Source: Candidatus Moraniibacteriota bacterium
Lineage (GTDB): Bacteria; Patescibacteriota; Minisyncoccia; Moranbacterales; GCA-2747515
Assembly: GCA_046116545.1 (NCBI GenBank)
Contig: CP175956.1
Span: 577,734 to 641,733, forward strand
Direction: 5' to 3'
Length of the DNA stretch: 64,000 nt
In this document: positions 1 to 64,000 of the stretch, in pieces
Numbering within the stretch: the first letter of the stretch is position 1
Layout: each line of letters opens with the position of its first letter
Position numbers and translations under genes: made by a program
Notes under the pieces: generated by a model
Database searches by the model: none
Told to the model about the DNA's origin: nothing
Seen by the model: the letters and a program-made list of their open reading frames with translations, nothing else

Positions 1-507
1 CTTATTCTTTTTGCTATAATAATTGGGGGATTTTTTGTATTTTATGAAAAAAATAATTTAAATGATGGAATAGTAGTAGAAGCAGATAACGTGCCGTATC
101 AGGAATATAATAACAAATCACAAATAGCAGATATAAACAAAAGTAATACAAATATTTTAACAATAAATGAATCAGAAGAAATAATAAAATCATTTTTTCT
201 TTTTTTAGAAGAGCAAAATGGACTTCACGGTGATCCAGAATATTATAAAAACCTAGACTTATATATAGATGTTGATAAAAAAACAGATGATAATCTTAAA
301 GGAATGATTAAAATTAGTAACGTTGAACGACATAGTACCCCGTATTTTTTGGCTACAAAAATTGATGATGAATGGAAGTTTATTTTTCAAGGACAAGATA
401 TGCCAAGTTGTGATTTAGTGGATAAATATAACATTCCAACAAAATTATTTTGGCCAAATACAGATAATGCTTGTTTTATAACAAAAACAGAAGTTAGAAG
501 ACATTAA
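1..507 (+). CDS. 5-prime-truncated CDS; membrane-anchored hypothetical protein (ORF-track start 91 is an internal GTG)
   Basis: The frame of ORF 91..507 stays open back to position 1 and encodes a hydrophobic helix (LILFAIIIGGFFVFY) ahead of the soluble domain. No recognisable family. Confidence 0.4.
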   Translation, partial: LILFAIIIGGFFVFYEKNNLNDGIVVEADNVPYQEYNNKSQIADINKSNTNILTINESEEIIKSFFLFLEEQNGLHGDPEYYKNLDLYIDVDKKTDDNLKGMIKISNVERHSTPYFLATKIDDEWKFIFQGQDMPSCDLVDKYNIPTKLFWPNTDNACFITKTEVRRH

Positions 508-611
508 AGGGGGTGTTTTTATGAGTTAGTGAGATGAAATAAAAGCTTTTAGAGTAGATGTTTCACCACAAAAAGTTCGAACGTCATTACCTACTCGGCT
601 CATCGATAAAA

Positions 612-635
612 AGCCCCATTTAATGGGGCTTTTTG
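612..635 (+). terminator. Rho-independent terminator hairpin inside repeat A1 (agcccca-ttta-tggggct + T-run)
   Basis: Perfect 7-bp GC-rich stem followed by TTTTT. Also reads as a hairpin on the minus strand. Confidence 0.7.
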
Positions 636-675
636 AGTACCCACTATGACAGGATCGAACTATTTTGAATTTTGA

Positions 676-704
676 TTGACTTTTTGTATATTTTATGCTA
701 ATAT
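676..704 (+). promoter_or_regulatory. Sigma70-like promoter TTGACT-17nt-TAATAT driving helicase gene 770..3013
   Basis: -35 TTGACT (676-681), 17-nt spacer, -10 TAATAT (699-704). A GGAGG RBS lies at ~759 ahead of ATG 770. Confidence 0.65.
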
Positions 705-769
705 TTAACGTTAGTATTTTTAACAAAAGAATATAAATTTTTCAAGAATTTCATATACGGAGGAGTAAA

Positions 770-3013
770 ATGATTGAATTATATCCAGAATATCAGGCAC
801 CAGCCTTTAAAAAGCTGGTTAAGCATTTTGTAAAGAATGTAGTTGGTCTTATGGTTATGGCAACAGGTCTAGGAAAGACAATTGTTGCTGCATTTTGGGC
901 TAAACGTGAATACAAAAAAGGTCGAAAGGGACTTTTCTTGTGTCACGATACAGGCATTCTTGATCAAGCAATGGATGAGTTTCAAAAAGTATTTGGGAGA
1001 AAAGTATCTCTTAAAACATTTTTTGGAAGTGATAAAGATTGGGATGCTGATAAAGGCGATATCGTTTTTGCAACATTTCAAACTTTACGTGAATCAAATC
1101 CATTTTTTAAAGATGAATTTGATTTTATTATTGTTGATGAGTCACATCATGCTCAGGCAGATACGTACAAAAAAGTGATTGAATATTTCAATCCAAAAAA
1201 ACTCTTAGGTATTACTGCTACTCCCAATAGGGAAGATGAACAGGATATTAGAGAGATATTTGGTGATGAAGTTGTAAACATCCCTTTGGAAGAAGCAATG
1301 GCTAAAGGGTGGTTGTCACAAGTTGAATATCACATTCTCAATGACAATTTAAGTCATTGGAAACTTAAAAAGATTGTTAAAGAGGTGCTTGAAGAGGGAA
1401 GAAGAATCTCTCGGAAACAACTTAATGAAACAATTTTTGTTAAAGCTCGTGATGAAGTAACTGCTCAGACGATTCAGGAATATGCAATTGGTAACAAAAA
1501 GGCGATAATCTTTTGCGAGAGTATCCCTCACGCAGATAACTTTCAAAAGTTTTTACCAAATGCACAAGTGTATCATTCAGAGAAATCAGAAAAGTACAAT
1601 CATAAAGTACTTCAAGATTTCAGAGAAGGTAATATCCAATATATCCTTACAATCAATAAGATGAATGAGGGTATTCATGTTTCTGATGCTGAGATTATCG
1701 TATTTCTTAGATGTACAGATTCAAAAACAATATTTTTTCAACAATTGGGCAGAGGATTAGAGAAACCTTTGAACAAGAAAAAAGTTATCGTTTTAGACTT
1801 TGTCGCAAATTGCGATAGAGTTGCAATGATTAAGGAGTTTTCACGAGAGATTAAGAAACGTGCAGGAAACAACTTTGAACTTACGAAGGATGTCCTTCAC
1901 GTTACTGGTAAAGCTTTTGATTTCATCTTTAATGATGAGCAAATTGATATTTTGGAGGTGATAAGAAAGATAACGACCAAAATTTATGTTTCAGATATTC
2001 CGCACTTACTTGCTGAGTATTCACTAAAGAATGATTTACTAGCAGATCAAGTGATTGCTGGTACGAATAAAAAACTTTGGTGGGTATGCTCTGCGTGTAA
2101 GTATGAATGGCAAGCACCTGGGAATAACCGTGTTACAGGAATCGGTTGCCCAGCATGTTCTGGTAGAGTTGCTACCAGAACCAATAATATTACCGTTACT
2201 CATCCTGAACTTACAAAAGAATATTCATCAGAGAATGAGTTGCTTGCGGATCAAATAAAATCTGGATCAAGTAAGAAGGTTTCGTGGATTTGTTCGAAAT
2301 GTGAACATGAATGGCAAGCAGTAGTGAATAGTCGAACTAGTGGCTGTGGTTGCCCATCTTGTAGAGGGATGGTTGTTACAAAAGCAAACAATCTTGCAGT
2401 TACCCATCCTGATCTTGCAAAGGAATATTCACCAAAAAATAAGTTACCAGCAAATCAGGTAATTGCTGGTACTGGTAAAAAGCTTTGGTGGATTTGTTCG
2501 AAATGCGAACATGAATGGCAGACAACAGGAGATAGTCGTAGTAAGCAGGGAACAGGTTGTTTAGCGTGTTTAAGAAGAATAGCTACAAAAGCAAACAATC
2601 TTGCAGTTACACATCCTGATCTTGCAAAGGAGTATTCATCAAAAAATAAATCATCAGCTGATCATGTAATTTCTGGATCACACGCAAAGCTTTGGTGGAT
2701 TTGTTCGAAATGTGAACATGAATGGCAAGCACCCGTAAGGAGACGTGCGGGAGGATCTGGTTGTCCTGCTTGTGCTAATCAAGTTGTAACAGATAAAAAC
2801 AATCTTACGGTCACCCATCCTAATCTTGCAAAGGAATATTCACCAAAAAATAAGTTACCAGCAAATCAGGTAATTGCTGGCACTGGTAAAAAGCTTTGGT
2901 GGATTTGTTCGAAATGCGAACATGAATGGCAAGCGACTGGAGCAAATCGAAGAACTGGTAGAGGATGTCCAGAATGTAAACGATGCAATAGCAGAAAAAA
3001 GAAGAAATCTTGA
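770..3013 (+). CDS. SF2 DEAD/DEAH-type helicase (type III restriction res-subunit-like ATPase core) with 5 C-terminal tandem zinc-ribbon-like repeats
   Basis: Walker A MATGLGKTIVAAF, DExH IIVDESHH, motif III GITATP and motif VI QQLGRGLE. The C-terminus carries 5 x ~68-aa units W-[WI]-C-S-x-C-E/K-H/Y-E-W-Q ... G-C-P-x-C. Confidence 0.75.
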   Translation: MIELYPEYQAPAFKKLVKHFVKNVVGLMVMATGLGKTIVAAFWAKREYKKGRKGLFLCHDTGILDQAMDEFQKVFGRKVSLKTFFGSDKDWDADKGDIVFATFQTLRESNPFFKDEFDFIIVDESHHAQADTYKKVIEYFNPKKLLGITATPNREDEQDIREIFGDEVVNIPLEEAMAKGWLSQVEYHILNDNLSHWKLKKIVKEVLEEGRRISRKQLNETIFVKARDEVTAQTIQEYAIGNKKAIIFCESIPHADNFQKFLPNAQVYHSEKSEKYNHKVLQDFREGNIQYILTINKMNEGIHVSDAEIIVFLRCTDSKTIFFQQLGRGLEKPLNKKKVIVLDFVANCDRVAMIKEFSREIKKRAGNNFELTKDVLHVTGKAFDFIFNDEQIDILEVIRKITTKIYVSDIPHLLAEYSLKNDLLADQVIAGTNKKLWWVCSACKYEWQAPGNNRVTGIGCPACSGRVATRTNNITVTHPELTKEYSSENELLADQIKSGSSKKVSWICSKCEHEWQAVVNSRTSGCGCPSCRGMVVTKANNLAVTHPDLAKEYSPKNKLPANQVIAGTGKKLWWICSKCEHEWQTTGDSRSKQGTGCLACLRRIATKANNLAVTHPDLAKEYSSKNKSSADHVISGSHAKLWWICSKCEHEWQAPVRRRAGGSGCPACANQVVTDKNNLTVTHPNLAKEYSPKNKLPANQVIAGTGKKLWWICSKCEHEWQATGANRRTGRGCPECKRCNSRKKKKS
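1990..3000 (+). repeat. In-frame tandem repeat array, 5 copies of ~204-207 bp (zinc-ribbon-like module) inside helicase 1
   Basis: THP[DE]LAKEYS...KLWWICSKCEHEWQ...GCPAC repeated. Copies starting ~2405 and ~2816 are almost identical at the DNA level. Confidence 0.85.
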
Positions 3014-3030
3014 AAAGGAGGAACATAAAG

Positions 3031-3068
3031 CCTCACCAATCATAACAATGATTGGTGAGGTTTTTTTT
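3031..3068 (+). terminator. Rho-independent terminator after helicase 1 (cctcaccaat ... attggtgagg + T8)
   Basis: 10-bp perfect stem followed by TTTTTTTT. Preceded by the conserved 3-prime flank AAGGAGGAACATAAA that is also found after helicase 2. Confidence 0.8.
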
Positions 3069-3074
3069 ATTATA

Positions 3075-3230
3075 TTTTAAGTGATTTTGTAGCAATAATG
3101 TAAGCTTTTAGCGAAGAATGAGCAATGCAAAAAGTTCGAACGTCATTACCTACTCGGCTCATCGATAAAGAGCTCCATTTAATGGAGTTTTTGTATGTTC
3201 CGCTATGGTATGGTTGAACTTTGAATTTGA
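3075..3230 (+). repeat. Family-A intergenic repeat, copy A2
   Basis: ...gtaagcttttagcgaagaatgagcaatgcaaaaaGTTCGAACGtcattacctactcggctcatcgataaagagctccatttaatggag...tggttgaactttgaatttgatcac. The internal hairpin is degenerate (agctccattt/aatggagtt). Confidence 0.8.
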
Positions 3231-3611
3231 TCACATTTTTAAATCAGTTGGTTTTACGTTGCAGTTTCTTTTTTTGTAATCTTTTATTAGTTGGGAGATG
3301 TGTTTTTTCATTTTTTTTAAAGTGATAATTTTTTCTTCAATGTCTTCTAAGTTGTTTTCTAGATAAGGCAGTAAGGATTGATGCTTGCACTTTGATGTAT
3401 TTAATTGTGTTGCCATTTCTTTTATCTCATTTAGAGAAAACCCGATTTTTTTTGCTTTCTTAATAAATAAGATAGCCTCTACATCAGCAGTGGAATAAAT
3501 TTTATAATTATTTGTACTATTTATAGTAGGCTTAACTAAATCGAGGTCGTTGTAGTGGCGAAGAGCGTCTTTGGTTATGTTCGTTTTTTGGAGCAAATCT
3601 TTTGTATACAT
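3231..3611 (-). CDS. MerR-family transcriptional regulator (CueR-like)
   Basis: N-terminal MerR HTH (MYTKDLLQKTNITKDALRHYNDLDLVKP...) with a coiled-coil C-terminus. Divergent from a MerR-type promoter with a 19-20 bp spacer. Confidence 0.8.
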   Translation of the reverse strand: MYTKDLLQKTNITKDALRHYNDLDLVKPTINSTNNYKIYSTADVEAILFIKKAKKIGFSLNEIKEMATQLNTSKCKHQSLLPYLENNLEDIEEKIITLKKMKKHISQLIKDYKKRNCNVKPTDLKM

Positions 3612-3617
3612 AAATAC

Positions 3618-3649
3618 TTGACAGTGGGGTTAACCCCATGGTTTATAAT
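3618..3649 (+). promoter_or_regulatory. MerR-type promoter/operator: TTGACA - 19/20-bp spacer containing palindrome TGGGGTTAACCCCA - TATAAT
   Basis: -35 TTGACA 3618-3623 and -10 TATAAT 3644-3649. The over-long spacer with a perfect dyad is the hallmark of MerR/CueR-activated promoters. It sits between the divergent merR-like gene and the HMA/copA genes. Confidence 0.8.
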
Positions 3650-3678
3650 GAAGTTAGTTTAGCATAATTATAAATAAT

Positions 3679-5049
3679 ATGACAGCAAAAAAGAATAAGT
3701 CACAAGAAAGAAAATTTTATATTAGTGGAATGCATTGTGCTTCTTGTAAAGGAATTGTAGAAGATCGTCTTCAAGAACAAAAAGAAGTACAAAGTGCAGA
3801 TGTTGATTTGAAAAAGGGAACAGTTGAAATTGTGTTTGAAAGTAGAGTATTAGAAGTAGATGAAATTACAAAAAAGTTTGAGGATGTAGGGTATTTTTTT
3901 TCAGAGCAACCTTTTAAGAAAAAAGCATATAAAAAGGTTGGGTTGGTCTTGCTTGTGGCTTTGATGGTAAGCTTTGTATTGATACAAAATGAACAGTTCA
4001 TGTTGTTTAGTGGAACAAATGTTGATGAAAATTCATCATTGATGGCATTTGTTGTGTTGGGGATAGTGGCTAGTTTATCTAGTTGTGTAGCCTTGGTGGG
4101 AGGAATCTTATTAGCTATGACAAAAAGTTGGACAAAGACAGTAGGCAAAGAAGCTTCACTTTCAAAAAAAATGGAACCACATATGAAATTTCATATTGGA
4201 AGGTTGGTGGCTTATTTTATAGGTGGTGGAATTTTGGGCTCTATCGGAAGTTTTATAACATTTGATAATCCAAGTGTGTATGCAGTACTTACTGCTTTAG
4301 TTGCAATTATAATGTTGTTGGTAGGATTGCAAATGTTAGGTGTAAAATGGGTTTTGAGAATGTATGTTTTTGCGTATGACAATACACTGAAAAAAATTCA
4401 TATTAATGATAACGTGAAAAATAAATCACCCTTTATTGCAGGTGCGGCAACATTTTTTATTCCTTGTGGATTTACCTTGATTGCACAAGGAGTGGCATTG
4501 ACTGCGGGCAGTTTTATGTCAGGAGCCGCAATTATGTCAGCATTTGCAATTGGAACATTACCAGTATTAATAGGTGTGAGCTTAGGAGGTGCTACTATGA
4601 TTGGCAAAAAAGGATTTGAAGTAATTTTTAATACTATAATAGGAACGATTATAATAATATTTGCAATTTATATATTAAATGGTCAATTTAATGTTTTGGG
4701 ATTACCTAGCTTAAATGATATTAGCTTTGAAAAAACAGGAGCTGTTGAGCAAATTGAAAATAGTAAAACTAACCAAAAGAATACTCAGGAGTTAAATATT
4801 GTAGCAGATGGTTTTGAATATGTAGTTTTGGGATCAAAAATACTGAAGGCAGGCGTGCCAACAACCATTATTGTGGATAATCAGGGTATTGTGGGATGTG
4901 GTGTTTTTATGGCAGCTAGAGGTTTGTTTGAGGGCATGATTGAATTAAAGCCAGGCATTAATAAAAAAGAATTTATACCAGAGGCGGGAACGTATAAATT
5001 AACATGTACTATGGGAATGGTTGCACCAGTTACAATTATTGTTAAATAA
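3679..5049 (+). CDS. Heavy-metal-associated (HMA) domain fused to a polytopic membrane domain and a C-terminal beta-rich (cupredoxin-like?) domain; copper-handling accessory protein
   Basis: N-terminal GMHCASCKG HMA motif, ~8 predicted TM helices (FFIPCGF segment) and a C-terminal soluble domain with a TCTMGM motif. Immediately upstream of copA. Confidence 0.55.
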   Translation: MTAKKNKSQERKFYISGMHCASCKGIVEDRLQEQKEVQSADVDLKKGTVEIVFESRVLEVDEITKKFEDVGYFFSEQPFKKKAYKKVGLVLLVALMVSFVLIQNEQFMLFSGTNVDENSSLMAFVVLGIVASLSSCVALVGGILLAMTKSWTKTVGKEASLSKKMEPHMKFHIGRLVAYFIGGGILGSIGSFITFDNPSVYAVLTALVAIIMLLVGLQMLGVKWVLRMYVFAYDNTLKKIHINDNVKNKSPFIAGAATFFIPCGFTLIAQGVALTAGSFMSGAAIMSAFAIGTLPVLIGVSLGGATMIGKKGFEVIFNTIIGTIIIIFAIYILNGQFNVLGLPSLNDISFEKTGAVEQIENSKTNQKNTQELNIVADGFEYVVLGSKILKAGVPTTIIVDNQGIVGCGVFMAARGLFEGMIELKPGINKKEFIPEAGTYKLTCTMGMVAPVTIIVK

Positions 5050-5056
5050 TAAAATT

Positions 5057-7345
5057 ATGATTACACAAAAATATTATGTTTCAGGAATGCATTGTGCTTC
5101 TTGTAAGGTGAATATAGAAAATGAGTTAAAGAAAAATGAATTAATTGAGGAAGCTTCCGTGAATTATAGTGCTGAAACAATGCAAGTTACATTTAATGAA
5201 AAAGAATTAAGTGATGGTGATATTCAAAAATTAGTTAGAGGCATTGGTGATTATGATACGCGTCCAGATAATGATGGGGGGCGAAGTAAACATCAGAAAG
5301 AGAAAAATGAAAATTTAAGTAAGATGAAGCGAAATTTAATATATGTATCAATTGCTGCAGCACCTTTTATCATGAGTATGGCATTCATGCTAATAAATGG
5401 AATATTTGATTTAAATATTTTGGGTGGTTTTTCAACAAGGTTAGATAGTATAATGCTTTTTGGAATATCAGTTGTGAGTATAGCTCAAATTGTATTAGCT
5501 GGATTTGTTCTGTTTGTTGGCGGAAGATTATTTTTTGTTAATGCATTTGCAGCGATAAAAAAAGGTTCAAGTAATATGGATACATTGGTAGTGCTAGGTG
5601 CAACTACTGCTTGGATTTATTCTACGATTGTTACGATATTTTTTGCAGGCAGTGAACAGGAGTTTGTTGTGTTTTTTGAGGCATCTGTGTTTATTATATT
5701 TTTTATTTTAGTAGGTAGATATTTTGAAGAAAAAGCTAGGACAGCGACACAAAAAAGTGTGGAAAGTTTATATGCAATACAATCAAAAGTAGCTGTTGTT
5801 TTGCGGGATTTGAAAAAGGTAGAGATTGCAATTAAGAACGTTGTAAAAAAAGACAATGTTGTCGTTATGCCGGGACAAAAAATTCCTGTAGATGGAGTTA
5901 TAATTGAAGGTAAAACAGCAATTGATGAGTCAATGATCTCTGGAGAAGCTTTTCCGGTGGATAAAAAAGAAGGTGATGCTGTCATAGGTGGCACACTTAA
6001 TACAACGGGTTATATTGTTTTTGAAGCAACTAAGGTTGGTAAGGATACAATGCTTTCACAAATTATTAAAATGGTTGAAGAAGCTCAGGGGAGTAGTGTG
6101 CCAATTCAAAAACTTGCAGACAAAATTTCAAGTATTTTTGTACCCATTGTAATAATTATTGCTGTAGGCACATTTATCTTTTGGTATTTTGTTGCGCCAA
6201 ATATGAACTTGATAGAGGCTTCACAAGCATTGCCATTTGCGGTATATGTGACAATTTCTGTTTTGGTCATAGCATGTCCATGTGCGCTTGGACTTGCAAC
6301 GCCAACTGCGATAATTGTATCGGTAGGACATGCAGCCAGAAAGGGAATTTTAATTAAAAATGCACAAATTATTGAAAATGCATTCAAGATTAAAAATATA
6401 GTTTTTGATAAAACAGGAACAATTACGCAAGGTAAACCAGCTGTAACAGATTCTGTTTATTTTGACGATGAAAAAAAATACGCAAATTATGTGTATGCTT
6501 TGGAAAATAAAACAGAGCATCCTGTGGCTAAGGCGATAATAAATTTTTTGGAAGTTAGTGAAAATAATTTAAGTGAAGAAAAGGTTGAGGATTTTCATAA
6601 TTTAGAAGGCGTAGGCGTGAGAGGTATTATTGACGGAGAAAAAGTCATGATGGTGAAAATGAGTTCTGTTAAAGAATATGCAAAACTGACTTTGGAACAA
6701 AAAAATGTTACAAACAGTTTTCTTGAAAAAAAATATACAATATCAGTGTTTATAGTTGGAGATTCAATAAAGGCAATTTTTGCAGTAACAGATCCAATAA
6801 AAGAAACTAGTTACAAGGCAATTAGTGCATTGAAAGAAAAAGGAATTAAAACAACTATGGTAACAGGTGATAATGAGAATATTGCACAGTGGGTTGCTTC
6901 TAGTGTTGGAATAGATAATGTAGTAAGTGATGCAGTGCCGCTAGACAAAGATAGAATCGTGCAAAAAATTAAAAAGGAATCAAAAGAAGGTGAATTAATT
7001 GCAGTTGCGGGTGATGGTGTGAATGATGCACCAGCGCTGGCTAGAGCTGATATTGGAATTGCGATGGGTACAGGTTCAGACGTTGCGATTGAATCAGGAG
7101 ATATTGTAATTGTTAAGGGATCATTGCAAAAGATTGTTGATGCAATAAATTTATCTAAAAAAACAATGCACATAATAAAACAAAATCTTTTTTGGGCGTT
7201 TGGATATAATGTTCTAGCTATTCCGATTGCAATGGGGTTCTTGTATCCATTTTTTGGTGTAGTTTTGTCACCGACTATTGCAAGCGCTGCAATGGCACTT
7301 AGTTCCATAAGCGTTGTTTTAAATAGTTTGCGTTTGAGGCGATAA
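5057..7345 (+). CDS. copA: Copper-translocating P1B-type ATPase
   Basis: N-terminal HMA GMHCASCK, TM CPC motif (ACPCALGLATP), phosphorylation site DKTGTIT and GDGVNDAPAL. The start moves to ATG 5057 (after the upstream stop 5047-5049) rather than ORF-track 5021. Confidence 0.9.
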   Translation: MITQKYYVSGMHCASCKVNIENELKKNELIEEASVNYSAETMQVTFNEKELSDGDIQKLVRGIGDYDTRPDNDGGRSKHQKEKNENLSKMKRNLIYVSIAAAPFIMSMAFMLINGIFDLNILGGFSTRLDSIMLFGISVVSIAQIVLAGFVLFVGGRLFFVNAFAAIKKGSSNMDTLVVLGATTAWIYSTIVTIFFAGSEQEFVVFFEASVFIIFFILVGRYFEEKARTATQKSVESLYAIQSKVAVVLRDLKKVEIAIKNVVKKDNVVVMPGQKIPVDGVIIEGKTAIDESMISGEAFPVDKKEGDAVIGGTLNTTGYIVFEATKVGKDTMLSQIIKMVEEAQGSSVPIQKLADKISSIFVPIVIIIAVGTFIFWYFVAPNMNLIEASQALPFAVYVTISVLVIACPCALGLATPTAIIVSVGHAARKGILIKNAQIIENAFKIKNIVFDKTGTITQGKPAVTDSVYFDDEKKYANYVYALENKTEHPVAKAIINFLEVSENNLSEEKVEDFHNLEGVGVRGIIDGEKVMMVKMSSVKEYAKLTLEQKNVTNSFLEKKYTISVFIVGDSIKAIFAVTDPIKETSYKAISALKEKGIKTTMVTGDNENIAQWVASSVGIDNVVSDAVPLDKDRIVQKIKKESKEGELIAVAGDGVNDAPALARADIGIAMGTGSDVAIESGDIVIVKGSLQKIVDAINLSKKTMHIIKQNLFWAFGYNVLAIPIAMGFLYPFFGVVLSPTIASAAMALSSISVVLNSLRLRR

Positions 7346-7423
7346 ATTTTAAATTATGTAAATTTAAGTTTTTTCTGTTAACAATATTGCATATGTGTTA
7401 ATGACATCATTTACTATTATTTT

Positions 7424-7600
7424 GTAAAACTAAAGGTTTTCAGTGAAGAACTAGTGGTATAAAAAGTTCGAATGTCAGTAACTATTCAGCTCATCGATAA
7501 AAAGCCCCATTTAAGGGGGCTTTTTGAGTACCCACTATGCAAGGATCAAACTATTTTGTATTTCGATTGACTTTTTATGTATTTTATGCTAATATTTAAT
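7424..7600 (+). repeat. Family-A intergenic repeat, copy A3 (full length with outward promoter)
   Basis: ~90% identical to A1 across the GTTCGAAT...terminator hairpin (aagcccca-ttta-agggggct)...GGATCAAACT...TTGACT...TAATAT module. Confidence 0.85.
7567..7595 (+). promoter_or_regulatory. Sigma70-like promoter TTGACT-17nt-TAATAT driving helicase gene 7663..9618
   Basis: Same promoter module as 676-704. Downstream RBS GAAGGAGA at 7651-7658. Confidence 0.65.
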
Positions 7601-7662
7601 GTTTGTTGACTTAATAATTGAAGATAATAAAATACGTTTCTCATAAAAGGGAAGGAGATAAT

Positions 7663-9618
7663 ATGAGTATTTCTAATTTTTGTAAATCTGTTGCAAAACT
7701 TCTTGAAACTCATTTAGAGTTTTCAAAAAGTAGTTTGCGTAGTGTACAGGTAGGCGGTTTTGAAAAGCTTATCAATTTTATCAATTCTGGTAAATTGAGT
7801 GGCTTAGTAAAACATCCTACAGGTGCAGGCAAAACTCGTTTTTTTTGCGAAGTTTTGTCAGCACTTAATATGCCTTCGCTCATTCTTGTACCAAGAACGA
7901 ACCTTGTAGCTGATACAAAGGAATCACTTGTTGGTAACGAGATGAGAGATGTAGAAGGTGTGGGTTATTTGGAAGAAGATATATTTCTTTTGAGTGATGA
8001 ATTTGGAAAAGCAGCCATTGCTTTAAAAAGCATTTTTGATAATATCATTAAAATGCAGGATTTTGGAGGAGTTGTCATCATGTCATATCAGTCGTTTTTG
8101 AGTATTTCAAAGCATGATATGTATACTCTTGATGATTTTATGAAACTCATCAAGGTAGTCATATCTGATGAAGCTCATAGAGGACTTGGAGATGAAACGC
8201 AAGAGGTTATCAAGCAATACAATGATGACATCATTGGAGATGGTGTTGATCGAGTGCATTTGCACATGACAGCAACTCCACAATTGGGTCATAAAAATGT
8301 ATGTGACATATATGATATTGAAGTGATAGATTGGGTACGTGTACAAGATTCTGTTGAAGATGGAATCCTTATCATGCCACAATTTCGTCATTTTGGTACA
8401 GCCACATACAAAACTACTGATGATATTAAATTTTCTGACAAGTTCTTTGAAAGTCTTGCAGAAAGTGAGAAGTTCGTCATGGATAATGGCCAATCTGTAA
8501 CTGAGGCAGCTATAGATGAATACATTATGTTAAAAGAAAAGCATGATGGATATTTACCTGGAGTTGTATTTTGTGGAACTATTGCTCATGCAGAGGCCAC
8601 TAAACAATATTTACTGTCACGAGGACTAAGGGCAATTCGCTCTACAAGTTCTAATAAACAGTATGATTGTGGCGTAAATCCTGACAGAGCAAGAGAGATG
8701 TTTCACAGCGAAGAAATCGATCTTGTAGTTACAGTAAGTAAGGTTGGAGAAGGTTGGGATGTGCCAACACTTCGCTGTGCCATTTGGCTTAGGCCAGTAG
8801 GTTCATCTGCAGTATATCTTCAAGGTACAGGTCGTGTGATGCGAACACTTCTTGATAATACCGTACATGCATTTAAGGATCGTTCAAATACTTATGTGAT
8901 TGAACCACTTTGGGAACTTGTACGTGTAAGTAGTGTAACAGAAGACAAAAAAGAAGATGAACATGAAAAAGAAATCGTAGAGAATGATTTAGCTGATACT
9001 GATTCTGATGCACAAACAACTGTATATCCGTCAAGAAATGGATATGAACATTTTGTTACAGCAGATGAATTTGATGTTGAAGCGCTACGTTCAATTGTTG
9101 GAGGAGATGCGCGTATTCATATGGATATTGATTTTCATAATGATGAGCATCTTCGAATCCTGATTGGTAGTGTAGACAAGCTTATTGTTAAAGGTAAGGG
9201 TGTGAATTTAGTAAAAGTGACTTTCATTAATACTGAACAAGATTGGAAAGTAACAGGTCGTGTTATTGGCAGAGTTTTGTGGAATAACTCAAGTCCAAAA
9301 ATTTATGATGCAGAAAAACTGGCTAAACAGTTATGGCCAGAGGAAGTTGAGAATTTGTTACCAAAGGAAAGATTTAATCCTAAGGATGATAATCACCTTC
9401 GAATACTAATAGGAAATGTAGATAATCTTATTGTTAATGGTAAGGGTGTGAGTTTAGTAAAAGCAACTTTCATTAATGCTGAACGAGGTTGGAAAGTAAC
9501 AGGTGGTGTTATTGGTAATGCTTTGTGGAAAAAGAAAAGTCCAAATATAGCTGATGCAGAAAAACTGGCTAAACAACTTTGGCTTGAAGAGGCTGAGAAG
9601 TTGTTGGACAAAAAATAA
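7663..9618 (+). CDS. SF2 DEAH-type helicase (ResIII-like core) with a C-terminal duplicated ~82-aa domain
   Basis: Walker A HPTGAGKTRF, DEAH VISDEAHR, motif III MTATPQ and motif VI QGTGRVMR. The start is moved to ATG 7663 (strong RBS) from ORF-track 7618. The C-terminus has 2 x (HLRILIG.VD.LIV.GKGV.LVK.TFIN.E..WKVTG.VIG..LW...SP.I.DAEKLAKQLW). Confidence 0.75.
   Translation: MSISNFCKSVAKLLETHLEFSKSSLRSVQVGGFEKLINFINSGKLSGLVKHPTGAGKTRFFCEVLSALNMPSLILVPRTNLVADTKESLVGNEMRDVEGVGYLEEDIFLLSDEFGKAAIALKSIFDNIIKMQDFGGVVIMSYQSFLSISKHDMYTLDDFMKLIKVVISDEAHRGLGDETQEVIKQYNDDIIGDGVDRVHLHMTATPQLGHKNVCDIYDIEVIDWVRVQDSVEDGILIMPQFRHFGTATYKTTDDIKFSDKFFESLAESEKFVMDNGQSVTEAAIDEYIMLKEKHDGYLPGVVFCGTIAHAEATKQYLLSRGLRAIRSTSSNKQYDCGVNPDRAREMFHSEEIDLVVTVSKVGEGWDVPTLRCAIWLRPVGSSAVYLQGTGRVMRTLLDNTVHAFKDRSNTYVIEPLWELVRVSSVTEDKKEDEHEKEIVENDLADTDSDAQTTVYPSRNGYEHFVTADEFDVEALRSIVGGDARIHMDIDFHNDEHLRILIGSVDKLIVKGKGVNLVKVTFINTEQDWKVTGRVIGRVLWNNSSPKIYDAEKLAKQLWPEEVENLLPKERFNPKDDNHLRILIGNVDNLIVNGKGVSLVKATFINAERGWKVTGGVIGNALWKKKSPNIADAEKLAKQLWLEEAEKLLDKK
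9139..9618 (+). repeat. In-frame direct duplication (2 x ~246 bp) forming the C-terminus of helicase 2
   Basis: The protein repeats begin DDEHLRILIGSVDKLIV... and DDNHLRILIGNVDNLIV.... Confidence 0.8.
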
Positions 9619-9636
9619 AGGAGGAACATAAACTCA

Positions 9637-9670
9637 AAAGCCATTACAGGAATAACTGTAATGGCTTTTT
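9637..9670 (+). terminator. Rho-independent terminator after helicase 2 (agccattacag ... ctgtaatggct + T5)
   Basis: 11-bp stem + TTTTT. Preceded by the conserved AAGGAGGAACATAAA 3-prime flank. Confidence 0.8.
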
Positions 9671-9671
9671 C

Positions 9672-9830
9672 ATATTTTGAGTGATCTTGGAGTAATAATG
9701 TAGGCTTTTAGGGAAGAATGGGCAATACAAAAAGTTCGAACGTCATTACCTAGTCGGCTCATCGATAAACAGCCCCATTAAATGGGGCTTTTTGAGTATC
9801 CACTATGATAGGATCGAACTATTGTGATAG
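9672..9830 (+). repeat. Family-A intergenic repeat, copy A4
   Basis: ...gtaggcttttagggaagaatgggcaatacaaaaaGTTCGAACGtcattacctagtcggctcatcgataaacagccccattaaatggggctttttgagtatccactatgataGGATCGAACTattgtg. Confidence 0.85.
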
Positions 9831-9877
9831 TATTATGACTGAATGATATATAAATAAATTATAAAAATATAGTATAT

Positions 9878-10660
9878 ATGAACAATTATTTAGAATTTGC
9901 AAAAAGTGTTGCGGAAGGTGCATCTGAAATAGCATTGAAATATTTTGGTTTTGATGTTGCAAATACTTGGAAAAGTGATAATACACCGTTAACAAAAGCT
10001 GATACAGAAATTAACTCGTATGTAATCAAAAGAATATCAGAAAAATATCCTGAACATAGCGTGGTAGGTGAAGAGGAGAGTAAACTAGTAAACGATTCAA
10101 AATATATATGGGTGTGTGATCCGATAGATGGAACAATCCCATATTCTTGTGGACTGCCTATGTGGACTTTTTCACTTGCTTTGGTTGATGTTAAAACAGG
10201 TCAGCCAATTGTTGGTATTGTGAATGATGTTATGATGAAAAATATGTATTGGGCACATAAGAATGGAGGAGCTTTTCGGAATGGTGAAAAAATTCAAGTT
10301 TCAAATAAAGACAGTCTCAAAAAGACTTATTTAAATGTTGATGGAACAGGTAAAGATATGAATTTTTCTGGTATAAATACAATAAATTCTCTACAAAACA
10401 ATGGAGCAAAAGTTATGAAATTGTTATCAATTATATATGGTGGTGTGCAGGTATCTAACGGTAAATTTGTAGGTACTGTATTTTTTCATCCATATGCTCA
10501 TGATGTTGCTGCATTAAAAATTATAATTGAAGAAGCTGGAGGTAAGGTTACAGATTTAAATGGTGATGAACGCAGATATGATAAAGATGGGATTGGATGT
10601 GTAATTTCAAATGGAACTTTGCATAATGAAATACTATCGTGTGTAAGTAAGTTGAATTAA
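9878..10660 (+). CDS. Inositol monophosphatase-family phosphatase
   Basis: IMPase signature WVCDPIDGT (W-x-x-D-P-[IL]-D-G-T) and an upstream metal-binding EEE segment (VVGEEES). Confidence 0.75.
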   Translation: MNNYLEFAKSVAEGASEIALKYFGFDVANTWKSDNTPLTKADTEINSYVIKRISEKYPEHSVVGEEESKLVNDSKYIWVCDPIDGTIPYSCGLPMWTFSLALVDVKTGQPIVGIVNDVMMKNMYWAHKNGGAFRNGEKIQVSNKDSLKKTYLNVDGTGKDMNFSGINTINSLQNNGAKVMKLLSIIYGGVQVSNGKFVGTVFFHPYAHDVAALKIIIEEAGGKVTDLNGDERRYDKDGIGCVISNGTLHNEILSCVSKLN

Positions 10661-10668
10661 ATTTTTGA

Positions 10669-10697
10669 TTGACTTTTTATATGTTTTATATTAGAGT
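10669..10697 (+). promoter_or_regulatory. Promoter-module fragment homologous to the A-repeat promoter (TTGACT-17-TAGAGT)
   Basis: ttgattgactttttatatgttttatattagag aligns with ttgattgactttttgtatattttatgctaatat of A1/A3. Confidence 0.5.
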
Positions 10698-10702
10698 ATA
10701 GT

Positions 10703-10779
10703 GTCCATTAGAGGACAGCAACTAACTAGCGGAATGCTAGTTCTTTAACAAAACTGGCGGAATGCCAAAGGAGAAAGTC
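10703..10779 (+). promoter_or_regulatory. Structured 5-prime leader: three short hairpins, two with identical GGAAU pentaloops (ctagcGGAATgctag; tggcGGAATgcca), ending at the RBS
   Basis: gtgtcc-atta-gaggacagc, aactagc-ggaat-gctagtt and tggc-ggaat-gcca run directly into AAGGAGAAAGTC-ATG. Confidence 0.4.
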
Positions 10780-11949
10780 ATGGAACACAAAACTGAAACT
10801 CAGATTGCTAAATTAATTATGGATTTTCCAATTGTAGGTCTAATTCGATTTGCACAACGATCTGGGAATGGTAAATTGCCAAAAACAGATGTTCATATTC
10901 AGCGAGCTGATCCAGGAACTATGCACTTACAAGCAAGTAATTGCAGATATAAAGATCGTTCATATATTGGCGGAAAAAATAATCTACGGGGTACCAGGAC
11001 TGAATATATGATTGCTATTGATTGTGATGGCAAGCCAATGGAATATTTGGAATGGGATAGGGGTGATTTTGAAAAAATGTCAAAGGACATATTTGAAATA
11101 GCATCTCCAGAAAAAGTAGATTATTTGGTGTGGGCAAGTGCTATAAATTGGTATACGCCTTCATCTGAAGAGCGAGAAGAAAAAACAGGTGGAAACCTGT
11201 TTGATCAGTTTGTTGATGCGGAAGTTGATATTATTATTTTTCAACAACCCAAAAATCAGACTTTTGCCGAACTGATAAAGATAGCTGATGAACAGAAAGA
11301 GAGGCGTGAAAATGCATATAAATTTCTTCCTGATGTAATGCCTGAATTTACAGGCATTTACAAAGGACTTAAAGATGGTGGTGAAATCCATGCATTTTGT
11401 TCTGGAGGTGGCTTAAGAGTTGTATATATGCGTCGCGATGGTAGTGATGATAATATGGCATACGGTGAACATCCACACATTGAAGATGCTTTAAATCATC
11501 TTGAAGAAGACTTTTTGGCTGGTAGCAGAAAGTATAAAGATGTGTACGGAGGTTTGTACCCACACTATCTTACTGGTGAATCTATTGCTACTAGTAATTT
11601 GGATTCTTGGATTTTACAGGGACGTACCTTTGATTGTTTTCAAGTGAGAGATGAAATTCATTTTGTATTAAATGGTTGTGGAGAATCTAAAATGCCAAAG
11701 GACGTGTATAATAAGGTAATAGGAACATTTGAACCCGTGCAATGGAAGCATCGAGGTTTTATATTTTTATCAAAACCTTCAAGTATTGGTACCTGCATGG
11801 GTGTCAGTGTTAACGTGATTGCATCGCCAATAAATGGTAAAGGCCTTAATCCACATCGGTATAATTTTGTAAAGTTGGGAAAAAGTAAAACCTTTTGGGA
11901 AGCTGTAAAAAAAGCGTTTGAAGCACCAGAGACTGAAGTTCAACCATAA
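10780..11949 (+). CDS. Hypothetical protein (390 aa)
   Basis: Long ORF with good RBS (AAGGAG, 6-nt spacing) at the second ATG, used instead of ORF-track 10762. No recognisable motifs. Confidence 0.5.
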   Translation: MEHKTETQIAKLIMDFPIVGLIRFAQRSGNGKLPKTDVHIQRADPGTMHLQASNCRYKDRSYIGGKNNLRGTRTEYMIAIDCDGKPMEYLEWDRGDFEKMSKDIFEIASPEKVDYLVWASAINWYTPSSEEREEKTGGNLFDQFVDAEVDIIIFQQPKNQTFAELIKIADEQKERRENAYKFLPDVMPEFTGIYKGLKDGGEIHAFCSGGGLRVVYMRRDGSDDNMAYGEHPHIEDALNHLEEDFLAGSRKYKDVYGGLYPHYLTGESIATSNLDSWILQGRTFDCFQVRDEIHFVLNGCGESKMPKDVYNKVIGTFEPVQWKHRGFIFLSKPSSIGTCMGVSVNVIASPINGKGLNPHRYNFVKLGKSKTFWEAVKKAFEAPETEVQP

Positions 11950-11962
11950 ATTAAACTATGTT

Positions 11963-12004
11963 AATACCACCATTCGATTTAATATCGAGTGGTGGTATTT
12001 TTTA
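11963..12004 (+). terminator. Rho-independent terminator (ataccacc ... ggtggtat + T6)
   Basis: 8-bp stem with a long loop, then TTTTTTATT. Confidence 0.55.
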
Positions 12005-12088
12005 TTGTAAAACAAAGACTTTTAGTGAAGAATTAACATCACAAAAAGTTCGAACGGTAGTACCTACTATAGATAGGATCGAACTAAG
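12005..12088 (+). repeat. Family-A repeat, short copy A5 (both ends present, internal hairpin deleted)
   Basis: tgtaaaacaaagacttttagtgaagaatt...aaaaGTTCGAACGgtagtacctactatagataGGATCGAACTaag. The two inverted termini lie only ~25 bp apart. Confidence 0.75.
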
Positions 12089-12178
12089 ATAGACAAAAGA
12101 TGTAGTTTGATATAGAATAAATAGTCAGTTCATTAAATAATTATTTTATTACAAATTCAATTAAAGGGGTATCGAATT

Positions 12179-12406
12179 ATGATTTCAGTTGGTAATATTG
12201 AAAGATTTATTGATAATCATCCAGAACTTAATCTCGATAAAGATAAGATTATGAGACAGGCTGATGAATTAGCTCGTCAAGAGGTCTTGTCTGGCGGAGT
12301 AGTTGGAGATTTACTTGGCAATTTGGACGCATTATTTTTTCGTGAATTTCATTTTGACATAGAGCATCTTAAGGTTGCTGCAAAAGATGTAATAAATATG
12401 GAGTAG
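12179..12406 (+). CDS. Hypothetical small protein (75 aa)
   Basis: ORF with RBS-like AAAGGGG upstream. No family recognised. Confidence 0.35.
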   Translation: MISVGNIERFIDNHPELNLDKDKIMRQADELARQEVLSGGVVGDLLGNLDALFFREFHFDIEHLKVAAKDVINME

Positions 12407-12426
12407 TTATATCTAATAAATTTGAA

Positions 12427-13227
12427 GTGAGGGAGATGAAAATGAGAGAATCACAACGATATTCTAAAAAGCTTATTATTATAATTACGGTTGTTATTAT
12501 TTGTGGAATTGTAAGCACTCTGTGGATGATGTTTGGCAAGGATAGTATATCTTTTTCTGAGCATGATGCACGTGAGCAAATTGCAAAACATATTCCAACA
12601 ACCAAGATTGATACAATTGTTGGTATGGAATATTCAATTACCATTGATCAGGTAAGTGTTGATTTTGTTGAGGGTGATCGAATTGGTATTGAAGCAAGTG
12701 GCATTGTTGATAGTAGTAAGGGGGGTGTTAATTTTTCTGTTGTAACTGTAGGTGTTCCAGATCTTAGAAATAATGCTTTTTATTTTAGACCTAACTCCTT
12801 TGAGTTTACTGAATTTGTGTTTTCAAAAAAGGCTCAAAAAAGCAGTCGTGTTCTAGGTATTGTGGCAGCTAATACTATTAAAAAGTATACTGGTGATCTT
12901 TTTAAGGGAACTGATATTAAGATTGATAAAAAGGCAATAACGGAAAAGATTCAGGCTAAGATTAAAATAATGACTCATAGTGCTATTGTGGGATATCTAA
13001 ATAAAAATCCAATCAAAAAACTTGAAACTGGCAAAGAGAAAATTATAGGTGCAGCTATCAAAAAGATTAGCGTAGATGGCGATAATATCACCATTCACTT
13101 TTCTTTTTGGAATTTAGCAAAATATGTTTTAGTGTTTATATTGGCTTTTATTGCAGCTATTGGACTTTTAGTTTCTGCTCCATGGTGGGCAGCTGACCTT
13201 GCATTTCTTGCGGCTATTTTAAGTTAA
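12427..13227 (+). CDS. Membrane-anchored hypothetical protein (N- and C-terminal TM helices)
   Basis: N-terminal helix LIIIITVVIICGIVSTLWMMF and C-terminal helix VLVFILAFIAAIGLLV. Confidence 0.45.
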   Translation: MREMKMRESQRYSKKLIIIITVVIICGIVSTLWMMFGKDSISFSEHDAREQIAKHIPTTKIDTIVGMEYSITIDQVSVDFVEGDRIGIEASGIVDSSKGGVNFSVVTVGVPDLRNNAFYFRPNSFEFTEFVFSKKAQKSSRVLGIVAANTIKKYTGDLFKGTDIKIDKKAITEKIQAKIKIMTHSAIVGYLNKNPIKKLETGKEKIIGAAIKKISVDGDNITIHFSFWNLAKYVLVFILAFIAAIGLLVSAPWWAADLAFLAAILS

Positions 13228-13328
13228 TCTCCTGAATATTACTGACTAAACAGGACTTGAATAAATTCAAGTCCTGTTTTACTTTTTATAACTAATAATA
13301 AATACTTTTAAATAGTTATTTTCATTAT

Positions 13329-13364
13329 AAAAAGTTTGAACGTTATTACCTACTCGGCGCTAGA
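13329..13364 (+). repeat. Family-A repeat fragment A6 (left end only)
   Basis: aaaaGTTTGAACGttattacctactcggcgc matches the first 35 bp of the A element. Confidence 0.6.
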
Positions 13365-13590
13365 TATTATAAAAAAGATGATTATGTTATGATATTGGTA
13401 TATTAATTTAAATTATATGTATTTTTCAATTTTATTTTTGCAGAAAATATACAGGTTAGGATTTTTATTAGTGAGCATTCTTTTTATTGTAGATTTGATA
13501 ACCTTTTTTTATTATCCGTAAACTATTTTTGGAGATATTTTTTTAGCTACTCGTGAACAGACGCCACTTACATGGGTAAGCGCTCTAACT

Positions 13591-14094
13591 TTGTTTGCTG
13601 TTGCTATTGCGTGTTTTTGTATTTACTTTGAGACAAAAAAGAATATTTGGTTTTTTATATCAGCAGTATTTCTATTTTTCAGTATGGATGATGCTATTTA
13701 TTTTCATGAGCGATTTAGTGGATATTTGGTCAATAATGTAGATTTTTTTATTATTTTTCCTACATATATTTGGGCATTTATTTATTCACCTATACTTATT
13801 TTTGCTATAGGAATGTTAGTGTATTTACTTTGGCAAGAGGTTTCAAATAAAGATAAAAAAATAATAAGTATAATATTAATAATGCTGATAATGGCGATTT
13901 GCTTAGATCTTATTGATGGGGTGATTCAAAAAGATGAAACAATAGTATTGTGTATTAATGAATTTTGTAATAAATCTGCGATACATCTAATGAGATTGGT
14001 AGAAGAAGTTCTGGAAGTTTTAGCTATTGGACTATTGGGATATATTATTTTAAAAAATAATTGTGTGAAATACTATTTAGAAACTTCTAAATAG
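13591..14094 (+). CDS. Polytopic membrane protein, hypothetical (TTG start in ORF track; true start uncertain)
   Basis: Several hydrophobic helices. No in-frame ATG upstream. Confidence 0.4.
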   Translation: MFAVAIACFCIYFETKKNIWFFISAVFLFFSMDDAIYFHERFSGYLVNNVDFFIIFPTYIWAFIYSPILIFAIGMLVYLLWQEVSNKDKKIISIILIMLIMAICLDLIDGVIQKDETIVLCINEFCNKSAIHLMRLVEEVLEVLAIGLLGYIILKNNCVKYYLETSK

Positions 14095-14140
14095 TATCTA
14101 ATGTGGTACAATTATATTGTAATAAGTAAGACTTTCGATT

Positions 14141-14776
14141 ATGTTTAAAATAGAGTCAAAAATAGAAAAGTTTTTATTAGCGTCTATGAGTGTCTTATTA
14201 TTTATATTTGTTTTTAGTGTATTTAGTAAGAATCCAGTCACAACAACTATAGTAAATGCAAAAAGTGAAGAAGGGACTTCTGAAGAATCAAGTAATAAAG
14301 AAAAATCAGAAAATAGTGAAGAATCTGAAAATGATGAAAAGTCGGAATATAGTGAGAATTCAGAGACTTCAAGTTATGGTGAAAAATCTGAAGGTGATTT
14401 ATCTGAAGAATCATATGACAATTCGTCTACAGTAACTACTACTGGGACACCTTCAAAGTCTGTAACTTCTGTGGGTGGTAATGAAGATAAAAGTGAGGCT
14501 ATGATGAAAACTGAAATGAAAACTGAAACTTCAGAGGAAAAAATGCAAACAAAAAATGAATCTAAAGAACAAGTTAGAAATACTGTACAAACCATAGAGG
14601 GTTTTGATACGGTTGTGTTGATTGATGGCAATAAAGCAATTGTAAAAAATTATGAAAAGTTATTTGGAATCTTCAAAATTTCTATTGAATCTAATGTTGA
14701 GCTTGATGATAATGGAAATGTAAAAAACACAAGACAAAATATTTGGAATAAATTTCTTTCAATAATTAGTGTTTAA
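14141..14776 (+). CDS. Secreted acidic Ser/Glu-rich low-complexity protein
   Basis: Signal-peptide-like N-terminus followed by SEESSNKEKSENSEESENDEKSEYSENSETS... repeats. Confidence 0.5.
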   Translation: MFKIESKIEKFLLASMSVLLFIFVFSVFSKNPVTTTIVNAKSEEGTSEESSNKEKSENSEESENDEKSEYSENSETSSYGEKSEGDLSEESYDNSSTVTTTGTPSKSVTSVGGNEDKSEAMMKTEMKTETSEEKMQTKNESKEQVRNTVQTIEGFDTVVLIDGNKAIVKNYEKLFGIFKISIESNVELDDNGNVKNTRQNIWNKFLSIISV

Positions 14777-14802
14777 GATGCAATACATTTATATGGGTTA
14801 AA

Positions 14803-14836
14803 AAAGTCTCCAGTCTTTTGGGGGACTTTTTTTATA
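14803..14836 (+). terminator. Rho-independent terminator (aagtctcc ... ggggactt + T7)
   Basis: Stem with one mismatch followed by TTTTTTT. Confidence 0.6.
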
Positions 14837-14933
14837 GGCTAAATAATATACTAATTAAATTAACAGTAGTTCCATATTCTCCTTGTGGTAGAATGTAGGT
14901 ATCATTGAATAAGTATATTTAAACAATAAATTT

Positions 14934-15644
14934 ATGAAACTTGATTTAGAAGCAATAAATTTTCATTCAATTCCAACAAAAGAAAAAGAAGTTTTATCTA
15001 TGAATGAAAAAAGAGTGGAATTATTGAAAAGTGCAGAACATTTAGCTGAGGGGCTTTATGGAGATATTCCTTATCATAATTTTCAACATGCAATTGATGC
15101 AGTTGAGTCGGGATATGAGCTTATTGCCAAGTGTCAGGCTAGTGGAATTGAAGTTGATAGTGATTTAGTTAGGTATTCGTTGTTATTTCATGATGCTGGA
15201 TATCATGAGGATCATGGGAAAGAAGGCTTTGATAGTAAAGAGGAATATTCTGCTCATCTTGCAGAGCAATCTTTGAGAAGTTTGGATATTGCTGAGGAGA
15301 CTATAGAAAATGTGAAAAAATGCATAATTAGTACACATAAAGATAAGGAGTTTAATAGATTGGAAGAAAAGATTGTTCGGGCAGCTGATCTGGTTGGACT
15401 TGCGGGTGATTATGAACAGTTTAGGAAGAATGCAGTAAAGCTTAGAGAAGAGGCAGAAATTATTTCTGGAAATAAAATATCTTGGGAGGATTGGAAGAAA
15501 AGCGTAGAGGTAATCATTGGATTTTATCTAAAACAAGATATTAAATTAACTGAATGTTATATGGATAAAGATGGTAAGTCTATATTTCATAATGAGGCTA
15601 AGAAAAATTTAGAAATATTTATGCAAGAAAATATTGCAATTTGA
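14934..15644 (+). CDS. HD-domain phosphohydrolase
   Basis: H...HD motif (FQHAIDAV ... LFHDAGYHEDHG). Confidence 0.6.
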   Translation: MKLDLEAINFHSIPTKEKEVLSMNEKRVELLKSAEHLAEGLYGDIPYHNFQHAIDAVESGYELIAKCQASGIEVDSDLVRYSLLFHDAGYHEDHGKEGFDSKEEYSAHLAEQSLRSLDIAEETIENVKKCIISTHKDKEFNRLEEKIVRAADLVGLAGDYEQFRKNAVKLREEAEIISGNKISWEDWKKSVEVIIGFYLKQDIKLTECYMDKDGKSIFHNEAKKNLEIFMQENIAI

Positions 15645-15745
15645 TTGATTTTTGTTGTAAATTATGTATAATTACTACATTAAAAAAGTAGTTCATTATA
15701 AAACTGGTCTTTGGGAGAGATTAGAAAATTAGAAAGGGGAGCATA

Positions 15746-16249
15746 ATGCAAAAAATTATTACATGGCCAAATTGTATAACTGTAAGCAGAGGCTTTATTG
15801 GTATTTTGGGAATAATGATTGCTACACAGTCGGGTATGTTTATGATAGGTGCAGCAATTTTTTTCTTATTTGGAATGTTACCTGATTTATTAGATGGTTG
15901 GGTTGCTAGAAAATATAATCAGCGGTCTAGATTGGGTGAAATATTAGATCCTCTTACTGATAAAATATTGTTTTATGTGGCGATGGGCGTTGTTTTTGTA
16001 GACATTGTATGGATGCCAGCTTTAGTCATTTTATTTTTTTGTGATGTAGTATCAACCTATTTGCATTTTACAAAATCTGGAGGAGCTGTTTCATCAGGTA
16101 AAAGAAAATTTGTATTACAATGTGTTGCACTTGGATTGTTTACAGCTTCTATCATTATAAATGATGTATTGATTTCTTTTGGAAATATCGCATTAATGTT
16201 AGCTACTATTTTTGCTATTCAGTCACTTAAACAAAGATTTATAAATTAA
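15746..16249 (+). CDS. CDP-alcohol phosphatidyltransferase family (PgsA-like)
   Basis: Signature D-G-x2-A-R-x8-G-x3-D-x3-D seen as DLLDGWVARKYNQRSRLGEILDPLTDK. Polytopic membrane protein. Confidence 0.7.
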   Translation: MQKIITWPNCITVSRGFIGILGIMIATQSGMFMIGAAIFFLFGMLPDLLDGWVARKYNQRSRLGEILDPLTDKILFYVAMGVVFVDIVWMPALVILFFCDVVSTYLHFTKSGGAVSSGKRKFVLQCVALGLFTASIIINDVLISFGNIALMLATIFAIQSLKQRFIN

Positions 16250-16368
16250 ATAATAAACATTCATAAGAATATTTATATATTTGAGAGGTGATTTTAATTA
16301 ATTACCTCTCTTTTTTTATTAGTTACTATGTACTATAATTAAAATAATATAATTTATATCAGAACTGT

Positions 16369-17238
16369 ATGAAAATTATCACATGGAATGTTAATGGAAT
16401 CAGAGCTGTTGAGAGAAAGGGTGCTCTACAGGATTTAATCGAAAAACAAGAGCCAGACATTTTATTTTTACAAGAAATTAAAGGCAAAAAGGAACAATTT
16501 AGTAAATATTTAACTGATAGTACTAAGTATAGACAGTTTTACCATAGCGCTGAGAAGCCTGGATATGCAGGTACTGGAATTTGGATTAAATATGAATTAC
16601 TTCGAGATGCGCGACGTATTAAATTTAATATGCATGTACCACAGCCTACAGATTCTTATGTTGAAAATGACGAATTGTTTAAAGGCGTGGAGGAGAATAT
16701 TGGTATTTATATGACGGATTTACCAAATAGTGATGAGGGTCGTGTTTCACATCTTTCTTTTTTATATAAGGGAAAAATTTATGATCTAGCATCAATTTAT
16801 TTTCCTAATGGAGGTAAAAGTGAGCAGGCTTGGGAAGATAAGTTAATATTTTTTGATAAGGTGTTGGATTATATGAATGGACTAAGGAAGCTTGGTCATG
16901 AAGTTATAATTGGTGGGGATATGAATGTTGCTCACGAAGAAATTGATCTTGCAAGATCAAAAGAGAATGATGGTAAAATAGGATTTCATCCTCGAGAAAG
17001 AGCATGGATGGATAAAGTAATGGAAAGTAATTGGGTAGATGTTTGGAGATATAAAAATCCAAATATTCAAAGTGTATACTCATGGTGGGATATGAAGACG
17101 AGAGCACGTGATAGAAATGTTGGTTGGAGAATAGATTATTTTTTTATGGATCGAGAGTCAGTTGATAATGTGCAAGATGTAAAATATTTAGGGGATCATA
17201 TAGGCTCCGATCATTGTCCTCTTATGATGGAAATATAA
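16369..17238 (+). CDS. xth: Exodeoxyribonuclease III (AP endonuclease, EEP family)
   Basis: Canonical N-terminus MKIITWNVNGIRA and a C-terminal GSDHCP motif. 289 aa. Confidence 0.9.
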   Translation: MKIITWNVNGIRAVERKGALQDLIEKQEPDILFLQEIKGKKEQFSKYLTDSTKYRQFYHSAEKPGYAGTGIWIKYELLRDARRIKFNMHVPQPTDSYVENDELFKGVEENIGIYMTDLPNSDEGRVSHLSFLYKGKIYDLASIYFPNGGKSEQAWEDKLIFFDKVLDYMNGLRKLGHEVIIGGDMNVAHEEIDLARSKENDGKIGFHPRERAWMDKVMESNWVDVWRYKNPNIQSVYSWWDMKTRARDRNVGWRIDYFFMDRESVDNVQDVKYLGDHIGSDHCPLMMEI

Positions 17239-17255
17239 AAGATTAAAATAAATAA

Positions 17256-18005
17256 ATGAAACATAGAATTATACCATCATTACATAGTTTAGTTATAATA
17301 ACATTGTGTCTTAGTATCGCAGGTGCTTTCATATATCTTAGTACTAGAGAGTTGAATAAAGATGTAGAATTAGCAAATCAAACTATAGATATAGAAAATA
17401 TGTATGGGAATTGGAATAAGCCTAAATATCAGACAAAACAAATTGATGTGTCTTTCAAATATGATACTAGGCAGGTGGATGATGTGCATATAGTTAATTA
17501 TGATTTAACAAACAAGGTTGGTGAAGATATGATAACTCAAAAAGAAATTGAAATATTGTTAAATTGCTATAAAAATGAAATTTGTGAAGATATTGATATA
17601 TCAGCAAGAACTGAATATTTGATAAATAATTATAAAAACTTTCTAATCAAGGATGATTTTGTGATAGTGTATGGTTTGTATCCAGATATGAGAGAAGAAT
17701 CTTTTGGTGAAATTGAAAATAATATATTTATAATAAATGAGCAGATGTTTGCAAATATTGTAAATTCAATTTATTCAAAAACAAATAAAAAATATGATGG
17801 TGTGAGGAGGGATTTCTTGATTAATAATGTGGATATTGAGTATAGTGATTATACGAATCAACATAGAATTGAAAAAAAAGATGATATGATACAACTTGCA
17901 GTAGAAGAAATTTTGGAGGAAGAAACTAGTTATGTAAGGGAAGATATTGATTTATTGAAGATAATAGCTGAGTCAGTATCTTTTTTAGATAAAGAAAATA
18001 ATTAA
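17256..18005 (+). CDS. Membrane-anchored hypothetical protein
   Basis: N-terminal TM helix. No family motif. Confidence 0.45.
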   Translation: MKHRIIPSLHSLVIITLCLSIAGAFIYLSTRELNKDVELANQTIDIENMYGNWNKPKYQTKQIDVSFKYDTRQVDDVHIVNYDLTNKVGEDMITQKEIEILLNCYKNEICEDIDISARTEYLINNYKNFLIKDDFVIVYGLYPDMREESFGEIENNIFIINEQMFANIVNSIYSKTNKKYDGVRRDFLINNVDIEYSDYTNQHRIEKKDDMIQLAVEEILEEETSYVREDIDLLKIIAESVSFLDKENN

Positions 18006-18016
18006 GTTTTATAAAT

Positions 18017-18625
18017 ATGGCAAAAGGTAGCAGAATTAGACATCATGTGAATCCACTTTCGGATTTAACAGAACATGAGTTTAGTGGATTTGAAAATAAT
18101 AATCCCATTATTATTGATATTGGAGCTGATAGGGGAGAATTCATAGAACAATTGTTAGAAAAATTTGAAAATAATAAAAATTTTATAGTAAGCGAAATAC
18201 GGAAACCTCTAGCAAGGAAATTAGAGAAAAAATTTGAAAAACATGGTAATGTTGTAGTTTTTGATGGTGATATGACAAGAAATTTTGAGAATATTGTAAG
18301 GACATCAATTAAAAAAAACGTGTTGATAGAAGAAATATATATAAATTTTCCAGATCCTTGGTTTAAAGAACGGCATAAAAAAAGGCGTGTTGTAAATATA
18401 AAATTTTTGGAAAGTATTAAAAAATGGACACAAAAAGAAACTAAATGGATTTTTCAAACAGACCAACAACAATTGTTCGACGAGACAGTAGAGCTATTAG
18501 AAAGTATTGACTGGATAGGTATAGAATTTTTTGATGAGTCTCCTTATGGAGCAACTACAAAGTGGGAAAATGCAAAAGTTGAGGATGGATTTAAAATTAA
18601 TAGATTGAAATTTCAGTTTGTATAG
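18017..18625 (+). CDS. trmB: tRNA (guanine46-N7)-methyltransferase
   Basis: SAM-binding IIDIGADRGEF and the TrmB hallmark NFPDPWFKERHKKRR. Confidence 0.85.
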   Translation: MAKGSRIRHHVNPLSDLTEHEFSGFENNNPIIIDIGADRGEFIEQLLEKFENNKNFIVSEIRKPLARKLEKKFEKHGNVVVFDGDMTRNFENIVRTSIKKNVLIEEIYINFPDPWFKERHKKRRVVNIKFLESIKKWTQKETKWIFQTDQQQLFDETVELLESIDWIGIEFFDESPYGATTKWENAKVEDGFKINRLKFQFV

Positions 18626-19001
18626 TATGAAAAAAAGTATAATAATAGCCATTTTAATATCTATTGCATTCCTATTATTTTTTTGGTATCTGGTAGCAAG
18701 TTCTTTTTATGATAAATCTACTGCTATTCAAAAAGAATTCATAACAGACGGTTGTACATTATTTATTGAGTTCACTTGGAAAGAATGTTGTATGAAGCAT
18801 GATGAACAATATTGGTTAGGTGGTAATACGCAAAAAAGAAAAAATGTAGATACAGAATTTAAGAAATGTGTGTATGAAAAATCTAATCAAAAAGTAGTTT
18901 CTCAAGTAATGTATGGAGTCGTGCGAGTTATGGGAACTCCATTTGTAGTGACTCCTTGGAGATGGGGATATGGGTGGGAATTTGGACGCGGGTATAGGTA
19001 G
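18618..19001 (+). CDS. Small secreted protein with a secretory-PLA2-like C-C-x-x-H-D-x-x-Y motif
   Basis: N-terminal TM/signal (IIIAILISIAFLLFFWYLVA), then KECCMKHDEQYW. 8-bp overlap with trmB. Confidence 0.45.
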   Translation: MYSMKKSIIIAILISIAFLLFFWYLVASSFYDKSTAIQKEFITDGCTLFIEFTWKECCMKHDEQYWLGGNTQKRKNVDTEFKKCVYEKSNQKVVSQVMYGVVRVMGTPFVVTPWRWGYGWEFGRGYR

Positions 19002-19059
19002 TATTGTATATACTGCAAAAATATGGTATGATTTAATTTAATATTTTTTAGATATAAAA

Positions 19060-19635
19060 ATGGAGGTAACAAGAGCAGAATTTATAAAGAGTGTTGTAGG
19101 GTCACATAACCTGATTGTTGATGATTTGCCACAAATCTCGTTTGTTGGACGTTCAAATGTTGGTAAGTCTAGTGTAATAAATAAACTTGTTAATCAAAAG
19201 AAACTTGTTAAATCATCTAGTAAGCCAGGAAAAACTCAACATATTAATTTTTTCTTGATAAATGAAGATACTTATTTTGTAGATTTGCCGGGGTATGGAT
19301 ATGCAAAGCTGGGACTTAAGTATCGGGAGAAGTTGAGGAGACTTATTTTGTGGTATTTTATTTCTGGTGAAGCTCCAGTCACAAAAGTGGTAGTAATCAT
19401 TGATGCAAAGGCAGGATTGAGAGAATTTGATGTTGAAATGATTGCAGTACTTAGGGAACATAATCATCCATTCATAGTTGTTGCAAATAAGGTTGATAAA
19501 TTGAATCAAAAAAAATTGCATAAATCACTTATTCAGATACAGGGAAAACTTGGTGATGAAATAGAAATTTTTCAGTTCAGTGCCAAAACAGGTAAAGGAA
19601 GGGAAAAACTTTTAAATAATCTCTTGAGTGAATAG
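19060..19635 (+). CDS. engB: Ribosome-biogenesis GTPase EngB/YsxC
   Basis: G1 GRSNVGKSS, G3 DLPGYG and G4 NKVDK. 191 aa. Confidence 0.85.
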   Translation: MEVTRAEFIKSVVGSHNLIVDDLPQISFVGRSNVGKSSVINKLVNQKKLVKSSSKPGKTQHINFFLINEDTYFVDLPGYGYAKLGLKYREKLRRLILWYFISGEAPVTKVVVIIDAKAGLREFDVEMIAVLREHNHPFIVVANKVDKLNQKKLHKSLIQIQGKLGDEIEIFQFSAKTGKGREKLLNNLLSE

Positions 19636-19643
19636 CTAACAGA

Positions 19644-20939
19644 TTATATTTTCTTTAAAGATAGTCCAGCTAGAATGAAAAAAGAAAGCAGTCCGAAATG
19701 AGATGTCCAAGGCCAGTGGTCAAAAAGTGAGATAAATAAAAATGAGATAAATAGTAATATAAACATAAATTGTGAAAGATTTATGTTTTTTCTTTGTAAA
19801 TAAATGTTGTATAAAATATAAAAAATAAATGATGTAAAGATAATAATTCCAATAAGCCCAAGTTCAGAAATTATTAGTAGATAAACATTATGGACTGGTT
19901 GAGTTTGCCAAATAGGGTTTGTATTTTGTGATAGGGTATGCAATGTATTTGTATAATTTCCAACGCCTGTTCCTAGTAAAGGACTTTCTTGAAAAAGATT
20001 TTTTGATTGGTTGATGTATAAAGTTCTATCTGTAATTGAATTGTGGGTAAGTGTCGAGTCTTGAGATGTTCTTATTGAGAATATAGACTGATAAAAAACA
20101 AAGAGCAAGATAATTGTTGAAGCTGTGACTAATGAAAATGGTAGGACTTGTTTTAATTTATATTTTTTATTTTTATAAATATAAATAATTATAAAAAATA
20201 TACATAAGAGGGTTGTTATCCATATCGTTCTAGAAAAAGTTAATAAAATATTAGCTGTAAAAAATGAGGAAATTAATAGTAAAATAAATTTGTATAAATT
20301 TTGTTTTTCTTCTAGATATAAATATAGACTAACTAAAAGTGCACATAGCATAAATCCTGCAAAAATATTTGGATGAGGAAAACCACCATAAATTCTAAGC
20401 CATCTTTCAGTATCAGTGTTAATAATGGCTGTGCCACCATGCCAGACATCATAAGTATTTAAGCCAAGAAATTTTTGTGAGAAAGTCTGTTGTGTTATGA
20501 ATTGTAGTAATCCAAGAATACTTTGTAAAAAAGCACTGATTATAAGAATTATACTTATAGTTTTAATTTTGAGGGGTACAATTTGAATTAGAAAAAAGAG
20601 GTCTATAATAATCGATAGTTTGAGCGCAAAATAGAATGCAAGCATTTTGTCAGTTGCCCAAAAAATAGACAAAAAACTCCACAGTGACAAGATAATTGCT
20701 AGTATGATTAGTTTTTGATTTTGTGTAATATATTCAAAAATTTTATCTTTATATAAATAAATGCTGAGTATAATCCATAGGAATAAGCTTATATCAGATA
20801 GGTATATACCAATAGTCCCATATTGCCATTTTTCACTACCATAAAAAACTTCACGTACTATATAAATAGTGTGCCATGGAATCAAAAAAATGAATGTATA
20901 AAATAAATAATTATTTATTTTATGTAAATTGAGGTTCAT
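19644..20939 (-). CDS. Polytopic membrane protein, O-antigen ligase/polymerase-like (tentative)
   Basis: ~11 TM helices with a periplasmic loop. Family assignment is by architecture only. Confidence 0.4.
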   Translation of the reverse strand: MNLNLHKINNYLFYTFIFLIPWHTIYIVREVFYGSEKWQYGTIGIYLSDISLFLWIILSIYLYKDKIFEYITQNQKLIILAIILSLWSFLSIFWATDKMLAFYFALKLSIIIDLFFLIQIVPLKIKTISIILIISAFLQSILGLLQFITQQTFSQKFLGLNTYDVWHGGTAIINTDTERWLRIYGGFPHPNIFAGFMLCALLVSLYLYLEEKQNLYKFILLLISSFFTANILLTFSRTIWITTLLCIFFIIIYIYKNKKYKLKQVLPFSLVTASTIILLFVFYQSIFSIRTSQDSTLTHNSITDRTLYINQSKNLFQESPLLGTGVGNYTNTLHTLSQNTNPIWQTQPVHNVYLLIISELGLIGIIIFTSFIFYILYNIYLQRKNINLSQFMFILLFISFLFISLFDHWPWTSHFGLLSFFILAGLSLKKI

Positions 20940-20990
20940 TAAAAAATAACATTATAATTTAATATAATGTTATTTTATCATGAGTTGGTT

Positions 20991-22118
20991 TTAATATACA
21001 ATCACAGGCGTTCCAATTTCTGCCCAGCTATATAATGTTTGGGCAGGTCCTACTCCAAGTCGCATACATCCATGAGATACGGGTATCCCTAGGTGATTCT
21101 GACCTTCTTTGTAGCCACTAGGCCATTCAGGCAACTCATGAATCCCATATTTACCATTTGATGTGATAGCCATCCAATATGGCATAAATAGTTCATATTT
21201 TTTGGACCAAGGCCTAGGATGTTTATTGTAAATTTGATGAGTTCCTGTTGGTGTTGTCATGCCAGCTTTACCACTTGATATCAAAAATGTATTAATTACG
21301 TGCCCATTTTCAAAAATAGTCATTATCTGAGTGGTTAAATTCACATCAATATATTTGCCAGTTTCTATTTTTGCCTTGGTCAATTCTTTTGCTTCAATAA
21401 GTCTATCTTCTAATTTTTCTGACCATGTTTTTGGTTTTGGTGGGAGTGTTGTGAATGTTGTAGTGTGGAGTGGCGCATAATTTTCACTATCAGCACCATC
21501 AGCTTTTGCTCGTATGGTTAATGTGTATAATTGTCCAGCTACAAGAGGTTCTGTTGGCAAAATATCAAATTGTGTCTTTCTCGCATTGTTTTGGTATTCT
21601 AGAGGTACACTTGGTTCAAGATTGAAATCAATATAAAAACCTTCAGTTGATTTATCAAATTGAATTGTAATGGGATCTTCTATATCGAGTTGTACATTAG
21701 TTGCTCCAGAATGTGGAGTAATATCAATAATTTTTGGGTAATCTGTTGTTGTGAAGTTGAATGTACCATTTGTTATTTGTGTAAAGTTTTTTGCACGACC
21801 TTCGGGTATATTTACTGTATATGTTGTATTAACATCCCATCCTTTTGTAGGAGTTAATGTTATTTGTGTATGACTATCATTTATAATAGCTTGCATCGGG
21901 GTTTTGGGCAGTAGAGAAATATTATTTTGGTAGTATTTTTTTTCAATGGGTTTCTCAAAATTAATCGTGAATGATTCTGTAGGTAGTATTTCCTGATTGT
22001 TTTTATATGCTTGTGGAGAGAAAGAAAATGAGGGTGAAAATGCATATATATAAGCAGCTGTGAGCAGTGTAGGTAATAGTAGTATCATGAAAAAGAGTAT
22101 TTTTTTTGTTTTTGACAT
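20991..22118 (-). CDS. Secreted L,D-transpeptidase (YkuD domain) with N-terminal Ig-like domains
   Basis: C-terminal catalytic motif SHGCMRL preceded by HELPEWP. Signal peptide present. Confidence 0.75.
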   Translation of the reverse strand: MSKTKKILFFMILLLPTLLTAAYIYAFSPSFSFSPQAYKNNQEILPTESFTINFEKPIEKKYYQNNISLLPKTPMQAIINDSHTQITLTPTKGWDVNTTYTVNIPEGRAKNFTQITNGTFNFTTTDYPKIIDITPHSGATNVQLDIEDPITIQFDKSTEGFYIDFNLEPSVPLEYQNNARKTQFDILPTEPLVAGQLYTLTIRAKADGADSENYAPLHTTTFTTLPPKPKTWSEKLEDRLIEAKELTKAKIETGKYIDVNLTTQIMTIFENGHVINTFLISSGKAGMTTPTGTHQIYNKHPRPWSKKYELFMPYWMAITSNGKYGIHELPEWPSGYKEGQNHLGIPVSHGCMRLGVGPAQTLYSWAEIGTPVIVY

Positions 22119-22152
22119 ATTTATGGATTTGTAGAAATTAGGTTGTATAATC

Positions 22153-22890
22153 TTATTCTCTTGCTAAAACTAGGCAAAAGACTTTATCAGCACCAGCTTT
22201 TTTTAGTACCATAGCACATTCTTTTAGTGTTGTGCCTGTGGTTATCACATCATCTATTAGTAGTATGTTTTTATTAATGATTTTTGAAGTATCACTAATT
22301 ATAAATGCATTTGCTAAATTTTCTTGTCGTTTATTTTTATTTTTTACTTTTACTTGCGGTGCCGTATATTTTACTCTTAGTAGTATATCAGTATTTATAG
22401 GAATTTGTAAGTCAAGATTAATAGCTAGTAATTCTGCTTGATTGAAACCTCTCCATCGTAAACGTCTTTTATGTAGTGGTATGGGTATTATAATATCTGG
22501 AGATGGTAAAGATGAGTTTTGAAGTGATTGTGCTAACAGTAATGCTAACGGTTCAGATAGGGCATACACAAATCTATATTTGTAATAGTGGATAGATTTT
22601 TTTAGGAGTTTATCACTATAATGAGATGCAATAAAAACACCAGCTATAGAATTATTGGAAGATAATAAACATTTAGGACATACTTGTCCATTTTTTGTTT
22701 CATGTTTTTTGCAAATAGGGCAATGTTGCTCAGTCAAAATTGGAAGTGTTGAGTGACAGTTTGTGCAAATCCACTCATCAAATACTCCACATCCTAGACA
22801 CCTAATAGGAAAAAGACCATCCAAAATTATTTTTTGAATTCCATTTAAAAAAGCCTTCAAATTATTTAAGGGTGATTTTATTTTTGACAT
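22153..22890 (-). CDS. comFC: ComF-family phosphoribosyltransferase (ComFC-like)
   Basis: N-terminal 4-Cys zinc finger (CLGCG...CPICKK...CPKC) and PRTase motif LLIDDVITTGTTL. Confidence 0.75.
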   Translation of the reverse strand: MSKIKSPLNNLKAFLNGIQKIILDGLFPIRCLGCGVFDEWICTNCHSTLPILTEQHCPICKKHETKNGQVCPKCLLSSNNSIAGVFIASHYSDKLLKKSIHYYKYRFVYALSEPLALLLAQSLQNSSLPSPDIIIPIPLHKRRLRWRGFNQAELLAINLDLQIPINTDILLRVKYTAPQVKVKNKNKRQENLANAFIISDTSKIINKNILLIDDVITTGTTLKECAMVLKKAGADKVFCLVLARE

Positions 22891-25294
22891 AGTCTAATTT
22901 GATAGAAGTATTAGATGGATCTTCTATTATAGTATGAGCAATCTTTCCTTCTATGTGTTCTTGTATAAATTGACGTACTCCACGAGCACCATCTTTTTTG
23001 TCAAATGCAAAATTAGCAATATGTGAAATTAATTTTGGTGTAACTGTTAAGGTTTTACCTTTTGTTTTTAATCGTTTTTTTAATTCGTTCATTTCAATGC
23101 GTGAAATTTTTTGTAAGTCTTTTTTTGTAAGTTGATTGAATATTATTATATGATCCAATCTAGATAGTAACTCAGGGGATAAAATTTCTTTTGTGGCAGC
23201 ACTTATTTTTTTGTTGTATTGTTTTTTGTCAGGCTTTGCTTCTCCAAATCCTAAGTTTTTTATATTACTTATGTCAGTTCCACCTATGTTGGATGTTAAT
23301 ATTATAACCGTATTTTTGAAATTTATCTCTCTGCCACTAGCATCTGTTATTAATCCATCTTCTAGAATTTGTAGTAATATATTGAAAACATCAGGATGTG
23401 CTTTTTCAATTTCATCAAAAAGTACAACACTATGAGGATTGCGACGTACTTTTTCTGTAAGTGTGCCACCTTCGCCATATCCAACATATCCAGCAGGTGC
23501 TCCAAGAAGTTTTGATGTATTGTGTTTTTCCATTAGCTCACTCATATCAATGCGAATAAGTGCATTTTTGTTGTCATAAAGTTCATTAGCTAGAACTTTG
23601 GCTGTGAGAGTTTTACCAGTTCCTGTTGTTCCTAAAAAGAGAAAAGAGCCATTTGGACGATTTTCATTTCCGATGCCACTAGCACTACGTACAAGTGTAT
23701 CTGCTATTTTATGTAGTGCATTATCTTGACCAATAACATGGGCAGATAGTTGTTTTGATATATTTGATAATGTTTTTGTGGAGGTTTGTAATATTTTTGA
23801 AGCAGGTACACCAGTTTGTAATGAAACAGTTTGGGCAATATCATCACGATTCATTGTTAATGTATTTGATTGTATTTCTTTTTTCAAAAGATCTTGTTTA
23901 GCTGAAATTTCACATATCAAAGCATCCTCAGCTGCTTTGAATTGAGAAGCTTCTTCGTATTGTTCAGTCTGAACAAGGTCAGTTTTTTGCTCTATCAATC
24001 TTTTCAAATCAGTTTCAAGAGAAATTATTTGTTTACGTAAGTCACTTTTTGTATGTGCATTACAAAGTCTAGCAGCAGTTTCATCTAATATATCCAAAGC
24101 TTTATCTGGGAAAAATTGTTCAGGCAAGTATCTGTTGCTATACTCTACAGTTGCATCAAGGGCATCTTTAGTAATATTAATATTGTGATGGTTTTCAAAT
24201 GACTTTCGTACACCAGTTAAAATTTTACGAGTACTTGAAATATCTGATTCTTCTAAAACCAGTTTTTGAAAACGTCTTTCTAATGCGGGATCTTTTTCAA
24301 TGTGTTTTTTGTATTCACTTAGTGTTGTAGCTCCTATTATACGGACATTTCCACGAGCTAGAGCAGGTTTTAATATATTTGCAGCGTCTAAGCTACCTCC
24401 AATGTTACCAGTACCTATAATTGTATGAATTTCATCTATGAAAAGTATAATGTTTTTATTTTCTTGAGCTTCTGTTATTATATTTTTTAAACGTTGTTCA
24501 AACTCACCTCTAAAACTTGTTCCAGCAACTAATAATGTTAAATCAAGTGTGATTATTTCTTTGCCGTATAAGTAGTGGGGAGCATCAGGGCTTTTTGCCA
24601 GGTGGGCAATATGTTCAATGATTGCAGTCTTTCCAATTCCAGGTTCACCAATAATCATTGGATTATTTTTATTTTTTCTACCTAAAATTGTTGTGATCCT
24701 TTCGATATCGGAACTTCTGCCTATAAAAGGCTCAGCTTCACAATCAGAGATATTAGTACAAAATTGATCCAATGAAGAATCTGATGCAGTATCACCGCCA
24801 TTCATAAGAGCTGATAAATTTTCAATTCCAAAAAGACCTTGATTGTTGTGAGGCATTGGTGGTGACATATTAGGGTTTCCTTGTTGTTTTTTTGGTTTTG
24901 CCATTGCTAATATTTTTTGAACTGATGTATTCTCAGAATTAAGCAGTGCATAAACGAGATGTTCTGTGCCTACATAATTGTAACCAAATTCAGAAGCTAA
25001 AGCATGTGCATTAGTTATTATTTTTTTTACAGATTCAGATAATTTTATTTTAGACAAAACTTTTTTTTCAGTGATTTTAGTAGCAAAAATTTGTTGTTCA
25101 AATATTTTTTTAGAAAGTCCAATATTTTTTAAAACGGTTGTACCAACGCTGCCACGCTCCAAAAAAATACCATAAAGCAGATGTTTTGGTGTAATAGTAT
25201 TAGATTTATTGGCACTAGCAATTTTTTCAGCATGCATTAAGCTATTGCGTGCATGTAATGTTAATTTGTGTGTAATTGAATTTTTTTCAGACAT
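22862..25294 (-). CDS. clpC: ATP-dependent Clp chaperone/ATPase subunit (ClpC-type, two AAA+ modules)
   Basis: Clp_N repeats, D1 Walker A GEPGIGKTAI, UVR-like linker, D2 Walker A GTTGTGKTLTAK. 810 aa. Confidence 0.85.
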   Translation of the reverse strand: MSEKNSITHKLTLHARNSLMHAEKIASANKSNTITPKHLLYGIFLERGSVGTTVLKNIGLSKKIFEQQIFATKITEKKVLSKIKLSESVKKIITNAHALASEFGYNYVGTEHLVYALLNSENTSVQKILAMAKPKKQQGNPNMSPPMPHNNQGLFGIENLSALMNGGDTASDSSLDQFCTNISDCEAEPFIGRSSDIERITTILGRKNKNNPMIIGEPGIGKTAIIEHIAHLAKSPDAPHYLYGKEIITLDLTLLVAGTSFRGEFEQRLKNIITEAQENKNIILFIDEIHTIIGTGNIGGSLDAANILKPALARGNVRIIGATTLSEYKKHIEKDPALERRFQKLVLEESDISSTRKILTGVRKSFENHHNINITKDALDATVEYSNRYLPEQFFPDKALDILDETAARLCNAHTKSDLRKQIISLETDLKRLIEQKTDLVQTEQYEEASQFKAAEDALICEISAKQDLLKKEIQSNTLTMNRDDIAQTVSLQTGVPASKILQTSTKTLSNISKQLSAHVIGQDNALHKIADTLVRSASGIGNENRPNGSFLFLGTTGTGKTLTAKVLANELYDNKNALIRIDMSELMEKHNTSKLLGAPAGYVGYGEGGTLTEKVRRNPHSVVLFDEIEKAHPDVFNILLQILEDGLITDASGREINFKNTVIILTSNIGGTDISNIKNLGFGEAKPDKKQYNKKISAATKEILSPELLSRLDHIIIFNQLTKKDLQKISRIEMNELKKRLKTKGKTLTVTPKLISHIANFAFDKKDGARGVRQFIQEHIEGKIAHTIIEDPSNTSIKLDYVKNKITLK

Positions 25295-25421
25295 AAAATA
25301 TTGTTAAGTTAGTACTCTATTATGCGCATATTTAATTTGTTTGTCAATGATTTCTTTGTATGTTCCTAGTTGTGTAGATATGTTACAATAGTATTATAAA
25401 ATAAATTATTAAAAATAAAGT

Positions 25422-28400
25422 ATGAAATTTTTTCTATCTAGCATCTTCACAATGTTATTTTTGTTTAATATACAAAGTATTGTTGCACAGGAAGTTACGC
25501 AAGATGATGTTAATGTAGTAGATGATTTATCTTTGACAGGATCGTTTGAAAATATAGAATTTGTAGATAATCAGCCGCTGTTAGATAGTGATGTAGATGG
25601 TGCGACATATGGCAGTGATGAGATATATGTACCAGAAGTGGTGGTAGAATTAAGTGATATATTGTTTGATGAAAATACTTATGAGCTTAATACTGTAACA
25701 ACGGTGACAAATACTACTGATACATTTTTGGCTAATCTAGAGTATACGCTGGAATTGGGAAAAGGTGATGAATTGGTAGAAAATGGAGATATCTTTGGAG
25801 CTACTGAATATGTATATCAAGAAACACATGACCTCGGTAAGTTGGCGCCATACGAGAAAAAGGAGTTTGAGCTTACGATGACAGTGCCAAATAATATCGA
25901 TCCAGCAAATTATGTTTTGCAAATTTTTGTCAATGATAAGAATTTGAAATTTCAAAATGGTACATACACAGAACAGCCGTTTGAATTATCGGGAACTGGC
26001 GGTCGCTTGACGGGGCTCAAGGTGTATTTTTACGCAGATCGTTATGGTGAAAAAACGTTTCCAGCAGCTGGACTTTCAACAGAACCAGATGATTATGTGA
26101 TGCTTATGTTGCCGCTTGATGAAAATCAAAGCGTAAAAGATCTCGTGGATGCTGGAGAGCAGTTGCGTGCAAAGGTGCAGATCTTTCGTACAGTAAAAGA
26201 TGGTGGTATGGTCAAAGAATTTGAGACGGGATTTGATCGCAAAGATGTAAATGGCCAAAATTCTATCACTGTTGATCTATTAGCTGATAATGAAGAGCTC
26301 AAAACTGGTGGTTCGTTTGATGTACATATTGCAGTATTAAATGAAGATGGGACAGAGTTATATGAGAGAAATATGCGGTGGCTTATTGAATTTGGACAGA
26401 TTGTTGGACGAGTTTTGAGTGTAGAATCTGGAAAGAATATGTACAAAAAGGGTGAGGCAATTGATCTTATGGTTACAACTGCACTTTTTAATTCTGAGGA
26501 TAAAAAAGGAAGATTTGATATTGTGTTGAAAGGGAGGAATGGCTTTGAACAAAAAATTACAAAGACAGTTACATTTGTTGGTGATGATGTGGAAGAAGTT
26601 CTTTTTTCTGATAAGAAGATTGAATCTGATGCACACCTTACGGATGTTGAAGTATCGTTAGTTGATGTTGAAAACAATATTGTAGTAGATGCTTACAATA
26701 CGGATATTGATTTTGACGAGATGTATGGTAGAGAAGTAGAAAAACAAAATGTTTTTCTAGTATTTTTGCAAAACAATAGATATATCATTTGGGTAGTGGG
26801 TACTATAATTTTTGGACTTTTAGCAATCGTGATCTATAAGACTATGGTAGGACGAAAGATGATGCGTATGGTGATAATAGTTCTTTTGGGAGTAAATATG
26901 TTTTTTATTACATCGTATGCTGTAGAGGCAGCGTGTGATTGTTCACGAACTCCAAGTGCTAATATTTGGATCACGCGTGCACCACCATCACGTGTAACAT
27001 GTGGTACTAATGCACGGATGGAAGTAGCGCTGCGCGTATCATGTCGCTCATGTATTAATGGAGTGGCAACACGAATCACCACGAGTGCTGGTACCAGAAA
27101 AGATTGGTCATATGGACATTATAGTAGTGCAACAAGATATTATGCATTTACACAGCGTATCTCACGAAGTACGCGGATGTGGGCAAAAGCATGGTTTATA
27201 CGTAATGGTTGTCATTGTTGTCCACGACCTGGTGGTAGTGGTTGTCATCCGGGCGTAACGAACGGGTCAATGTGTGGGATCAATGTTCCTATTGGGCAAG
27301 TTGCAAAAACGGTTACTTGTACAAATCCAGCACGTAACGGGGTATGTGGCACAAGACATAAGAGAACATATAATTATGATGCAGTTGGATGGGGTGGTTA
27401 TAGTCGTTGTAGTGTGGGAACACCTGTGCCGACATGGCCTTCATTTCCAGCTCAAGGAGCAACAACAACATGGACATGTAGTGGTTCAAATGGAGGTAGC
27501 ACGGCAAATTGTTGGGCAAAGAGGAGTGAACCGCCAAGAATTGATGGTGTATGTAAGCTACAAACATCCCCGATTAATACATTAGATAGTAAGCCGACAC
27601 AATCAAATTCAACTTTATGTAGTTCTGGAACTGCAACAACAATAACAGGAGATGGTTCTGTAGCAAGTCCATGGAGGTGGGATTGTAATGGATCCGGTCC
27701 AGTCCATACAGATCAAACGGGTTGTATTGTACGAATGAATCCAGGTAGATGTGGAACAACATCAACTCCATATGATTATAAAAGTGACTGGAATGGAACA
27801 GAAACATTTTGTAGCTTTGGTGTTGCAGTTCCAACACAAAATTCAAGTACCTTTCCTCAAATCGATGTTAATAATCCACAACCAATATCAACATCATGGA
27901 ATTGTAGAACTGTTGGAGGAGATAGCCCTACTTGTACAGCAATAAATAATCCACCATCAATAAGTTGTGGAGTTGCAAATAATGAGACAGAAATAAATAC
28001 AACGCCATCTCCAAGTTCAAGTTTATGCAGTGCTAATGCAGCTGAAATTAATTCACCAGCATTAAACAGTATAGGTAGATGGGAGTGGAATTGTAAATAT
28101 AATGGATTAAATCTAACAGCTGGACCATGTAGTGCACCATCATGCCTAGCAGGAGATCTACTAAACTATTCATCAAATGTGTACCTAAAACAAGATCCAA
28201 ATGATCAAACAGTTAGTGTATCAGTTGTGTGTGATAATCCAAATCCTCCTAAAATATGTTGTGACATAGATGCAGTAGAAGTAGGTTCGAATCCAGTGAA
28301 TAATCCAACACATATATGTACAGGAGAAGGAACAAAAGAAATAGTTGTGCCAGTAGCAGGAAGTTATCCAGCACAATGTTATTTTGTAGATCCTTCTGAT

Positions 28401-28604
28401 CCAACATGTGAGGACGACGGATCATGTCCGGATCCAGTAACAAAAACAGTTACAATATCAACTATGTGTGCTCAAAAAGAATGTAATGCACAAGGAAGCT
28501 GCCAATCAACACCAATAGCAGCTTCAGATCTAAGTCAATGTTCAAGTACATGTAATTCAAATGCAGATTGTTCTAGTGGTAGGATTATTGAGACTAGGCC
28601 ATAA
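25422..28604 (+). CDS. Large secreted/surface Cys-rich protein (N-terminal domain, TM helix, internal signal-peptide-like segment, then repeated W-x-C / C-x-G-x-G Cys modules)
   Basis: Signal peptide MKFFLSSIFTMLFLFNIQSIVAQE. TM at IIWVVGTIIFGLLAIVIY followed by MMRMVIIVLLGVNMFFITSYAVEA (in-frame ATGs at 26859/26862). The C-terminal ~570 aa contains >50 Cys. Confidence 0.6.
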   Translation: MKFFLSSIFTMLFLFNIQSIVAQEVTQDDVNVVDDLSLTGSFENIEFVDNQPLLDSDVDGATYGSDEIYVPEVVVELSDILFDENTYELNTVTTVTNTTDTFLANLEYTLELGKGDELVENGDIFGATEYVYQETHDLGKLAPYEKKEFELTMTVPNNIDPANYVLQIFVNDKNLKFQNGTYTEQPFELSGTGGRLTGLKVYFYADRYGEKTFPAAGLSTEPDDYVMLMLPLDENQSVKDLVDAGEQLRAKVQIFRTVKDGGMVKEFETGFDRKDVNGQNSITVDLLADNEELKTGGSFDVHIAVLNEDGTELYERNMRWLIEFGQIVGRVLSVESGKNMYKKGEAIDLMVTTALFNSEDKKGRFDIVLKGRNGFEQKITKTVTFVGDDVEEVLFSDKKIESDAHLTDVEVSLVDVENNIVVDAYNTDIDFDEMYGREVEKQNVFLVFLQNNRYIIWVVGTIIFGLLAIVIYKTMVGRKMMRMVIIVLLGVNMFFITSYAVEAACDCSRTPSANIWITRAPPSRVTCGTNARMEVALRVSCRSCINGVATRITTSAGTRKDWSYGHYSSATRYYAFTQRISRSTRMWAKAWFIRNGCHCCPRPGGSGCHPGVTNGSMCGINVPIGQVAKTVTCTNPARNGVCGTRHKRTYNYDAVGWGGYSRCSVGTPVPTWPSFPAQGATTTWTCSGSNGGSTANCWAKRSEPPRIDGVCKLQTSPINTLDSKPTQSNSTLCSSGTATTITGDGSVASPWRWDCNGSGPVHTDQTGCIVRMNPGRCGTTSTPYDYKSDWNGTETFCSFGVAVPTQNSSTFPQIDVNNPQPISTSWNCRTVGGDSPTCTAINNPPSISCGVANNETEINTTPSPSSSLCSANAAEINSPALNSIGRWEWNCKYNGLNLTAGPCSAPSCLAGDLLNYSSNVYLKQDPNDQTVSVSVVCDNPNPPKICCDIDAVEVGSNPVNNPTHICTGEGTKEIVVPVAGSYPAQCYFVDPSDPTCEDDGSCPDPVTKTVTISTMCAQKECNAQGSCQSTPIAASDLSQCSSTCNSNADCSSGRIIETRP

Positions 28605-28628
28605 GCTTAAGAATAAAAAATATTTTTA

Positions 28629-28662
28629 AAACCTCACTTTTTGCAAAAAGTGAGGTTTTTGA
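28629..28662 (+). terminator. Rho-independent terminator (aacctcacttttt ... aaaaagtgaggtt + T5)
   Basis: 13-bp perfect stem followed by TTTTT. Confidence 0.8.
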
Positions 28663-28778
28663 CAAAACTGATTTTTTATGATATACTATGTGTAGTGAGA
28701 AATCGGGTGATTTGTATGAGCTTTTGTTCGTGCGATTACTCGATTTTTTTCTTTTGTAACTTGTCTAAAAACAAAAAT

Positions 28779-28949
28779 ATGGTTCATGATAAACATTGCT
28801 CTGTTTGTGATGGAGATAATGTGCAGGAAGAAGTTGTGAAGAAGGGGCATGAAAAAATAGAGCAAAAGGAGGATATATCTTTTGCAGCATTACTTGCACT
28901 TGTGCCAGCAATGACTATGACACTTTTTAATCTTATGGGACTTATTTAA
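28779..28949 (+). CDS. Hypothetical mini-protein with a CxxC motif and C-terminal TM helix (ORF-track TTG start 28641 lies inside the terminator and is rejected)
   Basis: MVHDKHCSVCDGD...ISFAALLALVPAMTMTLFNLMGLI. Confidence 0.25.
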   Translation: MVHDKHCSVCDGDNVQEEVVKKGHEKIEQKEDISFAALLALVPAMTMTLFNLMGLI

Positions 28950-29050
28950 AATAAGATTAATAAAAAACAGATAATCAAAGCATCTGTTTTTTATTTTGAA
29001 AGTTTATTATAATGAATAAGTATAGTAATATATAAGTTATTAATTTATTA

Positions 29051-29455
29051 ATGAATTTTTTCATGAAAGAATATAAGATGTTTATTTGGGTAGGTATTTT
29101 TATGGTTTTTGCTGTAGGAGGCCTAGTTTGGCTTGCTGGACAAAGTGAAGATATTGTAGCAGAAGATAAAATAGAGCTGAATATGGACGGGATAACTTTA
29201 TTTTATGGAGACGGATGTCCACATTGTGAAGATGTTGATAAATTTAATGAGGAAAATGCTATAAAAAATAAGGTAGTTTTTGATGAATTGGAAGTTTGGA
29301 AAAATAAAGAAAATGCTGATCTCTTAGAAGAAGCGGCAACTATATGTGAATTTGATTTGGATACGATAGGAGTTCCTTTTCTTTTTTCAGATAATGAATG
29401 TTATATAGGCGGTCCTGATGTACAGGAATTTTTTAAGAAGGAGGCTGGACTATAA
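29051..29455 (+). CDS. Membrane-anchored thioredoxin-fold protein (CPHC active site)
   Basis: TM helix, then FYGDGCPHCE. Confidence 0.55.
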   Translation: MNFFMKEYKMFIWVGIFMVFAVGGLVWLAGQSEDIVAEDKIELNMDGITLFYGDGCPHCEDVDKFNEENAIKNKVVFDELEVWKNKENADLLEEAATICEFDLDTIGVPFLFSDNECYIGGPDVQEFFKKEAGL

Positions 29456-29473
29456 AAAGTATGTGAGTAAATA

Positions 29474-29503
29474 AAAACCATGGAATTAATTCCATGGTTT
29501 TTA
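29474..29503. terminator. Perfect palindromic bidirectional terminator (aaaaccatggaatt / aattccatggtttt)
   Basis: 14-bp perfect inverted repeat flanked by A-run / T-run. Lies between the convergent thioredoxin-like (+) and efp (-) genes. Confidence 0.8.
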
Positions 29504-29530
29504 AAATAGGTATAATTTAAGAGACTGATT

Positions 29531-30094
29531 TTATTTGTCAGACCTACTTACATAAGTGCCACTTTCCGTATTTATTATGATATTTTCGCCAGTTTCTATA
29601 AAAAGAGGAGTTGTTATCTTTGCTCCAGTAATTACAGTTACTAATTTATCACCACCTGATTGAGTATCTCCTTTTAATCCAGGAGGAGCTTCTGTGACTT
29701 CTAATGTTACTTTTACAGGGAGTTCAATATTAATTGGATTATCATTAAAATTTAACATAGTCACTTCAAGACCTTCTGTGAGGTAATCTTTTGCATCACC
29801 AATAGCCTTTTCGCCAATCACGAATTGATCATAGGTTTCATTGTCCATGAAGTTAAAATTTTCTCCTTCAGTATATAAAAATTGAGCTTTTGATTTAGAC
29901 ATATCAGCTTCTTGGACTTTGTCAGAGCCTTGAAATGTTTTTTCCATTACAGCTCCGTTTGTTAGGTTCTTTAACTTTGTACGCATTACAGCTCCAGCTC
30001 GTCCCATCTTAGAGTGTTCATTATATATAATTGCATAAGGAGTATTATCTAGCACAATTTTTTTGCCAGTTTTTAAATCACTTATATTTAACAT
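29531..30094 (-). CDS. efp: Translation elongation factor P
   Basis: MLNISDLKTGKKIVLDNTPYAII...KMGRAGAVMRTKLKNL. 187 aa. Confidence 0.9.
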   Translation of the reverse strand: MLNISDLKTGKKIVLDNTPYAIIYNEHSKMGRAGAVMRTKLKNLTNGAVMEKTFQGSDKVQEADMSKSKAQFLYTEGENFNFMDNETYDQFVIGEKAIGDAKDYLTEGLEVTMLNFNDNPINIELPVKVTLEVTEAPPGLKGDTQSGGDKLVTVITGAKITTPLFIETGENIIINTESGTYVSRSDK

Positions 30095-30146
30095 AGTTTT
30101 ATTTTAGTTAAGACAAAAGGCGGACATAAGCCCGCCATCATAATAT

Positions 30147-30353
30147 CTATTTTACAGTAAATGGTAATAGAGCCATATGTCGTGAACGCTTTACAGCGCG
30201 TGAAATTTGTCTTTGTGAATAAGCATCAACATTATATCTCTTTGGTGGATATATCTTTGCTTGTGAGTTTAGGAATCGACGTAAGTAGATGCTGTCTTTG
30301 TAATCAATAGCATCTAATGTTTTATCGCCAACTCTGATTTTTCGTTTAGCCAT
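30147..30353 (-). CDS. rpsR: 30S ribosomal protein S18
   Basis: DAIDYKDSIYLRRFLNSQAKIYPPKRYNVDAYSQRQISRAVKRSRHMALLPF. Confidence 0.9.
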   Translation of the reverse strand: MAKRKIRVGDKTLDAIDYKDSIYLRRFLNSQAKIYPPKRYNVDAYSQRQISRAVKRSRHMALLPFTVK

Positions 30354-30376
30354 AATAAATTAATTTTAACTTTTAC

Positions 30377-30859
30377 TTAAAAAGGTACATCTTCTATCTT
30401 CACTTCATCTGCTTCATCATCTAGGTTGATTGTTGGAATTTCTTCTTCCTTGGGTTGTTCAGGTGCAGCTGCTGGAGCAGTGTTTTGGTTATTATTGTAA
30501 CCACCCTGTTGTCCACCTCCGCCGGCACCAGCCTTAGCTCCAAATTCAAAGTTTTCCATTACAATCTCAGTGCGGTACATTTTTTTCCCAGTATCTTTGT
30601 CATCCCAGCTACTAGTCTCTAGGCGACCTTCAACATAGATTTCTTGTCCTTTAGTCATGTATTGTGCAATTACTTCTCCTCGTTTTCCCCAAGCTATTAC
30701 ATTATGAAATTCAGTTTTTTCATTTTGTTGTCCATCTTGTCCCTTCCATTTGCTTGAAGTAGCAACAGAGAAGTTAGTTATAGATTGACCTGTTTGGGTT
30801 GTCCGTTTTTCGGGGTCACGAGTCAAGCGTCCTACTACAATTGCTTTATTTACATTCAT
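30377..30859 (-). CDS. ssb: Single-stranded DNA-binding protein
   Basis: OB-fold N-terminus (NKAIVVGRLTRDPE...), Gly/Gln-rich linker and acidic C-terminal tail ...DVPF. Confidence 0.9.
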   Translation of the reverse strand: MNVNKAIVVGRLTRDPEKRTTQTGQSITNFSVATSSKWKGQDGQQNEKTEFHNVIAWGKRGEVIAQYMTKGQEIYVEGRLETSSWDDKDTGKKMYRTEIVMENFEFGAKAGAGGGGQQGGYNNNQNTAPAAAPEQPKEEEIPTINLDDEADEVKIEDVPF

Positions 30860-30876
30860 AATTTTGTGTTTACTTT

Positions 30877-31320
30877 TTAGATGTTCAATGCTTTTTCTAA
30901 TTTGCCATCAATTTTTTCACCTTTTTCCTTCAATTGTGTTTTTCCATCTTTATTTTCTTCTGCCAATGCTTTTGCAAATGATTCAAGTGAAGGAAGTTCT
31001 TCTGCACTTACTACGATATAACGTAGGATATCTTTCCTAAGATTCATTTGTCGTGTAACTTCACCAATTACGTTTGGTGCCATTTCATCAGCTTCTAGAT
31101 TTTCTTCTTTTGTATCTTTGTCAGGCAATGTAAATCTTTGCACAAAATATGTGCCACGCCAGTTGTGGTTGATTTTATATGAAAGTTTTCTTTCAAACTC
31201 AATAGACTCACCAGCCCATTCACCACCTGCAGTTTCTACAAGTGCTTTTACCTCATCTTTGATGCGAGGAAAATCTTGGTTGTCTTTCTCAGAAATGAGA
31301 AACATCAATTCGTATTCCAT
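30877..31320 (-). CDS. rpsF: 30S ribosomal protein S6 with acidic C-terminal extension
   Basis: MEYELMFLISEKD... S6 N-terminus. The start is trimmed to the internal Met; ORF-track uses 31335. Conserved rpsF-ssb-rpsR order. Confidence 0.8.
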   Translation of the reverse strand: MEYELMFLISEKDNQDFPRIKDEVKALVETAGGEWAGESIEFERKLSYKINHNWRGTYFVQRFTLPDKDTKEENLEADEMAPNVIGEVTRQMNLRKDILRYIVVSAEELPSLESFAKALAEENKDGKTQLKEKGEKIDGKLEKALNI

Positions 31321-31751
31321 AAGAATAGTTATCAATTAATTAATAAAAAATGAATAATTAAATAAAAAATCCATTCAAATATACAAAAATCCTGCATATT
31401 TCTAAAATGGAAATATTTTGTATCCTATCCATACTTAAGTAAAAAAGTGGCGGGATACATAAGGACTTTTCAATTTGTTAAAAGAATTATATCATAAAAA
31501 AAGATTGAGCGCAATACTAAAATAACACTTTATTAATATATTTTTGTATGTATAAAATTAAAATATAAAAATTTGATTATAAATATTTAATAGTATTGGT
31601 ATTCTACTTAAGATTGCATAATTATGACATGAAAGAAAAAATATATAGTTACGTAATAAGAAGCAGAACTGGCCATTCTAAAAAATAATTAATGTAAAAT
31701 CTATATATTTTATAGCACTATGAAAATAGGATTATAAAGTAAAATAAGTAA

Positions 31752-32213
31752 ATGAAAAAGAATTATAAAACAACAATTGGTGTATTTGCTCTTGCAGCAA
31801 TAGCATTAACAGGATCACAAATCGCAGCAAATGCGTATCAAGGTGATTACACAAAGCAAGGACCGAATTATTCTGAGGAACGACATACTACGATGACACA
31901 AGCATTTGAATCAGGTGATTATAACACTTGGAAAGGACAAATGGATGGTCGTGGTCGTGTAACAGCTGTAGTAACAGAAGAAAATTTTGCTAGATTTGCA
32001 GAAGCTCATCGATTAGGGTTGGCAGGAGACACTGCTGGAGCAGATGCAATTAGAGCTGAACTTGGACTTCGTACAAGTAATGGAGAAAAAGGTGGACATG
32101 GTTATGGTAAAGGTGAAGGACAGGGTCGTGGACAAGGTGAAAATCGTGGACAAAACAAAGGTGGAAATTTTGTTGACGCTGATGGTAATGGGACATGTGA
32201 CAACATGAACTAA
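31752..32213 (+). CDS. Secreted Gly-rich protein
   Basis: Signal peptide, then GEKGGHGYGKGEGQGRGQGENRGQNKGGN. Confidence 0.45.
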   Translation: MKKNYKTTIGVFALAAIALTGSQIAANAYQGDYTKQGPNYSEERHTTMTQAFESGDYNTWKGQMDGRGRVTAVVTEENFARFAEAHRLGLAGDTAGADAIRAELGLRTSNGEKGGHGYGKGEGQGRGQGENRGQNKGGNFVDADGNGTCDNMN

Positions 32214-32286
32214 TTATCTTATTTAAGGGAGAAATACATTTTCTCCCTTAGCATAAGATCATTAATTAATAAATAACAAATGATTT

Positions 32287-33090
32287 ATGAACAAGAAAAA
32301 TATATATATGTATGTGGGCGTTGCTGCAATGGGAGTAATGGCAACAACATCAGTTCAAGCTATAGGAGGTCAAGGTGCAGGAGGTGGAATGGGTAATGGA
32401 AGTGGACAAAGAGGTATACAAAATATGATAGATGAAGATGGCAATGGAATAGCAGATGGCTTAGATGACTTTGATGGTGATGGAATAATTAATCGTGACG
32501 ATGATGATTATGAAAAGCAATATATAAATATGCAAGATACAGATGAGGATGGTATTGCAAATCGTATTGATGAGGATTACGAGCCTGCAGAAAATGGAAT
32601 TAATCGTTCAGATACAGTAGGACAGAAGCAAATGATACAAAACAGAGAACAAATACAACAGCAAGATGCTGATGATATAGCATCTGAAATTCAGAATCGT
32701 GTGACAAATCGTAATCAAAATCGTGTTGCAAATCAAAATGATGGAGTTTTTGGAGAAAAAGTACGTGCAATAGCACAAGAACAAGAGAGGTTGCAAAAAG
32801 GTATTGCAGATGATATAGCAACTTTACAAAAACAAAGTGGTTTCAAAAGAATGTTTGTAGGTGCTAATAAAGCTAATGTACAAAGTGCAGAAGATCAACT
32901 TGCAAGGCATGAGGAACGTATTGTACAATTAAAAGACATTAGTGCATCAACAACAGATTTAGAAGATAAATCACTTATTGATGAACAAATTGAATTAATG
33001 GAATCTGCTGGTTCTCGATTGCAAAAGCAAATTGCAGATAGTAGTGGAGGATTTAGTTTATTTGGATGGGCTATGAATTTATTTAATTAA
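32287..33090 (+). CDS. Secreted protein with Asp-rich calcium-binding-like (TSP3-like DxDxDG) repeats and a C-terminal coiled coil
   Basis: DEDGNGIADGLDDFDGDGIINRDDDDYE and DTDEDGIANRIDEDYE. Confidence 0.5.
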   Translation: MNKKNIYMYVGVAAMGVMATTSVQAIGGQGAGGGMGNGSGQRGIQNMIDEDGNGIADGLDDFDGDGIINRDDDDYEKQYINMQDTDEDGIANRIDEDYEPAENGINRSDTVGQKQMIQNREQIQQQDADDIASEIQNRVTNRNQNRVANQNDGVFGEKVRAIAQEQERLQKGIADDIATLQKQSGFKRMFVGANKANVQSAEDQLARHEERIVQLKDISASTTDLEDKSLIDEQIELMESAGSRLQKQIADSSGGFSLFGWAMNLFN

Positions 33091-33104
33091 TTATATTAGG
33101 CAGG

Positions 33105-34322
33105 GTGAAACAAGATAAGAAATCGATGTATGTTCACATCAAAACAATTGAATTAGCATGGAAGAGTTTACATAAAAATAAATTTCGGTCTTTTCTGACG
33201 TCTTTGGGAATTATCATTGGTGCTGCGACAATTGTTTTAGTAATAGAAATGGGGGCTGGTGCGAGTGAAAAAATTGAAGAGCAGTATTCAAATATGAGTG
33301 TTACAACAATTTTGATTAATGCACCATCAGGGGCTGATGGTAATAGGTCTAAATTAAGTGATGAAGATATCGATGCTCTCCTTATGAGTGAAAATATTAC
33401 AAATGCTGTTCCACAGTTATCAGGCAAAATGCAGGTAACTGGTGGAGACAATTCATATCAGTCAAATATTGTCGGTACTACTTCGGGATTTACAGATATT
33501 GCAAGCATTGAGATGAGTAGTGGGGAGTTTTTTACTGATGAAGATGAGGATGATCATACTAAGGTTGTTGTAATTGGAGCAACAGTTGCAGAAGAGTTGT
33601 ATGGAGATAGAAACGCAAAAGTAGTTGGTGAAGATATTATGGTTGGAAAAAAGCAATTTGAAATTGTAGGTGTTGCTGCATATAAAGGTGGGTCAATTGG
33701 CCCAACGTCAGTTGATGATAGCGTGATGATGCCGTACTCATCTGCATATAGGTATGCACTAGGTAAAAGTGGTAAGTTTAATTTAAACGTACAAGCTGCA
33801 GATGTAGATGTATTGGATCTTGCTATGGAGGACGCGGGTAATATTTTACGTAAAGAACATAATATCCGTGTAGGTATGACAGATGATTTCAGACTGCGTG
33901 ATATGGGTGCAAATGTGCAATCTGCAAAAGATAGTGCACGGACAATGTCACTCCTACTAGGTAGTGTTGGATTTATAGTTTTGCTTGTTGGAGGCATTGG
34001 AATTATGAATGTTATGCATATTATAGTAAAAGAGCGTACAAAAGAAATTGGTATAAGAAAGGCAATTGGAGCAAAACGAATATACATATTATTACAGTTT
34101 TTGTTTGAAGCTATAATTCTAAGTGCTTTTGGTGCTATTGTTGGTATAATTATTGCCACAGGATTATTCTATATATTAGCGGGGTATGGATTAGATATTG
34201 TGTTTGTGTGGTGGAGTTATGTATTGTCAATATTTTTTACAGTTGCTATTGGTGTATTTTTTGGATACTATCCAGCACTGAATGCTTCACGATTAAAACC
34301 AATAGATACATTGCACGAATAA
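33105..34322 (+). CDS. ABC transporter permease, MacB/FtsX family
   Basis: N-terminal TM, large periplasmic domain, and a C-terminal 3-TM FtsX module with KEIGIRKAIGAKR. Confidence 0.75.
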   Translation: MKQDKKSMYVHIKTIELAWKSLHKNKFRSFLTSLGIIIGAATIVLVIEMGAGASEKIEEQYSNMSVTTILINAPSGADGNRSKLSDEDIDALLMSENITNAVPQLSGKMQVTGGDNSYQSNIVGTTSGFTDIASIEMSSGEFFTDEDEDDHTKVVVIGATVAEELYGDRNAKVVGEDIMVGKKQFEIVGVAAYKGGSIGPTSVDDSVMMPYSSAYRYALGKSGKFNLNVQAADVDVLDLAMEDAGNILRKEHNIRVGMTDDFRLRDMGANVQSAKDSARTMSLLLGSVGFIVLLVGGIGIMNVMHIIVKERTKEIGIRKAIGAKRIYILLQFLFEAIILSAFGAIVGIIIATGLFYILAGYGLDIVFVWWSYVLSIFFTVAIGVFFGYYPALNASRLKPIDTLHE

Positions 34323-34486
34323 AACTTATGTGTTTTGCACATTTCTGCGTCAGAAGTAAATTAATTCAATCAGTGTATTTTCATACACTTCAATCATTAA
34401 TGTACTTCTTCCTTGAACTGAACAAAACACATAAGTTTTATAAAAAAGGTTAAATATATTTTTTAAATTAATAACATAACAAAAGT

Positions 34487-34978
34487 ATGAAGAACTATAT
34501 TGTAGGAACAATTGTTTTACTGGGTGCTGTCACATTTTTAAGTGGTTGTGGGACTGAAGAAAATAATGATCTTGCACAATTACAGGATATTGTATCAAGT
34601 GATACAGAGTCTTTGAGTACACCTAGTCGGCCAGCTGAAATAAATGGTACAATTGCATCAATGGAAGGTAATCAACTTGTTGTAAAGAATGAAGTAGGAA
34701 GAGAAGTTCTATCTGATGAAGAACGGGAAGCACGAAAGGCAGATCGAGCAAGTATGACTCAGGAAGAAAAACAAGCAGCACGTGCGCAAGAAATGGAGGC
34801 TGTAGAGGTTGATGATGTGTCAGTAGTTGTACCTGTTGGAGCTATGATGATAAAAGGGACTGGAACTGGTGACGGAGGAAGTATGAAAGCTATTTTTGAT
34901 GATTTAAAAGAGGGTGCTTATATTTCTGTGTGGATGGATGGAGATAACGTGGAGGCTATTAAGATAAAAGGTTTATAA
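34487..34978 (+). CDS. Lipoprotein, hypothetical
   Basis: Lipobox LSGC. Confidence 0.5.
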   Translation: MKNYIVGTIVLLGAVTFLSGCGTEENNDLAQLQDIVSSDTESLSTPSRPAEINGTIASMEGNQLVVKNEVGREVLSDEEREARKADRASMTQEEKQAARAQEMEAVEVDDVSVVVPVGAMMIKGTGTGDGGSMKAIFDDLKEGAYISVWMDGDNVEAIKIKGL

Positions 34979-34984
34979 TTTTAT

Positions 34985-36172
34985 ATGAAAAAAGCAAAAG
35001 TGATAAAAATTGTAGGAATAATCGTAACGATTAGTTTGATAGCTTACGGTATAATTTATTTTGGATTTTTGAAAAAGGATGTCCCAGAGTTGGAATATAC
35101 TACAGAAAAAGTCATAAAGGGTAATATTCAATCATCAATTTCAGTTGATGGAACTATTGTTTTTGATACGTGGAATTTAGAGTTTTTGAATTCTGGTATT
35201 GTACAGACAATTGATGTTGAATTAGGTGATGAAGTTAAAAAAGATCAAGTCATTGCGGTTTTAGATGCAAGTGCAGAAAGTAATCGTATAGCTCAGTCGA
35301 CAGCAGATTTAAATGCAAGTGTTGCAAATAGAGATCGTATGAGTGAGGATGGTGTTGATTATGAACTTCAAAAAAAGAAGTATAGTGCATCTAAAGATAA
35401 GGCAGACACAGAAGATGATTTATATGATGAATATGTAGATCAATATGGCAAGGAATCAACACAAGCTTTGTCTCAAAAAATCAAAAAAGAATCAGCAGAA
35501 GATGATGTGAAAATAACTAAAAAACAATTAGAACAAGTGGAGGTTAGTTACGATAATGCACAATATCAAGTTGATAAAAGTAGCTCCGCATACCAACAGT
35601 CGTTGCAGGCATATGATGATTATGAAATCACAGCTCCTGTAAGTGGTGCAATAATTGCACAGATAAATGGTACTGAGGGTAGTGTTATTTTAAATAATAA
35701 CAACAGTACAACAGAGCCATTTATTGTTATGGTTGATCCAGATAGCTTTTGGTTTGAAACTTATGTGGAAGATGTGGAAGCACTAAAAATTACGCCAGAT
35801 ATGAAAGCATATATAACTCTGGATGCATATCCAAATGAAGAGTTTGAAGGCCGTGCAATTTTTGTATCACCTGTAGCTGAGCTTGATTCAAATGATTTAG
35901 CAACATACAAAGTAATTATTGCCGTTGATGATATTGAAGAGCAATTATTGAGTGATATGTTTGGTTCTGCTGAATTAGTGTCAGAAGAGGTGCGGGATGT
36001 ACTTATGATTTCAAGTGCAGCTGTTACAAATAAAAATGGTAAAAAAATTGTTATTATCAAAACTTCAAATGGATTTGAGGAGAAAGAAGTAAATACTGGA
36101 TTTACAAATGGTAAAAAAGTTGAAATTACATCAGGACTAAAGTTGGGAGAAGAAATTGTAATTATAAAATAA
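34985..36172 (+). CDS. HlyD/membrane-fusion-protein family periplasmic adaptor
   Basis: N-terminal TM, coiled coil, ITAPVSGAII beta-barrel motif. Confidence 0.7.
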   Translation: MKKAKVIKIVGIIVTISLIAYGIIYFGFLKKDVPELEYTTEKVIKGNIQSSISVDGTIVFDTWNLEFLNSGIVQTIDVELGDEVKKDQVIAVLDASAESNRIAQSTADLNASVANRDRMSEDGVDYELQKKKYSASKDKADTEDDLYDEYVDQYGKESTQALSQKIKKESAEDDVKITKKQLEQVEVSYDNAQYQVDKSSSAYQQSLQAYDDYEITAPVSGAIIAQINGTEGSVILNNNNSTTEPFIVMVDPDSFWFETYVEDVEALKITPDMKAYITLDAYPNEEFEGRAIFVSPVAELDSNDLATYKVIIAVDDIEEQLLSDMFGSAELVSEEVRDVLMISSAAVTNKNGKKIVIIKTSNGFEEKEVNTGFTNGKKVEITSGLKLGEEIVIIK

Positions 36173-36175
36173 GAC

Positions 36176-36835
36176 ATGGAAAAATTAATTTCATTGCAAA
36201 AAATTCATAAAGGATATCAATTGGGCAAAAACTTTGTTCCAATTATTAAAGGTGTTGATATTGAAATTGTAAAGGGAGAATTCATTGTACTCATGGGTCC
36301 ATCTGGATCAGGGAAGACAACACTTATGAATGTTTTGGGTTGTTTGGATGTGCCAGAAAAAGGAAAGTATTTTTTGGATGGGCAAGATGTGTCGCATATG
36401 AGTGAAGATGAATTATCAGAAATACGTAATAAACATATAGGATTTGTGTTTCAAAGTTTTAATCTAATACCAGATTTAACTGTGTTGGAAAATGTTTCAT
36501 TGCCAAGCCTGTATGCTGGAAATGAAGATATTGATAAAGCAAAAAAGATTTTAGAGGAAATTGGACTTGGTGAAAGATTAGAACATCAACCAAATGAATT
36601 GTCTGGTGGGCAAAAACAACGTGTGGCAATTGCAAGAGCACTTATTAATAGTCCAGATATAATTTTTGCAGATGAACCAACGGGAAATCTTGATTCAAAA
36701 TCGGGTAAGGAAGTGATGGAAATCTTTCGTAAATTAAATGAAGGTGGTACAACAATTATTTTGGTAACACACGATGCATTTACAGCAAGTTTTGCATCAC
36801 GTACAATTGATTTAAAGGATGGTCTTATTATTTAG
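36176..36835 (+). CDS. ABC transporter ATP-binding protein (MacB/LolD-type)
   Basis: Walker A GPSGSGKTT, signature LSGGQKQRVAIARAL and Walker B IIFADEPTGNLD. Confidence 0.9.
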   Translation: MEKLISLQKIHKGYQLGKNFVPIIKGVDIEIVKGEFIVLMGPSGSGKTTLMNVLGCLDVPEKGKYFLDGQDVSHMSEDELSEIRNKHIGFVFQSFNLIPDLTVLENVSLPSLYAGNEDIDKAKKILEEIGLGERLEHQPNELSGGQKQRVAIARALINSPDIIFADEPTGNLDSKSGKEVMEIFRKLNEGGTTIILVTHDAFTASFASRTIDLKDGLII

Positions 36836-36905
36836 TTTGAAATAATTACGCATAATATGCGTATTAATTAACTGAAGGCAATAATTAAGTTAATTTTAAA
36901 TAATT

Positions 36906-37718
36906 ATGAAGAAGAAAAAAATTATAGTCGCAACAATGACAATGATGATGGTAGTTATTTTTGCAGGTTGTGAACAAATTCAAAAAGAAAGTGCGGTAGA
37001 ACAAGTGAAGGATTTAGCAAGTGATATGGCAGCAGTTGATGAATATGTTGTAGATCCAAGTGATAATATACAACCGCATACTCTAATTAGTGACATTGCA
37101 GCTGGAGACTTGAGTGAGGCTGAGGAAGCTGGATTAATTTTGATGCGGGAAGAAGAAAAATTAGCACATGATGTATACATGACATTGTATGAAAAATGGG
37201 GTCAAAATACATTTCAAAATATTGCAAAAAGTGAGCAAACACATACAGACACTGTAAAAGTATTACTTGATAAGTATGGCATTACAGATCCTGTGGTGAG
37301 TAGTGAAGTTGGTGTGTTTACGGCACCAGAGATGCAAAAGTTGTATGATGATTTGGTTGCAAAGGGTAATGTAAGTCTTGTAGAAGCCTTAACTGTAGGG
37401 ACAATTGTTGAGGATTTAGATATTAGTGATTTAAATAAACTTTTGGCAGAAACTGATAATGAGGATATTCAAATTGCATACCAAAATCTTAATAAGGGTT
37501 CACGTAATCATTTGAGAGCTTATGTACGACAGTTGGAGCGCAATGGTGGAGAATATACACCACAATATATTAGTCAGGCAGAATATGATGAAATTATTGC
37601 AGGAGAACAAGAGCGTGGAAGTGTGGATGCAAAAGGTCAAGGGCAAAATACAGGAAGTCGTCAAGGCGGGGGTAGAGGTAATGGTGGCGGTGGGCAGGGT
37701 ATGAATCGTGTACAATAA
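36906..37718 (+). CDS. Lipoprotein with ferritin-like (DUF2202-type?) domain and Gly-rich C-terminus
   Basis: Lipobox FAGC, then EEKLAHDVY...SEQTHTDTV di-iron-like motifs. Assignment is tentative. Confidence 0.45.
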   Translation: MKKKKIIVATMTMMMVVIFAGCEQIQKESAVEQVKDLASDMAAVDEYVVDPSDNIQPHTLISDIAAGDLSEAEEAGLILMREEEKLAHDVYMTLYEKWGQNTFQNIAKSEQTHTDTVKVLLDKYGITDPVVSSEVGVFTAPEMQKLYDDLVAKGNVSLVEALTVGTIVEDLDISDLNKLLAETDNEDIQIAYQNLNKGSRNHLRAYVRQLERNGGEYTPQYISQAEYDEIIAGEQERGSVDAKGQGQNTGSRQGGGRGNGGGGQGMNRVQ

Positions 37719-37748
37719 GTATGTAAAAAATTCTCACTAATATTTTTA

Positions 37749-38360
37749 GTGAGAATTTTGTTTTTGTATAATAATAAAATTATGAAAAAAATAATTATAA
37801 TAAGTGTATTTTTATTAATGCCGTTATTTACGTTTGCACAGTGGGATGATTGTCCCTTTGGCGAAACAGATGATAGCTGTTCAGCACCTGGTAAATGTGG
37901 TAGATATACAGATTCGAATAGTGATCAGATTTGTGATCATTCGCAAGATGCTCCGATTCAAGAAATTAAGATAACAAAAGATACTGTTATATCAAGTGTG
38001 CAAGATGTGACTAAAAATAATGAATCTCAAATAGAAACACAAACAAGAAATCAGTATCCATTGTTTATGATTGTTATAGTAACTAGTTTATTGTATAGCA
38101 TGACATATATCCTTGCACAAAATAAGACAATAACGGTAGTTATGCATAAAAAGATTTGGAATAGCGTGCTTACAGTAGCATTTTTGGCAACATCTATTTT
38201 GGGCATAATGTTGATTATGCGTATTAATTCTGGTAATACATCTACACCTCCATTTAATATAATGTATTGGCATGTAGTAACAGGAATTGTAATGATGACA
38301 GTCACAGCATTTCATATAGGATGGCATTGGAGATATTATAAAAATCTTTTTAAAAAATAA
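37749..38360 (+). CDS. Membrane protein with N-terminal Cys-rich extracytoplasmic segment
   Basis: DCPFGETDDSCSAPGKCGRYTDSNSDQICDHS followed by 3-4 TM helices. Confidence 0.45.
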   Translation: MRILFLYNNKIMKKIIIISVFLLMPLFTFAQWDDCPFGETDDSCSAPGKCGRYTDSNSDQICDHSQDAPIQEIKITKDTVISSVQDVTKNNESQIETQTRNQYPLFMIVIVTSLLYSMTYILAQNKTITVVMHKKIWNSVLTVAFLATSILGIMLIMRINSGNTSTPPFNIMYWHVVTGIVMMTVTAFHIGWHWRYYKNLFKK

Positions 38361-38494
38361 ATTTGAGATGTAATAAAAATTAAAAAAACGCTGAAATAAG
38401 GCGTTTTTTTAAATTATCTAAGGTGTAATTTTGGTTAGTACTTAGTACATGGTATAATGTGAAGAACTTTTATTAGAAAAACACACATAAAAAT

Positions 38495-41400
38495 ATGAAA
38501 AAAAATATTGTCAAGCTTTTGGGTGTATTTGTTTTTTTTGCGTACCTTGTATCAATGTCCACTACTACAACTTTTGCAGTAGATGAAACAACTATTGAAG
38601 AAATTATTCCAAATGAATTTCAAGGAGGTGGAATAGCGCAAGGATGGCAAGGGGATGATGATAATTGGGATTATGCACTTCCATTCACATTCAATTTTTA
38701 TGGAGTAGATTATACTAATATAAAAATAGGTTCAAATGGAGCTATTTGTCTGGATAATGCACAAAACTGTACATGGTATGCAGAAATAAATAGTAGTTGG
38801 ATGGGGCCAGTTATAACAGCTCTAGGTAAAGACCTTATAACGAATGATATATTTATAACAGAAAGTTCGGATAATGTTGTTATACGGTGGGCTGTAACAG
38901 AATATGGTACATCAAATCAAATAAACTTTGAAGTAGTATTGTATAGTGATGGAAATATAAAGTTTAATTATGGAAATTCTGATATAGCACTTTCAGGTGG
39001 CGCAGTAGTTGGAATTCTTAAAGGTGATGGCATAATATATACAGAATCAGTCTATCATCAAAATACAGAGTTTGATCAAGTGGATACATCAGCATGGGGT
39101 GAGTTTGGAATAGGTGTTGAGAGTTTTTTTCCAGCAGATAATGAAGCTGGTGTGTTTTTGGATACAGACTTAAAAATAACTTTTGATACTGAAATATATC
39201 AAGGAATAGGCAATATTGAAATAAAGAAAAAATCAGATAATTCTATTGTAGAAATGATAGATGTTACAGCAGGTCAAGTAACGGGCTTTGGAACAGTAGA
39301 TATTACAATTTCAACAAATATTGAATTACAAACATATACGCAATATTATGTAACAGTAGATGAAAATACATTTAAAGATATAGATGATGAAGCATATTTA
39401 GAAATAAGTGATAATACAACATGGAACTTTTCAACAGGGGACGGTTATATTATAAAAACAATTTCAGAGGGACGATGTTATGAAATTGGCTCTGCTGAAA
39501 CACAAAAGCCAACAAATACAGAATTATCATACTCAAATGATAATCAAGTGACTTGGACTTATGTGCCTGAAGATCAGGGTACTGGAGGGGACTGTAATAT
39601 TACGGATGTACGACTTAATGTTTTTGCAGATACACAAACAATTGGTGAAAACTTAGAAACCGAGTTTGTGGGAACACTTATAGATACACAAGTTACTAAT
39701 AATGATGATGGAGAAGTTGGTTTAGTATATAATAATGTGGGAACATATGTGTTTGGTAGCACAAACAGAGATGATGGGCAGAGTATTGTAGTAGATACAC
39801 AAAATAATGTATATATTGCAGGAGCCTTTAGTGACACGGTAGACTTCAATCAATCGGGTATCGGGTTACCAGACAACCATACTAGCACTGGTTATCAAGA
39901 TATTTTCATTACAAAATATAATGCAGATAGTTCATATGGTTATACTTATGCAATGGGTGGAACAAATAATGACGTTGGATATGACATCGCAACAGATTCT
40001 CAAGATAATGTTTATATAATTGGAAGCTTTCATTTGACAGTTGATTTTAATCAAACGGGTAGTGGATTGCCAGATATACACACAAGTAATAGTAGACGTG
40101 ATATTTTTATCACAAAAATAAATGCAGATGGTAGCTATGGCTACACGTATACATTTGGAGGACTTCCAGATACTTTTGGAAATAATAATTATGGGTATGC
40201 AATTGCAATAGATTCTCAGGACAATGTTTACGGTATGGGAAATTTTTCTAGAACAATAGACTTCAATCAAACAGGTAGTGGTTCAGTAGATAATCATGTT
40301 AGCAATGGTTATTATGACATATTTATCACAAAAATAAATACAGATGGATCTTATGGTCATACGTATACAATGGGAGGAGTAGGTTATGATTATGGACATG
40401 AGATTACGACGGATACACAAAATAATGTATATATTACAGGTGCTTTTAGTGGCACGGTAGATTTTAATCAAACTGGCAGTGGCTCACCAGATAGTCATAC
40501 GAGCAATGGTAGTAGAGACATATTTATAACAAAATATAACGCAGATGGCTCATATGGCTATACTTATACAATGGGGGATGTAACCTATAATGCTGGACGA
40601 GGTCTTGTGGTGGATACACAAAATAATGTATATATTACAGGAGAGTTTAGTGGCACAGTGGACTTTAATCAAACAGGTAGTGGGTTACCAGATAGTCATA
40701 CTAGTAATGGTATTTTAGACATATTTATTACAAAATATAACCCCGATGGCTCATATGGTTACACTTATACAATGGGTGGATTGGGTTATGATTATGGAAA
40801 TGGAGTTACTCTGGATATGCAGGACAACGTATATATTACAGGATCCTTTAATAACACAGTAGATTTTAATCAAACGAACGGTGGTAGTTCAGATGTGTAT
40901 GTGAGCAATGGCGCTTATGATATTTTTATTACAAAGATAAATGTAGATGGTTCTTATGGTTGGACTAATACATTTGGTGGAACAGATTCAGATTTTGGCC
41001 TTGGTGTGGCACTGGATGATTCCAATGATGTTCTTGTGACAGGGATTTTTAAAGGCACTGTAGAGTTTAATCAAACAGGTGCAGGATTGGCAGAATCATA
41101 TGTAAGTAAGGGTGATTATGATATTTTTATTACAAAATATAACGCAGATGGTTCATATGGAACATTTTTTTCAGATAGTTACAAGACAGTAGGAGATTAT
41201 CAAGTACAGATAGCACATAATGATTCTATGGCGTGGCAACAGTTAGAGATAATGAGCAATGATCCAATAGACACAAACTTGGAATATACAATATTAGATA
41301 ATACTTGTGCAAACACGCTCGTAGGGCCAATATCTGATACTATGATAGATTTATCGTCAATTGGAAATAGTGATGCGGGGTTATGTTTTCAGACAAATTT

Positions 41401-44400
41401 TACAACAATAGATACACAAGTAACTCCGCAAATAAATTCATGGACGGCAACATATGCAATAGAGAGAAATATTACAGACTTTAATTTTAATACAATTTCA
41501 CAAAGTACAATACAAAATTGTGATTGTTATGTGATAGGGTCAGCCGAAGCTGAACAGCCAGAAAATTCAATATTATATTTTTCAAAAGATGATGGATTTT
41601 CATGGGATTATATACCAGTAGACAACGGAGGAGGAATGGATTGTAATGTCACAAATGTAAAAGTGAAATACAATGATGATACTCGTGAAGTAGGCGAAGA
41701 CTTGGAAGGTGAGTTTACTGGAGTAATTACAGACACAGAAATCGTCAATGTTGATGGTGGAGAGATTGAAATAAAAAAAGGTGGAATGGGAACTTATTCT
41801 GTTGGTACTGGTGGTGAAGTGGGTTATGGTGTTGTAGTAGATGGTAACAATAATATTTATGTTACAGGAGAATTTGGAGATACTACGGATTTTAATCAAA
41901 CGGGGGTAGGTGAGTCAGATATACATACTAATAATGGAGCTTATGATATTTTCATTACAAAATATAATGCAGATGGTTCATATGACTATACATATACAAT
42001 AGGTAGTACTGGCGATGATACTGGATTAGATATTATTACAGATGATCAAAATAATGTATATATTACAGGACGGTTTGAGAATACTGTTGATTTCAATCAA
42101 ACGGGTTCTGGTAGTTCAGATGAACATACAGCCATTGGTAGCCTAGAAAATATTTTCATAACAAAATACAATGCCGATGGTTCATATGCATACACATACA
42201 CAATAGGTAGCACTGGATATGACTATGGAGAGGGTGTTGTAGTTGACAGTGTAGGTAATGTATATATGATAGGGTTTTTTGAAAATAGCGTTGAATTTAA
42301 TACAACTGGCTCAGGTGTATCAGATATACACACAAGTCATGGCTCTCGTGATATTTTCATAACAAAATACAATGCAGATGGTTCATATGACTATACTTAC
42401 ACAATGGGTGGTTCAAGTTATGATTATGGGTATGGCATAGCAGTGGATAGTTCGGATAATATATATATGACAGGCTCATTTAGTGGTACTGTTGACTTCA
42501 ACCAAACTGGTTCAGGTGCATCAGATACACATACCAATAATGGCTCTCGTGATATTTTCATAACAAAATACAATGCAGATGGTTCATATGACTATACTTA
42601 CACAATGGGTGGTTCAAGTTATGATGATGGTAAAGATATTATCATAGATAATTTTGGGAATGCATATATTACAGGATATTTTCGAAGTTCAACAGCAGAA
42701 TTTAATCAAACTGGTTCAGGTGCATCAGATATGCATACAACCAATGGATCGTATGATATTTTTATCACAAAAATAAATGCAGATAATGGCTATGGTTACA
42801 CATATACAATGGGGAGTTCTCAATCTGAACATGGGGAAGGTGTCACGGTAGATAATTTAGGTAATGTATATGTTACAGGATATTTTGGGGGAGATATGGA
42901 TTTCAATCAAACTGGATCAGGTGATCCAGATGTTCATGCAATTAGTGGAGGAGGTTATGATGTTTTTATAACAAAATACAATGCAGATGGTTCATATGGC
43001 TACACGCACACAATAGGTGATAACCAAACTGTTTTTGGATTTAGCATTACAACAGACAATTTAAATAACCTTTATACAACTGGATTATTTAATGCCACTC
43101 TTGATTTCAATCAAACTGGAACAGGTGAATCAGATATTCACACAGGCTATATGAATGCGACTATGTTTCTTACAAAAATTAATGCAGATGGAACCTACGG
43201 AACGTTGTATGAATATTACAAATCACCAGGAATCTACCAAACCAAAATCCCCTCAACAAACATAAAAGAATGGAAAGAATTAACAATAGATCAAAATACC
43301 CCAGATGACACAACAATCAAATACGAAATATTAGATCAATTATGTACAAATACGTTGATAAATGAAACAGAGAATACAACAATAGACCTATCAAGTATAA
43401 ATACAATCAATATAGAACTTTGTCTCGAAATAACCTTTGAAACAACAGATGTACAAGAAACTCCAATCTTAAACAGTTGGCAAGCAACCTACACAACAGA
43501 TCCAGAAACAGATGAAGAAGAAATAGATTTTCAGACAATGAGAAATCCAGAATGTGATTTAGTAATATTGCCTATTAATCCAGTAGATCCAATAATTCCA
43601 CCAGAAGAACCAGAAGAAGAAAAAGAATGCAAAACCGACAATATAAAAGAAATAACAAAAGATTCAGTAACTCTAAGAGTAGAAGTAGATGAAGAATACG
43701 CAGATGAGAAAATAAAATTCAAAGTAGAAGTAGAGAATCTATATACAAATGAAAAAGAAACAATAAAACTAACGGATAAACCATCTGATAGTGGAAGAGT
43801 AACTCTAGAGATAGATAACCTAGAAGAAGATACCCAATATAGGTTCAAAGTATCATATCAAGAAGATGATAGCTACGAATACTGTCCACATTCTAAAACA
43901 GCAACAACAGAAAAAACAACTCTAGGACCTACAAAAGAAATAGTAAATCCAGAATGTGGAGAATCAAGTAAAACATATACAGAAGATGAATCAGAATTCA
44001 CAGGAGACTTCTGTCAAACAGGAGAAGTATTAAATATACCAGAATTTCCAAATCAAGGAGAATCATCTTCATGGACATGTACAAATGATGATGAAGAAAT
44101 AACATGTAGCGCTAGTAGAGAAGAAAAAGAAATAGTAACTCCTCCAGTAGTACAAGGAGGAAGTGATCCTGAACCACCAGCACAAGAAGTAACAGATCCT
44201 CCTGTACAAGAACCAACAAAGGAACAACAAAAAGAAAAACAATATCAAGCAGCTGCAGTAGTAGGATTAACAACAGGAACACTAATAGCTCTAGCTTCAA
44301 CAACAATCCCTCTATTCACAACAATCCCAATGGCAGCAACAGATATATTCATAATGCCTTTCTTAGGAATATTAGCTAGAAGAAAAAATGAACAAAACTG

Positions 44401-45142
44401 GGGAACAGTGTTTGAACAAACAACAAAACAACCATTGCCTGGAGTAAAACTAGTTCTAACTGATATAGAGGGCTTTGAAATAGAAACAACATACTCAGAT
44501 CAACATGGAAGATTTGGATTCTTAACAACAAATGGAACATATCTGATACATCCAGAAAAACCAAAATATGAAGAAGACCTAACTCATAACCATGATTCAC
44601 TATACGGAGATGTATATACAGGAGAAGCATTAACAATAGAAGAAAACAAAGTTCTAGCAACAAATATTGCAATGAATGCCCTGAATATAAACTGGAATGA
44701 ATATGCAGATAAAAAAGTAAAAAGCTATACAGGAACTTTCTCAGCAATAAAGAAATGGAGCTTCATAATTCTTTTTTACGTAGGATTTATAGCTACAGCA
44801 GCAATAACTTACCTGTACCCATCAACTCTAAATTACATATTCCTATCTCTATATATGGCACTGTTCATTTATGATAACTTCATAAAACAAAAGAAATATG
44901 GAACAGTAACAAAACATGATAAAAACCCAGTACCTTTTGCAGTAGTATCACTCCATAACAAAGAAACAAATCAAAAAACAGGATTCGCTGTAACAGATGC
45001 AATAGGAAGATATTATCTTCTAGCAGAAAATGGAGATTACAATATGAAAGTAAAAGGACAACCAATATCAGGACAACCTTTTGAAAAACAAGGTAATATC
45101 AATGTTAGGAAAGGTCTTGTTAGGGAGGATATTAAAGTTTAA
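38495..45142 (+). CDS. Giant (2215 aa) cell-surface protein: two blocks of ~10 SBBP beta-propeller repeats inside a duplicated super-module, FN3-like domain, Pro/Glu-rich linker, 3 TM helices and 2 CarboxypepD_reg-like domains
   Basis: Signal peptide, then the repeat unit VDTQNNVYITG.FSGTVDFNQTGSG..D.HTSNG..DIFITKYNADGSYGYTYTMGG. C-terminal modules VKLVLTDIEGFEIETTYSDQHGRFGF and FAVVSLHNKETNQKTGFAVTDAIGRYY. Confidence 0.8.
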   Translation: MKKNIVKLLGVFVFFAYLVSMSTTTTFAVDETTIEEIIPNEFQGGGIAQGWQGDDDNWDYALPFTFNFYGVDYTNIKIGSNGAICLDNAQNCTWYAEINSSWMGPVITALGKDLITNDIFITESSDNVVIRWAVTEYGTSNQINFEVVLYSDGNIKFNYGNSDIALSGGAVVGILKGDGIIYTESVYHQNTEFDQVDTSAWGEFGIGVESFFPADNEAGVFLDTDLKITFDTEIYQGIGNIEIKKKSDNSIVEMIDVTAGQVTGFGTVDITISTNIELQTYTQYYVTVDENTFKDIDDEAYLEISDNTTWNFSTGDGYIIKTISEGRCYEIGSAETQKPTNTELSYSNDNQVTWTYVPEDQGTGGDCNITDVRLNVFADTQTIGENLETEFVGTLIDTQVTNNDDGEVGLVYNNVGTYVFGSTNRDDGQSIVVDTQNNVYIAGAFSDTVDFNQSGIGLPDNHTSTGYQDIFITKYNADSSYGYTYAMGGTNNDVGYDIATDSQDNVYIIGSFHLTVDFNQTGSGLPDIHTSNSRRDIFITKINADGSYGYTYTFGGLPDTFGNNNYGYAIAIDSQDNVYGMGNFSRTIDFNQTGSGSVDNHVSNGYYDIFITKINTDGSYGHTYTMGGVGYDYGHEITTDTQNNVYITGAFSGTVDFNQTGSGSPDSHTSNGSRDIFITKYNADGSYGYTYTMGDVTYNAGRGLVVDTQNNVYITGEFSGTVDFNQTGSGLPDSHTSNGILDIFITKYNPDGSYGYTYTMGGLGYDYGNGVTLDMQDNVYITGSFNNTVDFNQTNGGSSDVYVSNGAYDIFITKINVDGSYGWTNTFGGTDSDFGLGVALDDSNDVLVTGIFKGTVEFNQTGAGLAESYVSKGDYDIFITKYNADGSYGTFFSDSYKTVGDYQVQIAHNDSMAWQQLEIMSNDPIDTNLEYTILDNTCANTLVGPISDTMIDLSSIGNSDAGLCFQTNFTTIDTQVTPQINSWTATYAIERNITDFNFNTISQSTIQNCDCYVIGSAEAEQPENSILYFSKDDGFSWDYIPVDNGGGMDCNVTNVKVKYNDDTREVGEDLEGEFTGVITDTEIVNVDGGEIEIKKGGMGTYSVGTGGEVGYGVVVDGNNNIYVTGEFGDTTDFNQTGVGESDIHTNNGAYDIFITKYNADGSYDYTYTIGSTGDDTGLDIITDDQNNVYITGRFENTVDFNQTGSGSSDEHTAIGSLENIFITKYNADGSYAYTYTIGSTGYDYGEGVVVDSVGNVYMIGFFENSVEFNTTGSGVSDIHTSHGSRDIFITKYNADGSYDYTYTMGGSSYDYGYGIAVDSSDNIYMTGSFSGTVDFNQTGSGASDTHTNNGSRDIFITKYNADGSYDYTYTMGGSSYDDGKDIIIDNFGNAYITGYFRSSTAEFNQTGSGASDMHTTNGSYDIFITKINADNGYGYTYTMGSSQSEHGEGVTVDNLGNVYVTGYFGGDMDFNQTGSGDPDVHAISGGGYDVFITKYNADGSYGYTHTIGDNQTVFGFSITTDNLNNLYTTGLFNATLDFNQTGTGESDIHTGYMNATMFLTKINADGTYGTLYEYYKSPGIYQTKIPSTNIKEWKELTIDQNTPDDTTIKYEILDQLCTNTLINETENTTIDLSSINTINIELCLEITFETTDVQETPILNSWQATYTTDPETDEEEIDFQTMRNPECDLVILPINPVDPIIPPEEPEEEKECKTDNIKEITKDSVTLRVEVDEEYADEKIKFKVEVENLYTNEKETIKLTDKPSDSGRVTLEIDNLEEDTQYRFKVSYQEDDSYEYCPHSKTATTEKTTLGPTKEIVNPECGESSKTYTEDESEFTGDFCQTGEVLNIPEFPNQGESSSWTCTNDDEEITCSASREEKEIVTPPVVQGGSDPEPPAQEVTDPPVQEPTKEQQKEKQYQAAAVVGLTTGTLIALASTTIPLFTTIPMAATDIFIMPFLGILARRKNEQNWGTVFEQTTKQPLPGVKLVLTDIEGFEIETTYSDQHGRFGFLTTNGTYLIHPEKPKYEEDLTHNHDSLYGDVYTGEALTIEENKVLATNIAMNALNINWNEYADKKVKSYTGTFSAIKKWSFIILFYVGFIATAAITYLYPSTLNYIFLSLYMALFIYDNFIKQKKYGTVTKHDKNPVPFAVVSLHNKETNQKTGFAVTDAIGRYYLLAENGDYNMKVKGQPISGQPFEKQGNINVRKGLVREDIKV
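39470..43500 (+). repeat. Internal duplication of a ~2 kb super-module ([Cys module]-[~10 SBBP repeats of ~180 bp]-[~95-aa module]) within the giant surface-protein gene
   Basis: CYEIGSAETQKP.. / CYVIGSAEAEQP.. and YKTVGDYQVQI.. / YKSPGIYQTKI.. flank the two SBBP blocks (39780-41170 and 41810-43200). Confidence 0.8.
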
Positions 45143-45165
45143 AGTAAAACCAACCAAAAACACAA

Positions 45166-45200
45166 AAAAGAAATGGGATGATTTAATCTCATTTCTTTTT
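45166..45200 (+). terminator. Rho-independent terminator after the giant gene (agaaatggga ... tctcatttct + T6)
   Basis: Stem with one mismatch plus a T-run. Confidence 0.55.
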
Positions 45201-45336
45201 TAATTAGAATTATTTAAAAATAGGGCACTCTATTTTAAAAAGAGTATGTAATATGGAGTTGACTTTTTTGGTTATTATGCTATAATAGCAAGTTATCATT
45301 TTTGAGTGGTAATTGTAGTAATTAATAAGTATTTTT

Positions 45337-45756
45337 ATGAATAAGAATCAAATAATCGGCATAATAATCTTAGTAGCATTTATTTTTGTTGCTATATTTT
45401 TGTATGTTGTATTTCGTGCAAATAAACAAGAGGTTACAGAAGATATGCTAAATAATGAAGGAGAATATACGGTAGATATCAATAACGATGTTACTTTAGA
45501 TTCATTTTTGAATGAAGATTCAAAAAATAGTGGGGATATTGATATTATCTCAGAAATATCTGATGAAAATGCAGGTCAACAAGTTATAGTAGAAATAATT
45601 GAAGAAAAAGAAGATATGAAAAAACCAGCTGTTGTAGTTAATGAAGTGAAAACTTCTCCTCAAACAGGGCCTGGTGCAAATGCTGCTTCTGTAGCATTAT
45701 TAACATCAGTTATTATTTCTGCAGCTATATTTAAAACTCAAAAATCAAGTAAATAA
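45337..45756 (+). CDS. Small membrane-anchored acidic protein, hypothetical
   Basis: N-terminal TM and C-terminal hydrophobic segment. Confidence 0.4.
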   Translation: MNKNQIIGIIILVAFIFVAIFLYVVFRANKQEVTEDMLNNEGEYTVDINNDVTLDSFLNEDSKNSGDIDIISEISDENAGQQVIVEIIEEKEDMKKPAVVVNEVKTSPQTGPGANAASVALLTSVIISAAIFKTQKSSK

Positions 45757-45844
45757 TAGAGGTTATTATTACTTTTAAAAAAGCTCATAGCAATATGAGC
45801 TTTTTTGTTTGCTTAAAGTGATTTTTTCAGATATACTTACATTC

Positions 45845-47650
45845 ATGAAAAACATTAGAAACTTTTGTATTATTGCGCATATTGATCACGGAAAATCCAC
45901 ATTGTCGGATCGTCTTTTAGAAGTTACTGGAACTATTGAGGAGAGAGATATGAAAGAACAATTGTTAGATACGATGGATTTAGAAAGGGAGCGTGGAATT
46001 ACTATAAAATTGCAACCAGTCCAAATGGCATATAAGTATAATGATGTAGATTATACTTTGAATTTAATTGATACTCCTGGACATGTGGATTTCGCTTATG
46101 AAGTATCACGGTCACTTGCTGCAGTTGAGGGTGCTGTTTTATTGGTTGACGCTTCTCAGGGAGTGCAAGCTCAAACTCTTACAAATTTATATTTTGCACT
46201 TGAACAAGATCTTGAAATTATACCAGTGCTAAACAAAATTGATTTACCTAATGCTGATGTTGAAAAGGTAAAAAAAGAAATTGTGCATATATTAGGTTGT
46301 GATGCTGATGATATCTTGGCCGTTAGTGGTAAAACGGGGGAAGGTGTAAAAGAAATGCTTGAGAAAGTTATAGATGATACACCTGCACCAAGTGGTCAAG
46401 AAGACGGAGCAACTAGAGCACTTATTTTCGATAGTGTATATGATTCTTATAAGGGTGTGTTGGCTTATGTTAGAGTTGTAGATGGTAAAATAAATAAAAG
46501 AGATGACATACACATGCTTATGACAAAAGGTCAGAGTAGTATTGTGGAGCTAGGTCATTTAAAGCCAGGCCATGAAATTTGTGATGATTTACTAACTGGA
46601 GATATAGGATATATTGCCACTGGATTTAAAAGTGTATCAGAATGTAAGGTTGGTGATACAATTACACTTAAACAGAATTCAAAAACAGAAAATTATGATG
46701 AAATAAACCCACTAGCAGGTTATAAAGAAGTGCAGCCTGTAGTATATGCTAGCTTTTATCCACTAGATGGTAGTGATTATAATTTAATGCGGGATGCATT
46801 AGAGAAGTTAACTTTAAATGATGGCGCATTTAGATTTGAGCCAGAAAGCAATAAGGCTCTCGGTAGAGGGTTTAGATGTGGTTTTTTAGGACTTCTTCAT
46901 TTAGAAATCATACAAGCAAGACTTGATAGAGAATTTGATATGAGTCCAACTATAACAACTCCAAGTGTTGTTTACAAAATACACAAAAAGGATACAGATG
47001 AAACTGTGGATATATTTTCCCCTACAGAACTCCCAGATCCTTCAGTGGTAGAATCAATAGAAGAGCCTTATGTGAAATTAGAAATCATAGCTCCAAGTGA
47101 ATATTTAGGGAGCGTAATGGAGCTTATGGGAAATACTAGAGCAGAATATAGAACTACTGAATATATAGATGAATCTCGTGTGCAACTAGTTTTTGATGCA
47201 CCTCTTATGGATGTGATTGTTGATTTTCATGATCAACTAAAAAGCATTTCAAGTGGTTATGCATCTATGAACTATGAACCAATGGGTTACAGAACAAGTG
47301 ATTTAGTTAAATTAGATATATTGGTTGCTGGAGATGTTGTTGATGCATTTGCAAGAATTATTCCTAGAGATAGCGCTCATAAAGAAGGAAAAGCAACGGT
47401 CAATAAGCTTAAAGACGTATTACCAAGACAAAACTTTACAGTTGCAATTCAAGCTGCAATTGGAGCAAAAGTTATAGCTAGAGCAACCATAAGTGCATTT
47501 AGAAAAGATGTTACAGCAGGATTGTATGGTGGAGATATAACTAGAAAAAGAAAACTTTTGGAAAAGCAAAAGAAAGGTAAAAAAAGAATGGCACAATCAG
47601 GAAAAGTAGATATTCCACCAGAAACATTCTTGAAAGTTTTAAGAAAATAA
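45845..47650 (+). CDS. lepA: Translation elongation factor 4 (LepA)
   Basis: MKNIRNFCIIAHIDHGKSTLSDRLLE and DTPGHVDF. The start moves to the canonical Met; ORF-track uses 45809. Confidence 0.9.
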   Translation: MKNIRNFCIIAHIDHGKSTLSDRLLEVTGTIEERDMKEQLLDTMDLERERGITIKLQPVQMAYKYNDVDYTLNLIDTPGHVDFAYEVSRSLAAVEGAVLLVDASQGVQAQTLTNLYFALEQDLEIIPVLNKIDLPNADVEKVKKEIVHILGCDADDILAVSGKTGEGVKEMLEKVIDDTPAPSGQEDGATRALIFDSVYDSYKGVLAYVRVVDGKINKRDDIHMLMTKGQSSIVELGHLKPGHEICDDLLTGDIGYIATGFKSVSECKVGDTITLKQNSKTENYDEINPLAGYKEVQPVVYASFYPLDGSDYNLMRDALEKLTLNDGAFRFEPESNKALGRGFRCGFLGLLHLEIIQARLDREFDMSPTITTPSVVYKIHKKDTDETVDIFSPTELPDPSVVESIEEPYVKLEIIAPSEYLGSVMELMGNTRAEYRTTEYIDESRVQLVFDAPLMDVIVDFHDQLKSISSGYASMNYEPMGYRTSDLVKLDILVAGDVVDAFARIIPRDSAHKEGKATVNKLKDVLPRQNFTVAIQAAIGAKVIARATISAFRKDVTAGLYGGDITRKRKLLEKQKKGKKRMAQSGKVDIPPETFLKVLRK

Positions 47651-47737
47651 GTGTTGACAAAATGCTATTATTGTGATATCATATATTGTTATCATAAATT
47701 TTTTGATATCAAAAATCAAATAAATAAGGAGGCTCAA

Positions 47738-47956
47738 ATGAGTAAAGATGAGTTTTTAATGACAAAAGATGATATCGAAATTGTTCGAAATCATATGGAA
47801 TTGGAAGTATTTGAAGAGTATAGCTCTGCAAATAAGGCAACTTTATTAGCAAAGTGGCGCAAAGAAGGCAAAAAAATTCCAGTGCTTACTGCCCGTGATA
47901 TTCCAAGTTTGCATAATGATGGAGATGACATCATGCAAGAGGGGAGAGATTATTGA
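47738..47956 (+). CDS. Hypothetical small protein (72 aa)
   Basis: RBS AAGGAGG 7 nt upstream of ATG 47738. The ORF-track N-terminal extension from 47651 has no RBS. Confidence 0.4.
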   Translation: MSKDEFLMTKDDIEIVRNHMELEVFEEYSSANKATLLAKWRKEGKKIPVLTARDIPSLHNDGDDIMQEGRDY

Positions 47957-47967
47957 AATCCTCTTGT

Positions 47968-48011
47968 AACGACATATTACATTAACAAATGTGGTATGTC
48001 GTTTTATTTTT
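47968..48011 (+). terminator. Rho-independent terminator (aacgacata ... tatgtcgtt + T-run)
   Basis: 9-bp stem followed by TTTTATTTTTT. Confidence 0.7.
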
Positions 48012-48157
48012 TCACATGAATAAGTTGTTAAACCAGCTTTGACTATAGTATGAAAAAAGAGTATTATTAAGTGAGTGAAAAATAAAAATACAAGAGGGGA
48101 GAATATCGGTTGCAAAGTAACTGATTTTTGGCGTGTTTTGAATATTAAGACAAAAGA

Positions 48158-49252
48158 ATGAAAAGAATCGTAGAAAAGTTATCTAAAGTTTCTAAGAAAA
48201 TGAGTGGAAAGTTTTTTGGAAACCTTTCAAAGGATATTGGCATTGACTTAGGAACTGCTAATACTTTGGTGTATGTTAGTGGTAGTGGAATTGTTATAAA
48301 TGAGCCATCGGTTGTTGCTATGAATACTCGCACAGGTCAGATATTAGCAATTGGAAAAGAAGCAAAAAGGATGGTTGGAAAAACACCAGCTCATATTGTG
48401 GCAACTCGTCCACTTGTAGATGGTGTAGTTAGTGATTTTGAAGTTACGGAGCAAATGCTTAAGTATTTTTTTGAGAAAGTGCATAAAGACCAGTTTTCAT
48501 TTTTGCCAAGACCTAGAGTGTTAATAGGGATACCTTCTGGAGTAACAGAAGTGGAAAAAAGAGCTGTGATAGACGCAGCAATGAGCGCAGGAGCTCGAGA
48601 GGCTTATTTGATAGATGAGCCTATGGCTGCATCTATTGGTGCGCGGATGCCTGTTACTGAAGCAAATGGAAATATGATTGTGGATATTGGAGGTGGAACT
48701 AGTGAAATTGCTGTCATATCACTTGGTGGTGTTGTTGCTGCACGTTCACTTAGAACAGCGGGAGATGAAATGAACGAAGATATTATAAGGTATATGAGAG
48801 ATGAGTTCAATCTTCTTATAGGCGAGAGGACTGCGGAAGAAGTGAAGATTACAGTAGGAAGCGCGTATCAACAAAAGACACAACTAACAACAAAGGTAAG
48901 AGGTAGGGATTTAGTTACAGGATTACCAAAAGAAGTGAAAGTAACAGATGATAATATTAGAGATGCTCTTTCAAGAAGCATTCGAATTATTGTAAATACA
49001 ATAAAAACAATCATAGAAGAAACCCCGCCAGAGCTGCTTGCAGATATAATGCAAAGTGGAATTATTTTGGCAGGTGGAGGCGGACTTATACGCGGACTTG
49101 ATAAGCTTATAGCAAATGAAACAAAGATACCTGTTATGAAAATGGAGGATCCTCTTACAGCTGTTGTACGAGGAACAGGTATTGTATTAGAAGATTTAGA
49201 AAATTTAAGAGAAGTTTTAATTGAAACTGATGAGATGGCACCATTACGATAA
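48158..49252 (+). CDS. mreB: Rod-shape-determining actin homologue MreB (true start possibly ATG 48200)
   Basis: DIGIDLGTANTLVYV phosphate-1 motif and DIGGGTSEIAVIS. Confidence 0.9.
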   Translation: MKRIVEKLSKVSKKMSGKFFGNLSKDIGIDLGTANTLVYVSGSGIVINEPSVVAMNTRTGQILAIGKEAKRMVGKTPAHIVATRPLVDGVVSDFEVTEQMLKYFFEKVHKDQFSFLPRPRVLIGIPSGVTEVEKRAVIDAAMSAGAREAYLIDEPMAASIGARMPVTEANGNMIVDIGGGTSEIAVISLGGVVAARSLRTAGDEMNEDIIRYMRDEFNLLIGERTAEEVKITVGSAYQQKTQLTTKVRGRDLVTGLPKEVKVTDDNIRDALSRSIRIIVNTIKTIIEETPPELLADIMQSGIILAGGGGLIRGLDKLIANETKIPVMKMEDPLTAVVRGTGIVLEDLENLREVLIETDEMAPLR

Positions 49253-49277
49253 ATAAATTGATTAATATTTATTATTC

Positions 49278-50081
49278 ATGCAAATAGTACATAAGGCAAA
49301 AAGAAAAAAAAGAATATTTATCTATGTTGCTGTAGCTATTGTTTTGATTATTATAAATCCATTTAATATTTTTAATTCTATTAGAAATATTATTATGATT
49401 CCTGCTACACCTATTTTGAAAATTGGATTTGGACCAGGTTCTTTTGTGCAAGATAAAACAAAAATGATATTTAATATAGGTAGCTTATACAAGGAAAATG
49501 AACAACTTAATAATCAAGTTATCCAGTTAAAATCAGAAGTGGAATTCTTGAGTGATATAAAAAATGAAAATGAAATATTAAGAAATTCTGTAAATTTGTT
49601 ACCAAAAAATAATCAAGAATTAATTGGGGCAGATGTTGTGCTTAGGGATCCTGTTGGTGGTAATCAGTGGATAATGATAAATAGAGGTAGTGAAGATGGC
49701 GTTCGAAATGGTACTGCTGTTATCGTAAATGATAATGTATTTGTAGGTGTTATAGATGAAGTAGATAAAAATTCATCACGTGTAAGACTTATGACGCATC
49801 CAGACAGCAGTGTTAATGTTGCTTCATCTAGAACGGGATCAGAAGCCATAGCTCGAGGCAGACATGGATTATCATTGACTGTAGAAGATATAAAAAAGAA
49901 TGATGATGTGAAAAATGGGGATATGTTTATTACATCAAATATTGGCAATTCATTTCCTAGAGGTTTAAGTGTAGGAAATGTCCAGAATATAACTACATCA
50001 GAGGATAATTTATTTCAAACTGCAAGTATTAATCCTTTGGTTGAATTGGATGATTTGAGGTTTGTATTTATTATAAAATAA
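49278..50081 (+). CDS. mreC: Rod-shape-determining protein MreC
   Basis: N-terminal TM + coiled coil and a C-terminal beta domain. Follows mreB. Confidence 0.7.
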   Translation: MQIVHKAKRKKRIFIYVAVAIVLIIINPFNIFNSIRNIIMIPATPILKIGFGPGSFVQDKTKMIFNIGSLYKENEQLNNQVIQLKSEVEFLSDIKNENEILRNSVNLLPKNNQELIGADVVLRDPVGGNQWIMINRGSEDGVRNGTAVIVNDNVFVGVIDEVDKNSSRVRLMTHPDSSVNVASSRTGSEAIARGRHGLSLTVEDIKKNDDVKNGDMFITSNIGNSFPRGLSVGNVQNITTSEDNLFQTASINPLVELDDLRFVFIIK

Positions 50082-50083
50082 TT

Positions 50084-50590
50084 ATGATAAAATTTTTTGT
50101 ACGATTAATTATTCTTTTAATATCGTTAGCGCTAACAATAGGATTTGCAGCAGGTATAGATATTAATGCTTTTTTGTTAGCTGTTATATTTTTATGTGTA
50201 TGGGTAATCGTAGTGCCATTTGAAGATATATTTTGGTGGTTATTTACATATTCCATTATATTTTCTATATTGAGTTATGATTATTTTGGGGTTTATATAA
50301 TTATTTTACTTGGTGTAGCTCTGGCTTTTGATTTCATATATGGACTTTTAAAAAGAAGTGCAAATGATGGAAATTTTGTATTGTTTGGAATAATGTTTTT
50401 ACTTGCGGGAGCTTCTAGTATTATTTTGAGTTTAGTTAAATATGGATCAATATCATTTAATCCATCATCAATAATATTAGATATTCTTATTACTACATGT
50501 ATATTTTTTATATTTAAATTTGTAATACAAAAATTAGAAAGATTTATAAATTTATATACACATGGAACTGATATGCGTTGTCATACATAA
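50084..50590 (+). CDS. mreD: Rod-shape-determining protein MreD (polytopic membrane)
   Basis: 5 TM helices. Position between mreC and PBP2. Confidence 0.6.
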   Translation: MIKFFVRLIILLISLALTIGFAAGIDINAFLLAVIFLCVWVIVVPFEDIFWWLFTYSIIFSILSYDYFGVYIIILLGVALAFDFIYGLLKRSANDGNFVLFGIMFLLAGASSIILSLVKYGSISFNPSSIILDILITTCIFFIFKFVIQKLERFINLYTHGTDMRCHT

Positions 50591-50593
50591 AAT

Positions 50594-52513
50594 ATGAAAT
50601 TTAAGAAAATAGATTTACAAACAAATGAAATAGATGATGCGATTCTCACAGCTTCTGAAAAAGAAGCTGCAAGAATGGCTTTTGATTTTGATAAAAAGTG
50701 GTTTATTATTTTATTTTCTATAATAATACTGGTTGTTGTATCACTCCTAGGTAGAGTATTTTATTTATCTGTTATAAAAGGTGAATATTATTCATTTGTA
50801 GCTAGTGGAAATAGTGTAAGGGAGATACCTATAATTGCTCCAAGAGGGACAATTTATGATGTGCATGGAGAGGTTTTGACAAATAATATGCCAAGCAGAA
50901 GTGTAATAGTTTTATCAGACTTATTACCTAAGGATGATGCATTAGTGAAAGAGATTGAAAATAAGCTTTCTAAGGCATTAAAAATTGATACAGGTAAAAT
51001 AAATGCAATTTTACAGGAAACTATACAATCAAAAACAGAAGGTGTTATAGCTGAAAATATAACGCATGAACAAGCAATGGAATTTAGAGCTATTGAAAAT
51101 GATGTGCCAGGAATTAACTTACAACAAACAGCTGTTAGAAATTATGTGGATGGTGAAAAATTTGCACACATCTTGGGCTACGAGGGATTAATACAAAAAG
51201 AAGAAAAAGAAGAGAATCCAGAGTATTTACTTATAGATAGAATAGGAAAAACAGGGATAGAATATCAATATGAAAAGTATTTGCATGGCGTACATGGTGC
51301 GCAGCGATCATTAGTTGATAGTCGTGGGAGGATGGTGAAAGATTTAGTTGATATTGAGCCAAGAAATGGATTTGAAGTGCATTTGAATATAGACAAAGAA
51401 TTACAAAGTTTTTTATATGACAGATTAGAAAAAGAGCTAGATAGAGCAAAGACAAAAAAAGCAATGGCAATAATTCTAGATCCTCGTGATGGAGCTGTTA
51501 GAGCTATGGTTAGTTTGCCTAGTTATGACAATAATATTTTTGCCAAGGGAATTGATTCAGAAACATATAGTAGGTGGATAACAGATGAAAATAGGCCACT
51601 TTTTAATCGTGCTATAGGAGGTGTTTATGCGCCAGGTTCAACGGTGAAACCAGTAATGGGGATAGCAGTATTATCAGAAAATATTATTTCAGCAAGCCAT
51701 AAAATAGAAAGTCGAGGAGGACTTCAATTGGGAAATTTCTTTTTTGGAGATTGGCGTGCTCATGGATTTACTGATTTGAGAAGAGCTATTGCTGTTTCAA
51801 GTGATGTATATTTTTATACTATTGGAGGTGGGTATGGTGATATTACAGGACTTGGAATAGAAAAAATGAAATATTATATGACAAAGTTTGGTTATGGTGA
51901 AAAAACAGGCATTGATTTACCAAGCGAGGCAAGGGGTCTATATCCAGATAAAAAATGGAAGGAAGATTATATAGGTGAGCGGTGGTATATAGGAAATACA
52001 TATCATGCATCAATTGGGCAAGGTTTTATAACTTCTACAGTATTGCAAGTTGCCAATTCTATAGCTGCCATTGTTAATGGTGGGACTTTGTATGAACCAC
52101 ATGTAGTCTCTCATATAATAGACAAAGAAACTGAAAAGCAAATTGATATAGAAAAAAAGATATTAAAAGATAATTTAGCAACGGATGAAGAAATAAAGAT
52201 TGTACAAGAAGGTATGCGACAAACCGTAACAGAAGGGACAGCAACAATGCTTTCATCATTAAATGTTGAGGTTGCGGGAAAGACCGGAACAGCACAGTTT
52301 GGTGGCGGTGAAGAAGTGCATTCATGGTTTGTATCATATGCCCCATATGATAATCCAGAAATGGTAATGGTGATAATGGTAGAGGGTCAAACAGGAGAAA
52401 TATCATCAGCAACAGTACCTGTAGCTCATGATGTTTACAAGTGGTACTTCAATGGACGTAATGAAGCTGAAAAAGTTGTTGAAGCAACTAGTATTATTGA
52501 ACAAGTTGATTGA
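50594..52513 (+). CDS. mrdA: Penicillin-binding protein 2 (elongasome transpeptidase)
   Basis: N-terminal TM and transpeptidase motifs STVKP (SxxK) and KTGTAQ. Confidence 0.85.
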   Translation: MKFKKIDLQTNEIDDAILTASEKEAARMAFDFDKKWFIILFSIIILVVVSLLGRVFYLSVIKGEYYSFVASGNSVREIPIIAPRGTIYDVHGEVLTNNMPSRSVIVLSDLLPKDDALVKEIENKLSKALKIDTGKINAILQETIQSKTEGVIAENITHEQAMEFRAIENDVPGINLQQTAVRNYVDGEKFAHILGYEGLIQKEEKEENPEYLLIDRIGKTGIEYQYEKYLHGVHGAQRSLVDSRGRMVKDLVDIEPRNGFEVHLNIDKELQSFLYDRLEKELDRAKTKKAMAIILDPRDGAVRAMVSLPSYDNNIFAKGIDSETYSRWITDENRPLFNRAIGGVYAPGSTVKPVMGIAVLSENIISASHKIESRGGLQLGNFFFGDWRAHGFTDLRRAIAVSSDVYFYTIGGGYGDITGLGIEKMKYYMTKFGYGEKTGIDLPSEARGLYPDKKWKEDYIGERWYIGNTYHASIGQGFITSTVLQVANSIAAIVNGGTLYEPHVVSHIIDKETEKQIDIEKKILKDNLATDEEIKIVQEGMRQTVTEGTATMLSSLNVEVAGKTGTAQFGGGEEVHSWFVSYAPYDNPEMVMVIMVEGQTGEISSATVPVAHDVYKWYFNGRNEAEKVVEATSIIEQVD

Positions 52514-52591
52514 TTTTTGTTGAAAAATATTGTATGATAGTGTGTTAATCAAGTTAACAATTTAACATAATTTAACTAGTGAGGTTACATC

Positions 52592-53017
52592 TTGGAAACA
52601 GCTGATTTGGATAGGATTAAAAATTTAGTAGAAGACCTTAGGCAGTGTAGTGGTTCGCTATATAGTGAAAAAAAGCAGGATGAATTGCTTACTGAAATAC
52701 ATAAATTGTCTGCGGACTTAGTTATAAACCCAGATAAGATTATTAAGGTTATAGAAAACAATGGTTATAGTATTTTTCATACATTGCAGGCATGGATTAT
52801 AGATAGCTCAAATGTCACGAGTATTAGTGTTAAAAAAGATCTTATGGCAGCTTTGCCTGATTATATGCAGATGATGTCAGTTGATATGCAAGATATGTTT
52901 AGTGATACTGTTAATGTTATGGTAAGCACTATTATAAAAGTGATAAATAGAGATTGCAAACCAGTTGAGTGCAGTCTTTGTATTTTAAGAATGCATTGTC
53001 CACTCAGATGTAATTAA
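52592..53017 (+). CDS. Hypothetical protein (141 aa)
   Basis: ORF only. Confidence 0.35.
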   Translation: METADLDRIKNLVEDLRQCSGSLYSEKKQDELLTEIHKLSADLVINPDKIIKVIENNGYSIFHTLQAWIIDSSNVTSISVKKDLMAALPDYMQMMSVDMQDMFSDTVNVMVSTIIKVINRDCKPVECSLCILRMHCPLRCN

Positions 53018-53035
53018 TGATTGTAGAATATTAAG

Positions 53036-53078
53036 AACAACGACACCTATATAAGTATGGGTGTCGTTTTATATTTGA
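53036..53078 (+). terminator. Rho-independent terminator (aacgacaccta ... tgggtgtcgtt + T-run); stem sequence related to the terminator at 47968
   Basis: 11-bp stem followed by TTTTATATTT. Confidence 0.65.
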
Positions 53079-53161
53079 ATATGCAAGTAATAATTCAGTA
53101 GAAATAGCGGGAAGTATTTTTTCATGGTATTATAAAGATAATAAATCATAACAAAAGTAAT

Positions 53162-54097
53162 ATGAATAAAATTACATATTGGCTTAGGAAAGTTGGAATG
53201 TTACGTACTTCATCATATAAAGTTAGCGGTGATGCTGACAAATTAAATAAAATACAGGCAAATGATGGAGGAATGATTCAAAGTCCAAAAGAGATTGATG
53301 AAATGTATAAAGAATCAAATGTAGGACAAGAGAAACCACAACAAAAAAATGATACGGCATCACAAAATAATGACAATCAAAACAATGAAGATCCAAAGAG
53401 TAAAATTTTATTTTGGATATTTCTTGTAGTTGGAGTTATCCTTTCATGCATGGTTTTATTAATGGATTTTTCAATTTGGTTTGTTGTTACAGCTGTTTTA
53501 TGGGCATGGTTTTTACGAAATATATGGATAAAGACTGTAGCAAATTCATTAATAGTAGGAAAAACAATTCTTGTGGGTGTAATACTTATTTTTACATCTT
53601 TTGTTTTTATGGGAGTTGCGGTGTCGGGGTCAGAAGAGACTGAAAATGATGTGGTCGTAAAATCAGAAAAAACACAAGAGACTGAAAAAGCTAAAGCAGA
53701 GGAAAAGAATGATGTTGTAAAAAAAGAAGTGAAGCAGGATAAAATTTCACAATTTATGATGGACTTAAAAAAAGAAACAAATATCAATTTTGGTGAAATT
53801 GCAGGGGATAAAAATGTATTATGGACATCTACATCCATGGCACTTGTACCAACGGATGCAAAAACAATGATAGTAAATGATGTATCAGATAAAAAATGGT
53901 CCAAAATGAAAAGTTATTTCAAAGACAGGAAAGGTCATCATGGAACTATAGGGTTTGAATTTGTAGATAAAAGTGATAATAAACAGGATGGATATTTGTT
54001 TGATGATGGTGACTATAGACATTTGATGTGTATACTTACAAAAGCAGAAAAAACAATGAGTATAAGTTGTGGTTGGGGTCCAGGTGGAGGTGAATAA
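53162..54097 (+). CDS. Membrane protein, hypothetical (central 3-TM block, Lys/Glu-rich region)
   Basis: Hydrophobic helices at aa ~85-150. Confidence 0.45.
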   Translation: MNKITYWLRKVGMLRTSSYKVSGDADKLNKIQANDGGMIQSPKEIDEMYKESNVGQEKPQQKNDTASQNNDNQNNEDPKSKILFWIFLVVGVILSCMVLLMDFSIWFVVTAVLWAWFLRNIWIKTVANSLIVGKTILVGVILIFTSFVFMGVAVSGSEETENDVVVKSEKTQETEKAKAEEKNDVVKKEVKQDKISQFMMDLKKETNINFGEIAGDKNVLWTSTSMALVPTDAKTMIVNDVSDKKWSKMKSYFKDRKGHHGTIGFEFVDKSDNKQDGYLFDDGDYRHLMCILTKAEKTMSISCGWGPGGGE

Positions 54098-54130
54098 ATA
54101 TATTAAAAATAAATATTAAATATAAGTCTT

Positions 54131-55795
54131 ATGAATAATAAATATATATTTCCATTAGTTTTACTTGCAGTTGGTGCTTTTATTTTTGTAGCGTTTTTTA
54201 CGTTTAGTCCAACCGCTACAGATAACAATAATGTGCGTGTTTCAGAAGACGTGAGCACTCTGTTGCAGGAAGAACAACCAGAACCCACATATTTATTCAC
54301 ACATTCAACAGGCGGAGGAATATTTGAAAATATTGGAGGAGATAAATATATTTTGACATTGTCAAATCCAGAAAGTGATGTGATTTATTTTTCAGACAGA
54401 CCTTTTAGAGAGGTTGGACAAGAAAAGCTAGGAATATTTTTAAATACATTAGGATTTGAGGTAGGCGATGCTCCAAATGCAACAATCGTAGTAGAAAATG
54501 AAGACGGAGATAAAACGATGATTGTTGCAGAACTTACAGAGCCGATTTTCAATAGAGATGATAATACTCTTACATATACAGCAACAATTTTACGAGAAGA
54601 AACAGGTGAATTGGCAGAATATGGAGAAGCTAAGATACCAGAAAATTTTGCAAATGCTACATTATTTATAGATAGTTCAAAAAAGCACACTAACAAAAAA
54701 GATACATGGAAAGATCATAAAGATGAAAAATGTGGTAAAAAAGATTATAGAATGACACTGGGTGATGCGTATGACATAGCAAGCGGAACAGAAAGTGAGT
54801 GTTTGATTTATGATGATGCAAAGTTAAGCAAAACAGATTTCGAATGTAAGGATGATGTATGGAAAATTAATATGGACACAAGTCTGAAGGGTGAAGCAAG
54901 TAAGTGTAAAGCATATTGCATTGTTGTGCCAAATGAAAAATATAAAAAAGGAGAAGGTGTTGCTCGTATAGAATATGATTGCAAACATTCAGCTGATGAA
55001 AAAGGAGATAAAAATAAATATTGTTCTAGTCCAGATGTGAAAAAAGGACATGAATATGCGGATGCTAGAAGTGATTTGATTAGTGAATACCATCATATTT
55101 TAAATAAAGCAAAGGATAAAAAAACTAGTTATGAACATCATTATTGTGTAGAAACAGGAATGCCGTATTCATCAAATAAACATTGGGCAACAGATTGTTC
55201 TGGTCTTGGAGGCTATGCATTATTTCACAAATTACCATATCATTATAAGTTGTTAGATGACAGTAGGAAAGCACATGCAAAAGCAGATAGACCATTAGCT
55301 ATGGATTTTTATAATTTTATAGATAATGTAAATGATGATGGTAACAAAGAAGAAAAGTCTTGTTGGGAGAGAATTCATAAATTGGAAAATGCTAAACAGG
55401 GAGACTTCCTTGTAGTTAAATATAATGAACACACAAAAAGTAATTCAACAGGACATGTTATGTGGATTGATGAAGTTCATAGTAAAACAGGAGATCATCG
55501 TAAGATAACAGTAATTGATTCTGCAAATAGTGGTCATGGTAGCGATACAAGAAAAGATAAAAATACATACAACTGTAAAGGTGAACACGACTGCGGTATA
55601 GGAATGGGTGATATGTGGTTTTATACAGATGACAAAGGACATCCAACACAATACACATGGAAAGCACATCCAGGACAGCATACACGATATTGCAAATATG
55701 AAGACAAAGACTGTGATTGCAGTAAGAATGGTGATGATAAATGTGAGCTAGAAGGAATCGTTATTGGTCGCGTAAAAAATTGTACAGCTAAATAA
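54131..55795 (+). CDS. Secreted protein with C-terminal NlpC/P60 (CHAP-like) cysteine peptidase domain; putative cell-wall hydrolase
   Basis: Signal/TM N-terminus, then Lys/Asp/Cys-rich region. Catalytic Cys context HWATDCSGLGGYALFH and His context GHVMWIDEVH. Confidence 0.55.
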   Translation: MNNKYIFPLVLLAVGAFIFVAFFTFSPTATDNNNVRVSEDVSTLLQEEQPEPTYLFTHSTGGGIFENIGGDKYILTLSNPESDVIYFSDRPFREVGQEKLGIFLNTLGFEVGDAPNATIVVENEDGDKTMIVAELTEPIFNRDDNTLTYTATILREETGELAEYGEAKIPENFANATLFIDSSKKHTNKKDTWKDHKDEKCGKKDYRMTLGDAYDIASGTESECLIYDDAKLSKTDFECKDDVWKINMDTSLKGEASKCKAYCIVVPNEKYKKGEGVARIEYDCKHSADEKGDKNKYCSSPDVKKGHEYADARSDLISEYHHILNKAKDKKTSYEHHYCVETGMPYSSNKHWATDCSGLGGYALFHKLPYHYKLLDDSRKAHAKADRPLAMDFYNFIDNVNDDGNKEEKSCWERIHKLENAKQGDFLVVKYNEHTKSNSTGHVMWIDEVHSKTGDHRKITVIDSANSGHGSDTRKDKNTYNCKGEHDCGIGMGDMWFYTDDKGHPTQYTWKAHPGQHTRYCKYEDKDCDCSKNGDDKCELEGIVIGRVKNCTAK

Positions 55796-55929
55796 TAATA
55801 AATTAACATGTTAGTTTTTCTAACATGTTTTTTATTTACAATTTATATAAAATGTGTTAATCTTTTACATTGTTCTTTAATTTGAAAAGGGTTGTTTTTT
55901 TTATCAAAAAATTTATTGGAGGAGATATA

Positions 55930-56556
55930 ATGTCAAAAGCATCTCGCAGGAAGTCTAATAAGAATAAGAAACATAAACGTAAAAAACAAGAAAGAGAGCA
56001 ATCTTGTTTGAAGCATACTAAAGAAATGCGGCAGTTGAGGTTTGTGGCGTATATGTGGGAGGATGATGCTTGTGATTTTTCTGGTGTTTTGTGTAATATG
56101 AAGGTTGATAACATTATAAAAGCAAAATATCAAAACTTTTGTTTTGATGATGTTATGTATACCAGAATTTCCTTACATGTATACAATGACAATGTTTGTA
56201 AAGCTTATCAGCTTATGGAAAGTTCTGCATTGACTGCTGTCGGTTCTGAACAATTTATTTCGCCAAAGTGTAGAGGTTTGTTTTCACATCGAATTACACA
56301 GGAAAATCTTTGTGTAGTTGGCCAAATAACTCATGAAACTGTTGATCAATTTAATGGTGATGTAAAAGAATCTCAAGCCTTGTATGATTCTGAAATATTG
56401 TTTTATCAATTGCCCCATAGTGTAAATATTTTTGTGGAAATTTATACTAATGATATAAATCGTGAATCTGCCATAGCAGTGTTAGATGATGGTTGGATGA
56501 GTAATAAATGGGGTAGTCAATTCCAGCAAGTTAAACGAACGGGAGCATTGCAATGA
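55930..56556 (+). CDS. Hypothetical protein with highly basic N-terminus (start moved to the RBS-supported Met)
   Basis: GGAGG RBS 6 nt upstream of ATG 55930. SKASRRKSNKNKKHKRKKQEREQ. Confidence 0.45.
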   Translation: MSKASRRKSNKNKKHKRKKQEREQSCLKHTKEMRQLRFVAYMWEDDACDFSGVLCNMKVDNIIKAKYQNFCFDDVMYTRISLHVYNDNVCKAYQLMESSALTAVGSEQFISPKCRGLFSHRITQENLCVVGQITHETVDQFNGDVKESQALYDSEILFYQLPHSVNIFVEIYTNDINRESAIAVLDDGWMSNKWGSQFQQVKRTGALQ

Positions 56557-57137
56557 GTAAAAAAACTTTTTTGAGCAGAATGTATTTTAGTTCAACTTTG
56601 TCAAAAATGTTGTGCGACAAAAAGAGTCTTCAGGCACTTTTTTGTACCTATGGAAGTGTCATGGACTATGAAAAGGGTTGTGTAGAAACAGATGAGGATA
56701 ATCTGAATATAACTATTGTTGCAGACACAGAAGATGGTGTAAGCGCGCGACATCGGGCAGTTAACTCTATGGTGGATTATGCAAATGAAGACTTGACATT
56801 AGCAGCAGAGAAACAACAAGAAATGGAGGATTGTTTTCTGGGTGAAAAAGCTGGTGATTTCTGCAAAGCAGATGATGTTATGTTCGTCGTGTACATGGGA
56901 CTTAATGGCTTTGAAGCAACAGTCCAATTCTTGAATTTTTTGAGAATTAATTATCCGCAGGCGTGTATCATAACATTAACTTGTGATTGTAATATTAATT
57001 ATAAGGAAGCTGCTACAAGGATGCTTCAAAAAACTAATGTAGTTAATGCAAGTTTTGTAACGGGTGACTGTGGTGGTGCTGTTGTGATGAGAGAGATGAT
57101 TAATGACTTGATTGAGGTATGGTCAAATAAATCATGA
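56553..57137 (+). CDS. Hypothetical protein (194 aa), translationally coupled to the upstream gene (ATGA overlap)
   Basis: 4-bp overlap. No family recognised. Confidence 0.45.
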   Translation: MSKKTFLSRMYFSSTLSKMLCDKKSLQALFCTYGSVMDYEKGCVETDEDNLNITIVADTEDGVSARHRAVNSMVDYANEDLTLAAEKQQEMEDCFLGEKAGDFCKADDVMFVVYMGLNGFEATVQFLNFLRINYPQACIITLTCDCNINYKEAATRMLQKTNVVNASFVTGDCGGAVVMREMINDLIEVWSNKS

Positions 57138-57146
57138 ATTAAGGAC

Positions 57147-57190
57147 TAGAGCAATGAATCTATATAGATTTATTGCTCTTTATTTTTATT
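57147..57190 (+). terminator. Rho-independent terminator (tagagcaatgaatcta ... tagatttattgctct + T-run)
   Basis: 15-bp stem with one mismatch followed by TTATTTTTATT. Confidence 0.75.
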
Positions 57191-57217
57191 GACAGTAAAT
57201 ATAATTAGTTGTACATT
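57189..57217 (+). promoter_or_regulatory. Sigma70-like promoter TTGACA-17nt-TACATT upstream of the RT leader
   Basis: -35 at 57189-57194 and -10 at 57212-57217. Confidence 0.5.
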
Positions 57218-57224
57218 ATTGAGC

Positions 57225-57460
57225 AGGAGCCGATTTGTTGGGTTTGTTGATTTTTTACGCGACGCCCATAGAGGCTGTCTGTTATCGGATAGCTAAATAA
57301 GTGTAAGGATGATTCCAAGTATGGCAAAGACTATGCTGACTTAGTTTCTTGCAGAGTAATAAATACGGTGTGTTATTGACAATGGTGAATATCCAAAGCA
57401 CATAACTACCGTGCTAGGGCTCTATGGGAGAAAGAGAATTTATCTTTCTCCCATTTTTTT
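57225..57460 (+). ncRNA. Candidate retron non-coding RNA (msr-msd) / structured leader upstream of the RT
   Basis: ~235-nt untranslated region between promoter and RT RBS. Inverted 9-mers GCCCATAGAG (57264-57273) / CTCTATGGG (57420-57428). Perfect 10-bp hairpin gggagaaaga-gaatttat-ctttctccc (57426-57452). Confidence 0.3.
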
Positions 57461-57497
57461 AAAATAAAGGTACTTTAACATAAAAGGAGATTACAAA

Positions 57498-58529
57498 ATG
57501 ATAAGAGATGATGCGGTTGATATTTTATCAAATTTAATTGATGGGCAATATACATCAGTTCAAATTCATGATGTATTAGATAGTTGGGTGTGTTATCGTC
57601 AATTTTATCAAAGAAAGAAAAGTGGTGCTAAACGATTGTTGAGTGCACCAGATGATTCTTTGAAAAAATTGCAATATTACATTTTACGTTACATTTTATA
57701 TAGATTTCCTGTGCATAAAAATTTGTATGGATTTGTGCCAGGTGTCACCATGAAAGATGGCGTGTATACACATTTACTCAATCAGCACACAAGAGATGGT
57801 GGTATGCCGCGGTGGATATTGCATATTGATTTGAAAAACTGTTTTCCATCTGTGAAATCAGAAATTTTACAAAACATGTTTGAAGATATGTCTGCAGGCT
57901 TACTGTATGAATATGGCGTGCACAATACAGATGTATTTCTAGAGTTTTGTCGTATTATGGTAGAGCTTACTACATACAAAGGTAGGTTGACTCAAGGAGC
58001 ACCAACATCACCTTATTTGACGAATCTTGTAATTTCATGGTCGGGTATTGCAGATAATTTAGATGCTTATTGCAGAGAAAATAAATTACATTTTTCTATA
58101 TACGCAGATGATATCGTAGTATCTTCAGTGAATCATGAACAAATATCAAAACGTCAAATAATTAAATGTGTAGAAGCAAATAAAATATTTAGGGTTAATC
58201 CCAAAAAAACGCATTTAAACAATGTCAGACATAGATCACATTGTATTACAGGAATAATAGTTCACACACCTATAGTTGGTGTTGATAAGTGTGCCAGACT
58301 GACTCTTTCACAAAAAAAGCAGAAGTTTTATCGTGGTAGAATTTGGTATGCTACACGTTTTTTGCAACAAGGATATGAACCAAGTATACAGAATGATGGT
58401 ATTTCTGTAGAGCAGGTTAGGGGTTATATTGCGTGGATACGTCATGTCTGTGGTGGACATATCCCATCAAGCCTACAAAAACCAATTAGTTACTTTGAAA
58501 AAATCACAGCAACTTTAAATGACATCTGA
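57498..58529 (+). CDS. Retron-type reverse transcriptase (343 aa)
   Basis: RT motifs RLLSAPDDSLKKLQ (1), ILHIDLKNCFPSV (2), LTQGAPTSPYLTNLV (4), FSIYADDIVVSS (5, YADD), plus the retron-typical ITGIIVH (VTG) region. No maturase/X or endonuclease domain. Confidence 0.75.
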   Translation: MIRDDAVDILSNLIDGQYTSVQIHDVLDSWVCYRQFYQRKKSGAKRLLSAPDDSLKKLQYYILRYILYRFPVHKNLYGFVPGVTMKDGVYTHLLNQHTRDGGMPRWILHIDLKNCFPSVKSEILQNMFEDMSAGLLYEYGVHNTDVFLEFCRIMVELTTYKGRLTQGAPTSPYLTNLVISWSGIADNLDAYCRENKLHFSIYADDIVVSSVNHEQISKRQIIKCVEANKIFRVNPKKTHLNNVRHRSHCITGIIVHTPIVGVDKCARLTLSQKKQKFYRGRIWYATRFLQQGYEPSIQNDGISVEQVRGYIAWIRHVCGGHIPSSLQKPISYFEKITATLNDI

Positions 58530-58554
58530 ATCTCAGATGTCATTTTTGATTTTT
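58519..58554 (+). terminator. Rho-independent terminator spanning the RT stop codon (atgacatctga-atc-tcagatgtcat + TTTTGATTTTT)
   Basis: Perfect 11-bp stem. Its left arm supplies the spurious ORF-track ATG 58519 for recQ. Confidence 0.75.
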
Positions 58555-58584
58555 AAACAGATAGATTGTATTATAGTAATTACT

Positions 58585-60723
58585 ATGCAAAAACTTTTGA
58601 AAAAACATTTTGGACATGAAGATTTTCGTAGCGTACAAAAAGATGTGATTGATCATTTTGTAGCAGGAAATGATGTGGCAGTTATTATGCCTACTGGTGG
58701 TGGTAAGTCACTTTGTTTTCAGCTACCTGCTGTTATGCGTGACGGAGTTACTATTGTTATATCTCCACTTATTTCACTTATGAAAGATCAGGTGGATGCA
58801 CTAAATGCAAATGGTATAGCAGCGACGATGCTTAATTCATCTGTATCACATGAAGAGCTAGACCAGAGAATGCAACTAGCACAAATGGGAGGATATAAAC
58901 TCATATATCTCGCACCAGAGAGACTTTCAAATGATTATATACAAAACTGGCTAGGCAAGATAAACATCACAGCGCTTGCAGTTGATGAGGCTCATTGTAT
59001 TTCACAATGGGGACATGATTTTCGACCAGACTATAGAAATCTAAAGCTATTTCGCCAGAGATTTCCACAAGTCCCTATTATAGCTTTAACAGCGAGTGCA
59101 ACTGAGCGTGTGAGAGAAGATATTGTCAAAGAGTTAGCACTTACAAATCATAAGGTTTTTGTATCTGGATTTTATCGTGAAAACTTAAATATTACAGTAA
59201 TGCCAAAGTCTGGTGCAAATGACAAAATTTTGCATTTTGTAGAAAAATATAAAAATGAATCAGCAATTATATATTGTTTTTCTCGCAAAGAAACAGAAGA
59301 ACTTGCAGAAGTATTAAGAGAGGAAGGCATAAATGCAGGAGCTTATCATGCAGGGCTTACACAAGAAAAAAGAACTGAAGTGCAAGATGCATTTGTGCGA
59401 GATGATATAAATGTAGTGGTGGCTACAATTGCTTTTGGTATGGGGATAGATAAGCCTGATGTACGATTGGTGATGCATAAGACGTTTCCAAAAACTATCG
59501 AAGGATACTATCAAGAGATTGGGAGAGCTGGTCGTGATGGTTTACCAAGTGAATGCGTGATGCTCTTTTCTGCTGGAGATAAGATGAAATTAGATTATTT
59601 TCTCAGACAGATGGATGAGGCTAGGCGACAAAGTGAAGAAAAGAAGATTAGAGAGGTGATAGATTATGCAGAATCTAGAATTTGTCGTTGGCAATGGCTT
59701 ACTAGTTATTTTGGACAAGGTGGACTCCCAGCTTGTGGTACTTGTGATGTATGTACATCAAATGACGAAACAGAAGATGTGACAGAACTAGTACAAAAAA
59801 TTCTATCCGCAGTAGTAAGAACAGGGAATACTTTTGGCAAAGGTCATGTTGTAAAAGTGCTAAGGGGTTCACGAGATAAAAACGTACTTAGTAGGGGGCA
59901 TGAAGAGTTAACTGTGTGGGGAATTGCAAAAGAATATTCCACAGCAGAACTCATGGAGGTAATGACACATCTAGTAGCTCGAGGATTGATGGTACGGAAT
60001 ACTGGAGAATATGAAACATACAGAGTATCACAAGTAGGTGCAGATTTTTTGAATAATAGAGAATCAATAGAATTACCAAAGATAAAGAAAGAATATAAAT
60101 ATATTAGTTCAAATAGTCAAAAGCAAGAACTTGATTATAACAAGGAAATATTTGAAGCGCTTAGGGAATTAAGAAAAGAAATTGCAGATGATGTAGGTGT
60201 ACCAGCATTTGTGATTTTTGGGGATGTTTCACTGCAGGAGATGGCATATTATTTACCAACATCAAGAATTGCATTTTCAAATATATCAGGAGTAGGAGCT
60301 CAAAAATTGGAAAAATATTCAGAAACATTTACAGAATTTATAAGTGAACTAAAACAAGAAAAAGGACTAGAAAGCAAAGAACATAAAAAAAATAGAAAAC
60401 CAAAAAAATCAAAAGGAAATACATCCTCAGCAAAGCAACTACGATTGAATAGAACAAAAGAAATGCTGGAAGATAAATTATCAATGGAAGAAATGTCTGA
60501 AGAATTACAATTAGCACAAAGAACTATTATAAATTATATAGAAGAAATAGCAGAAAAAAATGATGTAGATGTAGAATATTTACTACCAAACAAAAAAGTA
60601 CAAAAAGAAATTAAAGAAGCATTCAAAAAACATGGCAATGATGCGCTTAGACCAATATTTGACCATTGTAATGAAAAATATAGTTATGATGAGATAAAGT
60701 TGGTTCAAATTGCAGATTTGTAA
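58585..60723 (+). CDS. recQ: ATP-dependent DNA helicase RecQ (helicase core, Zn-binding, RQC, HRDC, C-terminal HTH-like extension)
   Basis: MQKLLKKHFGHEDFRSVQ N-terminus, Walker A PTGGGKSLCFQ, DEAH VDEAHCISQWGHDFRPDY, Zn-finger CRWQW...CGTCDVC and HRDC FGDVSLQEMAYYLP. Start moved to ATG 58585. Confidence 0.85.
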   Translation: MQKLLKKHFGHEDFRSVQKDVIDHFVAGNDVAVIMPTGGGKSLCFQLPAVMRDGVTIVISPLISLMKDQVDALNANGIAATMLNSSVSHEELDQRMQLAQMGGYKLIYLAPERLSNDYIQNWLGKINITALAVDEAHCISQWGHDFRPDYRNLKLFRQRFPQVPIIALTASATERVREDIVKELALTNHKVFVSGFYRENLNITVMPKSGANDKILHFVEKYKNESAIIYCFSRKETEELAEVLREEGINAGAYHAGLTQEKRTEVQDAFVRDDINVVVATIAFGMGIDKPDVRLVMHKTFPKTIEGYYQEIGRAGRDGLPSECVMLFSAGDKMKLDYFLRQMDEARRQSEEKKIREVIDYAESRICRWQWLTSYFGQGGLPACGTCDVCTSNDETEDVTELVQKILSAVVRTGNTFGKGHVVKVLRGSRDKNVLSRGHEELTVWGIAKEYSTAELMEVMTHLVARGLMVRNTGEYETYRVSQVGADFLNNRESIELPKIKKEYKYISSNSQKQELDYNKEIFEALRELRKEIADDVGVPAFVIFGDVSLQEMAYYLPTSRIAFSNISGVGAQKLEKYSETFTEFISELKQEKGLESKEHKKNRKPKKSKGNTSSAKQLRLNRTKEMLEDKLSMEEMSEELQLAQRTIINYIEEIAEKNDVDVEYLLPNKKVQKEIKEAFKKHGNDALRPIFDHCNEKYSYDEIKLVQIADL

Positions 60724-60725
60724 TA

Positions 60726-60760
60726 GGTTGGCCCTATGGGAGGAAGTTTGAACTTTTTTA
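60726..60760 (+). repeat. Family-B short repeat, copy B1 (GGTTGGCCCTATGGGAGGAAGTTTGAAC)
   Basis: One of 4 copies of TTGGCCCTATGGGAKGARGTTCGAAC in 3.1 kb, all in the same orientation. Confidence 0.8.
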
Positions 60761-60828
60761 TGTAATGAATAGGATATTATGGCAAATTTTGATATAATTG
60801 GGGCATATAAATAATAACTTAATTATAT

Positions 60829-61173
60829 ATGAAACTTGATTCAGCTGTTTTTTATTCAAATAATCTTAATGTCACAATTCCTTTTTATAGAGATGTTTTA
60901 GGTTTGGATGTTAATTATATTCAAGAAAATAGATTTGCATCTTTTAATTTTGAGAATGGAAAAATTGGAATTAAGCAGAAAAAAGAAGATAGAGAAATTC
61001 CAGGACATCAAACAGTTTTTGTAGAAGTAGATAATATAGAAGAGGTATATAAAAAATTTCAAGAAAGAGGTATCATTTTTTTGAAAAAACTTACTAGGGA
61101 AGATTGGGCTATCAACTTTAGTTTGTTAGATCCAGACAAAAACAAAATTCAATTTATTTCAAATCAAATATAA
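60829..61173 (+). CDS. VOC/glyoxalase-bleomycin-resistance family protein
   Basis: FYRDVLGLDV and the paired betaalphabetabetabeta layout. 114 aa. Confidence 0.6.
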   Translation: MKLDSAVFYSNNLNVTIPFYRDVLGLDVNYIQENRFASFNFENGKIGIKQKKEDREIPGHQTVFVEVDNIEEVYKKFQERGIIFLKKLTREDWAINFSLLDPDKNKIQFISNQI

Positions 61174-61176
61174 AAT

Positions 61177-61206
61177 CAAAACCACCTTGCAAAGAGGTGG
61201 TTTTTG
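61177..61206 (+). terminator. Rho-independent terminator (aaaccacctc-tttgcaaa-gaggtggttttt)
   Basis: 9-bp stem + TTTTT. Confidence 0.8.
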
Positions 61207-61214
61207 TAAATAAT

Positions 61215-61250
61215 CAGTTAGTCCTATGGGATGAGGTTCGAACGGTTTTA
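61215..61250 (+). repeat. Family-B short repeat, copy B2 (TTAGTCCTATGGGATGAGGTTCGAACGG)
   Basis: See B1. Confidence 0.8.
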
Positions 61251-61288
61251 TTGTAATAAATATACAATTTATTTTTTTAGTATGAAAA

Positions 61289-61320
61289 AGCGATAGCTGA
61301 CTATTATGTCAGCTATCGCT
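61289..61320 (-). terminator. Minus-strand terminator for gene 61353..62483 (agcgatagctgaca-ta-tgtcagctatcgct, T-run on minus strand)
   Basis: 14-bp perfect inverted repeat. On the minus strand it is followed by TTTTTCATACTAAAAAAA. Confidence 0.7.
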
Positions 61321-61352
61321 TGGGGGTTCATTTTTTTGCTTAAGTTCTTACT

Positions 61353-62483
61353 TTAAGCAAAAATCTCTCTTCGTGCAGAATCAAAAATACCAAATTCTTC
61401 AAGTAATGCTATCTTCAGATGAGATGGAGCATGCTCAAATATAACATCTTCTTCAGTTAGGGCATCAGGCAAAACTTGAAGCATTAAACCTGTATATCCT
61501 TCAGCAACTTCTGCATCGTCTGATTTTGACAATTTTAAGATGTATTCAAGGTGGTTTCCTATTTGTGTAGGATTGTACTCTTGCAATACCTTCAATACCA
61601 ATTGCGCAGAAACATGTTTAGTCTGCTTGAGTTCGTGGTTATAACAAGTCGTCTCTTCATCCTCTAACTTTTCAATAGATAGTAGGTAGTTCAGATTTGA
61701 TTCCAAATCTCTTGTGTGTATCTCCATCAGGAGTGTCTTAATTCTTTTTTCATTGGCATCATCTGAAGCTCCTCCGATAAGATAACACTCAAAAAGATAC
61801 TTAATATGATCAGCCAAGTTCTCTTTCGGGAAGACATCTGACATTAGCACTTGTAAAACTAACCTTATAGAAGTCCTCTGTGCTATTGTGTCATATTCAT
61901 TTTTGCGAGCAACCAATTCATCAAACTGCGCAATAATATACCCTGAGGGTACTTTATTTATCAATTTCACAGTTATAGCTTGATGCTCACGTTGTTCACC
62001 ATCAAGCCATTGACAAGTAATAAGGTCCTGTAAGATATCACCAAGTTCCTCCGGAGAGAAATCAGCAACAGCCTTCAAGTAAGCTTTACCTAAGTGAGAC
62101 TCAAAATATTGATGCTCCCCAATATCATATCTCCAATACTTTGTAAGCAATGTTAAATCATCCTTAGTAAACATTTTGGCTGGTATTTTTTGAACCCACC
62201 AAAACAATTTATTTGCAAGTAAGTCAGGTAGCGCGTAGTATAGCTCTTCTCCAGAGACGTAGCCATCCAGTAATATTTTTGATAATTTGTTAACAGAAGG
62301 GTCTTCAGATTTCATACCACCTATAAGTGTCTTGATACATTCGATGTTGTTAACCTCAAATTTTAAAGATAACTTATTTTCTGGTGTCAGCGTTTCCAAA
62401 ATATGACTAACAACCATTGCGCCTTTTTCACCTTCTGCATTTTTTGCAAATAACTTTTTGACAATACTCATTTCACCCTCCAT
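61353..62483 (-). CDS. Hypothetical all-alpha (HEAT/ARM-like?) protein, 376 aa; visibly more GC-rich than its surroundings
   Basis: Long ORF on the minus strand between B2 and B3. No motif recognised. Confidence 0.45.
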   Translation of the reverse strand: MEGEMSIVKKLFAKNAEGEKGAMVVSHILETLTPENKLSLKFEVNNIECIKTLIGGMKSEDPSVNKLSKILLDGYVSGEELYYALPDLLANKLFWWVQKIPAKMFTKDDLTLLTKYWRYDIGEHQYFESHLGKAYLKAVADFSPEELGDILQDLITCQWLDGEQREHQAITVKLINKVPSGYIIAQFDELVARKNEYDTIAQRTSIRLVLQVLMSDVFPKENLADHIKYLFECYLIGGASDDANEKRIKTLLMEIHTRDLESNLNYLLSIEKLEDEETTCYNHELKQTKHVSAQLVLKVLQEYNPTQIGNHLEYILKLSKSDDAEVAEGYTGLMLQVLPDALTEEDVIFEHAPSHLKIALLEEFGIFDSARREIFA

Positions 62484-62561
62484 GAAGTTTTGTTATTCTT
62501 CCATTTAGTGGTGGAAGAAATTTGTTTTTTTATGAGACAGCTTTTGTTGCCTATTTTTAAA

Positions 62562-62587
62562 AGAACTATTCAATTATGAATAGTTCT
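62562..62587. promoter_or_regulatory. Candidate operator: perfect 10-bp inverted repeat AGAACTATTC-aattat-GAATAGTTCT, ~80 bp upstream of the minus-strand gene start
   Basis: Perfect dyad with 6-bp spacer in the promoter region of gene 61353..62483. Confidence 0.4.
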
Positions 62588-62716
62588 TTAGGTTATAACA
62601 GGAACTGGTTTGTGTCAATTCAAGGTTCAGGAATCATAATTTCTGAAAGCATATTATATCTGGTAGATTTATTTGAGACTACCGGGTTTTTAAATTTTAA
62701 AAACACAAAAAATCGA

Positions 62717-62750
62717 ATTGGCCCTATGGGATGAGGTTCGAACACTTTTA
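62717..62750 (+). repeat. Family-B short repeat, copy B3 (TTGGCCCTATGGGATGAGGTTCGAACAC)
   Basis: See B1. Confidence 0.8.
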
Positions 62751-62934
62751 AATTCAGTTTTGAAGTAGAGAATAAGTAGTAAAGGTTGTTAACAAAGGTT
62801 TCATCAAAAGATTTGGATTAGAATTTAAGTCATATGAGTTGACAAGTTGATGAATTTGTGACATAGTTAGATGTTGATTAAAATCAACTATTATGTGTAA
62901 TTTATACATGATAAAATTAGGAATTCTTTAATAA

Positions 62935-63720
62935 TTGGGAGATATTATGAAAAAGACATTGTTAAATGTATTAACTTTGTGTTTGTGTGGTTTGTTGTTG
63001 GCTGGATGTTCTGACGATTCTGTTGATTCTGATACCATTGGTTATCAGAGACCGCCAACTAAACAATTGGTACAATTCTTGGATGACATGGATCAATGGA
63101 TTGAGAATCAACCTGAAGACATTTCTTCAGAACAGTTCTTAGTGGAGGTTTACAGAATTTGGCCTGATATCGACCAGGAAATTTTGCAAAACTTGCGTGC
63201 CGAAAAGGTGATTGCTGAGGGCGAGTTACCTCGCATAGAATATCATTTTTTCAAAGATGGTAAATGCGATATGCAAGATGAAGACGGCGCTTATGTGCCC
63301 GTGCGTTTAGTGAGAGCAAATAAATTTGCTTTGAGACTTATACGTGAGGGTGTTGAAGATTCTTGGATTAGTTTGGCATGTCTGAATGGTATGCTAAATC
63401 TTGATAGAGAATCGGATGTAAATGCTATTGCTAGAATGGAGTTTGAGATTGGACCTGGTAAAGGACTATCTTACTACACTCAGGACAATTTACTCAGCAT
63501 TAGAATAGCTGAAGTATTTGGTCTTTGGTTATTTGAAGGCAAGGGCTACAATAAGCGGATTACGCCAGAAAAAGCTAGAGACATCGTAACTGCTGTTAAG
63601 CAAGTAACGGTTAAAGTGAAAACTGGCTGGAAATTTCGTATCAACGGCATAGATGATATGCAAATTTTTCTTCCACAGGAAGATTGGATGAGTCCTGAGG
63701 AATTTAAACAAAAACATTAA
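62935..63720 (+). CDS. Lipoprotein, hypothetical (lipobox LAGCSD); relatively GC-rich
   Basis: MKKTLLNVLTLCLCGLLLAGCSDDS. Confidence 0.5.
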   Translation: MGDIMKKTLLNVLTLCLCGLLLAGCSDDSVDSDTIGYQRPPTKQLVQFLDDMDQWIENQPEDISSEQFLVEVYRIWPDIDQEILQNLRAEKVIAEGELPRIEYHFFKDGKCDMQDEDGAYVPVRLVRANKFALRLIREGVEDSWISLACLNGMLNLDRESDVNAIARMEFEIGPGKGLSYYTQDNLLSIRIAEVFGLWLFEGKGYNKRITPEKARDIVTAVKQVTVKVKTGWKFRINGIDDMQIFLPQEDWMSPEEFKQKH

Positions 63721-63740
63721 TTGCAGGAAATCTGCGAAAA

Positions 63741-63771
63741 GCAATTCACTCAAATGAGAGAATTGCTTTTT
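63741..63771 (+). terminator. Rho-independent terminator (gcaattc ... gaattgc + T5)
   Basis: Stem + TTTTT. Confidence 0.7.
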
Positions 63772-63788
63772 AATTTGTCAAAATATAG

Positions 63789-63823
63789 AGTTGGCCCTAT
63801 GGGAGGAAGTTCGAACACTTCTA
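63789..63823 (+). repeat. Family-B short repeat, copy B4 (GTTGGCCCTATGGGAGGAAGTTCGAACAC)
   Basis: See B1. Confidence 0.8.
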
Positions 63824-63908
63824 TTGCAATAGTAATGGATATTTGATAGTATTTAGTATCGTTTATTTAACATATTGATAAGTCATCATTCAAAATAAGG
63901 AGTAGAGA

Positions 63909-64000
63909 ATGAAAAATATTAACCCAAAGGTGTTTTGGAGTGCTTTTCTATTCATAGGCTCCATTATCGGTGGACTAGTATTTGTTATGGTCGGTGTAGT
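63909..64000 (+). CDS. 3-prime-truncated CDS: membrane protein N-terminus
   Basis: RBS AAGGAG 7 nt upstream. MKNINPKVFWSAFLFIGSIIGGLVFVMVGV. Confidence 0.35.
   Translation, partial: MKNINPKVFWSAFLFIGSIIGGLVFVMVGV

Follow-up and report, generated by a model that had tools for sequence, protein, structure and literature searches.

A 27-nt repeat found in tandem downstream of recQ in a Moraniibacteriota genome delimits small gene cassettes, and our analysis supports its being a recombination-junction repeat rather than the attC of an integron, a regulatory element or an RNA. Going further, we think it probable, with the action of the enzyme itself an inference, that the repeat is an attP-type half-site (arm plus core) of a large serine recombinase (LSR), that it mimics a tRNA, and that it marks stacked cargo modules served by an LSR in trans. 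CPR bacteria have tiny genomes with few recognised mobile elements, and their acquisition of accessory genes is poorly understood; our literature search turned up no account of such arrays from this group.

The repeat and its cassettes downstream of recQ

The stretch analysed here (64 kb, hereafter the window) gave four plus-strand matches to a degenerate 26-mer, at 60728–60753, 61218–61243, 62718–62743 and 63791–63816, with 0–2 mismatches, against none in 100 shuffles. The original prediction of a real repeat in four same-orientation copies was thus borne out; its four plus-strand loci were correct, while the start positions it gave were off by 1–3 nt. Conservation extends over 27 nt, and the minus-strand consensus of this unit reads GTTCGAAC, 13 nt (yTCmTCCCATAGG) and GCCAAC, the octamer GTTCGAAC being a perfect palindrome and the conserved end of the site. 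The array comprises the following features:

58519–60723, plus strand: recQ (passes the TIGR01389 cut-off), a conserved chromosomal gene that bounds the array on its fixed left side
60727–60753, minus strand: junction site copy 1, GTTCAAAC TTCCTCCCATAGG GCCAAC (octamer, 13 nt, core hexamer)
60754–61216, plus strand: cassette 1, with an extended -10-like TGATATAAT, the VOC/glyoxalase gene (60829–61173) and a terminator hairpin (61178–61204)
61217–61243, minus strand: junction site copy 2, GTTCGAAC CTCATCCCATAGG ACTAAC
61244–62716, minus strand: cassette 2, with a gene (61353–62483) for a 376-aa protein of unknown function (372 aa if a later start is used)
62717–62743, minus strand: junction site copy 3, GTTCGAAC CTCATCCCATAGG GCCAAT
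62744–63789, plus strand: cassette 3, with a "type b" spacer, TTGACA, a lipoprotein gene (62947–63720) and a terminator hairpin (63737–63770)
63790–63816, minus strand: junction site copy 4, GTTCGAAC TTCCTCCCATAGG GCCAAC
63817–64000, plus strand: start of cassette 4, with the "type a" spacer ACTTCTATTGCAATAG and, from 63909, the opening 30 codons of the gene for a 184-aa membrane protein

Copy 1 lacks a terminator ahead of it and starts 3 nt past the stop codon of recQ. This copy is also the array end most distant from the expected tRNA side. Terminator hairpins precede only copies 2–4, at gaps of about 12, 30 and 19 nt, so the claim of a terminator 5–15 bp ahead of every repeat holds for just three of the four copies and the gaps are larger than it had them. 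On either side of copy 2 stand terminators, that of the VOC gene and that of the 376-aa gene, which converge on it. In general the site has a terminator on one side and a promoter on the other and overlaps no hairpin, which favours a function at the level of DNA; in folds of all four junctions the motif lies outside the hairpins and is unpaired save for a 3-bp CCC/GGG stem, with no conserved fold (n=4). The inference that these are not integron attC sites therefore stands, since the motif is unpaired, the hairpins are separate terminators and the conserved end is GTTCGAAC. No Rfam match covered the motif at the gathering score or at E ≤ 10, ARAGORN found nothing in the window, and the motif was not found in 2.9 million viral contigs.

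The predicted identities of two of the cassette genes proved sound: 60829–61173 encodes a Glyoxalase/VOC protein, and the product of 62947–63720 starts MKKTLLNVLTLCLCGLLLAGCSDD, which contains a lipobox. Cassette 2 has its own minus-strand terminator (61279–61311), and its product has no match in Pfam, NCBIfam or PADLOC and a single homologue among 5.8 billion proteins. The type b spacer of cassette 3 is a conserved sequence, ACTTTTAAATTCAGTTTTGAAGTAGAG (62744–62770), and the promoter-like TTGACA follows at 62839. That the two distal genes are GC-richer than the window holds best as GC3, at 0.308 for the 376-aa gene and 0.337 for the lipoprotein gene (0.31 and 0.34), the window averaging 0.214 (sd 0.041); the next four genes have 0.29–0.41, including 0.389 for the 184-aa membrane protein gene, and the VOC gene is low, at 0.139. 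The cassette genes of the window are compositionally foreign. The array had been described as a three-gene mini-array ending at 63823, and this falls short: an assembly identical to the window (L041), in which the membrane protein gene is complete (10963–11517), carries two more copies at 11572–11605 and 12490–12523, equivalent to window positions 64518 and 65436, giving six repeat copies in the full array and at least five cassettes. Cassette order is identical in six assemblies of the species, and therefore no turnover is seen in the window's lineage.

Relatives with about 70% RecQ identity, two of them sharing the upstream synteny, have neither the motif nor the cassette genes, so that the recQ-syntenic relatives compared lack genes and repeats alike. 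From what is probably the window's own MAG, a genome scan for the motif returned only one locus (L009), outside the window, and the motif is therefore not a generic post-terminator element. These data also bear on whether the junction element of some 30–100 bp is itself a non-autonomous, MITE-like element inserted after terminators into an existing gene order. We regard this as extremely unlikely: the element is short, repeated, intergenic and in one orientation within a cluster, and conserved spacer types travel with it, but the junction elements have no terminal inverted repeats or target-site duplications, gene content and not the element alone differs on one side of shared joints, both genes and element are missing from the recQ-syntenic relatives, and the copies are tightly clustered rather than dispersed, apart from the one probably from the same MAG.

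Related arrays adjoin tRNA genes at other CPR loci

Arrays with this site at their joints occur in at least three CPR phyla. In Saccharibacteria and Paceibacteria an octamer-13-hexamer site with the hexamer CGGAGC delimits cassette arrays directly after tRNA-Asn, and wherever a motif locus has a tRNA next to it (11 distinct loci, without exception) the array is located 3' of tRNA-Gln(CTG) or tRNA-Asn(GTT), with the repeat as written on the strand opposite the tRNA. The adjoining tRNA is always intact, no joint carries a genuine displaced tRNA 3' end, and after the final junction of an array the native tRNA-Asn flank begins at the hexamer, not at the octamer. Neither the window nor up to 8 kb past the last copy on the expected side contains a tRNA. 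The units of the arrays are tidy (0.3–1.5 kb), each a complete ORF with a promoter-like site and a terminator of its own, with no truncated genes, and two loci (L005 and L031) pack eight of them into about 6 kb.

Several recur in different genomes with different neighbours. Positions 2384–2719 of L005 match 3300–2970 of L016 with 78% identity from repeat to repeat, the neighbouring genes being unrelated and the GC of the two loci being 0.47 versus 0.37, and further instances are L002/L018, L012/L040 and L007/L033/L040. Likewise, the homology of the related loci L014, L015 and L034 ends exactly at the repeat. The original reading of the repeats as cassette junctions is supported by this recurrence with new neighbours and these homology breaks, together with the foreign GC3 and the relatives without the genes. 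That single cassettes are mobile on their own is inferred.

A regulatory role would be an alternative, with GTTCGAAC as the operator of a dimeric factor or the motif as a tRNA-like RNA processing signal, within a portable promoter module ahead of accessory genes. The palindromic octamer would suit it, as would the TTGACA promoters that follow the motif at a fairly fixed distance in Moraniibacteriota (type b spacer) and the TTGACA just downstream of each motif in L005. We nevertheless find it very unlikely indeed, because copy 2 of the window has a terminator converging on it from each side and hence no gene to control, synteny breaks at the motif, and the hexamer follows the target tRNA (GCCAAC in Moraniibacteriota-type sites, CGGAGC at tRNA-Asn arrays). 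Orientation, too, tracks the tRNA, to which it is constant, and not the genes, to which it is opposite in Moraniibacteriota and Saccharibacteria. The lack of an Rfam match or a fold speaks against an RNA, and the motif lies downstream of terminators and is therefore little transcribed.

The repeat resembles a tRNA 3' half with five extra bases

The recombination-junction reading gains a possible enzyme from the sequence of the repeat, which resembles the 3' half of Moraniibacteriota tRNA-Gln, from T-loop to acceptor end, plus exactly 5 extra bases (compare the tRNA 3' end and flank, GGTTCGAATCCTACCAGCCCAACaatttttgacaaa, with one junction, cGTTCGAACCTCATCCCATAGGGCCAACaaattttgacaaa). We rejected a plain copy of the tRNA 3' end, as only the T-loop block and the last 5–6 nt plus flank are shared; the 13 nt between the shared blocks match neither T-stem nor acceptor and are 5 nt longer than in the tRNA. 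The net +5 nt between T-loop block and core recurs in five of five tRNA-versus-junction alignments, and the spacing of octamer and hexamer is always 13 nt across about 55 unique junctions (27 of Moraniibacteriota type and about 28 of Saccharibacteria type). In LSR sites the motif for the zinc-ribbon domain sits 5 bp nearer the centre in attB than in attP (Rutherford et al. 2013, PMC3783163), and the offset seen here matches that published rule. Sequence past the core is poorly conserved across junctions, so that no more than one half of a normal LSR site can be made out; the putative P-arm side, with its type a and type b spacers, is conserved.

Serine recombinases at sites of the same architecture

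No recombinase other than an LSR was seen at such sites. That of L034 has Resolvase, Recombinase and Zn_ribbon_recom domains, in five of five homologue loci looked up the LSR gene overlaps a convergent tRNA-Asn, and the far ends of four LSR-bearing islands at tRNA-Asn read octamer-13-CGGAGC; one such end (L053), TTTCTAAC TTCCTCTATTAGG CGGAGC, is identical to the window's TTCCTCCCATAGG at 10 of 13 positions. Comparison of L034 with the empty site L014 places the crossover in CGGAGC, on this one comparison only. Among 8000 candidates scored, over 4000 relatives had E ≤ 1e-20, which suggests that tRNA-Asn-specific serine integrases form a large and apparently uncharacterised family, whose attB and attP can be read from natural sites, a help for genome engineering.

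The closest matching enzyme is a tRNA-targeting LSR. All the LSRs come from Saccharibacteria/Paceibacteria-type loci (L034, L050–L055); neither the window, nor the following 9.7 kb as present in L041, nor any of the Moraniibacteriota loci retrieved yielded an LSR or another recombinase. As the window has neither recombinase nor tRNA, the enzyme is only inferred for its lineage, and an LSR rather than another recombinase acting on the window's sites, a crossover inside the hexamer there and the use of the recQ 3' end as a secondary target are likewise inferences. A Pfam scan of about 45 window ORFs gave no Phage_integrase-type protein, and none of them proved XerD-like or a serine recombinase, consistent with the earlier statement that the window has no intI; a retron-type RT in the neighbourhood had been named as a candidate to look for at the sites, and nothing ties it to them.

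A tyrosine recombinase or other non-LSR enzyme could in principle run an integron-like system here, with the crossover at the octamer GTTCGAAC in the T-loop and the tRNA-like part serving as binding arm. T-loops are classical crossover regions of tRNA-targeting tyrosine integrases, the arrays follow a logic like that of attI plus attC, and the L007 cassette switches partner sequence right at the octamer, its 13-mer and hexamer differing from those of the L033 copy as if the break lay there. Even so we hold this very unlikely. The 540 kb of array loci yielded no Phage_integrase-type ORF (Pfam on selected ORFs; jackhmmer with an approximate XerD query, which detected nothing XerD-like in the 1256 ORFs of all loci), the adjoining tRNAs are intact with no displaced 3' end at the joints, the native flank resumes at the hexamer and not at the octamer, and there is neither an attC-type hairpin nor a GTTRRRY core.

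A harder alternative to dismiss, if still an unlikely one, keeps the LSR and regards the units as decayed far ends of successive recombinase-bearing islands at one target, which lost the recombinase and most cargo by deletion and left an attR-type joint. It requires no unusual recombinase behaviour; full-size LSR islands (5.5–8.9 kb) with the same attR architecture exist, and the P-arm side is conserved between cassettes with the other side variable, like random deletion end-points. The tidiness of the units fits it poorly, however, as do the eight units in L005 and in L031, which would demand many independent clean deletions, and the recurrence in another genome of a single-gene unit with both its joints (L005/L016).

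Proposed mechanism and relation to known systems

Returning to an LSR acting on attP-type half-sites, we envisage the repeat as the conserved arm and crossover core of a site-specific recombination site. A tRNA gene (tRNA-Gln in Moraniibacteriota) would supply the attB-type half-site and the repeat the attP-type one; small cargo modules of promoter, one gene and terminator would be integrated successively, P-arm and core being retained at every joint. The recombinase would be supplied in trans from elsewhere in the genome, which we suppose because none lies in the window. To our knowledge, canonical phage LSRs recombine only attP with attB, and repeated insertion at attL is not expected; repeated insertion at one tRNA therefore needs a tolerant enzyme or an attB-like right half-site. 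The proposal is further weakened by the lack of a recombinase and of a nearby tRNA at the window array, the unchanged cassette order of the six assemblies, the apparent break at the octamer in L007 and the absence of the motif from viral contigs. More tentatively, and as a possibility that we would not yet rely on, CPR/Patescibacteria may have an undescribed integron-like gene-capture platform built on serine-recombinase chemistry, in which cassettes with a 27-bp attP-type tRNA-mimic half-site are stacked by a trans LSR at tRNA-Gln or tRNA-Asn, or else at a secondary site (the recQ 3' end, for example), the near-identical arm being shared through cross-phylum traffic of cassettes among Moraniibacteriota, Saccharibacteria and Paceibacteria.

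The sites share with LSR att sites a GTTCGAA T-loop block 5 bp further from the core in the element-side than in the host-side half-site, a half-site of about 25 bp and, in full islands, an LSR gene at the tRNA-proximal end. They differ in having a single conserved half-site, with variable sequence across the core from it, and in the many tandem sites with no recombinase between them and no enzyme identified in the window's lineage. Integron cassettes are likewise mostly single-gene, in one orientation, site-bounded, attached to a fixed anchor and common to unrelated genomes; here, by contrast, no IntI or other tyrosine recombinase, folded attC hairpin or GTTRRRY core was found, each cassette apparently has its own promoter and terminator, and the anchor is a tRNA gene. 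If the small units do move alone, this would be an integron-like cassette system on a serine, not a tyrosine, recombinase. As a marker for the edges of acquired genes, the conserved and easily searchable 27-bp site (GTTCGAAC-N13-core) would allow the flexible gene pool of these uncultured lineages to be mapped from metagenomes.

Composite islands of the staphylococcal cassette chromosome (SCC) offer another parallel, being tandem cassettes at rlmH/orfX moved by the large serine recombinases CcrAB and CcrC and separated by direct repeats related to the target gene's 3' end, with some cassettes lacking recombinase genes and relying on an enzyme in trans. Their target is a protein-coding gene, their elements span tens of kb and their repeats are plain copies of the target end, whereas here the target is a tRNA, each unit has one or two genes and the repeats are putative attP-type mimics with +5 nt. 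Tandem pile-up of islands at a tmRNA or tRNA gene, with repeats related to the 3' end of that gene at each joint, is also described for the ssrA genomic islands of Dehalococcoides (McMurdie et al. 2011, PMC3146451) and for Prochlorococcus tycheposons (Hackl et al., bioRxiv 10.1101/2020.12.28.424599), some of these systems involving a serine recombinase. Their repeats are reported to be copies of the tDNA end, their units are on the kb scale and often carry their own integrase, and they are not reported from CPR bacteria.

A second, related array in the same window

The window holds another array, for which a similarity to the recQ-linked repeat had been predicted; this similarity is real, and rests on AAAAAGTTCGAACGTCAT and on the second arm CCACTATGAyAGGATCGAAC. 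Its features are:

507–13358, plus strand: six "family A" junction elements, each with GTTCGAACGTCATTACCTACTCGG on the plus strand
About 507–736, 3066–3220, 7398–7627, 9666–9895, 12008–12072 and 13294–13358: the individual family A elements

Elements A1–A4 have an additional terminator hairpin and the second arm, which is inverted, and the genes that family A separates encode helicase/restriction-like, MerR plus metal-ATPase, inositol-monophosphatase and unknown proteins.

The repeat and the cassette array downstream of recQ

A search with the degenerate 26-mer returned four matches on the + strand of the window (60728, 61218, 62718 and 63791, with 0–2 mismatches) and none in 100 shuffles, bearing out the original prediction of four copies in the same orientation; the four-copy family D14 reported by a repeat finder is the same repeat. 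The conserved unit is 27 nt long and, read on the minus strand, every copy has the form GTTCGAAC yTCmTCCCATAGG GCCAAC, i.e., an octamer, 13 nt and a hexamer.

Conserved repeat units in the window
60727–60753, copy 1
61217–61243, copy 2
62717–62743, copy 3
63790–63816, copy 4

L041, an identical assembly from the same organism (offset 52946), runs past the window and contains two further copies, so the recQ array comprises six sites and five or more units, not the three cassettes first proposed. RecQ matches, at 100% identity, a protein named from a Candidatus Moraniibacteriota MAG, which makes the source of the window a CPR bacterium. We agree that the gene between the first two copies encodes a Glyoxalase/VOC protein and that a lipoprotein gene is present (it has a LAGC lipobox); the 376-aa cassette protein gave no family match. 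A terminator had been expected before every copy: terminator hairpins precede copies 2–4 (gaps ~12–30 nt), but copy 1 begins 3 nt past the recQ stop codon.

Distribution of the site

Scanning one genome per species for exact matches to CCTATGGGANGANGTTYGAAC gave 13 loci, 11 of them in MAGs named Moraniibacteriota, Paceibacteria or Saccharibacteria; one is labelled Micavibrio, yet has Moraniibacteriota-like flanks, and one, from Bacteroidales, looks like a chance match or coding sequence. A metagenome scan added 27 loci, and viral contigs contained no match to the motif or to the type-I arm. Copies are clustered on one strand, with three in 4.5 kb (locus L011), three in 1 kb (L040) and eight in ~6 kb (L005 and L031). 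Only a single locus (L009, which does not overlap the window) came from a MAG that, by phylum and GC, is probably the window's own; the site is therefore not a generic element after every terminator, which would have undone the original prediction. The sites of Saccharibacteria and Paceibacteria differ little from those of Moraniibacteriota in octamer and 13-mer but have CGGAGC as their hexamer, and a second 13-mer subtype, nTCCTnCACCCAG, is intermixed within the arrays.

By sequence inspection only, we rejected a hammerhead or other ribozyme, a sigma-54 promoter, a LexA/Cheo box, a dif/Xer site, a DNA uptake sequence and a split or permuted tRNA or tmRNA, as misfits to the conserved positions, copy number or clustering.

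tRNA anchoring and mimicry

In all 11 distinct loci with a nearby tRNA, the array sits immediately downstream (3') of one particular tRNA, in the same orientation.

tRNA anchors of the arrays, by fetched locus
tRNA-Gln(CTG), Moraniibacteriota: L003, L007, L010, L025
tRNA-Asn(GTT), others: L002, L004, L014, L018/L027, L034, L039, L031 (tRNA with group I intron)

The Moraniibacteriota tRNA-Gln ends in ...GGTTCGAATCCTACCAGCCCAAC followed by aatttttgacaaa, and the junction reads GTTCGAACCTCATCCCATAGGGCCAAC followed by aaattttgacaaa; both contain the T-loop block, the final bases of the acceptor and ~15 nt of the 3' flank. The stretch between these blocks is unrelated to the tRNA and exactly 5 nt longer in the junction, a net gain of 5 nt found in 5/5 tRNA-versus-junction alignments (two tRNA species, five loci), and the 13-nt spacing is invariant in ~55 unique junctions. 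These comparisons establish the site architecture and its anchoring at tRNAs; the repeat is a mimic of a tRNA 3' half, and the tRNA accounts for the site. ARAGORN found no tRNA or tmRNA in the window, and there is no tRNA within 8 kb past the last copy; the recQ-proximal copy is thus the far end of its array, whose anchor (a tRNA-Gln or a pseudo-site) and enzyme we infer to lie beyond the sequence examined.

A regulatory or RNA role for the repeat is disfavoured, since copy 2 sits between convergent terminators, repeat orientation tracks the tRNA and not the genes, a change of tRNA goes with a change of hexamer, and the repeat has neither a fold nor an Rfam match (nothing relevant was found on the window at the gathering score or on the region at E ≤ 10). 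The arrays resemble integrons in form, but a tyrosine-recombinase or integron-like system is likewise disfavoured: the tRNAs are intact, genuine displaced 3' ends are absent, folding rules out attC-like hairpins, and no such enzyme occurs in 540 kb of loci (the XerD query was approximate and Pfam was run on selected ORFs). With no recombinase among the ~45 window ORFs scanned and no attC structure, integron membership fails, as had been proposed.

In L031 (1878–2200) a group I intron (Rfam RF00028; 72 bits against a gathering score of 50) splits the anticodon loop of a Saccharibacteria-type tRNA-Asn, which is why ARAGORN missed the gene. Downstream of tRNA-Asn, Saccharibacteria and Paceibacteria have a conserved region in common (L014 9759–9900; L001 3300–3830, minus; L002 1–340, minus; L004 4680–4800); it contains a long hairpin, an inverted pseudo tRNA 3' half (TGGCTCCG...CAGGATTCGAA) and a ~60-nt conserved stretch (GGGCAGGATTCGAAGAGATGGAGTTTATCGCACGAGCA...). 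We found no Rfam match to support a tmRNA, RNase P-like RNA or leader in L001/L002, and the length of a short ORF there (MEFIARA...) is not conserved; the region may represent a small RNA of unknown kind, or else the host half of a recombination site.

Large serine recombinase islands with the same ends

Locus L034 has an intact tRNA-Asn and, beside it, a gene for a large serine recombinase (LSR): a convergent ORF of 537 aa in which Resolvase, Recombinase and Zn_ribbon_recom domains are recognised. Approximately 8.9 kb beyond it lies GTTCGAAC GTCCTCCACCCAG CGGAGC, and the sequence that follows is 98.9% identical to the direct tRNA flank in L014.

Empty site and island joints, L014 versus L034
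Empty site: ...CCTGCCGC / CGGAGC / CAgcgac
Left joint: ...CCTGCCGT / CGGAGC / AAgatag
Right joint: ...CACCCAG / CGGAGC / CAgcgac

By this comparison the crossover falls within the hexamer, and the octamer with the 13-mer forms the element-side arm. We delimited three more LSR islands of the same architecture, with far ends 5.5–7.3 kb off, establishing that LSR islands carry the ends seen in the arrays; the 13-mer of L053 matches window copies 1 and 4 at 10/13 positions.

Far ends of further LSR islands
L050: GTTCGAAC TTCCTTCACCAAA CGGAGC
L052: GTCCTAAC TTCGTCTAGTAGA CGGAGC
L053: TTTCTAAC TTCCTCTATTAGG CGGAGC

The zinc-ribbon-domain motif of LSR sites lies 5 bp nearer the centre in attB than in attP (Rutherford et al. 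2013, PMC3783163). The GTTCGAA block common to the tRNA (attB-type, host side) and the repeat (attP-type, element side) is displaced exactly according to this rule, and the 5-bp shift that serves as a criterion for LSR att sites is met. The L034 LSR had >4000 relatives at E ≤ 1e-20 among 8000 candidates scored, several labelled Patescibacteria, and the LSR gene 3' end overlapped a convergent tRNA-Asn in 5/5 loci looked up; an LSR profile found only two distant relatives in viral contigs. No LSR or other enzyme was found in the Moraniibacteriota data.

The LSR ORFs (L034 78–1691; L050 10001–11593; also L052, L053 and L055) extend across the left joint into the tRNA-Asn, so host DNA supplies their last codons and stop, which excision would alter; the L034 C-terminus, ...LLRRQDSNLRPID, is a typical translation of a tRNA T-arm.

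Exchange of units between arrays

Single units recur in otherwise unrelated surroundings. L005 2384–2719 and L016 3300–2970 are 78% identical over a stretch that spans two successive repeats and the 78-aa gene they enclose; beyond it similarity is lost in both directions, neighbouring units are unrelated, and the loci differ in GC (0.47 in L005 and 0.37 in L016). A 211-aa gene forms the unit next to tRNA-Asn in L018 and the last of several units in L002. L014, L034 and L015 have one unit in common and diverge immediately past CGGAGCAA. Among Moraniibacteriota, the neighbours of a 196-aa gene differ between L007, L033 and L040, and a 78-aa gene is common to L012 and L040. These cases establish cassette exchange. 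Most Moraniibacteriota units look self-contained, in the order octamer, one of two conserved spacers (GGTTTTATTGCAATAAA, or GGTTTTAAATTCAGTTTTGGAGTAGAATTCAA and then TTGACA), gene, terminator and next site.

Decay of full islands would account for joints that are conserved on the P-side and variable on the other; it accounts poorly for tidy units of one gene each that recur elsewhere. A MITE-like element is disfavoured by the absence of inverted ends and duplications and by the change of gene content at the joints.

The far end of the L007 array (6280–6304) has an odd joint, GTTCGAAC CTGCGCCCCCTGC CCGCAG, borne by the same 196-aa cassette that has a standard joint in L033; the 13-mer and hexamer differ. 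The joint resembles the 3' portion of another tRNA-like sequence, a hint that exchange sometimes takes place at the octamer.

Many Moraniibacteriota cassettes with unrelated genes have, between the octamer and the TTGACA promoter, a ~32-nt spacer with a 6-bp stem (AAATTC AGTTTTGGAGTA GAATTC), which may act as an accessory binding site or as a promoter module.

Occurrences of the ~32-nt stem spacer
Window 62744–62775
L041 11606–11640 and 12524–12555
L006, L010, L011, L013 and L022

Cassette composition and relatives

A GC content above the window average had been suggested for the two distal cassette genes; checked as GC3, this held for six recQ-array genes (0.31, 0.34, 0.39, 0.41, 0.30 and 0.29, against 0.214 ± 0.041 for window genes) but not in the same direction for the VOC gene, which is low (0.139). 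Synteny of the three genes in relatives, which would have spoken against a cassette origin, was not seen: L047, L048 and L049 lack the motif after recQ and carry different genes there. In L048 and L049 RecQ is ~70% identical and the upstream order LepA-MreB-MreC-PBP2...RecQ is shared with the window; relatives at this distance are too far removed to yield joints. A VOC-family gene after recQ in L048 was rejected as an orthologue of the window VOC gene, being unrelated. Cassette order is the same in six assemblies of the window's species, and no strain-level turnover is visible at the depth of these six identical assemblies.

No homologues of the window cassette proteins occur in any fetched locus; the 372-aa cassette protein (the 376-aa protein from a later start) has a single homologue, 58% identical, whose 1.7-kb contig lacks the motif and was uninformative. 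Upstream of this gene, at window 62555–62590, is the hairpin aagaactattcaat(t/c)(a/g)tgaatagttctt, which is kept upstream of its only homologue (L058 ~330–365) and may have a regulatory function for the gene.

Proposed mechanism and known systems

We propose that an LSR of the tRNA-Asn family, or a tRNA-Gln-specific relative, would act on these sites, with its zinc-ribbon domain binding the octamer, its recombinase domain binding the region beside the hexamer, and strand exchange taking place within the hexamer. With each integration, new DNA would come to separate the previous insert from the tRNA-side arm; older inserts would thereby keep the P-arm and core at their far end, giving same-strand repeats whatever the orientation of the cargo genes. 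Action of the LSR in trans on recombinase-less units, its tolerance of a hybrid tRNA-side site that permits repeated insertion, and use of the recQ 3' end as a secondary target are inferred. Weak points of the model are the half-site after the core, poorly conserved in the full junction tables, the lack of a Moraniibacteriota enzyme, and the deviant L007 joint; a cognate enzyme for this lineage is unproven. Cross-phylum conservation of a TTGACA-like right half-site at first seemed promising and proved weak in the full tables.

The array logic is that of tandem island accretion at a tDNA or gene 3' end, as in the Dehalococcoides ssrA islands and in tycheposons. SCC composite islands are a known case of such accretion. 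The repeat is not a copy of a tRNA end, which sets it apart from classical tDNA-fragment repeats. Full-text literature searches found nothing on such arrays, or on tRNA-Asn specificity of this LSR family, in CPR bacteria, and there is a real chance that the arrays are a distinct serine-recombinase cassette platform.

Other features of the window

A second array, opposite in orientation to the recQ array, is formed by family A junction elements.

Family A junction elements in the window
507–736
3066–3220
7398–7627
9666–9895
12008–12072
13294–13358

The accessory genes they separate include two helicase/type IV restriction-like genes, MerR with HMA/DsbD and a P-type ATPase, an inositol monophosphatase and unknowns. 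Elements A1–A4 are bipartite, with GTTCGAACGTCATTACCTACTCGG (+), a terminator hairpin, the inverted arm CCACTATGAyAGGATCGAAC and a TTGAC-type promoter.

A retron-type RT lies at 57138–58529, with an 11-nt overlap at the recQ start codon. In PADLOC it matches RT_II-A/III-A best, and its NCBIfam match to retron St85 falls below the cut-off; no RT is found beside recQ in L048 or L049. The 360-nt region upstream of the RT is much more stably folded than shuffled sequences (z = -5.3), with a strong hairpin and U-run at its end, like retron msr/msd RNA. Its sole resemblance to the repeat is 12 nt (CTCTATGGGAGAAAG; nhmmer E ~2), which we treated as chance, rejecting a link to the RT. A 2215-aa ORF at 38495–45142 contains at least 13 tandem 201-nt (67-aa) repeats of 60–87% identity.
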